NCBI GenBank assembly: GCA_002633005.1
Contig: NMRA01000535.1
Span: forward strand, 154,848 to 195,896
Direction: 5' to 3'
DNA length: 41,049 nucleotides
From: Phoronis australis
Taxonomy: Eukaryota; Animalia; Phoronida
Part shown: positions 1 through 41,049 of the stretch, in pieces
Layout: the number at the start of each line of letters is the position of its first letter
Position numbering within the stretch: the stretch's first letter is position 1
Made by a program: the position numbers and the translations under genes
The notes under the pieces: generated by a model
Seen by the model: the letters and a program-made list of their open reading frames with translations, nothing else
Told to the model about the DNA's origin: nothing
The model's database searches: none

Positions 1-281
1 AACAGTGCATAACAACATTACATGTACAACAGTACATAACAACATTACGTGTACAACAGTACATAACAACATTACATGTACAACAGTGCATAACAACATT
101 ACGTTTAGAACAGTACATAACAACATTACATGTAGAACAGTGCATAACAACATTACATGTAGAACAGTGCATAACAACATTACATGTAGAACAGTGCATA
201 ACAACATTACATGTACAACAGTACATAACAACATTACGTGTACAACAGTACATAACAACATTACATGTAGAACAGTGCATA
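1..281. repeat. 27-bp minisatellite (AACAGTRCATAACAACATTACRTGTAS), about 10 copies, runs off the window start
   Basis: Tandem unit is visible directly; it explains the repetitive ORF 5..292 (VHNNITCTT repeats). Confidence 0.95.
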
Positions 282-1007
282 AAGCTATCTGAAAGTTTCA
301 TATGAATCCGGTCAGTCATTTCTGAGATATGATGTTCCTAAGTTGGTCTAAATCTGACATTTTTCTAGGGTCCTACATAACCTTAGTGGGTTAAAAGTCC
401 TGATGTCCAAAATTCTCTATGAAAGGGTTAGGTTCATGGGGTTAGCACCAACAAAAGGGTGGACAGGTGTTTTGGAAACCCTGTGAAAGGTGTAGACGCC
501 TTACAGATGCGAGGTGCCTTTTTTCAAGTCCATCATTTAAATGGATGGGTATCTTCATTTTCCAGCTGGATCTCTCCTCAAAAATCTACTTATATAAGTA
601 CTCCCACCCCTGAGACAGACATTGACTTTACCATTTTGCTTTAGATGAACCCAAGCAGTCCATCGAGGAATGCATACCTTTGACTTTGAATAATTAATCG
701 ATTAACTTTTTCTTGTGAGCACAACCCAATTCTCTCCTTATAAAAATTTCTTTTATCTCACACTAAAGTGGCCACAGATGATAGTGTTGTTCACGTAAAA
801 GTATAAAAAATATGGTGTTCAGAGTGTGGAACTTCCATGGTGTTATTGAGAGAATAGTACTGTCTATACCGTGCATGGAGTGAGAGAATAGGACTGTCTA
901 TACCCTGCATGGAATGTCTAATGATTGAAGTTTATGTTCCTATCTTTTTAAGGTCTGTGAACATCTAGGCACCCAGTCCTGCCAAAGTGGATGACAAATC
1001 AGTCAGT

Positions 1008-4000
1008 ATGGGACAAGTGTTGAAAAGAGAAATAGAAAGGCGTGATGGCAAGGATGGTTTTAGAGACTTGTCTGAACTGCCACCAGAGGTCAGCCTAGCT
1101 GTGCTGTCACACCTCAATGCTACTGACCTGTGTCTTGCTGCCTGTGTCTGGGAAAGTTTAGCTTGTGATGAGATCTTGTGGAAGGGGTAAATTGTTTTGG
1201 TTTATCCTGAAACAGTTTTTACAAGAACACTGTACACAAGGGAGAGCCGGGGCTCTGTTATGTGTGCGGGTTTATGTGACAGTGCTCGGGATTTAAGATA
1301 TGAAAATGAGCCAAATACACCTAATTTTAGCTGTGTTTAAATATAAATCAGAACTGAGATGGCAATAATTTCTTTTTCTGTTCTGGTGGTAACTTTGAAT
1401 GAATTTGGCTTTGATTATGGTTTGGTATCTTCATAGCTTTTGATACTTTTTCACCGATTATAAATCTCATGCTTACATTAAGATTTCTTTGTCCATCATC
1501 ATCGTAAGTTATTCAGATTTTATTTGTTGTTTTAATAGTTTCTGTTCTTGACAATAGGTTGTGCCATGAATCGTGGGGGCATGTGTCCATCTACAAAAGT
1601 CCTAATCGTGTCAAGTCATTCAGGAGATTGTATTTACAGTTAGATGAAGCCACGCTAACTTTCAATGCTGATCCATTTGAGGTAAGTGAGCAATAATGCT
1701 TTAGAGAAACATTTTAGGGTGAAATTTAGGTGTCGTAAGGATTGGAGAAAAGATTGTAAAACAAATAAGTAAGATTAGATGGTGTAAAATTAAGAAAAGG
1801 ACATTTCAAGTGGTTTGCTCTTTGTCAGTGGATATAGGTAAAATGTAAACATATTAAGAGGAGGAATAATGTCGGCCAAATTAAATAAATTCATAATGCC
1901 GAACAATAAAGTGTATTCCATTGAGAACACAACACAGCGGAATAGTCAAAGTGAACAAGAAAGAAAGTACAGCTCTCCACTGTTTATATTGCACTGCTGT
2001 CATAAGTGCAATGGAACGCGTGCATTGAAGGCATTGAGCTTGTGTAAAATGGAAAATAGCTATTTTGGAAATTATTTTTGATTGAATTAGGAATTTTTAC
2101 TGTAATGGAACAAAAAGGAAGCTCTGGCAAAATGAAGTGGGACTATGCAGTTAGTAATGTTAGTATTGTATTGGTACACATTAATTCATAATTTTGTTCT
2201 AACATTTACTCGTGGACCCAGCATGTTGACTTCTTTGTCTTTGGTCAAAATATGCGCTATAAAAACATGGGTTTGTGTCCGTCTTATTACAGAACTTACC
2301 TGTTGATTTTTCAGGGTATCAAGTATTTGTTCACACACCGACTGTTAGAGGACTCACCAGATGAGATTGCCAAGTTCATACATTCCACCAAACTGCTGAA
2401 TGATCAAAAGAAAAAGGACTTTTTGCAAGAAAGGTGAATTAAAAGATTTTCTTCCTTGAGAAAGCATGTGTCTATAGCAACTTGGTGCTAATTGTCTCCA
2501 CTTGATCACATGATCACTTGATCACATGATCACTTGATCACATGATCACTTGATCACATGATCACTTGATCACATGATCACTTGATCACATGATCACTTG
2601 ATCACATGCTCTTAGTTGTGAGCTGCAACAACTAGTTGAGCAAAATATGGCAAAATATGCATTTGTGGAAGATAGTTGAACAAGTTTCATTTAGCTGGAA
2701 AAATATTCATCTGTGGCAGATAGTTGAAAAAGTTTCAGTTAGCTGACAAAATATGCATCTGTGGCAGATATTTGAACAAGTTTCATTTAGGTGGCAAAAT
2801 ATTCATCTGTGGCAGATAGTTGAAAAAGTTTCAATTAGCTGACAAAATATGCATCTGTGGCAGATAGTGGAACAAGTTTCATTTAGGTTGCATAATATGC
2901 ATCTGTGGCAGACAGTTAAACAAGTTTCATTCAGGTGGCAAAATATGCATTTTCGGCAGACAGTTGAAACAAGTTTCATTTTAGTGGAAAAATATGCATC
3001 TGTTTAAGATAGTTGAACAAGTTTCATTTAGATGGCAAAATACGCACATGTGGTAGATAGTTGAACAATTTTCATTTAGGTGGCAAAATATGCATCTGTG
3101 GCAGATAGTTTAAAAAGTTTCATTTACGTGGCAAAAATTGTTCTGGGAATTAGTTGCACTTATATAACTGAGTGTGGCAAAAGTTTTCATCTTGTTTTAT
3201 GTCCCCTCATATAAACATGTGGATGGATAATGATGTCATCTGTCCATCTGCATCTGTTACCCCCAGCAGCAATTGAATAAACTTCAACAGGTGTGTTCCT
3301 GTGAAGCTATTGACCAAAAAGGACGACTCTCAGACAGACTCTGTGTCATCTAGTGTCAAGGTTGGTGGATCTAACTACTGCTTTACCTCCTTGTGGCTAT
3401 TTTACATTACTTTTTTTTTCTTCTGTCTGGCAAGACCATTGGTACATCTTCAAAAAAGTTATCACATGTGTTTTTATAAAGAGGATACATCTGCCCATTT
3501 TCATATCAGTCTTGTGTGTTTTACACCTCTTAGTGGCAATTCTATGATTTTGATATCCATTTTTGGCCCGTCTTTGTTTCTTTCTGCCAAATGGTTTGAA
3601 GAATGTTGCTCTTGTTCTGCCCCTTAGTTGCAGTTTTTCGCATTAGCTTCAATATTTACAATGTTTTAAGACTGAAATTTATGAGATAAAGCTTTATCGA
3701 CGATAGAGCAGTACTTGCTCATTTTTGGACAACTGTGACTCGTGCTATGCCCCCTAGTGGCAACAGCTTAGTATTCACTTTATCCACTTCTCCAACTGGC
3801 AAACCTCTTGAAGAATCATGTGGTCAAATGCGTCTTGAGGTAAGCATGACTGGCTTTGATTATTGAATCGATCTGACTGCTGCAGTGCCCCCTTGTGGTA
3901 ATTTTGGTTTTCTGTGCAACCTGGATTGCATTTGCCAATTTTTGAATGTGTAGCACTGCACCTTGTAGACCCAGTTTTAAGTTCAATAGTATTGCTCATT

Positions 4001-7000
4001 CTAGGACATGGAAATTTGTTGACATATAACATCCCTTATATCTCGGTTAGCATTGCTCTTGTTCGTGATGTAGATGTCATTTTGCCTATACTTGCCTATT
4101 CTACACTTAATTCTTGTATAATGATATTTCATGTAAAAAAAAAACCTTCAATTTTGATGGAGTTTACCACCCCTTCCAAAATTTGACTGCCTCGTGTCCA
4201 TTGCCAGTGATCTTTCATTCCTTTTGATTCAAAAACCAACTCTTATCTTACCAAGAAAAATCCACCATTCTCTCATTCACAGTGTTCCTCTTTAAGGCTT
4301 TACAAAGTGGCAAGAAAGTGTTCATTTTTAAAAGAGGTTTACGACGCATCACTGTTATTCTTTCAGGGACGATATTTTGGAAAGACTTATCAACTACCAG
4401 AGTTTTGAGAACCAGTTCTTGCCCAACGCTCTTCGAAAGTTTTTCAAGGCAATTCATGTACCCACCACCAGAGGGGAGTATCTGTCACAGTTGGTTGGCA
4501 CTTTCACAGATAGATTTTGTGCTTGTAACCCGGACCTGCACCTTTCAAGGGGTATGTATTTGTGACCGGGACACTTCAACTACTAAAATTTGCCTGCAAA
4601 CACATTTTCTATCAAGATGAATCATGTCAATTGATACACCACTAATCACTGCTTGACATGTACTGTTCAATTGATACATTACTAATCACTTCCTGACATG
4701 TACTGTTCAATTGATACATTACTAATCACTGCCTGACATGTTGTACTGTTCAATTGATACATTACTAATCACTTTCTGACATGTTGTCATGCTTTTGCAA
4801 GGAAGAGTACGGTAATTCTGCACTTGTTTGCTCAAAAATAATTGGCAAAGTGCCAGTTTTCCATTCTTGAAAGGTTGATTTCCTTGCTGCAAATAATGTA
4901 CACAGTACAAACCAAGTTAGCAATAGGCTGAACATAAGAAATTTGCAAAATAATATTTACTTGTCAGCCATATTGTGTTCCAAATAAGTCAACTATTACC
5001 AGATGATTATATGAATTTGTCAATCTCAATATGGCGTGGAAAATATGTTACAAACATTTTAAGTCTTGTCAACACGCCATTTATCGGCTACATCATGTGT
5101 CCTAATAAGCATAAGTCTGAAAAGATTTCTGCCCCCAAACCAGGACTCGAACCCAGGACCTTCTGACCCCTGGTTGGGGGCAGAAATCTATTCAGAGTTA
5201 TATTAATTTTATTGATTACGTCACGTGATGTGGCCAACAGATGGCGGGCTGACAAGACTTCAAATATTTGCAATTACCAGATAGTCCTTACAGAGTGATT
5301 ATCGACAATCCAAACTGACTGTTTATATCATATTCAGGTATGTGTAGCTCAAAAACTTGTGGTAATGAAAATAGGTTCACTGTTTTAGGAAGTCATGGCT
5401 TAATTCAGTCTATAGATAACAGGAATTTACACAGACTTTCAACTGTGAATAAATGGTAGCCACAGGTTTATTCTTGGACTATTTGAAGCACAGTAATAAC
5501 AATAGCAATAGCAATAGCAATAGCAATAGCAATAACAATAATAATAATAATAATAAACTTTATTTATAGAGGATAAAATACAATAGTCCTAAAACATGCT
5601 TTAGCCAACTTAGGCTAATATGCAGCATGGTCCTCTGTAGCAAAAATTAAATTAAATAAATTAAGTTAGATAAATAGATAAATAAATAAAATAAATTAAG
5701 TTGCATTAAATTAAACAGTATTTAGAAATTAGATTTACAGACTGAATTAAAAATAAATAAATAAATAAAAACTTTTAATATGGTAATACATTGGAGCTAT
5801 GATGACCACAGGTAACTAATGAGTTGATGTCTGAAATCATCAACAGTCAACCTCCTTTAGACTATTTGGCAAGTTGTCCCATTGTTGAATGGCCTGAATA
5901 AAGAAGGACTTAGAATGAAGTTCTGTGTTTAGGCAAAACCAAATTGTTTTGAGGTAGAAAATCTTGTTCTGATTTGGTGGCTATTTCAAACAAGTACAAG
6001 GTTACGAGATTAAGTTGGTACCTTTAGTAGTGGATTTTTCATGCTCACTGCAGTCTTGTACTTTTAATAAGATATAGATCGTTATTTGTACACATGGCCA
6101 TTGGGCCAAATTACAACATATAAACAGGTATAGATCATTATTTGTACACATGGCCATTGGGCCAAATTACAACATATAAACTAGCAAAGTAGTGTGCTAT
6201 ACACACATGTCAACAATACAAACTAAACGTTAAACGTTCTTATTTTTGCAGGCACTGTATACATAGTTTAAAACTGAGATATTAGGTTTTTGTAATAGCT
6301 TATAAAATTTGTACAGAGCAGTATTTGTCTACACACTTACAATTATGTTCTGATTCTGATATTAGATAAAGAATTGCAACTAATAAAAAGAGATATTCTA
6401 TGTAATTCCACAAGCACAACGTACAAATTCTGTTTGGTTAATTCAATATTTAAATGGATAACCAATTTCTGCTGCTAGGCTGTGGTTTGCTCAGCAGACA
6501 TGTAAAATTTTGCATAAACAATCGCTGAAAATTATCAATTTCTAAATATTATTTTTCGAATTCAAATACAGCTTTAACGCTTTGAATAAGAATTAGACTG
6601 AACATCGGATTAATGTCTTTTGAAACAGCAGTCCTTTTAAAATACATTACGAAAAATATTTCCAAATGACTGTTGACCCACTGCTGCCAGATACAGCCAA
6701 ACGTGATACATCGACACACTGCTGCCAGGTTCAGCCAAACACGATACATTGTCACACTGCTGCCAGGTTCAGCCAAACATGATACATTAATAATTAGCTG
6801 GGGACAGTAAAGTGTCATCTTTTCCAAAAACAGCTCTAATGCGTAATTAAACCCGAAACTCTCGCGTTGCAGCTAAACACTCTTATGGCTGAGCGAAATC
6901 ACACTAAATAAATGGCAGTATTTTAAGTGTATTTAACTGGTAGTCACCAGCCCTGATTTCACCGAATGTCTGGCAGACAAGGGCAACTGGCAATTTGTTA

Positions 7001-7745
7001 GATCACTAACACCTATTTTATTGTTTTATAGATCTGTACTTGGCTAATAATTTCCAAAAGTCTGTCCCATTCAACAATAATCACAAAAATGCATTTTTTC
7101 TGGTGTAAAAACAGTTATAGTGTCCATTGTAAGTGGAACTTGCATGCTAATTCTTATCTCTCTGATTGCTTGGCAAAATTAGTTGGAAACACAACTTAGA
7201 GCGACGATGTGAATATGAAGTAGATTGAAAATTGCCAAATGTTTTTAAGAACGACTTTTGTGTCAAAAAGAATCCACGATAAATCGCTCTATCGTGTCCA
7301 GTAAGTATTGTGACGTGGTGTTTGGGATGCGGGTTATGTTAATCCCCAAGGTATGTCATTAGGTCAAAGGTCACCTAGTTGCAAAATTTTTGTTTTCACA
7401 TAAGTTGTCAGTGAATATAACTACACTTTGTTTAGCATAGATGATGTTCAAATAGCATTGTCGTTTATTTCCCGCTATTTGTTAGCATAGTGTTAGGAGC
7501 ATGCAAATTCATCTTTAATTCATGAAATGAACTAATTTCTTATAGAGTCCGTGTTCATCATCTGCTTCAGTCTGATCATGCTATCGGTGGATCTCTGCAG
7601 TCCTCATGTCAAGAACAAAATGTCTAAACGAGAGTTCATACGGAACACACGTGGTGCCGCCACCGATCTAGATGGTGAACTAGCGGGTCATCTCTATGAC
7701 AACATATATCTTGTGGGTCACGTAGCTCCTGAAGGTGAAGGCTGA
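1008..7745 (+). CDS. FBXO8: F-box only protein 8 (F-box + Sec7-like domain), 268 aa; exons 1008-1186, 1558-1681, 2315-2433, 4367-4551, 7546-7745
   Basis: All introns are GT-AG with consistent phases; total 807 nt. The F-box reads LSELPPEVSLAVLSHLNATDLCLAACVW. Downstream segments FRRLYLQLDEATLTFNADP, NQFLPNALRKFF, RGEYL, RFCACNPDL and SPHVKNKMSKREFIRNT...GHLYDNIYLVGHVA match vertebrate FBXO8 as I recall it. An acceptor at 951-952 implies an upstream 5' UTR exon. Confidence 0.95.
2499..2608. repeat. 16-bp tandem repeat CACTTGATCACATGAT, about 7 copies
   Basis: Near-perfect tandem array in an FBXO8 intron, read directly. Confidence 0.95.
2649..3137. repeat. 48-bp minisatellite (GGCAAAATATGCATCTGTGGCAGATAGTTGAACAAGTTTCATTTAGGT), about 10 diverged copies
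   Basis: Tandem units read directly. Confidence 0.9.
4628..4785. repeat. About 40-bp tandem repeat (CAATTGATACATTACTAATCACTGCCTGACATGTACTGTT), 4 copies
   Basis: Tandem units read directly. Confidence 0.9.
5051..5270. mobile_element. Foldback/MITE-like element with nested inverted repeats and an internal Pol III B-box
   Basis: Outer imperfect inverted repeat 5051-5099 / 5222-5270 (AAGTCTTGTCA...TGACAAGACTT). Inner inverted repeat 5123-5144 / 5169-5189. GGTTCGAGTCC lies on the minus strand at 5143-5153. Confidence 0.6.
5494..6000 (-). mobile_element. Degenerate 3' end of a non-LTR retrotransposon (CR1/L2-like) with (ATT)n/(ATTGCT)n tail
   Basis: The minus strand around 5855-5930 translates NTELHSKSFFIQAIQQWDNLPNSLKE, the typical LINE ORF2 C-terminal SF..R.I..WN.LP motif. 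It is followed by AATAAA and a microsatellite tail at 5494-5556. Confidence 0.65.
6679..6788. repeat. 38-bp tandem repeat, about 3 copies
   Basis: CACTGCTGCCAGGTTCAGCCAAACACGATACATTGTCA is repeated. Confidence 0.85.
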
Positions 7746-9182
7746 AGTGAGTCTGCAAGCAGTGATAGCTGCGTTTCGTTTTAGAATATTGTACATCAGA
7801 AATGAGCTGGTCTTATAACTGAGTTTTGTCATTGTAATTATTTGATCATTTACCAATCATTTAGAATATGAAATTAGTGAAAACTGCATGTCATGAATTC
7901 TTTTATATGTACCGTCATGAAGTAGAATATTTGTTTGAATTAAAATGTATATGACTGTAATGATATTCATTGATTTTATCCTCTGTTTTTGGACATTGAA
8001 ATCTGAATATTCATGGACAATACGAGAAGATTTCATTCTGTATTAACTGATAACAGTATAACTCACATTAAATTGGATGCTCCTGAGATGGAGTTTTGCA
8101 TAGCTCTGACAAAATTTCTGCAGTATGGTTATTTAGCTGGTACAACTGACCTTTCATATACATTATGAACACAACCCATTACACATTATCATGTACTATG
8201 TCAATAGGTATATGTACTGTGAGCACCTACCCATGGCATCACAAAATTGGATCTGCAGTTCCTTCTGCGTGGAACATACAGAAGATTGATGAGAATGCTT
8301 GTGGTAAAATGTCATCAAATTAGGGCAGAATATGACCCACAAGTGAAAATTGGAATTTTTTCATTTTATTCTGCACCTGCACTGTGATTTCACTGCTCCG
8401 CTAGTCGGGTACAGCCGTGTCGTTATCAGTTTGACAGTGATAGCACAGGGGAGAAAGCTGGCAAACCAATGTTTACATAGTCCAGCTCTCTCATTGTCTG
8501 CATTCATCTGATAATGTCACGAAATCCAGCAATTATGTTTTGCCCCTGGCGCTAACCAATATGTAAAAATACTATTTTAAATGGTGCTCAACAAAATGGG
8601 TTCTGCGTGAAATATTACTACCAAAAAACTTTGAACGGACGAAAAAAATGGTTGACTTTCAGAGAAATTGGACTTGACTTTTTCCTGTTGATTCCTTTGT
8701 GTCACTAAAACCTCTGACCCTACTACTTCAGTATTGTATACCAACAAAATAGGCTTGTTGTTCAAGTTTAATGGAATGTGATAGTAGATCATATTGTGAT
8801 GTTGGAAAGTTGTTGGTTTTTACAATTCAGGGGAATGGTACATAACCTTTTGAAAGATAAATAGCACCGAGTGTTATTAATACCATTTTTAAGAAGTATG
8901 TCATACATAAAGCGACAATGTTTATGACAAGTATGTCATACATGTAGCGACAATGTTTATGACAAGTTGAAGACATTGACAAAATTCATGATAAGCCTTA
9001 AGAGAGACCAAATTTCACACCATTTTGTATAAAATAGATGAGATTTTATTGTAATAATAGTCGAGGTTGGAATCTACGTTTAGAACCCAATCTCCATCTG
9101 GAATAGTTTTTAAACTGAAGATGTACGAGTCAGATTTCATGAATTTATGAATAAAATCTCTTGATCCAGTTGAATCCACGTT

Positions 9183-9349
9183 ATGTGAGTTATACAGTTA
9201 GAGTAATATCCTTTCATATAGCAGTACGCCGGTATACATGTGAGTTATACAGTTAGAGTAATATCCTTTCATATAGCAGTACGCCGGTATACATGTGAGT
9301 TATACAGTTAGAGTAATATCCTTTCATATTGCAGTACGCCGGTATACAT
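9183..9349. repeat. 55-bp tandem repeat, 3 near-identical copies
   Basis: ATGTGAGTTATACAGTTAGAGTAATATCCTTTCATATAGCAGTACGCCGGTATAC x3. Confidence 0.95.
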
Positions 9350-11896
9350 AACTCTACTATCTGAGCTGTATAACATCAGATTTGGATGTTCAAAGAATTT
9401 CGTAAAGTTGAGTTTTCCTCTAAATTTTAAATTAACTTGTTGTATTTTTTTTTACTGTCCACTCATTGCTGTGCAATTTTCAAATTACTGGACAGACTTT
9501 TGCAGAACTCTGTTGGGCTCCTTCAAACTATGATAAACTTTTCGAGAGAAATGTTTGACAGTTTTGTCGAACTTTTGTTACAATAAATTAGCGTTTTTGT
9601 CATCAGTTAGACAGAATTAATGTGACGTTATTGCACCTGGCCACTAATTTTTGTGTGTATGCATGGCCTTGTGTGCTGTCCTTTTGACAAAGTGCGTAGA
9701 GCAACTTCATCGAGATTTAGCCTGCATTGAAACAGATTCTTCACAAAAAGAAATACATATTTAGTCTTGTGTTGTAGTTTTGTGTGTTGAAAGTTGATCG
9801 AATTTCGACGTCGTCAAGTTTATTTTGAAAACTACTGCAGTACTGTATCTTGTTAAGTCTGGTTCTAGTGTTTGTTACTTTTTCATGTTGAAAGCATGAG
9901 CAATAGTTATTAACTTTGTTTTGGTAACTGCAGCAGGTTAGTGCTTAAAGCTCAATAATTTATGGCCAAGAATTTTTCATGAATAGGGTGTTGAATTAGG
10001 TTGGGAGAGGTTGATGAACTTTGTGTGTTGGGTAACCTTGGAAATGATAAGGGTAAAGGGAGCTGTGTTGGGTAAGGAAAGGGCTTGTTGGCAGATGATG
10101 AGGACTGTGCTAGGAAGTTACCTTTATAACAGTTGAATATTAAATACCGTCCTAAGTTAGACACACCTTGAATGGCGATTTAAAGAATTGTAATGCTCCT
10201 AACTATTATATGCTAATGTATAGCAGGAACTAACGAACAATGCTAGCATAACATATTGTACACTAAACAATTTACAGTTGTAATCATTGGCAACTTGTAA
10301 ACAAAAAAAATCTGCAAATAGGTGACCTTTACAAATAGGTGACCTTTACACTAATGATTTACATTGTGGGCTCACATAGCCCACATCATGCAGCATTATT
10401 CACCAGCACCACGTCGCGATTCTTATGGCCATGGTTCAGTGATTGGCGGCAGATCATTTTTGCCTCAGAATGAGTTGTCTGGCGAAAATGATCCGCTGCA
10501 AATTCATTCTTTAATGCATTTGGCAGTTCTCAGCCTACTTCATTATTCACATCGTCGCTATATGTTGTGTTTCCAACTAATTTAGCCAAGCAATCACAGA
10601 GATTAGCCTGCAAGATCCACTTTAAAATGAGCATGTGACTGAAGTCTGTCAGTGTTATCTTCCAACTGACCTGTACCGAGTTGTGCCGTTTCAGTTTAGT
10701 ATTATCACTCTTAAGTTTTTATGTTTTATATCATAAATGTATTTACACTATTCAGTTTCCATGTTACTGTCAAGTGTCCTCAAATATCAATGCCATCTGT
10801 TGTTAAGTTGAAATGGCAGACATGTATGTGCTGACAAGTGAAACACTTTAGACAAAATGGTGGAACATTGCTGCGTAGGCATCTTCTATGCTGAAACCAT
10901 TTATGTTTTATTATTTTCTAAGTTAAGTAGTTGTGATTTTAAATTGTTATGCAACTTGTGAAAGTTGTAATTAAAACTGTCTCATTTATTGTTTGTGAGA
11001 TATTGATCGATACTTTGATGTGTTTGAAGTACATACTACCAATGGCATATTCATCCATATCATTGATGTCAAAATGTTGAACGTTATTGTTTAGTAAAAT
11101 TTTGAACTGTGATATGTAGTCATATTTTAACTCTGATTGAAATGTTAATATCAAATTTTCATAACATTTGAAATTTGCCACGTCAGAAAAAGTCAACTGT
11201 CTGTCGGCTGGTAGTGGTGGTTGACTGTAACACCGTATTGCAATAAAGAACCAGCCAAAACGCATTTCCTATGAAGGCCATCGACCAAGTGTGTGTTCAT
11301 CTTTATCCTTGTCTGAATATTCAGATAACTTTGTTCTCCGATATACATGTTCCATGCACATTCATTCATTGCGCTCCAATTTTTACTCCTCTATTCACAT
11401 TTTATAAGTAGTTTTCGTCAGTTTAAATGTCCCGAAAAAGAAAATGGAAAATAGAGCCTGGATGCTTACAAGTGTTTTATTTAGGTATGATCTGATAAGA
11501 AACAGTAACTAATTACTGTCACTAAGTGATTCAGTGAATAGAGTCAATCTGTTGATGACTAACCCATTAAAGTGAGAATCAAATGTGGATGGAGACTGTT
11601 GACCAGTGACACTGGAGAAATTCAAAAGATATCTTCAAATCTGTCCTGATCTTGTTTAAAGGGGATGTTTACATCATGAACACAGGAAATACGAAATTCA
11701 CCGTTTAGGAGCTTACCTACAGTCTGTAACACATATTGTGTTGTGCTTGCATCAGTTGACTATTGACACACAGTAAATTGATACACTGGTTTTGATGATT
11801 TTATATTTTCATTTTGTACTGAATTCTCTCATTGACATTGCATAGCACATTCATGAAGGCCAGTCATATTTGTATATCAAATTAACAGAAAAATCA

Positions 11897-11974
11897 GGAA
11901 CCTCAAGTGGGTATCGAACTACAGGTCTCCAGATTGTCGGTTTAGTGCTCTTACCATTGAGCTACTTAGGACCC
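11897..11974 (-). mobile_element. tRNA-derived SINE head or tRNA pseudogene
   Basis: The minus strand reads GGTCCTAAGTAGCTCAATGGTAAGAGCAC...TGTAGTTCGATACCCAC, with A-box and B-box at tRNA spacing. The anticodon and acceptor stems are imperfect. Confidence 0.65.
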
Positions 11975-12717
11975 GATATATGAGCAATAACAGTTTGCAG
12001 CCAACGGATTTTTCTGTGTTTATTTGGTATATCTCTATTGGTCAGCCTCTGCATCTTTTTATTTAGTATCAAGATACTTCAACTTGGGTAACATGAGTGA
12101 AGCAATGGATGCCTATCTAACACTGCAGTAAGTCAACATTCCTTAACCAACCAATCATTTATCAGTGGCTCTCATCTACATTGTACCTTGCAATGCACCA
12201 TAGATTATTCTATGAATGCACTGAGGTAAACATTCTCCAATTTAGGATAGTGAACATTTTTTAGACTTTCCCAAACTTGAGAATTTTTGCCATAGTTAAG
12301 TACTGAGCCTAGTAGTCATTGCATACACGAAAGTTCTGTGAACCTGTGTGGTCTTGACAAACTTGCAAGATACTAGGCAGCAAGAATTCATAGAAGAATG
12401 TACTAGGATTGACACTTACAATAACTTAACATTAATCCCATATTGAATGCTGTTTTGGTAACTATGACCATTACAAAGGGACATCTCGCAATGTATCATG
12501 AAAATCAAGTCATGAAATTAGGCAAGTTCACACTAATTTTGTGGTCAGAATGAACCTCATAGGGGTTATTTTTGACCTTATAAACTGGTTCATTATTTTT
12601 TATTTTGAATTCACAAAGCAAACCTTTATCTCCTCTTTCAGCACGGCTTATTACTGCATAACCAAGACAAAAATAATAAAAATATTAATTTACACGTGAA
12701 ACTGGTGCACACACAGG

Positions 12718-12723
12718 TTTATT
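12718..12723 (-). promoter_or_regulatory. Candidate polyadenylation signal of the FAM47-like gene
   Basis: AATAAA on the minus strand about 600 nt after the stop codon, followed by U/GU-rich sequence. Confidence 0.5.
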
Positions 12724-13325
12724 TAAACTATAAATTACATTATGTACATTCTTTTGTTTCCTGAAATGATGAGTCATGGAAATTTACAAATGAAATATGA
12801 ATAAAAGCCTTAACTTCCAATGCAGACTTGAGACAGGGCAGTGAATAATCCACATACTATTTAATGATTAAAAAGCAGTCAAATGGTTAACAAGAATTAT
12901 GCAGACTTTCATGAATAGACAACACAATAAGCATCATAGGTAAACGGGCAAGTTTAAAAATCCGGTATTTCAATGTCGTTTCAGGCTCACCAAAATCTTT
13001 GAAATCAGATACAGAAATAAATGGAGTTGCGTTCCATGTATGCAAGAATTTTGCAAAGAAAGCTAGTCTGGTCTCGTGATTTGCTTGTAATGAGTGACAA
13101 TATCCTGCAGTGTTATGCCACTGTGCGTTTTCGCAAAGTTCTGGCATCCCCAGAAAGCACACCAGTTCCTGGGTTACATGCCCTGACCATCATTGATAAA
13201 CAATCACGGATCAATATACAATCATGGATCAATACACCTCTCTCTTTGGATTATGTTCTGAATGGTACAATGACAGTTATGTACAGTTATGGTGAATGAA
13301 CGGGGGTGACAACAGCACTGATGGA

Positions 13326-16300
13326 CTATTTCTTCTCATCTTCCTTCTTGTTCTCTTCAGCCAACTTGGGGCGACTCTTGGCTTGTTTGGCCATCTCTGC
13401 CTCTAACTTAGCTTGTTCCTCTGCCGCCTGTTTCTCCTGGTACTCTTTAACACGCTTTAGAAACTACAACGACAAGGAAAGTGTGAGATAACTGGCATTA
13501 CTGCAATGCATATTCATGGAATTTGGTTTTCAACTTCGTAATTATTATGTGTAATGCTAACTCGTACTATGGAGTGCATATCTGAACTTGTTTTATATGC
13601 ATTTTAATTGCTGAAAATTAAAATACTCTGAGCAAAACATATCAATTGGAAATAATAGCTTGGCTTATTCATTACGTAATTCTACAGCATTAGCAGTAAA
13701 CAAGATATCAATATGACAATTATAACTAATGCTATGAAAAACCATAAATGTTATGATCAAGACAATAAATAATATACAAAGATGATAACACTCATTGAAG
13801 TCAAACACAAATTTAATAGACAATACATCTACTAAAATATACAGATACATCTTTCACCTGAAAATACCGAATATATGTTTATTTGATATTTACCTCGGGC
13901 CGTCTGGTATTTTTCTTTTCCATGAACTCCATGAATGCTTTAGCACCGTGCATTGGGGCCAACTCTGCATCCTGTCAAGAAACAGCAGTAATAATATACA
14001 GTTTTAAAGAATATTATGGATGAAATTTATTACCTTTCAGCAGCTTAGTTTTTCTCAAGAGTCTAGACTTCGAGACAATCTTTGACTACTCGTAGTGGTA
14101 CTGGTGTGGTCTCTGGGCCACATGCTCACTTTGGGCAGTGCCTGGTGGTCATCTAACTCAACCTGGTGACTGTCACGAAATGAGGCATGGAAGCCACCAG
14201 CTGGAGTAAGAAGACCACCATGTACCGCCCACAGATGACCACCTGACTCACAGATCCCCCAGTCCCCCGATGAAGAGCCGAGATGGGCACGAATACTAGG
14301 CTCCTAAGAAACATGAGGCCACCACATGGTAATGGCACCACCTATGAATATTCATTCCACAAATACAGTTATTAGGTAGCAATCTCTCCTTGAGATGAAT
14401 GCACTTCGCTAAGACAACAAGTATTAAGCCCAACAATGATGTATTCTTAACTAACAAACACAGTCTTTTGTCTGTTATGACAACAAGCAGGCCACTTATC
14501 TACCAGGCTTATTACAGACCAGTGTGAACACAGTCAAACAGACCAGTGTGAACGCAGTCAAACAGACCAGTGTGAACACAGTCAAACTCAGAGCGAATTG
14601 GTACATTCGGAAAGAATAGACTGTCGTAACTTTGGTTGTAGTTGGGCAATTTTGGCAATTCAAAAACTAAACATGATCACCATTTGACGGGAATTTCAGA
14701 AATGCTATTGGTTTATGTTCAAATATGTTATAATTCAATAACTTTTATTTTAGCAGCACTGGAGATTAGAGCAATTATCGAACAAAAAAGAACTGACCCT
14801 TCAAACATAAATGCCAGTGAGAATGGAGTTCATCAGTCATGTAAGATATTGGCTACAGGGGAGTTCTTCCCAACTTGTTGCTGGGCTATAGAATCGAACA
14901 ATGAAGTTGGGAGCAATGGGAAAACGCCGTAATGACAAATTATTACAGCAAAATATCAATCTACAAACCATTGAATTGCTCTTTTTCTTTGCTTCAGAGG
15001 TCTCCCCATCTTTAATTTCCTTTGGATCCCTCAACGGTTCTTCTGCATCCCGTTTCTTCCAAGATTTGGGGCTGAGGTACCAAGCACCATATTTAAACTT
15101 GACCCAGCTTGGAGTGTATTTATCTTGATTGCTCTGTAATACAAACACATCAAAATAATGAGCATATTACAAGTGGCACTGTCAATCAACAGAGGGTAAA
15201 TCAAAATCGTGTATAGCTAGAGTAGTCTACACTCAGCCAAATAAGCTCATCTATGAAAGAGTGTTTTGTGTGACAGAAGGAAAAATTCATTGGTTGCATC
15301 ATTTCAGTACACTGCTAATGGTTGCATCATTTCAGTACACTGCTAATGGTTGCATCATTTCAGTACACTGCTAATGAATCTCCTGATATGTCCATTGATA
15401 TTATCAACATAAAATGCACTGACCACTAAAACCGAGAAGTTTGAGCACAAAACACTATGCAATTGCAATTCAATAGAAAGTCTAAAAGAAACATTACTGA
15501 ATGTCTCATGCATATCTAAGCGTGCACAAAGTCTCATGGCTTCAACTCAGTATCTAAAGATGGCAGCATGTGTAAGTGAGTTATGAGATTAGCATGAAGC
15601 AGGGAATGCACCCAAATTCCCAGAAATGTTACATCAGCATCTGAATAGAACACACATGATACCAGAGGATTTTATCATTACAAAAGACACATTAACAGGC
15701 TGTAACAAGACCACGTACACGAGCACTTACCAAATCAACTTTTGATTTTTCACTTTGCTCTGCCTCTTTAGACACTTGAGCTTGAGGTATCGCAGCGGAC
15801 ATTCTTAACTCAGGAGGGACATTGGTTAGCTCTACGACGTGTATGGGTACAGACAGGGCTGGCTTAGTCTCATAGCCACTGGCAAACAGACTGGTTATTG
15901 TCGACTCTTCAATATTATTGCTCTCCCCACCCAGACCAGCTACCCAGTCACAGAACTCCTTGGTTACTTGCTTGATGTGTTCATCCTAAAATTAATGGAA
16001 ATAAATATCATGACTTACGACTAATCTCACACATTCTATAGATTCTGAAACAGTTTTCAGATATCCAACAGGCAAATCAATGCAAGACCAGTATAGATTA
16101 GACTTGTTTTTTGTAAAACGATTTCAGATGAACACTGAAAGGCATAAAGTATTGAGAAAGGTTATGACTGATCAATTTGAGCATTTTGATTTCTTTTACA
16201 CAAACTGTTGTTAAATTCCTCACTTCGTAGCTACAAAGAATTTTTGAAACAAACTTTTCTGAATTTTTATTCACGTTTCATGCAATTCCCCTTCACACTT

Positions 16301-19300
16301 TGCTGCATTTCTGTTCATAAATAAATATAATCGTGTATCACATAATTCCCTTTTCTTTAGTGAAAGCCTATGAAACAAACTAAATTAGTGAACGTCTGTT
16401 CATAAATAAATATGATCTTGTATCACATAGTTTCCTTTTCTTTAGTGAAAGCCTATGAAACAAACTAAATTTGTGAACTTCTGTTCATAAATAAATGTGA
16501 TCTTGTATCACAGAGTTCCCTTTCTTTACAGCCTACTACACAAAAACTGTAACAACTTGGGGTCATACCTGAGATGGAGAGCTAGCTCGCTTCTCCATTT
16601 TCTTTTTGTCTTTCTTGTCTTTTTCTTCCTTTTTGGGCAGCCATCGGTATGGATTACGTACCTTTGGTTCTTCGTCCTCTGGTTGTCTGCAACAAGATTT
16701 CAACAACATGCGGTCCAATGTCAACTGGTGTGAGAATGCATTAAATAAAATAAATGTCTTTTGCAACATACAGAAGAAAATATTCAGTGTGGGACACAGA
16801 ACAGCAGATAACAAAGATATTAGTTTTATGAAATTTTTACTCTGTGTTTATCATGGTTTTTATGCTGCGACTGTTATCAAGCAGAAATATGGGAATTTGC
16901 AGAAATTTGAAAATGTAAGTCAAGAACAACAATTTTAGTAAATATTTCCATCCCAAATCCAAGAATTTTTACCTAATGAATTACTTTAGAAAGTAAGCTG
17001 ATGAGGGGAATAGACACGGTGAAAAGCAGCCTAAATTTAGAAAACAAGGGCTTTACTAGTCTCACTCTGCACTTGGTGAGTAGATGAAGAGCACAATAAA
17101 TGTTGTTAAGGACAGTCAGTTACTCACTCTGCACTTGATGAGCAATACATTTGTTAAGGACGGTCAGCTACACCTCAGAAATTAAAGCGTTGACAATTCT
17201 TTTAATACAAATTCACCCGATAACAAATATGAATTATTGTTTCATATATGCACAAGAATTTTAAAGACTTTATCAGTGACCTGATGTGCATGTATGAATC
17301 ATTGATTCTGACAAGCATGCATTGTTTGATGATTTCACACTATGACAAGGGACAATACGAATTCCCAACATCCCAGATTCCGAACTCCCGTTTTGCAGAG
17401 GTAGAACAACTGAACTGATGGCAAATACTGCAAACCAGATAAGTTACTGTGGTATTCTGTTGCTATTTAAAGACAGCACAACTTAATGGAAGACTTATCA
17501 AAGGTCCTACCTGAAATAGCCGAGTACTCATATTAGATTATATTTCAAGGGACGTCACAAACAAGCATGAATAGTGACACACTGTAAAATTCCTCCATTT
17601 TTCTAAAAAAATCCCAACATACAGTAGACGAGACACTTACTCTTCCTCCTCTTCTTGTGGCTCCTCCTGTTGTTTCGTCTCTGAAGGTGAGAACACAGAC
17701 CTTCTGGATTCAGGTGACCCCTCCGAGCTGTCTTCAGCATCTGAGTCTATGTTCATCTCTGGGTCAAGAATGTCAACGACATCTTCGAATATCTAATGAA
17801 GAACAACATCAGTTTTAACTGGGGGAAAAACAATGTTTGCTTGAAAATCAATATTTTGTAAACCAGCCATGTAACTTGAAAACTAAACATCCCCCTGCTC
17901 ATCTGAGAGTAAGGGATGAGACAACACTTTAACAATTCTCAGTACTTCTTAATTCAATGAGTCCGAGTTGAAAATTAAAATTAACTAGTTAATAGTTGTA
18001 GGTTTAGAAACTTGAAATATACCAGAAGAAGCAAACACCAGAGGGCACCAGCGCTATACTGCATCAGAGCCAATGGTAAACTGTCATTGTATTCATTACT
18101 TCAAGAGATTGCTACAAACACACTCCTTGATTGGTGTAATATTAGTTCAATATGTGGAACTTTAAGGAAGTCAAAAGCTAAGAATACCCCAACATTTGTC
18201 AAGCATTCAACCATATTAAAAAAACTCCAGCAACAGTGTACGTGATATCAATGCATCTAATGTCACTTAATGATTATTTGTCTTATAGCAAAATGTTTGG
18301 CCAGAAATAGGGACTATAAACAGCTAGACAAGTAATCTATGACAATAATTGTGGGATTACTGAAAACACTTACATCGGGGGGCATACATTCTTCCAAATG
18401 TGGATAGAGTGCAAGAGGGTGTTGTGTGAGTCCATACTCAATCTCATTGATGTGATCTCGTCTCTGTTGCTGCAATGGTGTTGTTCTTGAGAAACATACT
18501 TCTTCTTTAGTGAATCTCTTTCTGTTCAAGTTGGCTTTTTGCTCCCTCATGCGGAGACTTTCCGAACTACCAGTAATGTTGGGCTTCAGACCTTTAGTAC
18601 CCTGTAAATTATAACTGTGGATTTCATTTTTGCTTTCAGCGTTATTGTTATGGCTTAAAATACAGTGACTGGGTGAAAATAATCAAATATAACAAGCACA
18701 AGGAGAAAACAAGATGGAAGCCAAATTGTAACAGATTATGAACAAAACCAGACTCAAGACAGCTGAGCGCTAAATTGAGAAATATAATTGTAAATGATGA
18801 GAACCTGAAATGAATTATTTAACAGGTTGAACAACTCTTTGTTCAAATATAAAACCAGCTGCTCACCATGACATGTTTGCTGCCATGAAAGATTTAGAAA
18901 ATGTAACTCAAGGATATTAAAATTAAAGGAATCCAGGACCAAAACACAAGAAACAATATTAAGGCCTTTCCCTGTTTTCAGTGGACAACTTAGTATTAGA
19001 ACACGTCTTAAAACTGCTAAGTCTCTCAGATTATAACCACTGCACTGACAACCTGAACTTTTGGAAGACACACTAACACTATCAACAAATAGCAAACCTT
19101 TACGAATATCCCATCATCACCAATAGGGGGCGGTAAACCATCTCTGAAGTCATCTAGACCTGTCTTTATGAATGACCAGTTGTCAGCTATCAACATTTTA
19201 GATGTATCTGTAGGCTTGAGAGACTTGATATAATGTGTCTGTATTCTTTCTTTATACCTGTTATAAAAACATCGAATGTGAATTAAGACATGTGATTTAA

Positions 19301-20611
19301 TAGGTACTATTCTGAGAAATAAAAAACTCACTTTATTTAGGGTTTTCAACTAGTATATAAAAAGTTAAACCACATTAGTTTCCGACATGTAAGCCCCCCC
19401 ACATACACCACAAAACAAATGAATTGGTGATAATGATTACACGTAAAACTCAATACATTGAGTCACATGTGGCGTTTCTAGGACGCACATAGTTTGCTGC
19501 AATCTTTGGAACGACTATAATTGGTAAGTAAAAAGCCACCAACACAATGTGCTAGTGATATCTTGAAGCAATGTTATGGTCATGCGATATCTTTAAAGCT
19601 CAGCCTAGTATATGACATTTTGCTGATCATAACTGATACTATGACTTTAAATGTGACTGGTGTAGCAAAAGAGAAAGTCCACTGGACTCAACTTCTTATC
19701 TGCACATATTTTGAAACAAACACAGCTTTGTTTTTTAGTGACTAACCAGAGCAAACTTTTAATTACACTACACTAGGGTGGCCTATGAATGGATTTTCTC
19801 TTAGCTAGACTTGGTTTAGTGGGTAAATTCGGAAGTGTGCTTATGTATGTGTGAACTCAGAATAAAACAATCAGGCAAAATCTTTTGTTCGTTGTATAAA
19901 GAATTTTTGTAATTATATTGACCTCATGCATCATCATCCATTTTCTCCTTTTCCAGAATTTGTGTCACAGATTCAGAGCAATTTGTGAATGGTTAATCAT
20001 TTCTTGTTTGGTGAATAAGATCGCCAATAGTTGAAAAAGCCAATAAGGGTTGAATAAAATTTAAATCATTTTATTAACAAGTGATTTGCTAAATTAGTGC
20101 AGTGCAACTTTTTATCAACGTGAATGTGCTGATTATTTGAGAGAATATACCAAGTTTCCTTGGGTATTCTAAGTTCACACATACATGATATTGAGACCAA
20201 GCAGAAAGTTTCCAAGTCAGGAGTGAGGAGCCGTCTGCACTCTTTCTTTGATTGAAACGTTTAAAAACAGTCACTAGCCTACTGTCTGATATCCGCGGTA
20301 GGAATCGAACTTCTAATCTAATAAGGAAAAATGAAGTTTAATCCATATGTCCAAACACCCAAACCAGTGCTTCCTAAACCCAGCAGACGCAATTACCACT
20401 TACAAATATCGACCGGCAAGCAATGAAGTATTCCCTCCCTGACCCTGGCTTTATTCAAGTCGAGTGGGACTCGATGTCTGATGTCTCTGATGATTATCGC
20501 AGGTAAATCGTAATTTATGGTGACGACGAAATATACTCACCATGGTTTCGGCCGAATTTTCTTGTCGGTCTTAGTGTTTACTAACGCTAAGTCATATTTA
20601 AGCTCGGCCAT
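13326..20611 (-). CDS. FAM47E: FAM47 family (FAM47E-like) protein, 454 aa; exons 20611-20541, 19257-19098, 18601-18374, 17792-17641, 16686-16569, 15985-15731, 15133-14969, 13971-13894, 13463-13326
   Basis: All introns are GT-AG with consistent phases; total 1365 nt. The motifs PWYKERIQTHY, GLDDFRDGLP, LTQHPLALYPHLEECMPPD.FEDVVDILDPE, EFCDWV..LG...NIEE.TI.SLF and KFKYGAWYLSPKSWKK are characteristic of FAM47 proteins, from recall of the family. Confidence 0.88.
14515..14587. repeat. 24-bp tandem repeat x3
   Basis: CAGACCAGTGTGAACACAGTCAAA is repeated. Confidence 0.85.
15291..15377. repeat. 28-bp tandem repeat x3
   Basis: TGGTTGCATCATTTCAGTACACTGCTAA is repeated. Confidence 0.85.
16310..16528. 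repeat. 85-bp tandem repeat, about 2.5 copies
   Basis: Units starting TCTGTTCATAAATAAAT lie at 16310, 16395 and 16480. Confidence 0.85.
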
Positions 20612-20978
20612 GACAGTTACTCTGTCAAATAAATGTTCGAGAGTAACTCGCACACAGAAACTACTCCACACTTCTCCAGCAATGGCCGAAGTTGTTTACA
20701 CCGATTTACTCATGTGTTTTTAGATGCGCGTAAAACATAAAACGTAAGCATTGAGAGTAAATTATATGAAAATGGCTTTTAAACTTATTGTTGTGTACAA
20801 AAAATGCAACTAAAATTATCTGTCACAGTGGTAAAGATGCTGAAAAGTTTAATTTCTTGCATATTTTTTTCTGTATTCTGGTACAAATATCACTCCACAT
20901 TGGAACTACGTTGTCATGGACGTCATTTCCTAAATAAGAACTCTTTCGAGTTGAAGGAATGATTATTCTACATTGAAA
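20612..20978. promoter_or_regulatory. Bidirectional promoter region between the FAM47-like and PUB-domain genes
   Basis: Divergent ATGs lie 367 bp apart. Motifs: TGTTTAC forkhead (20693-20699), X-box-like GTTGTCATGGAC (20910-20921) overlapping GACGTCA (20919-20925), and YY1-type AAAATGGCG at the + strand start codon. Confidence 0.7.
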
Positions 20979-23900
20979 ATGGCGACCTCCTCGGTTTGTT
21001 TATCATCGTCAGATTCCAGATTCCAATGTTTCTTTTACTCTTATCAGGATTATAATTTTTGTCAAATTCAATTTTCGGTGTCATGTGTCACTGTTGACTA
21101 AGTGTAGATTCAACAGAAAGTGGTTTATGTCGCAATTTTGTTTATAGTTTAATTGTGAATTTCCGGTTCCGTGTGTCCTACAAACCTGTGCGTGAACTTG
21201 GAATCCTGCTTAATCTCAAGATCGCCTATGCGTGAACTTGGAATTGGCAGTTTAAGGCACAAAGATGAAATTTTTGTTCTGTGAATTTTTTTGTAATTAT
21301 TGGCCTCACGATCAACCATTTTCTCCTTTACCGCTGAACCGGAAGGGCCGCTGAATATTCATGTAGCGCCCTTATTGGCCATTACTGCTCGAACAAACAT
21401 TTCGATAACGGAAGTATTTGTTCGAGTTGTAAGGAGTGAAACACACTGACAACCGCCTTAAGGTGTCCCTCTATGTGCAAAAGGTATTTATAACAACGTG
21501 ACTTTCATGCGTAAGCCAGTGCGAGGCATAATTGCCATAATTCGCCGAAAAGCTTCCGGCGTATGGAGCGCCTATAGGAGCTGCATCGCCTCTGGCCGGG
21601 CCAACATAGGCGATGGTCATTGCCTACTGAACGGGAGGAATACGTGAATGGCTAATCGATTATTATTTGGTGAAACTGATCGCCCGTAGTTGAAAAGGTT
21701 GGTTAAAATTGACATTATTTTATTCCAATGTAACTTGATATAGTGCAGTGCGAATTTTTACGAACATGAACGTGATTATTTGAGTAAACTTGTCAAGTTT
21801 CCTCGCGTATTCCAAGTTCATGTAACACCTCACTTCTTGAAACTAAGCAGGATTCCAAGTTCATGTACAGCAGTTCTACTACTCTAGTCTCTAAGAGTGC
21901 GGTGGCCTGATGAATTTTGCGGTACATCAGGCGTGTTTTGGCCACAAGGCCGGGGCCATTACAGTAATCACTACTAAGTACTAATACTGGTAGAGACAGT
22001 GACCACCATCTCCAGCTGACTAGAGAAGGTTTAGCTCTTATTGCGAGGAGTATAGACAATGGTAGCAATTACATCGCCCTGGATGCCACAGGCATACAGG
22101 AGCGATAGTATATTTCCACAAAAAGTTAAGAATTTCAAATTATAGGAAATAAAATCAAATGAAACATGTATATATGCGCATAGAGTTATAATTAACACAT
22201 ACCATAAGTCTGGAGAGGATCGGTCAAGACAATTTGAACAAATTGATGAAAATCTGTCGCAGTTTGCTCAAGTTTCTGTTATTGGGTGCCATTTTGAGGA
22301 TGTTACGTGAAATCACGCATGTTGAAGAATAAAACGTCCAATGGACACAAATCTTACAGATTTCACCTGATACCTTCCCATGAGATTTTGCAAGTGTCGC
22401 GTGCCAGTGTCACGCGCTTTGCTCGGTTTCGTGGTAGCCTTTGCCTAACTCACATGACTCAGTTGAAATACTTAGTGGTTATCGCGCGTGTGGTGAAAAA
22501 GTTAACCGTAACCAAAAAAGTGGGGTTGGAATTCTTCGCCAAAGTCACCTTAGTTATCGTAACTAAGCTTCATCGAAGATATGTGTAGAAGTAGAACTAC
22601 CACTGAATAAAGTACCGTATTCGCCCTAATAACCGTCTAGGGTGCTTAGAAAAATTCGTTTCAGGGGGGTGCTTATTCTAACCCAAGGCGGTTGAAACCC
22701 GGTCTCCGAAACAGGTGAAATCAGAAGCTAAGATTCATCATATTTACGCTCTGTGACGTATCTGTAACCTACGACAGACTTTCTAGAAAATTGTGGTGCA
22801 TTGCTATCAAACTTTGCTGTTAAATTACGATCACAAAATTGTGCGTAAGTCCCACGGCAAAAACTCGCTGACTGACTGGATCGCTTGTCGATACCTGAAT
22901 GCTTGAATAAAAATATAGTTTCAACTCTAGCAAATTAACTGAAATTCTTAAGTTTTCCAGATAGCATCTCTAAGATTTTTAAGCTCCTGTAGAGTCGGAA
23001 TTAACGTCAGGTTAAGTCCAAATCTGTGCTAGATTGGACCGTCTATGATCGTAGGCCTACCTGGTAACATGAGAAAAAATCTCTGGATATGCGTTTACTA
23101 CGTAAAGTTAGTTAAGGTGATATGATAAACTCTATAACAGCAATTTGACTTGAGATCACCAAAAACCATGCACTCATCGTTCAATCAATATCTGTAATAC
23201 CTGTGGTAAGCTATTTCGATGTTTTCGTAAATTCAGACATAAAAGTCTTGATCCACACAGTTTTTTTAGTTAAAAAGCTCACTATAAGGGAGCTGTTTTT
23301 GTAAACTTAGATGTTAAAGCCTTGTTCTACGTATTTTTGTAAAAACCGCACTGTGTGTGGGGGAGGGGGTTACTGGTGAATGGGGGTTGGGGGTAACGTG
23401 TCATTAGAATTATGGATGTCCTGGAGTATTGGGAACCCCATTTTGGAACCCTATTTTGGAAATCCTGGATAAAACCCTGCATCATACCACCTGCTGCACA
23501 CAGTGTTAAAAATGGCGAGTTTCCGCTTTTGGGAACTGAACGAGGGGCTGCTCAAAAAAAGTTTGATAACAGGAGTATTTCTTCACTCTGGTTTCCTGTG
23601 TTTGATGCCTCCAGTCTGGATGTGGAATTTTCTACAGTGACTTACATGTTACAGGGGTCACAGATTTCAAGAACCAGTTTGATGCCTGTTATTTAGTGGA
23701 AAAGTGGTTCTCAAAATGTGGGATCTTTGTGACTATTACCACATTTTCTAGTAGTAAATTTATTAAAGCAATGCTTTGTTGTTGCTGTTTTTATTGTTGT
23801 GTTGTTTGCAACAGCATCATTACGGTTAGATCTTTGCGGGATATCTGCAGGGAAATGTGGGACTCTGATTTTGCATCAATTGAAATGAACTAGTTAAACC

Positions 23901-26900
23901 AGAGAACGCACACCTATGTTTCCAGCAAACAGATATCTAGAAAATTGTAAATCTCACTAGTCCCAATACCTTGTAGTAAATTTCTCATGTGGAAGGCGGT
24001 CATCGAACTCGAGTCAGCGACATCAGAGAGTCGAGCATCCAAACTGTTCAGCCAAGCAACAATACAAGCCATTTAAAGACGAGGCTTTATATGAATTTAC
24101 ATCATACACAGATGTCATGTGTGACAACGTCTCTAACATTTTAATGGACAATCATCTACAGTATTCCGATATAGCAGTGACTGTTGAAATGAGCTCCGTT
24201 GTTACTTGCTAGATGGTAAAATGTTCATCGCCAATGTGAGATTTTACAGTCGTTTGTATTCTGTGCCACACCTAGGTAGTGGCAAATCCTAATCCATCAT
24301 GTACACCAGATTTTCTGCAAATTAGCTTAACCCTGGCTAAACTATCAAAGTCATGTTACCATGTCATTGTGTACCTTTCGAATGTTGGTGCCTGGATACA
24401 TTGGGAGGCAATTGTTGTCTTAAAATCCTTCCGGCTTGAACCAATAACCAAGCAATGAGCACGTTTTTTCAAACAGTTCTTTATTGTTAATGAAATTCAA
24501 GATTGCCCTCCAACTGCCAATGTGCTCACGGTCAAATGAAAAGGAGCACAGTGTTACACTTACAGGGATGTTACCTACCTGTCATCTACACAGAGAGGAG
24601 TCAGCAAAAATGAAGGACCTGTCTATGCCGTGCCTTGACTCACCATCAAACCATCAAACGATCTCTGCACAGTGGCATTACCTTTGCAAATATCAATGGG
24701 TTGCGACTGGTTTAACAAGTCAATGGAATTAAAATTCCAATTACTGTTTCATCTCTACCTCTTCAACGAAATATTAGAGTGATCGATAACACAACAAGTT
24801 ACTTTTGTTTTCTAAGTCCAATAAATAGTTCATTGTTCAATGTCGGACTTTGTTCTTCAATTGCAGGGTGGAGACACAAAAGAAATCCTATCAGTTTACC
24901 TGCAGTTGCTGACGGGGGAACTTGATAGTGTAGCATTATCAGCGTGTTTACATACACTCCAGAAAATATTGAGGTAAGAATCCGTACAAAAGTTTTACAG
25001 ATTAGCAATTCATTCTTTTAAATTCTATCATATATTGTTGCATGTTAAATTAGTACAAAAGATTATTCAGTTCTTATCATAATGGTATTTGCAGTGGATG
25101 TCCAGTAAATATTTCTAGTTTGGGACAGTCTCTAAAGTTTAGCTGAATTTTTTTTTGTTCTGAAGATTGAGATATGGACTATATCGGTGTTCACTGCTTT
25201 TTGTGTCAACAGAGTGAACTTGAACTTCACACGGAATCATTTACCAACAAGTCTGATTAACTTTTTAGTCTGTTCAGAAGATCTCTTAACAGGGAAATCA
25301 TCCGTTTTGATGTTACTTTAAGTGAAAATGCAGATATTGGTTGATACCTCATAGAGACATTTTATTTTTCCATGATGTTCCCTTCATGTACGTCTGCCCA
25401 ACGGCTTGGCAATGAGCCCACCTCTTGGTTCTACATTCCCCTCCAGTGAGCCCACCTCTTGGTTCTATATTCACTTCCATTGAACAAACACAACCTGACC
25501 TGCACAGACCATGTTCAGTATCAAGTAGGACATTATGTTTCCCACAGATGGTAAATATACAGCAGGAAAATCATTGTTATTACAAGAAATTGTTTCTGAG
25601 ATAACCGAGGGTTTGTATTTTAGTAACATAACTTCATTTAAACAAAACATAATGAATTTTGAGTGTTTCAATGCAGTAATATCAAGAAGATCTTGTACGG
25701 CACAAAACGAAAGTACCATAGTCAGGTGGCTATATAATTCTGTTTACTGCAAAAACAACACTAACAGGAAATAACTATTTGGATAGAAAAATTCTGATTA
25801 CAGAATGGCCACAGAATGACCACCTTACCAAGTGAACTTTATTGTAAAATCTCCTTCTCGCTCATCAGGTGAGACTACTTCCGCCCAATCCCAAGCAGCT
25901 GTCGTTATGACGATCATTTTACTCAGAATACTTTTGGCTTGTACTGTAGTTATTTAATATCTTGATTGTGGACATGTGTGTGTGCATTATGTGTTACTGT
26001 TTATTTAAGTAATGTTACCAAGAGTAGTGACAAGAAGTTTCGGCACATGAAGAAAGACAACAAGACGTTCCATTGTAAAGTATGGCAGTATGAGGCAGCA
26101 CACCAGTTCCTGTTGGCCACTGGATGGGCACAGGTTAGGAGTTTTGTCTATCCAGGCCTTCCATTTTCGTTGTTTTTCCAGTTGGAAACATTGTAACGAA
26201 TATAAGGTGTAATAGCATTTGAATTTAGCAAAAAAATCATCTAACTTCTGGTAATATCCCTTTTTTAACTGAATTGGACATTTCCATTGGAATTCGCATA
26301 TTTCAGTAGATGAGTACTGTTCTAAATTTCTTTAGATAAATTGCTGAAAAGAAAATAGTCAATCGAACATGTTTGAGCGCGAGGCTGACTCATTCATTAT
26401 CTGCGTCGCGGACTTTGTCAAGTTTCAGTGACTTATGGTGATTCTTCACTTGTTTAGCTCACAACATGGCTGACAAGTGATAGTTAACACACAACATGGC
26501 TGACAAGTGATAGTTAACAATAAGATATGGCTGACAAGTGATATTCTATTTTTTCAAATTTCTCCTCAAAATAAAGTTTAAGAAAATGTAGTCCAAGTTT
26601 GCAATAAGATGTTTGTTGCTTTTCTAGGATGAAAGCTGTGTTTATTTGCTGCCTGACAACAATGTGGAGTTGGCTCTAAGCCTGGTCAACCATTATATCA
26701 GGTAAAGCTTCTTAAAGTCCAAGAAGCACACGTTAGCCTTTATTACATGGTTAGAGGATGTTATAAGGATCCAAGAAGTACCTACCCCTTAACTAATACA
26801 CAATCCGTAATCGAATAAAGGTTAAATAAACGCGCCACTCACGATTCGGACCCGAAGAACACACCGCCATTTTGAACTTACCGCGAACCCGGAAGTACAT

Positions 26901-29900
26901 GTACAATTCATTTAGGAACCCAGGCTTAGTATACGCTGTCTGTGCGACTGCAGCAATGTCTGTTACCAGCCCATAAAATAATCAACAGTGCGCCTTAACA
27001 TTAATAAATTGTATCGAAATTGCTGACGAAATGTGGCGAATAAATTTTGAGAGAAATTATTTTGCCGTACTTGGGCCTGCAGCCGATTGAACCCATTGCG
27101 GACCGAGACCAGACACTGGGAAACGGTAGGCATGGGGCTTGCAAGCTGTTTTGTCAATGTAAAAGGTTCAAATTATAAATGACGTATACATACGAGGTAG
27201 TTTCAGACACTTGCATAAAATTACGGGCTGCTTAGCCCTGTGTCACACTGCTGCGGCAGCCCTTAGGTTAGCTAGCCTGCCAGCTACCATCAGTATGAAG
27301 ACCATTGTCAACATACAGGCTGGTTAGTCCTGTGTCACACTGCTGCGACAGCCCTTAGGTTAGCTAGCCTGCCAGCTACCATCAGTATAAAGACTATCGT
27401 CAAAATACAGCCAAGGCTAAGCCTACCTGGTCCCTGGCCACAGCGCTTGCTCAAACAAGGTTTATTTAGAACTTGTTTTGGGGTCTTCTGGCGAACTGTC
27501 CCTAGTTGTCGGCTTTCAAGATTGATTTGCACAGACTGCATGAGCGCACTGACCAAGTGAAGCCTAAAAAATGGGGGGCTCGAATTTTTGAGAATGTGTA
27601 CCTTTTACTATAAGATTTACTGGGTATGTATAGAGGTATGAATTGCGGACGCCAAATTTTGATACTTCCTGCCTTCTGGTGGACTTCTGTCTCGTGTTCT
27701 ACTTTTTTCGAGTTCTCATGCTTCTGACTGAGGCAGACCTTTTTCCATTTCTCTAAATAGGGGGCTCATTAGAGCACATAATTATGTATATGACAAGTGC
27801 AGTACAATATCAATTTTTTATGTATTAAGCAGTGAGTTTGAAGGAAGTGACCTTACAAATGAACCACATCGATAATTGTAATTTGAGTGGAGGTGGCAAT
27901 CTCAATGACAGAATTGCAAGAACCCATGAAATAAAAAACTTCCAGTGAACTTGGTTTTCAATTATATGATGTTTTTTTAAATTTATGTATATTGTATTTA
28001 TAGTAAACACAAGGCATCAAGAAATGTTGCCTGAAGATGCTAGTTTCTTTTTTGTAGCAACATTGTGTCAAAATGTATCATGGTTAAATCTTCACAAATT
28101 ACAAAGTATCCTGCTGAACATGCCTGTCAGTTCAGCAAATGCTGCCATCTTGTCAGTGCCACTGGAAATGAGACCAACGGGAATTGTGAGCAAATTCATA
28201 ACTTACTAAGTAACAACTGCGAGGCTGAAATTTGGTGAAAACTGTTGAATTGTGCAGAATACTGAGTAAAGATATATGTCTCACTAAATTTCACTGTAAA
28301 ATGTTGGTGAAAAAAATTTATACAAAGTTTTAAACTCGTAACTTAACACTCTGTCGTCCAAGATGGCCGACCCGATCCAAACTAAGTGACCCAAATTTCA
28401 CCACAAAAATTGCAATAACTTTCCACTGCTTGCCCCGATTTTGATACTTTCTCGATTTTTACTGAGTAGGATGCATTATCTTTCCGATGATAGCAAAGTA
28501 TTTTTTCAAAATGAAAAAAAATTCAAAACAAAAAAATTGGGTCGACTACCCTACATAACAGGAACTAAACACCAATGCCATTTTAACATTGATAATAAAC
28601 AAAAGTATGCGTAACATTACAAAAAAATTTAACGACCACTAACTACGAACTATAAATACACTTTCTATACAAGCGAATCACGAAATATTACTAATAAAAC
28701 AAAATAATGAAGTCTTTTCGAGCAAGCGGTTGCACATTTAGTTACAAGGAAAAAATAGCGGCGTTCAGGACAAATTCCTGAACTGACGAGCCGGAAATGT
28801 CGGTAATGAAATAACCGATGACAGCCAGTAATTATCTGCTCACAGAGAAGGGTCAAATGCAGGTAAGAAAATGCTTGTGGCAGGAAAGGCGAAAAGACTA
28901 TAACGAAAGGGTATCGAAAATAAGATTTTATTTATTAACTATTTTCGGATACTGGAGCCTCATTGGCATTTTAAGATAAGGACTTTAACACTTGATGGTA
29001 GTGTTGTAACTGATTTGATGACGCGTCACTGGCACTGTCACTTTAGAAAAAGTTTGAATCAAAATCTATTCTAAGACTGAAATCGATTCTGTGATACTGC
29101 TGAAAAAATTCACATAACTTATGCAAAGTCTAGCAGTCGCTCGCAAATCTTTGTCTTGTATTGCTAAAAGTCACGTAAACAGGGTGAAGTTTGCTTGGCC
29201 ACTAGCAAATCTTTTTCTGGTAGTGGAGGAATATGATATGTTGTTTGCTAGGGAAACAAAAAATGTGGTATTTGAGTGTCTTACTCTCAAAATGTTGTTT
29301 GATGAGTACCTGGCTATACTTATAATGTGGTATTTGAGTGTCTTACTCTCAAAATGTTGTTTGATGAGTACCTGGCTATACTTGTAATTAGTTGTGAACA
29401 TGAACATCCTTACCAGTAATGTCACTTAAAAACTGATTCAGAAGCGAGCCTTAAATTGTAAATTATTTATGAAAAATTCTGATTCCTACCACTGTTTGAT
29501 GGTTGGCCTTTTCTTATTATTTATTCAATTATTTAAGCGGCTTTCATTAGCACAACGTGTGGAATTTTGGTGATGCATATTTTTAGCCAAAGTATTTGTA
29601 ATCGAACACAGATGTGAGATGGAAACTAATTTTTAGTTTTGATTGCAGACATTACATGTAATTCTTTCTTCTTAGTGTCGTTATTATGCCTTGGTGGTTT
29701 GTGCTCTTTCGACACTCTTCACAAAACTGCCACTAAATACCCCTTTCTTTTCAACTAAAACACATCAATTCGAGCTAAATCTCAACAAAATCTTTATAGG
29801 TGTCAGAGTTATGACTTCCTGTGCAGACGGGCATCATTACTACAAATTTTCAACTAAACTGCCATACGTAATATTGACATTTCTGTGGACGTCTTGTCTA

Positions 29901-32900
29901 ATTTATTTTGAAACCTACCTAGTGTGCTCTAATCACCTTCACCTGTTACAGTTTACACTGCCCTCCTGAGGTGACCTCACCTGCTCACAGCAGCCGCAAT
30001 ATGGCTGGACCAAGTTGGAGCTCTGATGAGGTAATGAGTTTAAAGTTATATTCCATCTTGTGTGACTGGCTGAAAAACAAATATCGAATCTTATATTATC
30101 TTATATAATTGGTCTTTTTTAGTAAAATTCCTTTCCATGATAGGATTCTATTTCCAACAAAAACATGAAAACCTTTATTCTCTGTGATGTGAGTTGGTAG
30201 TAGAATCCTGACTTGGTATGAGACCGATTTTATAAGAATAAAAGTCTTAAGGATATCTCAACCTTGACACAAAAAATTGGCCATTTTTGCAATATTTTAC
30301 ATACGTCTAGCAAAATACCTTATCTTCATTCTCAGGGAACTTCAGGTACAAAATATGTAGCGAGAAAAAAAAAAAGATTTTAGCAGAACCATTTTGGAAG
30401 CACACAACCACATGGAAATTTGTTTACTATTTATTTGAGGTCAAACGTTACGGGGCTGTCCCTCAAATCGAATATCCTACCAGGCACAGAGCACCTAAGT
30501 ATGTACCCACAGTCCTTTCATTCAGCGAGTCACCATAATGTTGAGTCAACAACATGCCCATAGGATAGAACATAGTTTAGATCCTGAAGGAGTTGTGTAT
30601 CTGCATGCACACGGCCATTGAGAACATGTGCTAGAAGTCGTCTTGCGCCTCTGTGAGTTTGTGTTCATGAACACAGCAAGTTGTGAAAAGAGATAAATCC
30701 TCACCCAAATTCCTTAATTTGAAAGGTAATTTGACATTTTGGTGTTTCGATCTCATGCTCACAATGCGCTTGAACCACTGACTTAATTTCTGTTATCCAT
30801 TTCGTACTAGGGTTTTATATCAATCTCCAGGCGCCTGGTGTGTATAACAATGAACTGTTGACCTACTGTAAAGTGGACCACAATGCACCAGCTTGACCCA
30901 CTTAATATGTTGGCTCCGACTGCATGACCTTGTTGGATTCGATGCATTGGGAATTGGATTGGCTGATAAAACATTTTTGTGATAATTAAGTTATGCACTG
31001 CAAATTCAGTTGACATTGTGTGTGAATGTTGAAATAATGAACAGGGCTAAAGGATGTTAAGGTTTTATCATAGACTATCTAAAGGATGTTAAGGTTATAT
31101 CATAGACTATCTAAAGGATGTTAAGGTTATATCATAGACTATCTAAAGGATGTTAAGGTTATATCATAGACTATCTAAAGGATGTTAAGGTTATATCATA
31201 GTACATGCACCGCCAACTACATATACTTTCAATGGACAGAATCTGTGGTCTTTTGCACAAGCCGTTGCCTCATTTTCACTAGCGACACCTGGCCAAATTA
31301 TCTGGTGATATTTCTGGCGAGAACGTCATCTGCTAATCATGGCCGGCTGCTGTGTGGTCGGGTGGTAGTAGCATTGCTAAAAGTACTCACGATACCAACA
31401 GTTCTGACTACTTGTTGGAAGACTTTGAACAGCGTTTCAATGTCCAAATTATAATTACTTTTCGTTGTACTGACGCGAGAATTTCCCGTCACAATTCACT
31501 AACCGGAAACTGCACCAAATAATTTAGGAGAGTGGCGCCTCCTCTAGGTTAGTACACAAGAAAATCTCGGAGTTGCGAATCTGTTGTCTTTAATCTATGG
31601 TTATATTGACCAAAAACAAGATTTCACTAAATAATTATTTAACCAATAAAAGTCTTTGAGATCACATCTTGCCACATAATCGGCTTTTTCTCGACTTCGG
31701 CAAATCAGTTAAATTTGAACTTATGAACACGAGTTCTCGAAAACAGGGTGATAGATTTCGCTGAAACTTTCCAAACTTGATGCTTATTCATCAATCTCAA
31801 AAACACTGTTAAGATTTTTGCATAACGTAACGAAGACGAATACCACTTCAGATCTATTTTTTACAAAAGTATGTTGTTTCGCAAGTTGATTTGTCATAGA
31901 AATCAATGAAAAGACTAATCGAAAACTTCTAACACCATTTTTAAGGTTACTGGTGAAGTTTTCATTTGAAAAATGTTTCATTGAAATCAACCAAGAGGTT
32001 ATTTTGCTATGAATGTACCTTTCTTAAGCATGAATTTTTGACTTAAGTAAGGTTCTATCGTATTATTAATAAATACACATAAATATAAAACGTATTTGTG
32101 TATTACCTGATCTTTTTTCTTTCAGAAAATATGTACTTTTATTTGATGACTAAGCCTATTTTTTGATAAAATAGAATGGAGGCCACTAAATAAGGTTTGG
32201 GATAACCTTAATTTGAATTTTGTTATTAAACAACTGAACATCGTAAAACATTTTAGTTTTTGACGAGACAGATTGATTATATCAAAAATGGCGTTTTATA
32301 TTTCAACCCAATTAAAAATTATGGGTCGTGGGTTGGAGAAATAAATTGGGCAGTGGGTAAGAAATAAAAATGCCTTCCCCCGCCCATACATTTTTACTGG
32401 AACAGTCCTTAATTAATAGCCAGTATTTCTCATATATTCCTTTTCATTTAATTAGCCTAGTTTCCATGGCAGAGAATGTATAGTAAATTTTGAAATTTTT
32501 AAAACAGAAATCTTGCCTTGTATATACATGTAATACATGACATTGTATATTCATGTATATATATAATACTTGTATATACATGTATATAATTATACTTTCT
32601 TTAGACCATAATTGCTTTGAGGGGAAATTGTCATAAACTATTCCCACTTAAAATAGAGTCCTCGAGCAAGTTGCTTCACAAACAGTCCTACTTTTTTGAT
32701 AAGGTGTTATTGCTACAAATTTTGAAGCTGTAAGAAATCTAGTGCTATACAAAAAACCTGAGTGATATGGTTTGAGGGAAAATTGCTGTGTCTTGTAAGA
32801 ATTTTGCCAAGCCAAGCTTGCCTGTTGTTGGTTGCCTTTTCAATTCGGTGTTCATGGTTTTCCAGTTGTTAGTCTTTTTGTTATGCAGCGTAGTGAAAAG

Positions 32901-35900
32901 GAAAAACTAATCGCTGAAGAGCGGAAGAAAATGTTGGCGCAACTGAAAAGAGAAAAGGAGGAAAAGAGAAGAATTAGTGAACAGGTACTGCCCATTGATT
33001 GGTTGACTGTTAATAAAGGAGGTACTGCCTATTGTTTGATTGACTGTTAATAGGGGAGGTACTGCCCATTGATTGGTTGATTGTTGATAACGGAGGTACT
33101 GCCCATTGTTTGGTCAACTGTTGATAAAGGAGATATTGCCCATTGATTGGTTGACTGTTGATAAGGGAGATTTGGTCGAACTTTTTTTAATTAGTTGTTT
33201 TGCATGATTAGTAGTGGATTTTGAAACAACGATTGTGTTGGCTATTAATACCGAACATGTATTGGAAAGATAGAAGATTCTCTTGAAATATGCTACTTCA
33301 ATTGAAGGCAGAATAAGTTTGATACGACTTTAAAGTTTTTTTTATTAATGTTTATTACGAAATCATCAGAATACAATGAATATACATAACCCAGAAAGTG
33401 CCAAGAGGCATGATTATGTCTTGGTTAAAAAATACAAAGAAGTCTATATACAATTATCATACACAAATACATTAATTAAAAAACTGATGTTAGGATTACA
33501 ATGATATATGATTACGAAATTCAATGTAAATAAATCATTTTCATACACATTCTATTCACTCACACAAAGAGATTTAATATTATAAAGAAATTTTGATACT
33601 ATTTCGAATAAACCTTATTTTCATTAGGGTTGAGTTCTAGACATTCATATAGAAAAAATTAATTTTGTTGTACGCGGAATTTCAGAATATTTTTTGTAAA
33701 CATTGGGGTATTGTTTGATTGTCTGGAAAAAATGTACCTTCTGCATCTTGCATACCTCACAAGCAAAGAAGACGTGCAGGAACTCAGAGGCGAAATACTA
33801 TTAAAATTATGTCTAAATTTCTCATTCTTTAGGAATAGACCACATCTTGATCTGTATAGGGTTATTTCATAGTTGTGAGGAAGTTGGAATGATGTCAATG
33901 GGACTGGCAAGTCTTGAGTAGTGGTATGCATTTTAAAGTTATTTTTGAGAGTGACAATTGAAGTGCTTTCTTTTATTTTGGATGGTAAGGAATTCCAGTT
34001 GTCAATACAATTTAATATCGTTGACCTCCTGAAGGCTTGGCTGAGGGAAGATGGAATAGTGTGCATATTACTTTGCCGCAGTCCTGGTCTCGTGCTTGGT
34101 CTTTTGTAGGAATCAAAGAGAATTTTGTTTGAATAGTTGTTTATGTTGGTTAAGACTTTGAATGTATACATGGACAGGTGGAGTTTACGATGGGTTGCTA
34201 GTTTGCTCCAGTTGAGACTATTTAGAACCTTGATTGTGTTGGACCCTTTGTATGCTCCTGTTATGGCTAAGGCTGCTTGGTATTGTAGTCTTTCTAATTG
34301 AAGAAGTATGCCAGCATTTCCAGATTGGTAGATTATGTCACAGTAATCTAGATGTGCAAGTGCAAAAGTCTTGGACAGAGTTTCAAGATGCATGGAGTTG
34401 AGATGACGAGAGACAATTCTAGTTGGATTAATTAATTTTTGTACTTTATGAACGAGTTTGCAACAATGAGGAGTAAATGTAAGCTTATGGTCTAGTAGCA
34501 CGCCAAGATGTTTGTGCGTGAACTTATTGGGAATAACTTCCCCATTGAGTGATAATTCCAAGGTTTTAAGTTTTGTCGTCTTTTAGATGTCAAAAATACC
34601 ACTCTGAGCTCCACCAGTTGTCACAATGTCACCTGTGAGCTCCACCAGTTGTCACAATGTCATGTCACCTGTGAGCTCTACCAGTGGTCACAACGTCACC
34701 TGTGATCTCCACCACTGGTCACAATGCCACTTGTGAGCTCCACCAGTGGTCACAATGCCACCTGTGAGATCCACCACTGGTCACAATGCCACCTGTGAGC
34801 TTCTCCAGTGGTCACAATGCCACCTGTGAGCTTCTCCATTGGTCACAATGCCACCTGTGAGCTCCTCCATTGGTCACAATGCCACCTGTGAGCTCCACCA
34901 CTTGTCATAATGCGGGCGTAGAACAGCAGGTTCACAAACTACTGAAACATAATACTCATCTCATCACGAGAGTAGTGAAATACTCGAGTTGTGTGCAGGC
35001 AATTAACACTCTCATCTAGTGGTATTGTTAAAGGTGTAAACTGGTGGTAAACGTCGTAGTAGTATCAAAAAATTGTATTGAATGTCTTGTGTTCCAGATT
35101 AAAAAGGATCGGCAGGATACAAATACCAGAGAAGTGAAGGACTCGGTAAGTGATAAACATTTTAAGCGAACACTCAAGAGATGTATTTTCCTTATTGTTG
35201 AACATTAACTTCTCCATACTCTGTAATATACTGCACAAGCCTAAAGTATTCAGACAAAATGACCCTGAATTTCCCCGTCATGACAGCTGGGCAGAAACTG
35301 AATTCATGGTCATAGTAGTCTCCCTCTTGACAGACTTAATTAAGTGGAAAGTTAGTAAGGTGACTAAGCCATTCTTTAATTAGAGTTTTGCCATCCTAAT
35401 TGTTATTACCAGAAATTTATGCACAAGTAGCAGTCATTACGGGACAACACTACTTTTGTCTTGTACTGTAACATTACATTGCTCGACAGTACTTCTTCTG
35501 TGAACTGTGTTTGTGTCTGAGTAAGTTAGCGCTGATCTGTAGCGTATGTATTACAGCATGCTCAGCACCTGCACGGAGGAGGAAAGATGACAAAGTTTGA
35601 AGACATCGGAGTGAACCTTAACAAAGGGGTAAGCATTGGCAGGGAATGTAGTCAGTTGCTACTGAAGTTCTGTACAGTGAATTGGCTGCTCGCTGGTTGC
35701 TGTCATTGTGTCAAATACTGACTTTAGGAGATAAAAAATTCTATCTTCTATTTTTGCTTAAATTTTATTATGTTTGGGCATTTTCCCACTTCACTATCTA
35801 ATGGACATTATTCACGCAGTCACCATTTTAAAAATGAGCCTCTCTTTAGGTTTAAAAAACAATGCAATTGAGACATAAATATAAGGAGGCATGCAAGAAA

Positions 35901-36863
35901 TCATGTTTTGCACTGTGATTAAGCACAGAATGCGTAGTTTTTTAACTTGCGTGATTAAGGCACGTATGAAACATTTGTTCCTGTCCAATTGGTATTATGC
36001 ATCACAGCTCTGATCTATTATAAATACTTAAATCTTTGTATGTGTATGTTATTCCTTCATGGAAGTGACCAGATAATTATCATATTTAGTATTTGGTGTA
36101 GGAATGTTGTCTTGGAATCTGAGTATTAAGCACAACACGTTAGCACAGACACGTTTTAGAATATTAACTTAGTCAGTATTTTTGCAAGAGCCCAGAGAAA
36201 TGTATCAATTTTCAAGACATTTAAATTAATCTACTTGACTCATGACCATAATAAAAATAGTGGCGTGGTCACTCATTGAAGACATTGAGGAACTTACAGA
36301 ACTTGAAATGGATCTGTGCAGAAATGTATGTCAATCGTTAGTACAAACATGTCATGTATGATAGCCCAACAGTCTTGGGACTCATTTCAGACTAGATGGG
36401 CGACTTGCACTATTGTACAAAATTGTTAATGGAATAGTGACAGTTGACGAATCCCACTCTCTTGTCTGTATTACACACTTTCAAGACAATTTTAATCACA
36501 AAGCATATCACATCCTTCATAGCAGACACAGTTTCATTTGCATGTTTCCTGTCATTATTGGGCAGTGGAATGAACTGAGGAACAATTTGGTCTCAGCACC
36601 AACTGTTGAGACATTCAGGTAAAGATTGTTTCAAATGTCATCTCATCTCCTTTTATCCTGCACTGTACAGTAATTCTCTAATTCTTGGACGTGACCAGTC
36701 CTTTTATCCTGCATTGTACAGTAATTCTCTGATTCTTGGACGTGACCAATCCTTTTACATCAATGTCTTCAACAATGATTGAAGAGTTCAGATGTAGTGG
36801 AAGAAGACTAACAAGTTATAATGATAATTACTTCCCATTTGTTTTCAGGGTGGATGAGGTTAA
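20979..36863 (+). CDS. PUB-domain protein with coiled coil and C-terminal GGG-Sec-G (predicted selenoprotein, 209 aa); exons 20979-20993, 24867-24973, 26010-26133, 26628-26701, 29952-30030, 32889-32984, 35098-35145, 35557-35628, 36849-36863
   Basis: Nine exons join in frame through GT-AG junctions (630 nt), giving MATSSGGDTKEILSVYLQLLTGELDSVALSACLHTLQKILSNVTKSSDKKFRHMKKDNKTFHCKVWQYEAAHQFLLATGWAQDESCVYLLPDNNVELALSLVNHYISLHCPPEVTSPAHSSRNMAGPSWSSDERSEKEKLIAEERKKMLAQLKREKEEKRRISEQIKKDRQDTNTREVKDSHAQHLHGGGKMTKFEDIGVNLNKGGG(U)G*. The pattern L.KIL.N......KFR....N..F...V......FL.A.GW is the PUB signature. Exons 1 and 5 are the least certain. Confidence 0.8.
21186..21870. mobile_element. Non-autonomous DNA transposon (MITE-like) with about 36-bp terminal inverted repeats
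   Basis: CTGTGCGTGAACTTGGAATCCTGCTTAATCTCAAGA (21186-21221) is the reverse complement, with a few mismatches, of TCTTGAAACTAAGCAGGATTCCAAGTTCATGTACAG (21835-21870). Subterminal copies of TGAACTTGGAAT occur on both sides. A diverged relative lies at about 19845-20220. Confidence 0.75.
23990..24056 (-). mobile_element. Degenerate tRNA-derived SINE head
   Basis: The minus strand reads TGGCTGAACAGTTTGG...GAGTTCGATGACC, with A/B-box-like motifs at tRNA spacing. Confidence 0.4.
27236..27410. repeat. About 92-bp tandem duplication
   Basis: CCTGTGTCACACTGCTGCG...GCTACCATCAGTAT...ATACAG is present twice. Confidence 0.85.
31047..31201. repeat. 32-bp minisatellite, about 5 copies
   Basis: CTAAAGGATGTTAAGGTTATATCATAGACTAT is repeated. 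Confidence 0.95.
32983..33170. repeat. 37-bp minisatellite x5 beginning at the exon 6 splice donor
   Basis: AGGTACTGCCCATTGATTGGTTGACTGTTAATAAAGG is repeated; AG|GTACTG occurs with GT at 32985, 33022, 33059 and 33096. Confidence 0.9.
33336..34600 (-). mobile_element. 5'-truncated non-LTR retrotransposon (CR1/L2-group LINE), C-terminal part of reverse-transcriptase ORF2
   Basis: ORF 33659-34561 contains HKHLGVLLDHKLTF..H, LDYCDIIY, LERLQYQAALAITGA, LNW..L..R and WNSLP, typical of the post-RT thumb region. A short A-rich tail lies at 33336-33345. The element is antisense within intron 6 of the PUB gene. Confidence 0.88.
34605..34912. repeat. 31-bp minisatellite (GTGAGCTCCACCAGTGGTCACAATGCCACCT), about 10 copies
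   Basis: Tandem units read directly; they abut the 5' truncation point of the LINE. Confidence 0.95.
36390..36622 (+). mobile_element. Degenerate LINE ORF2 C-terminal remnant
   Basis: Translates RLALLYKIVNG...FPVIIGQWNEL...VSAPTVETFR, resembling the RL..LYKI..G...FFPRTI..WN.LP......S...FK end of LINE ORF2. Confidence 0.6.
36849..36863 (+). other. Terminal coding exon GGT GGA TGA GGT TAA with predicted selenocysteine codon (TGA 36855-36857)
   Basis: Strong acceptor (ttcccatttgttttcag) in phase 0 with the donor at 35629; an in-frame TGA is followed one codon later by TAA. Confidence 0.8.
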
Positions 36864-38284
36864 ATGCACATCGGCCACTGTCCATGTTCAGATACCAATT
36901 GGCTCCACACCTTATGAATAATGGTTACTATGGAATATTTTTACTAAAATGATTTCTGTATATTTATAGTGTCATTCTTTATTCATTCTTTTTTCTTACA
37001 TTGAAATTTGATAAAGACTTAATCTGGCTCTTAAATTTCATGAGTTGTGTGTACTCGTTTTAGTCATACTAACTACAAATGCCTTTAATCGACATTTAGT
37101 TTTATTATAGTCTCAGTTTTGTCCATTTGTTATCAGTTCTTACAAAACCAAAATATATGACATAAATTGTTTGGACATATATTTTTGGGACCTTTCGTTT
37201 AATTTTATTGTGAAAGAAGTTAAGGCAATGCTCTTGTCATATTTTGTTTCAGCACTGGTTAGAACCAGCTTAATAGCATATTATGCGATTACACATTTGT
37301 GGGTGCATATTGTTTTTTATTGCATTTCTGCTATTACTAGGTAGTTCAAGCATGTGTTCTGTAGGTGTTAGTACCTTTCAAAAATGCAAGATATCTTGAC
37401 ATGATGTATTACAAGGGAAGCACCTGATCAACACTAGCTTCTAAGATATCTTGATGTAATGTATCACCATGTATTGCCATGGAAGAACATGATTGCATCA
37501 TTCGCGACAGAGTTGATGCTTGTCAGTCTTCTGGTCTTTACTTCCATATACCTTTCAAGGCCATTACTGCATATGTCTGAGTCTACCTTTAGTATCTTCA
37601 TGAAACAGGCTGGTAATGAGTGGAAACTGGCGACTTCAGTCAGTCTAAGAGTAAATCACTTCACAAATGTCGCAGGCAGGGCCTGGACGAACAATAAGAA
37701 TCGGTGCAAGATAACCACCAATTCATGTGTAAATTAAGTCATGGTATTGGGGTTTGAAACTGGGAAATCTGAACTGGGTTAGTCATGTTAGGTCTTCAGT
37801 CACTGGCCAGAGACCAAAGCAAATGTAGCATTTTATGGTGTTTACTGTTGGCTTGTGGATATTATATGCTGGAGGTTTTGTGAAGGTAACGGATTGAGTG
37901 AACCTGGTCTCTGAAGATTTGTGCTGCTAATTTATGGCCCAACTTTGTCTATTATTTAAATTATTACAAACTTATGCAATTTCTGTGCTGATTAAAACAA
38001 CTCCTTGCAGACCCTGGCCCAGGGTCTAATCCCAGAATCGAGACTTAGCAAATCACACTGCACGATTACAGTACAAAGTCAGCCTACTCGGTCAACTTTT
38101 GAGTTGTGTTTTGCACATAGAGATTAGACACCAGGCTCAGATGGTTAGCCAGCCATTTTGACAAGTTATATTTGGTAGAAACAATAATTTTATCCTTGAG
38201 AGAGAACAATTTTGTCATTGAGTTGTAGCTATGTCTTCCTTCAAACACAGTTATGGTGCTAGTTCTACTATAGTAAATATATTT

Positions 38285-38364
38285 GCTTTGGTCAAATGGC
38301 CATGATGACAATTTTGCAGGAAAACATTGGAACTGCAGAATCCGATAGAAAGTGACTAGGAAGC
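38285..38364 (+). promoter_or_regulatory. SECIS element (eukaryotic, type I-like) in the 3' UTR of the PUB-domain gene
   Basis: Helix I is GCTTTGGTCA / TGACTAGGAAGC. The core is A-TGAC (38305-38309) / CGAT (38343-38346), giving tandem G.A pairs. Helix II is ATTTTGCAG / CTGCAGAAT (9 bp). Apical AAAA lies at 38321-38324, 11 nt after the core. Confidence 0.82.
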
Positions 38365-38485
38365 TTGACATACATTCTTTTTATTTGCGTGAGTTCTTGT
38401 GTTGATTTTGGAATTTGAACAGCAAATGCATTTTGTAAACTTAATCACTATCAAATTCATTTGATGTTAATCATAATCATTATTC

Positions 38486-38491
38486 AATAAA
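38486..38491 (+). promoter_or_regulatory. Candidate polyadenylation signal of the PUB-domain gene (second AATAAA at 38605-38610)
   Basis: First canonical AATAAA I find after the stop codon, about 120 nt downstream of the SECIS. Confidence 0.6.
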
Positions 38492-39447
38492 ACTAAATGC
38501 ATTTGATGAGTGCTGTTTACGGCGCAACAGCGTAAACCAGAAATTGTCGTCTTGTGATAAAACGTTAAATGTGCAGCTGTTGAGATCACATATAAATATA
38601 TTTCAATAAAAAACCATTCCAGCAACAGGTCACTTATTCTAAGACACAAAAATTAAGACAATGACTCAAATTCAATGCGGTTGTCAAGACAAAAATATGA
38701 AAGTGTGAAATCAATTTCGAAAATACCAAATGACTACTTTTTGATATCCAAAGGCAATTTTAAAATTTTTAAAAGCGAATCTGCCGACCCAAAAAAATTG
38801 TGATTTCAAATTCTTAACAGTAGTAACATACCATAAGCATGAAAACAATGACCACTTATAATTGCATCTAACAAATCATGAGACGGAAAATTACACAACA
38901 GTCATCAAGTGTACTTTTAGTAACCCTTGAAATTAGTGAATTTAACTGGTTAAGTCACCAGCCTTGAGCCAATGGAATATCTGACAGACAATGGCCAGAA
39001 TTGATGACTTGTAACAAAAATTGCAAAAGTAAATGGATTTTGTTGTTTTACAGCTCTTGTCAAAGCCAATAACTTCAATAAGTTTATCCCATCCGACAAT
39101 AATACCCAAAATGCATTTTCAGCTGCAAAAGCAATATTGTCTTTAAAAATTTAAGGGGCTATTTGTCCTTCAGGCTTGACATCTGAAAAAGTAGATACAC
39201 AATTCAGTCACTGCACGTATTTTTTCTTGAAAAGCAGAAGAAAGAAATTTGCAATAAATGCAGGTGCCTGTTTTTGATGGAAAACTTTAGAAATTTACTT
39301 TTATCAAATTAATGGTCATTTAAAAATTGGAGAAAGAACTTGCTGAAATGTAATTTGTAATGTTCAGAATGACATCTATAGGGTATGAGTGCGTAATAAG
39401 AACACAGTCATGGATCATGACGCATCGGACAGAGAAGCTTTTGGAGT

Positions 39448-40100
39448 TTAGTCCCCCTCTTCTGGATTGAAGTATTTGACTGTGTCAGTAAGCAGCTGGA
39501 TGTCTGAAGACTTCACTTTCTCTGAGCACATTGGACATGAGTCATCCGACTGAAGAAGGCTGTAAGGTATATAACACTGATTGTCATAACGTAAAAAACA
39601 TGTAACATTAAGCAAATTAGTCTTTCAGTTTAGTCTGAAACGAAATGTCAATGGATCGATATGGTTTAAAGCAGCCTGCCATCAGTTTTGAAAAATGAAT
39701 ACAACGAAAAAGAAACACCCAACTCTACATACTTGGCATGTGGAAAGCAAACATAAATAAGCTATCTTCAAACACCATTAAAGTCCAACACAGTGCAAAT
39801 AAGGCGAGACCAAAGTTTTTTATCTTCAAACTCTAATAAATAATTAAAAGTTAGCAGCAATCCATTTAATATTTGGTCCATGATGTTTAATACCATTGCA
39901 CAGTCACTGTATCTAAGAATCAAAATCAAGAGTTTAACCTCTTAATGTAAGTTTGGTGTTCTACTCCTATTTTACTTGATGCTTTTACTATTGAAATGAT
40001 ACGCCAGTTGTCACGTGTCTTACCTCAAGAACTCATTGTGTGAAGCTGGGAAATCACAGTTGGGACAAGCAGTGAAATCTTCCTTTGTTACGTGGCGCCC
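39448..40100 (-). CDS. WDR19: WD repeat-containing protein 19 / IFT144, last two coding exons (40100-40024, 39559-39448); rest of gene lies beyond the window
   Basis: The spliced translation GRHVTKEDFTACPNCDFPASHNEFLSLLQSDDSCPMCSEKVKSSDIQLLTDTVKYFNPEEGD* matches the WDR19 C-terminal zinc-binding region (GRH..K.D...CP.CDFPA...E........CPMCSE) as I recall it. The intron is GT-AG, phase 2. Confidence 0.88.
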
Positions 40101-40134
40101 CTAGCAAGTGGATTAGATGGAGCAATAATATTAT

Positions 40135-40478
40135 TAATATACAGGGTGTCATCAAAATGTAGTGATAATACTAGTAATATACAGGGTGTCACCAAAATGT
40201 AGCAATAATACTAGTAATATACAGGGTGTCACCAAAATGTAGCAATAATACTAGTAATATACAGGGTGTCATCAAAATGTAGTAATAATACTGATAATAT
40301 ACAGGGTGTCATCAAAATGTAGTAATAATACCAGTAATATACAGGGTGTCACCAAAATGTAGCAATAGTACCACAAATATACAGAGTGTCACCAAAATGA
40401 AACGAAAATACCAGTAATATACAGGGTGTCACCAAAATGTAGCGATAATACCAGTAATATACAGGGTGTCACCAAAAT
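40135..40478. repeat. 40-bp minisatellite (TAATATACAGGGTGTCACCAAAATGTAGCAATAATACTAG), about 8.5 copies
   Basis: Tandem units read directly, within a WDR19 intron. Confidence 0.95.
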
Positions 40479-40701
40479 AAACTTGCACTTTTAAAATTAG
40501 TACAGTTCAGATGGCGTGGATCAAACTACACATGCAGGCCTACTGCATAGTTACCCTATGCTGTAAAAGTGAATGCGTGAGCCATCACGAGGTCTGGATA
40601 TAGAAAAACGGCAAACAAACTACTCCTTATGAATTTCAACCAGTCATCTAATTCCAATTAAGTTAATAAAAAGGTAGTTTAAAGTATATTTTGGGACACC
40701 A

Positions 40702-40739
40702 ACGCACACGCACACGCACACACACACACACACACACAC
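40702..40739. repeat. (CACGCA)n/(CA)n microsatellite
   Basis: Read directly. Confidence 0.9.
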
Positions 40740-41049
40740 CTTAAGAGCCTCAATGAGGTAAAATGCTACATGTTGAAAATAATGAGTTTTTCTTTTCCAA
40801 TTCCGGCTGCACTCCATTTGTCCATCATGTTGTATATTGTGGAGTGTTGATAATATAGGACTGCTCTATTTCTACTCAGGTGTCACTACAGAATTATGCT
40901 ATTTATACAACATGTGAGCGTTTCAACGTATGAACATCATATAATAATTGCAAACTTCTTTCATATTTTCTAATGCTTACTTGCATTGTGAACTACTGTG
41001 GTCTCCAGTGAAGCAGAATTTGCCTTTGAAGATCCGTGGCTTATATATA

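Follow-up and report, generated by a model that had tools for sequence, protein, structure and literature searches.

We describe a nine-exon gene of Phoronis australis that encodes a small PUB-domain protein, in which an in-frame UGA is, with high confidence, read as selenocysteine (Sec), giving a G-G-U-G protein end. The UGA and a SECIS-shaped hairpin are paired in this gene and in three relatives read as DNA, hence a Sec-tipped protein is likely. The window, i.e., the whole stretch of DNA analyzed (41,049 nucleotides of contig NMRA01000535.1), had been the subject of a preliminary description. Its selenoprotein reading is upheld by TGA in three of three DNA-read relatives, by a SECIS-shaped hairpin in each of them and by RNA that confirms the last exon; neither the codons and hairpins of the relatives nor the RNA contradicted it.

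Gene model and PUB domain

Inspection of the sequence placed nine exons on the + strand, with every intron running from GT to AG and an in-frame join of 630 nt, corresponding to 209 residues if TGA 36855-36857 is decoded. RNA evidence came from four runs (X1–X4) of two studies, picked by species label. The features of the gene, in window positions, are as follows:

20979..20993, + strand: coding part of exon 1 (ATG and 4 codons) with GT donor; from sequence, join to exon 2 predicted
24867..24973, + strand: exon 2, first two PUB helices; junction 2-3 in 25, 8 and 43 reads (X2–X4) and in an X1 contig
26010..26133, + strand: exon 3, PUB core with pocket residues; PF09409 match; junction 3-4 in 10, 15 and 31 reads
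26628..26701, + strand: exon 4, final part of the PUB domain; junction 4-5 in 13, 9 and 38 reads
29952..30030, + strand: exon 5, variable linker; junction 5-6 in 19, 17 and 39 reads
32889..32984, + strand: exon 6, long charged helix (predicted in the chiton relative); junction 6-7 in 16, 12 and 26 reads
35098..35145, + strand: exon 7, helix end and conserved QI.ADR region; junction 7-8 in 10, 3 and 29 reads
35557..35628, + strand: exon 8, carrying the conserved motif F-x-D-[IV]-G-[VI]-[DN]-[LV] of the tail; junction 8-9 covered by 0, 4 and 22 reads plus an X1 contig
36849..36863, + strand: coding part of exon 9, GGT GGA TGA GGT TAA; from sequence and RNA
36855..36857, + strand: in-frame TGA, putative codon for Sec as residue 208 of the 209; relatives L001, L002 and L003 likewise have TGA here
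36864..38530, + strand: 3' UTR, unspliced, end approximate; from stranded coverage without joints
38296..38356, + strand: SECIS-shaped element with AUGA core at 38305, GA at 38344-38345, 9-pair helix II, AAAA opening a 13-nt loop and a weak helix I
38486..38491, + strand: first AATAAA past the stop; from sequence, a second AATAAA lying at 38605

At least seven of the eight splice junctions, from exon 2-3 through exon 8-9, were found in the RNA reads (15 joints listed). The exon 1-2 junction was absent among the 15 joints listed for the four runs, therefore exon 1 is unconfirmed; an alternative in-frame ATG lies 27 nt upstream of the exon 2 acceptor. Exon 2 matched the family profile with E 0.025, and the X1 contig carried a 21-nt in-frame insertion at exon 5. 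No variant letters were listed at 36849-36863 in the four runs (depths of approximately 3, 4, 23 and 49). Stranded coverage was unbroken from exon 9 to approximately 38470, across the hairpin, and its depth was near zero by approximately 38530. The intron borders and RNA junctions, the last exon included, thus bear out the 209-residue protein with its GGT GGA TGA GGT TAA end that had been proposed earlier. The maximal 19-residue hydropathy was 1.2 in the P. australis protein and from -0.2 to 1.6 in the relatives; the sequence is consistent with a soluble protein that lacks a membrane anchor.

The predicted PUB domain was recovered as well. Exon 3 alone matched PF09409 with E 1.2e-7 (32 bits, just under the cut-off of 34.3), full-length relatives scored 52–77 bits, over the cut-off, and the structure model of the chiton relative matched the PUB domains of PNGase and UBXD1 in Foldseek, which indicates a PUB fold. 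The best sequence and fold matches were the PUB domains of UBXN6/UBXD1 and PNGase (NGLY1) (PDB 6sap, 8fcl and 2hpl); these closest solved structures (E 1.7e-13 for UBXD1 and 6e-10 for PNGase) both belong to p97 binders. In contrast to UBXN6/UBXD1 and PNGase, the family has neither a UBX nor a transglutaminase domain, its first pocket Tyr is degenerate, and its tail profile gave no meaningful match in Pfam or PDB.

Family members share the PUB domain, the long helix and the conserved tail, and a family profile built without the P. australis sequence gave the spliced model 207 bits. Members were found in a sponge, cnidarians, molluscs, annelids, a brachiopod, a choanoflagellate, a ciliate and Naegleria, the unicellular ones including an MMETSP transcript. 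Basidiomycete PUB clusters of similar appearance were seen in the Atlas. No vertebrate, arthropod or nematode appeared among the named matches listed, which are a minority of all matches, and absence from these groups is not claimed. The tail-only profile retrieved at least 36 proteins at E<=1 among the best 7999 candidates scored, nine of them being query rows and nine close coral-type rows; PF09409 was carried by 33 of the 36. The tail motif occurred in 33 of the 36 matches listed, the motif counts leaving out P0054 (no tail motif), P0055 (helix shared, tail motif not) and P0024 (divergent tail, GG end). The word-based homologue search with exon 3 gave one candidate and none scored, 88 pattern matches in viral contigs yielded none confirmed, and P0001 was dropped as an immunoglobulin-like chance match.

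Conserved UGA and the SECIS-shaped hairpin

Among the 33 tail-motif proteins listed, 31 are annotated as ending with Gly-Gly, the remaining two ending with WG and GGWR. Four loci were read as DNA, three of which (L001, L002 and L003) are true relatives; L004 was rejected as a chance match within a long GC-rich ORF, without PUB or a GG tail. All three relatives have TGA at the aligned position, within GG-TGA-GGA-TAG ends in L001 and L003 and a GG-TGA-TAA end in L002.

The TGA might still be an ordinary stop that leaves a functional Gly-Gly end, with the hairpins arising by chance or serving another purpose. The TGA of L002, directly followed by TAA, would suit this explanation. So would the lack of Cys-ended homologues among the 36 tail-profile matches listed (best 7999 candidates scored), as a result of which the classic Sec/Cys pair is missing; according to the main text of Jiang 2020, SELENOK, SELENOS and MSP are likewise almost Sec-only in algae (PMC7539508). 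The ordinary stop is opposed by TGA in four of four DNA-level cases, P. australis included, from approximately three independent lineages, and by a conserved Gly codon and a second stop past the TGA in three of these four. The GGWR-ended protein, which comes from Blepharisma stoltei, also argues against a stop, as Trp-Arg follows its GG and Trp occupies the UGA position at the protein level (the codon could be UGG). Blepharisma stoltei is reported to decode UGA as Trp and to possess tRNA-Sec (bioRxiv 2023.10.09.561518).

The hairpin bears on the same question. It is type 1-like, and its core lies 1448 nt past the UGA and ahead of the AATAAA at 38486, where the preliminary description had placed it (approximately 1.4 kb downstream). 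With a strict descriptor, self-written like the relaxed one after the hairpins had been seen, two matches were found on both strands of the 41 kb, the hairpin being the sole stable one; among 1000 UTR shuffles, 71 had any match and none was as stable. The relaxed descriptor gave one sense SECIS-shaped match and no antisense match in each of the four UTRs (P. australis and L001–L003), and shuffles as stable amounted to 1/500, 0/1000 and 1/250 for the three relatives and 4/300 for P. australis.

Rfam SECIS_1 scored the P. australis hairpin at 13.1 bits (E 5.5 on a 111-nt slice), and Rfam returned no SECIS match across 2.2 kb of P. australis sequence. Unguided 8-kb scans with SECIS_1 fell on the hairpins of L001 (26.7 bits) and L003 (23.3 bits) and gave no match in L002. 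All these scores are below the curated cut-off of 35 bits, which is a library threshold and not a biological requirement. A model made from L001 and L003 ranked the P. australis hairpin first in its 41-kb stretch (E 0.69), though a partial bacterial match scored better. Over P. australis, L001 and L003, helix II was 93% paired, and 5 of 10 pairs were changed on both sides (6–10 of 500 shuffles), a count drawn from three sequences, of which two are close. The whole P. australis hairpin was not unusually stable (z -0.89). Its weakness by Rfam score and z-score counts in favor of the ordinary stop, whereas the single sense match in each UTR and the compensatory changes count against it. Altogether, we consider the ordinary stop very improbable and retain the reading of UGA as Sec.

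Two further observations were made in these regions. The 42-nt SECIS core showed no RNA variants, which is not significant since approximately one was expected. A stem-loop directly after the stop was seen in L001 and L003; it was left uncounted because it is unclear in P. australis.

A probable p97 link and a proposed mechanism

The canonical PIM-binding pocket motif, YxxN(x)9Y, was scored in 33 of 35 rows and was intact in three, all of them from protists. The first Tyr position is occupied by I (16), L (11), Y (3), F (2) or M (1), Tyr or Phe fills the second aromatic position throughout, and both pocket Asn are conserved. The P. australis copy reads IxxN(x)8F: Ile replaces the first Tyr, Phe replaces the second, and the loop is shorter by one residue. 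The K/RxxN carboxylate-binding motif is present (KxxN in the P. australis copy), its Asn being at least 90% conserved. In UBXD1, the exchanges Y181A and Y194F rank with the most harmful ones (PMC6995525).

The strict SHP box pattern, h(x)1-2 F/W (x)0-1 GxG x2 L with two invariant Gly, was found in none of the 36 tail-profile matches listed, because Asp stands in place of the first invariant Gly; the aromatic, the second Gly and the Leu are aligned in the family tails. The VIM pattern occurred in one of 35 rows and the VBM pattern in none of 35. The p97 link is weaker than the Sec reading, since most members, P. australis included, lack the first pocket Tyr; we still regard it as fairly probable. 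Of the Sec-containing p97 cofactor proposed in the preliminary description, the Sec part is thus strongly supported and the p97 part plausible, with the pocket motif in just three rows.

The same data might reflect a true selenoprotein whose PUB domain does not bind the p97 tail and docks another partner of the ubiquitin system, where the selenol acts. Precedents exist in SPATA2-PUB on CYLD and PNGase-PUB on HR23. Such docking would agree with the first pocket Tyr gone in 30 of 33 scored rows, with the scarcity of strict SHP, VBM and VIM patterns, and with SPATA2, which has Val at the first pocket position and binds no PIM, PUB domains possessing other binding surfaces (PMC6995525). It agrees poorly with the retention of both pocket Asn and of the second aromatic, with the full motif in the three protist members and with nearest structures that are p97 binders. 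We judge docking on another partner to be rather unlikely.

The preferred explanation, taken as a whole, is a Sec-tipped cytosolic p97/Cdc48 cofactor that would bring a selenol to p97 or its substrates, and we lean towards it. The SECIS-shaped hairpin would direct Sec insertion at the UGA. The PUB domain probably holds the C-terminal tail of p97 via its weakened pocket, and the SHP-like tail (F..G..L spacing) may touch the p97 N domain. At the next step, which in our judgment is evenly balanced between right and wrong, the exposed selenol might reduce mixed disulfides in substrates awaiting unfolding or on p97 itself; glutathionylation of p97 Cys522 is reported to inhibit the ATPase (PMC5389986). 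As a resolving Cys is missing in most members, an outside reductant would recycle the selenol. Failed Sec insertion would leave a Gly-Gly end acting as a degron, so the protein level would depend on selenium. In human cells, truncated SELENOS and SELENOK are eliminated through such a Gly-Gly degron (PMC7090344).

Alternatively, the main role of Sec might be that of a stability switch under selenium control, with read-through masking the Gly-Gly C-degron and the PUB-helix body being a non-redox adaptor. This would explain GG before the UGA position in 31 of the 33 tail-bearing matches listed, its likeness to the KLHDC1/2 degron reported for truncated SELENOS and SELENOK, and the presence of any Cys within the last 25 residues in 4 of these 33 alone. 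It fits less well with one protist member being a fusion to a WCGPC thioredoxin, or with the reductase and peroxidase activity of SELENOS in vitro, which reportedly requires Sec. We find a mere switch improbable and keep the redox-active cofactor as the preferred explanation.

A bolder form of the cofactor explanation, which seems doubtful to us, is that of an ancient, never characterized Sec-only family of early eukaryotes, a soluble counterpart of SELENOS. It would clamp p97 at both ends, the C-terminal tail by PUB and the N domain by the SHP-like motif, with the selenol as redox keeper of p97. It would have gone unnoticed in all animal selenoproteomes, since annotation loses just two residues.

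Relation to known selenoproteins

The protein would resemble SELENOS, which has a Gly-Gly-Sec-Gly end, a helical cytosolic part with a disordered C-terminus and a tie to p97, and GG precedes the UGA in the family much as a GG degron is laid bare when SELENOS and SELENOK are truncated. Unlike SELENOS and SELENOK, it lacks a transmembrane helix and carries a PUB domain, a module that docks at the other end of p97. In contrast to SELENOS, the family has no common VIM and no equivalent of SELENOS Cys174. No match to Pfam SelS/SelK was found in the exons, relatives or tails of the family. The earlier idea of a PUB domain standing in for the membrane anchor of SelS/SelK is thus no more than an analogy.

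The claim of an undescribed family needs a qualifier, because an algal 'PUB' selenoprotein family is already named in Jiang 2020 (PMC7539508). Its main text names 'PUB' twice, once in the discussion and once in the abbreviations, and counts it among the least widespread algal families, outside the 19 families shared with animals. These 'PUB domain-containing protein' selenoproteins are likewise predicted Sec proteins named for PUB, and quite probably represent the same family as the P. australis gene. Novelty is thus partial, the algal family being named without description in that main text. The family was absent from the lists of animal selenoproteins found, and no animal report of it came to light. 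A survey of six invertebrates listed 21 selenoprotein families, a PUB protein not among them (PMC3473315, Table 1), although a family member occurs in Nematostella, which was included in the six. Recent large surveys were restricted to known families (PMC13134290).

Some databases label family members 'UBX domain-containing protein 6-like' or PNGase-like. If the Sec reading is confirmed, many entries would be one or two residues short and misnamed as UBXN6-like or PNGase-like. To our knowledge, new animal selenoprotein families are rare, and this one would enlarge the ancestral selenoproteome of animals and of eukaryotes by one family. Because the protein is small and soluble, it would lend itself to testing more readily than SELENOS and SELENOK, which are bound to membranes. 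It would also provide a third, non-homologous p97-tied Gly-Gly-Sec tail, which suggests that p97-linked protein quality control may repeatedly need selenium chemistry.

Gene model and downstream hairpin

Features of the window:
14840-20543, minus strand: multi-exon FAM47-family gene (PF14642, E 7.3e-9 on 18317-18682)
20979-36863, plus strand: PUB gene, nine exons
33659-34582, minus strand: open frame of 307 codons in intron 6 of the PUB gene
36849-36863, plus strand: last exon of the PUB gene, GGT GGA TGA GGT TAA
38296-38356: hairpin, made up of AUGAC, a helix II of 9 pairs, a 13-nt loop led by AAAA and a closing GA
1-282, 2648-3136, 34605-34913, 40117-40478 and others: tandem repeats

The nine exons that the preliminary description had joined in frame up to GGT GGA TGA GGT TAA were recovered, with all introns bounded by GT..AG and a joined length of 630 nt. 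Read evidence came from four runs carrying the same species label; three were stranded RNA-seq runs of a single study, about 18-19% of each being read, and the fourth was a contig set whose RNA status was guessed. The splicing proposed was confirmed at seven of the eight junctions, with the first mate always on the minus strand as a plus-strand mRNA predicts, but the exon 1-2 junction was absent among the 15 joints listed (of 60), hence the first five residues are those of the predicted model. Coverage ran unbroken from exon 9 across the hairpin to about 38470 with no joints, and no alternative letters were listed in the reads for the last five codons. The PUB gene is real and expressed.

The hairpin had been placed about 1.4 kb downstream, ahead of the first AATAAA, and its core indeed lies 1448 nt past the UGA, with the first AATAAA after the stop at 38486. 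A strict descriptor, written by ourselves after the hairpin had been seen, gave two matches on both window strands, the hairpin being the sole stable one. In UTR shuffles this descriptor found an equally stable match in 0/1000 and any match in 71/1000, and a relaxed descriptor an equally stable one in 4/300. The Rfam SECIS_1 score of the hairpin was 13.1 bits versus a cut-off of 35, the Rfam scan of 2.2 kb returned no SECIS match, the folding z-score was -0.89, and a model built from the hairpins of two relatives matched it at E 0.69. By itself, the window hairpin is a modest SECIS, so the selenoprotein case rests on the relatives.

The ATG of the PUB gene lies about 440 nt from the apparent start of the FAM47-family gene. 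This head-to-head arrangement suggests that the two genes share a promoter where CpG is richer, near 20000-22000. The open frame in intron 6 resembles a LINE retrotransposon ORF2 towards its C-terminus; it had no Pfam match and was covered by reads from many diverged copies. The tandem repeats (37 rows, periods 2-92 nt) are ordinary for an invertebrate genome.

The protein family, its common end and the UGA codon

The PUB domain named in the preliminary description was recognized by Pfam in exon 3 (E 1.2e-7). Among 16 proteins found by phmmer with exon 3, four were full-length relatives (29-42% identity), all finishing in GGG precisely at the position of the window's TGA. A profile covering just the final 53 residues, without PUB sequence, retrieved 36 proteins at E<=1 (nine being query rows and nine close coral-type rows), and PUB was present in 33 of them. 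The tail motif F-x-D-[IV]-G-[VI]-[DN]-[LV], encoded by exon 8, was found in 33/36; these 33 ended in GG (31), WG (1) or GGWR (1), and none in GG-Cys. Since the profile selects the motif and not the protein end point, the common end point carries information.

Named members come from animals (the sponge Halichondria, Nematostella, four coral genera plus Montipora, a chiton, a limpet, a mussel, two annelids and Lingula) and protists (the choanoflagellate Bicosta, the ciliate Blepharisma and Naegleria). A profile made without the window scored its spliced model at 207 bits. In a tree of 35 rows the cnidarian rows clustered with strong support, and the window protein was placed, with weak support, among lophotrochozoan rows and closest to Lingula (47% identity). 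The PUB-helix-tail family is old, widespread and uncharacterised, and annotation clips one or two residues from its members.

Five database proteins (P0003, P0011, P0012, P0021, P0064) break off at the window exon ends 26133, 32984 and 35628, pointing to retained introns and to intron positions that animal members share. Protein P0024 has two Cys near its GG end and P0055 lacks the tail motif; together they form a sister group whose tail differs. Similar basidiomycete PUB clusters occur in the Atlas. Such branches may do without Sec or use Cys.

The codon itself was read in metagenome DNA. A scan pattern that ended before the glycines gave 263 matches; four loci were confirmed, three of them true relatives (L001, L002 and L003). 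L001 and L003 encode proteins that match coral entries; both end in GG-TGA-GGA-TAG and carry SECIS-shaped hairpins of type 2 at 69 and 63 nt past the UGA, scoring 26.7 and 23.3 bits in unguided Rfam searches. The tree puts L002 (2-1069), in which a thioredoxin (WCGPC) is fused to PUB and tail, outside the animal rows; this locus ends in GG-TGA-TAA and has a SECIS-shaped hairpin with a GUGA core at 1181-1240, to which Rfam gave no score; here Sec would be the final residue. Each UTR contained one sense and no antisense match, and shuffles were as stable in 1/500, 0/1000 and 1/250 for the three relatives. In the window, L001 and L003, helix II was 93% paired with both sides altered in 5/10 pairs, a count over just the three sequences from which the structure was derived. 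Thus, TGA together with a SECIS-shaped hairpin, sought in homologues as a check of the preliminary description, was present in all three DNA-read relatives.

The GGWR ending belongs to a Blepharisma stoltei protein. In this ciliate UGA is read as Trp and tRNA-Sec is present (bioRxiv 2023.10.09.561518), so annotation would show a Sec codon as W; the W may be such a codon, though UGG is also possible. Sec use in Naegleria is supported (PMC8038987). Taken together, the codons, the hairpins and the GGWR ending make it very likely that the window TGA is read as selenocysteine and that the gene encodes a selenoprotein.

Both coral-type relatives have a small hairpin directly past the stop (L001 3794-3813, L003 145-160), positioned like the SELENOS SL1 element but not evident in the window. 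L001 also holds an NF-X1 zinc-finger gene (278-2950, minus strand, PF01422) head to head with its PUB gene; this intronless contig may be an overlap-joined assembly.

Structure and the proposed link to p97

No membrane helix was apparent in the window protein, in line with its earlier description as soluble. The AlphaFold model of a chiton relative showed the PUB fold with confidence and a helix of 45 residues, its tail being of low confidence, and the structures nearest to the model were the PUB domains of UBXD1 and PNGase. The essential PUB pocket motif is YxxN(x)9Y (PMC6995525, PMC4017264); two Asn, a basic residue and the second aromatic are retained, the first Tyr is kept in 3/33 rows, and in the window copy Ile and Phe stand at the two Tyr positions and the loop is shorter. 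Compared with the SHP box (pattern from PMC5389986), the tail motif has the aromatic, the second Gly and Leu in register, column counts that are partly circular, but Asp replaces the first invariant Gly and the motif therefore fails a strict SHP test. Altogether, the evidence for the proposed p97 cofactor is mixed: the nearest structures and the pocket Asn favour it, whereas the first Tyr and the strict SHP test do not.

Novelty and a possible role of the selenol

The likeness to SelS/SelK does not extend to membership. The PUB protein tail would work like those of SELENOS and SELENOK (PMC10641518), but the protein has neither a membrane helix nor a Pfam match to either. Jiang et al. 2020 (PMC7539508) include a 'PUB domain-containing protein' within 42 algal selenoprotein families, with domain-based names where a known name was unsuitable; the sections examined contain no description of it, and it is not one of the 19 that they report for animals as well. 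It is probably the same family as that of the window. Jiang 2012 (PMC3473315) reports 21 families in six invertebrates with no PUB protein, and the parts consulted of PMC6627142, bioRxiv 314781, and PMC13134290 with its preprint hold no passage on a PUB selenoprotein family. No animal PUB selenoprotein was found in the open-access literature searched. The claim that the protein was undescribed is thereby narrowed: within the literature searched it is new for animals, and the family has probably been named once for algae.

The protein is proposed to serve p97 as a soluble cofactor. Its flexible tail would bear the selenol, which would reduce mixed disulfides either in substrates or in p97 itself; p97 Cys522 is inhibited by glutathionylation (PMC5389986). 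SELENOS has Cys174 (PMC3628699), whereas most PUB-family tails lack a nearby Cys (present in 4/33), and the selenol would be recycled by thioredoxin, as hinted by the L002 fusion. Gly-Gly is the degron clearing truncated SELENOS and SELENOK (PMC7090344), and failed read-through of the PUB protein would likewise leave a Gly-Gly end.

Follow-up and report, generated by a model that had tools for sequence, protein, structure and literature searches.

The hairpin at 38285-38364 on the + strand of the analysed stretch of Phoronis australis DNA (41,049 nucleotides of contig NMRA01000535.1, hereafter the window) is read here as a working type I SECIS element. In this reading, to which we assigned a probability of roughly 0.88, the penultimate UGA of the gene that carries the hairpin in its 3′ UTR is decoded as selenocysteine (Sec) and the protein ends Gly-Gly-Gly-Sec-Gly. 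The selenoprotein assignment was upheld because of the context, namely the transcript, the conserved UGA codon and the hairpins of homologues, and not because of the hairpin alone. As an element the SECIS is ordinary; the interest lies in the gene that it revealed.

Gene structure and transcript

RNA reads from four runs of two studies supported seven GT-AG joints that link eight exons, from 24867 to 36849. The joined exons formed a single open frame with a PUB domain, a long helix and a tail ending Gly-Gly-Gly-UGA-Gly-UAA. The features of the gene were as follows.

20979..20993, + strand: candidate first coding exon, 5 codons with a phase-0 donor (one of 20 ATG-donor combinations listed)
24867..24973, + strand: coding exon, N-terminal helices of the PUB domain (donor by reads, acceptor predicted)
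26010..26133, + strand: coding exon, core of the PUB domain (Pfam PF09409, 35.3 bits, cutoff 34.3; reads)
26628..26701, + strand: coding exon, end of the PUB domain (reads)
29952..30030, + strand: coding exon, linker (reads)
32889..32984, + strand: coding exon, long charged helix (reads, structure model of a homologue)
35098..35145, + strand: coding exon, end of the long helix (reads)
35557..35628, + strand: coding exon, conserved tail motif F-x-D-I-G-V-x-L-N-x-G (reads, homologues)
36849..38500, + strand: last exon, 15 coding nt and about 1.6 kb of 3′ UTR (joint, fall of depth at 38400-38550; 3′ end approximate)
36855..36857, + strand: predicted Sec TGA, followed by Gly and by TAA at 36861-36863 (TGA-GGN-stop in 5/5 homologous loci)
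37991..37996, + strand: ATTAAA 5′ of the SECIS, not detectably used (depth)
38486..38491, + strand: AATAAA, likely poly(A) signal 3′ of the SECIS (sequence, depth)

The in-frame penultimate TGA that the preliminary description had announced upstream of the hairpin on the same strand was located at 36855-36857, where it is followed by GGT TAA and lies 1448 nt upstream of the SECIS core. No letter other than TGA was seen at this codon among the read rows listed, at a depth of about 4-25. The joint leading into the last exon (35628/36849) was found in three of the four runs, namely X1, X3 (4 reads) and X4 (22 reads), and was absent from X2. Since the UGA stands 6 nt into the last exon, it would likely escape junction-dependent decay. 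No joint from the candidate exon 20979-20993 to 24867 was present among the joints listed.

Stranded depth was continuous from 36848 through the hairpin in all three raw-read runs, which demonstrated the inclusion of the hairpin in the mRNA. Transcripts ending upstream, for example at an ATTAAA, had been named as one of the observations that would speak against a SECIS. This hexamer had been given at 38001-38006 and is actually found at 37991-37996; depth was 27-34 at 37958-38031 in the three runs, with no step at the ATTAAA. In the same runs the depth was 20-53 at 38254-38327 and went down to 0-1.7 by 38476-38549, and a contig of run X1 covered 38255-38622. AATAAA sites follow the hairpin at 38486 and 38605. 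The drop near 38476-38549 likely reflects use of the one at 38486, with no poly(A) ends among the loose ends listed. The UGA and the hairpin were thus placed on the same mRNA by joints and continuous depth from short reads, with no single molecule spanning both.

Several observations concern the introns and the linker. The linker varies in length, as the linker exon of run X1 has 21 additional bases in frame at 29970. Within the intron 24974-26009, the segment 25152-25795 showed a sense depth of about 2 in 3/3 raw-read runs and is possibly an alternative exon or retained intron. On the - strand of another intron, 33659-34582 holds a 307-codon stop-free frame without a Pfam match, to which reads from many other copies map and which we take to resemble the C-terminal part of a LINE-type reverse transcriptase.

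Structure of the hairpin

In type I SECIS elements, helix II comprises about 9-12 bp and unpaired apical adenines stand 11-12 nt above the core. The motifs ATGAC, AAAA and CGAT described for the hairpin were all recovered, at 38305, 38321 and 38343 respectively, and so was the 9-bp helix II with one A.C mismatch beside the core. Its parts are listed below.

38285..38294, + strand: 5′ strand of SECIS helix I (predicted; competing local hairpin)
38305..38309, + strand: conserved A and 5′ strand of the core, AUGAC (Rfam SECIS_1 register; identical in homologous loci L001, L003 and L008)
38310..38342, + strand: helix II (A.C mismatch and 9 bp) with a 13-nt apical loop (folding, covariation)
38321..38324, + strand: apical adenines (11-nt spacing in 4/4 family hairpins)
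38343..38346, + strand: 3′ strand of the core, CGAU (motif position)
38353..38364, + strand: 3′ strand of SECIS helix I (predicted)

The core is formed by AUGAC facing CGAU, with the tandem GA/AG and the preceding A in place. Helix II consists of nine consecutive pairs, 38311-38319 with 38333-38341, and is set off from the core by the A.C mismatch 38310/38342. The apical loop of 13 nt carries no helix III, which gives a type I layout, and the AAAA begins 11 nt above the core. With nine pairs and one mismatch, adenines at the expected height and covariation among homologues, helix II and its loop agreed with a SECIS. Helix I, described as roughly 8-10 bp, is a prediction: an arrangement of 5+5 pairs is possible (38285-38294 with 38353-38364, with a 2-nt bulge), but it competes with a local hairpin (-14.8 kcal/mol for this form versus -16.2 for the minimum) and is only partly populated, the pair probabilities being 0.25-0.80 within the 80-mer and close to 0 when 251 nt are folded.

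According to the available text of PMC3753652, the SECIS core consensus is UGAN/KGAW. In the 3′ core strand CGAU, the GA and the U fit this consensus and the first base is C where G or U is expected, so the strict consensus was not satisfied at the K position. Compared to type I SECIS elements in general (Rfam RF00031; SECISearch3, PMC3753652, as far as described there), the hairpin shared the AUGA core, the tandem GA/AG, the 9-10 bp helix II, the apical adenines at a height of 11 nt over the core and a 3′ UTR position behind an in-frame UGA. It differed in the CGAU in place of KGAW, the mismatch beside the core, a helix I that is distant and weakly populated, and a score of 13.1 bits, below 35. 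As a SECIS of type I, the hairpin is ordinary apart from one core base that departs from the consensus.

Run X1, the more divergent one, differed from the window at two positions within 38285-38364, namely 38356 and 38360. Both changes keep a helix I pair, which is slight support for the structure; the variant hairpin folds 2.8 kcal/mol less well. No change was listed for X1 in 38300-38350.

Homologous proteins and conservation of the UGA codon

Protein searches yielded 27 homologues or matches, 12 of them with the tail motif. Among the 16 matches of the unindexed search were one unrelated protein (P0001) and several fragments or other PUB proteins; word-index searches with single exons gave no match, which weighs little. 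Named records came from Owenia, Paralvinella, Liolophura, Potamilus, Montipora and a Lingula cluster, that is from coral, molluscs, annelids and a brachiopod. They were labelled unnamed, hypothetical, uncharacterized or UBXN6-like and are known here from proteins, not DNA. The closest match, at 45% identity, clusters with Lingula. Together with the introns and the FBXO8-like and FAM47-like neighbours, this match pointed to an invertebrate animal as the source of the window. Eleven of the 12 tail-motif records end in GG at the position of the UGA and one (P0021) ends Trp-Gly. A Cys-Gly ending occurred in none of the 12, and no Cys-ending homologue was present among the 27 proteins. A C-terminal Sec codon taken as a stop is described in the accessible part of PMC12822975 as the commonest error for selenoproteins in RefSeq, and SELENOK and SELENOS are reported as almost Sec-only in algae in the corresponding part of PMC7539508. 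P0023, a distant PUB homologue, has two Cys in its tail and a Gly-Gly end, and may from its sequence be a variant with a resolving cysteine.

Metagenome contigs were scanned with a pattern that stopped before the UGA, in order to leave this codon unbiased. The 12 loci obtained comprised five family members and seven unrelated ORFs, which were dropped. GGG-TGA-GGN-TAG/TAA was present in 5/5 family loci, so that the UGA is conserved at the same position in all of them; the TGA was invariant and the Gly and stop codons variable. PUB was confirmed in the four loci long enough to scan. L001 and L003 shared 73% and 83% identity with the Montipora record, and L002, L007 and L008 were distant, GC-rich loci sharing the PUB domain and the GGG-UGA-G end. 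In L002 (61-999, + strand) and L007 (86-1015, - strand), a pair of N-terminal EF-hands is fused to the PUB domain ahead of this end. Directly after the stop of L007 follows a GC-rich hairpin of 13 bp, with strands on either side that resemble a core pair but are non-canonical.

Hairpins in homologous loci

SECIS-like hairpins were found in three of the five homologous loci (L001, L003 and L008), all in the same register. Those of L001 and L003, both of type II, lie 56-62 nt behind the stop and scored 26.7 and 23.3 bits with SECIS_1, both below the gathering score of 35. The weaker hairpin of L008 gave no Rfam row and departs from KGAW at the W position. Within the 76-79 nt of UTR covered in L002 and L007, no SECIS was found. 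The L001, L003 and L008 hairpins have a helix III and are thus of type II, whereas the window hairpin lacks it and is of type I.

Over the four hairpins, 87.5% of the helix II cells were paired, against 37.5-47.5% in slid controls, and 7/10 helix II pairs showed two-sided changes. Four sequences underlie this covariation, two of which are close to each other, and their alignment had been fitted to the structure. Because MAFFT misaligned the 3′ helix strand, the model-fitted alignment was used together with an ungapped, core-anchored count, which gave 9, 9, 10 and 7 of 10 pairs. The adenines stood 11 nt above the core in 4/4 family hairpins. The covariation in orthologous UTRs, suggested earlier as a check of the element, was obtained, with a covarying helix II in the window hairpin and in 3/5 homologous loci.

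Strength of the hairpin alone and alternative readings of the UGA

Taken alone, the hairpin was unremarkable in its folding energy, which was not above chance (z-score -0.70; 48 of 200 shuffles as good). The probability of helix II was about 0.1 within a 251-nt context, as calculated by ViennaRNA, which models neither the kink-turn nor SBP2. Rfam SECIS_1 (RF00031) aligned in register over the whole model in a 131-base scan, at 13.1 bits and E 6.5, which did not reach the Rfam gathering score of 35, and no SECIS row appeared in a 5-kb Rfam scan (36000-41049, E up to 5). A covariance model, R1, was trained on the L001, L003 and L008 hairpins only. It put 38305-38346 first among non-training matches in 50,359 bases, with 21.3 bits and E of about 0.001 (the next scored 11.8), and this was the only R1 match under E 0.01 on the window. 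The covariance-model check thus failed at the Rfam threshold and succeeded with the family-built model.

Chance was estimated with a structural descriptor composed after the element had been seen. On the shuffled 3′ UTR it matched in 0/2000 cases at 9 pairs and 5/2000 at 7 pairs; whole-window shuffles gave a mean of 0.04-0.07 matches and the real window gave two. The 38305 hairpin is the sole + strand match in the window, the second match being a poor look-alike. This look-alike, at 13146-13193 on the - strand, carries a mini-stem and lies about 130 nt behind the stop of a FAM47-like gene. It was rejected as likely chance: it has four mismatches beside the core, was missing from the 20 matches of R1 (E up to 5), and nine self-picked FAM47-like exons showed neither an in-frame UGA nor another internal stop. 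The hairpin had been said to support the selenoprotein call independently of the protein sequence. The SECIS and selenoprotein call itself held, but the hairpin alone is weak, given the Rfam miss and the look-alike.

The CGAU core strand and the A.C mismatch beside it, together with the missing helix III that homologues have and the competing fold in longer context, would fit a genuine selenoprotein whose hairpin here is degenerate or weak, with another UTR element doing most of the recoding. This is very unlikely, as no other + strand sequence of the window matched the descriptor and none reached R1 at E under 0.01, the spacing and apical adenines are as in the homologues, and the divergent X1 left 38300-38350 without a listed change.

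Highly improbable, too, is that the UGA is a true stop, with a Gly-Gly end that serves as a constitutive C-degron or in a ubiquitin-like manner and a hairpin that is a chance look-alike. The GG end of 11/12 database records, the unexceptional stability and sub-threshold Rfam score of the hairpin and the loose look-alike elsewhere in the window would agree with it. However, the TGA is fixed and followed by a single Gly codon and TAA or TAG in 6/6 loci, with proteins that share only 25-42% identity with the window protein, and covarying SECIS-like hairpins are present in 4/6 loci.

The Trp-Gly end of P0021 would suit a readthrough of the UGA without selenium, by near-cognate Trp, Cys or Arg, which would mask the Gly-Gly end and leave the hairpin uninvolved; this protein record may, however, reflect a gene caller that reads UGA as Trp. 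Such a readthrough is scarcely credible, since hairpins of SECIS type that keep the core and the apical adenines occur in 4/6 loci and the G-G-U-G end is identical to that of SELENOS, as given in part of PMC7090344.

PUB domain and p97

Pfam found PUB in 13/13 aligned members. The structure model of the homologue P0026 placed a PUB domain with confidence, followed by a helix of 56 residues and a tail modelled at low confidence. The top Foldseek match of its PUB domain was that of PNGase (2hpl; rmsd 1.4 over 94 columns), and the PUB profile matched UBXN6 (6sap) with E 9e-14; a search of the ESM Atlas gave generic PUB clusters only. In the coral record, which bears the name "UBX domain-containing protein 6-like", Pfam finds PUB alone. 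Relative to PNGase/NGLY1 (2hpl, 2ccq) and UBXN6/UBXD1 (6sap, 8fcl), the fold is the same and the pocket Asn and second aromatic are kept, whereas the window protein lacks both a glycanase and a UBX domain, its first pocket Tyr is replaced and its tail is of the Sec type.

Both pocket Asn were invariant in 13 sequences. The K/RxxN carboxylate-binding motif is present as K-K-D-N in the window protein, its Asn invariant in alignment A5. The YxxN(x)9Y pocket motif is absent from the window protein, which reads I-x-x-N(x)8-F; the first pocket Tyr is aliphatic in 10/12 sequences, Phe in 2/12 and Tyr in 0/12. In the sections of PMC6995525 that were available, SPATA2, which lacks the first pocket Tyr, binds no PIM, and other PUB domains bind less well or not at all once this Tyr is lost. 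According to part of PMC10641518, the Leu-Tyr-Gly end of p97 is a ligand of PUB domains. For the window PUB domain, p97 binding is plausible as a prediction, although the first pocket Tyr is lost.

Comparison with known selenoproteins

SELENOS and SELENOK, which are ER membrane proteins, have a penultimate-type Sec in a Gly-rich flexible tail, as is predicted for the window protein. SELENOS also ends G-G-U-G, binds p97 and has a UGA-truncated form that is removed through a Gly-Gly C-degron (PMC7090344, in part). It differs in binding p97 through a VIM, as stated in the accessible portion of PMC10641518, whereas the window protein has a PUB domain. Furthermore, a membrane helix is lacking in the window protein, which in contrast to SELENOS and SELENOK also has no Cys near the Sec: no Cys follows residue 104 of its 203 residues (first exon predicted), so a resolving Cys near the Sec is missing. 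That the gene is a diverged SELENOS or SELENOK orthologue, as the common G-G-U-G end, long helix and p97 biology might suggest, was rejected as having practically no likelihood, because a membrane helix is lacking (maximum 19-residue hydropathy 0.86-1.41 in 12 sequences, the first exon of the window protein being predicted), a PUB domain is found in every aligned member, no Selenoprotein S/K Pfam row was seen among 25 of 26 families listed, and the available part of the algal survey treats PUB, SELENOK and SELENOS as separate families (PMC7539508).

This survey (Jiang et al. 2020, PMC7539508) holds an algal selenoprotein family called "PUB domain-containing protein", which like the predicted window protein combines a PUB domain with Sec. 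In its available text the family is named as one of those with the narrowest distribution in algae and is missing from the list of families that animals are reported to have as well. The window family is likely the same family, the two being compared by family name alone, and the loci L002, L007 and L008, with PUB and the GGG-UGA-G end, are by their sequence consistent with a family reaching into protists.

A literature search found a PUB selenoprotein named for algae only (PMC7539508, in part) and none described for animals, the 2025 metazoan selenoproteome review lying outside the search. The word PUB was absent from the main text of bioRxiv 10.1101/2025.05.29.656587 and of bioRxiv 10.1101/314781, and from the main text of PMC12822975 as far as accessible. 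A selenoproteome survey of six invertebrates listed 21 families, with PUB not among them in Table 1 (PMC3473315, the part available), and current selenoprotein pipelines look for known families only, as stated in the accessible text of PMC12822975. The PUB selenoprotein is thus probably new for animals, whose selenoproteome is treated as nearly closed. If true, cnidarians and lophotrochozoans would gain one family, and public entries now called "uncharacterized", "hypothetical" or "UBXN6-like" would lack their last two residues. Together with SELENOS and SELENOK, the protein would make three with a Sec tail and a tie to p97-type quality control; being soluble, it should ease the testing of what a C-terminal Sec does.

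Proposed mechanism

SBP2 binds the GA/AG kink-turn of a SECIS, and eEFSec delivers Sec-tRNA. In the proposed mechanism, SBP2 on the kink-turn of the window hairpin would, together with eEFSec, place Sec at the UGA at 36855-36857. We give even odds that the product is a soluble p97/Cdc48 cofactor: its PUB domain would dock on the C-terminal tail of p97, and the long helix and flexible tail would bring the selenol to unfolded substrates as a reductant, making the protein a cytosolic counterpart of SELENOS. Under low selenium, termination at the UGA would leave a Gly-Gly end, which by analogy may equally well act or not act as a C-degron. The available part of PMC7090344 reports that the Sec-less, UGA-truncated Gly-Gly form of SELENOS is degraded through KLHDC2/KLHDC1 and that SELENOS needs Sec for reductase activity. 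A C-degron has likewise been shown for truncated SELENOK. A soluble p97 cofactor with a degron-gated selenol is proposed because PUB domains bind the p97 tail and because SELENOS provides the precedent for such a tail and degron.

In addition, it is speculated that the pocket binds the Sec-Gly end of the protein itself. The combined picture is offered tentatively, as somewhat less than an even chance: a family outside the animal catalogues, present in corals, molluscs, annelids, brachiopods and protists and UGA-truncated in the records, would act as a soluble p97 redox cofactor with a selenium-set Gly-Gly degron, and its PUB pocket may bind its own Sec-Gly-COOH as others bind the Tyr-Gly-COOH of p97, which would amount to a selenium switch for p97 docking.

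Neighbouring features of the window

A FAM47-family gene occupies 13325-20611 on the - strand, with Pfam PF14642 on exon 18314-18679. The candidate exon 20979-20993 of the PUB gene is arranged head-to-head with it, and the distance of about 370 bp between this exon and the FAM47-like start codon suggests that the two genes share a bidirectional promoter. Exons with F-box and Sec7 domains were found at 969-7745 on the + strand, in a gene that is presumably FBXO8-like. Just past the 3′ end of the PUB gene, a convergent transcript was seen on the - strand at 38624-38900 and beyond, with reads ending at about 38620-38770. Short tandem repeat arrays were recognized by eye at 31040-31200, 34600-34900 and 40150-40480, in introns and in the downstream region.
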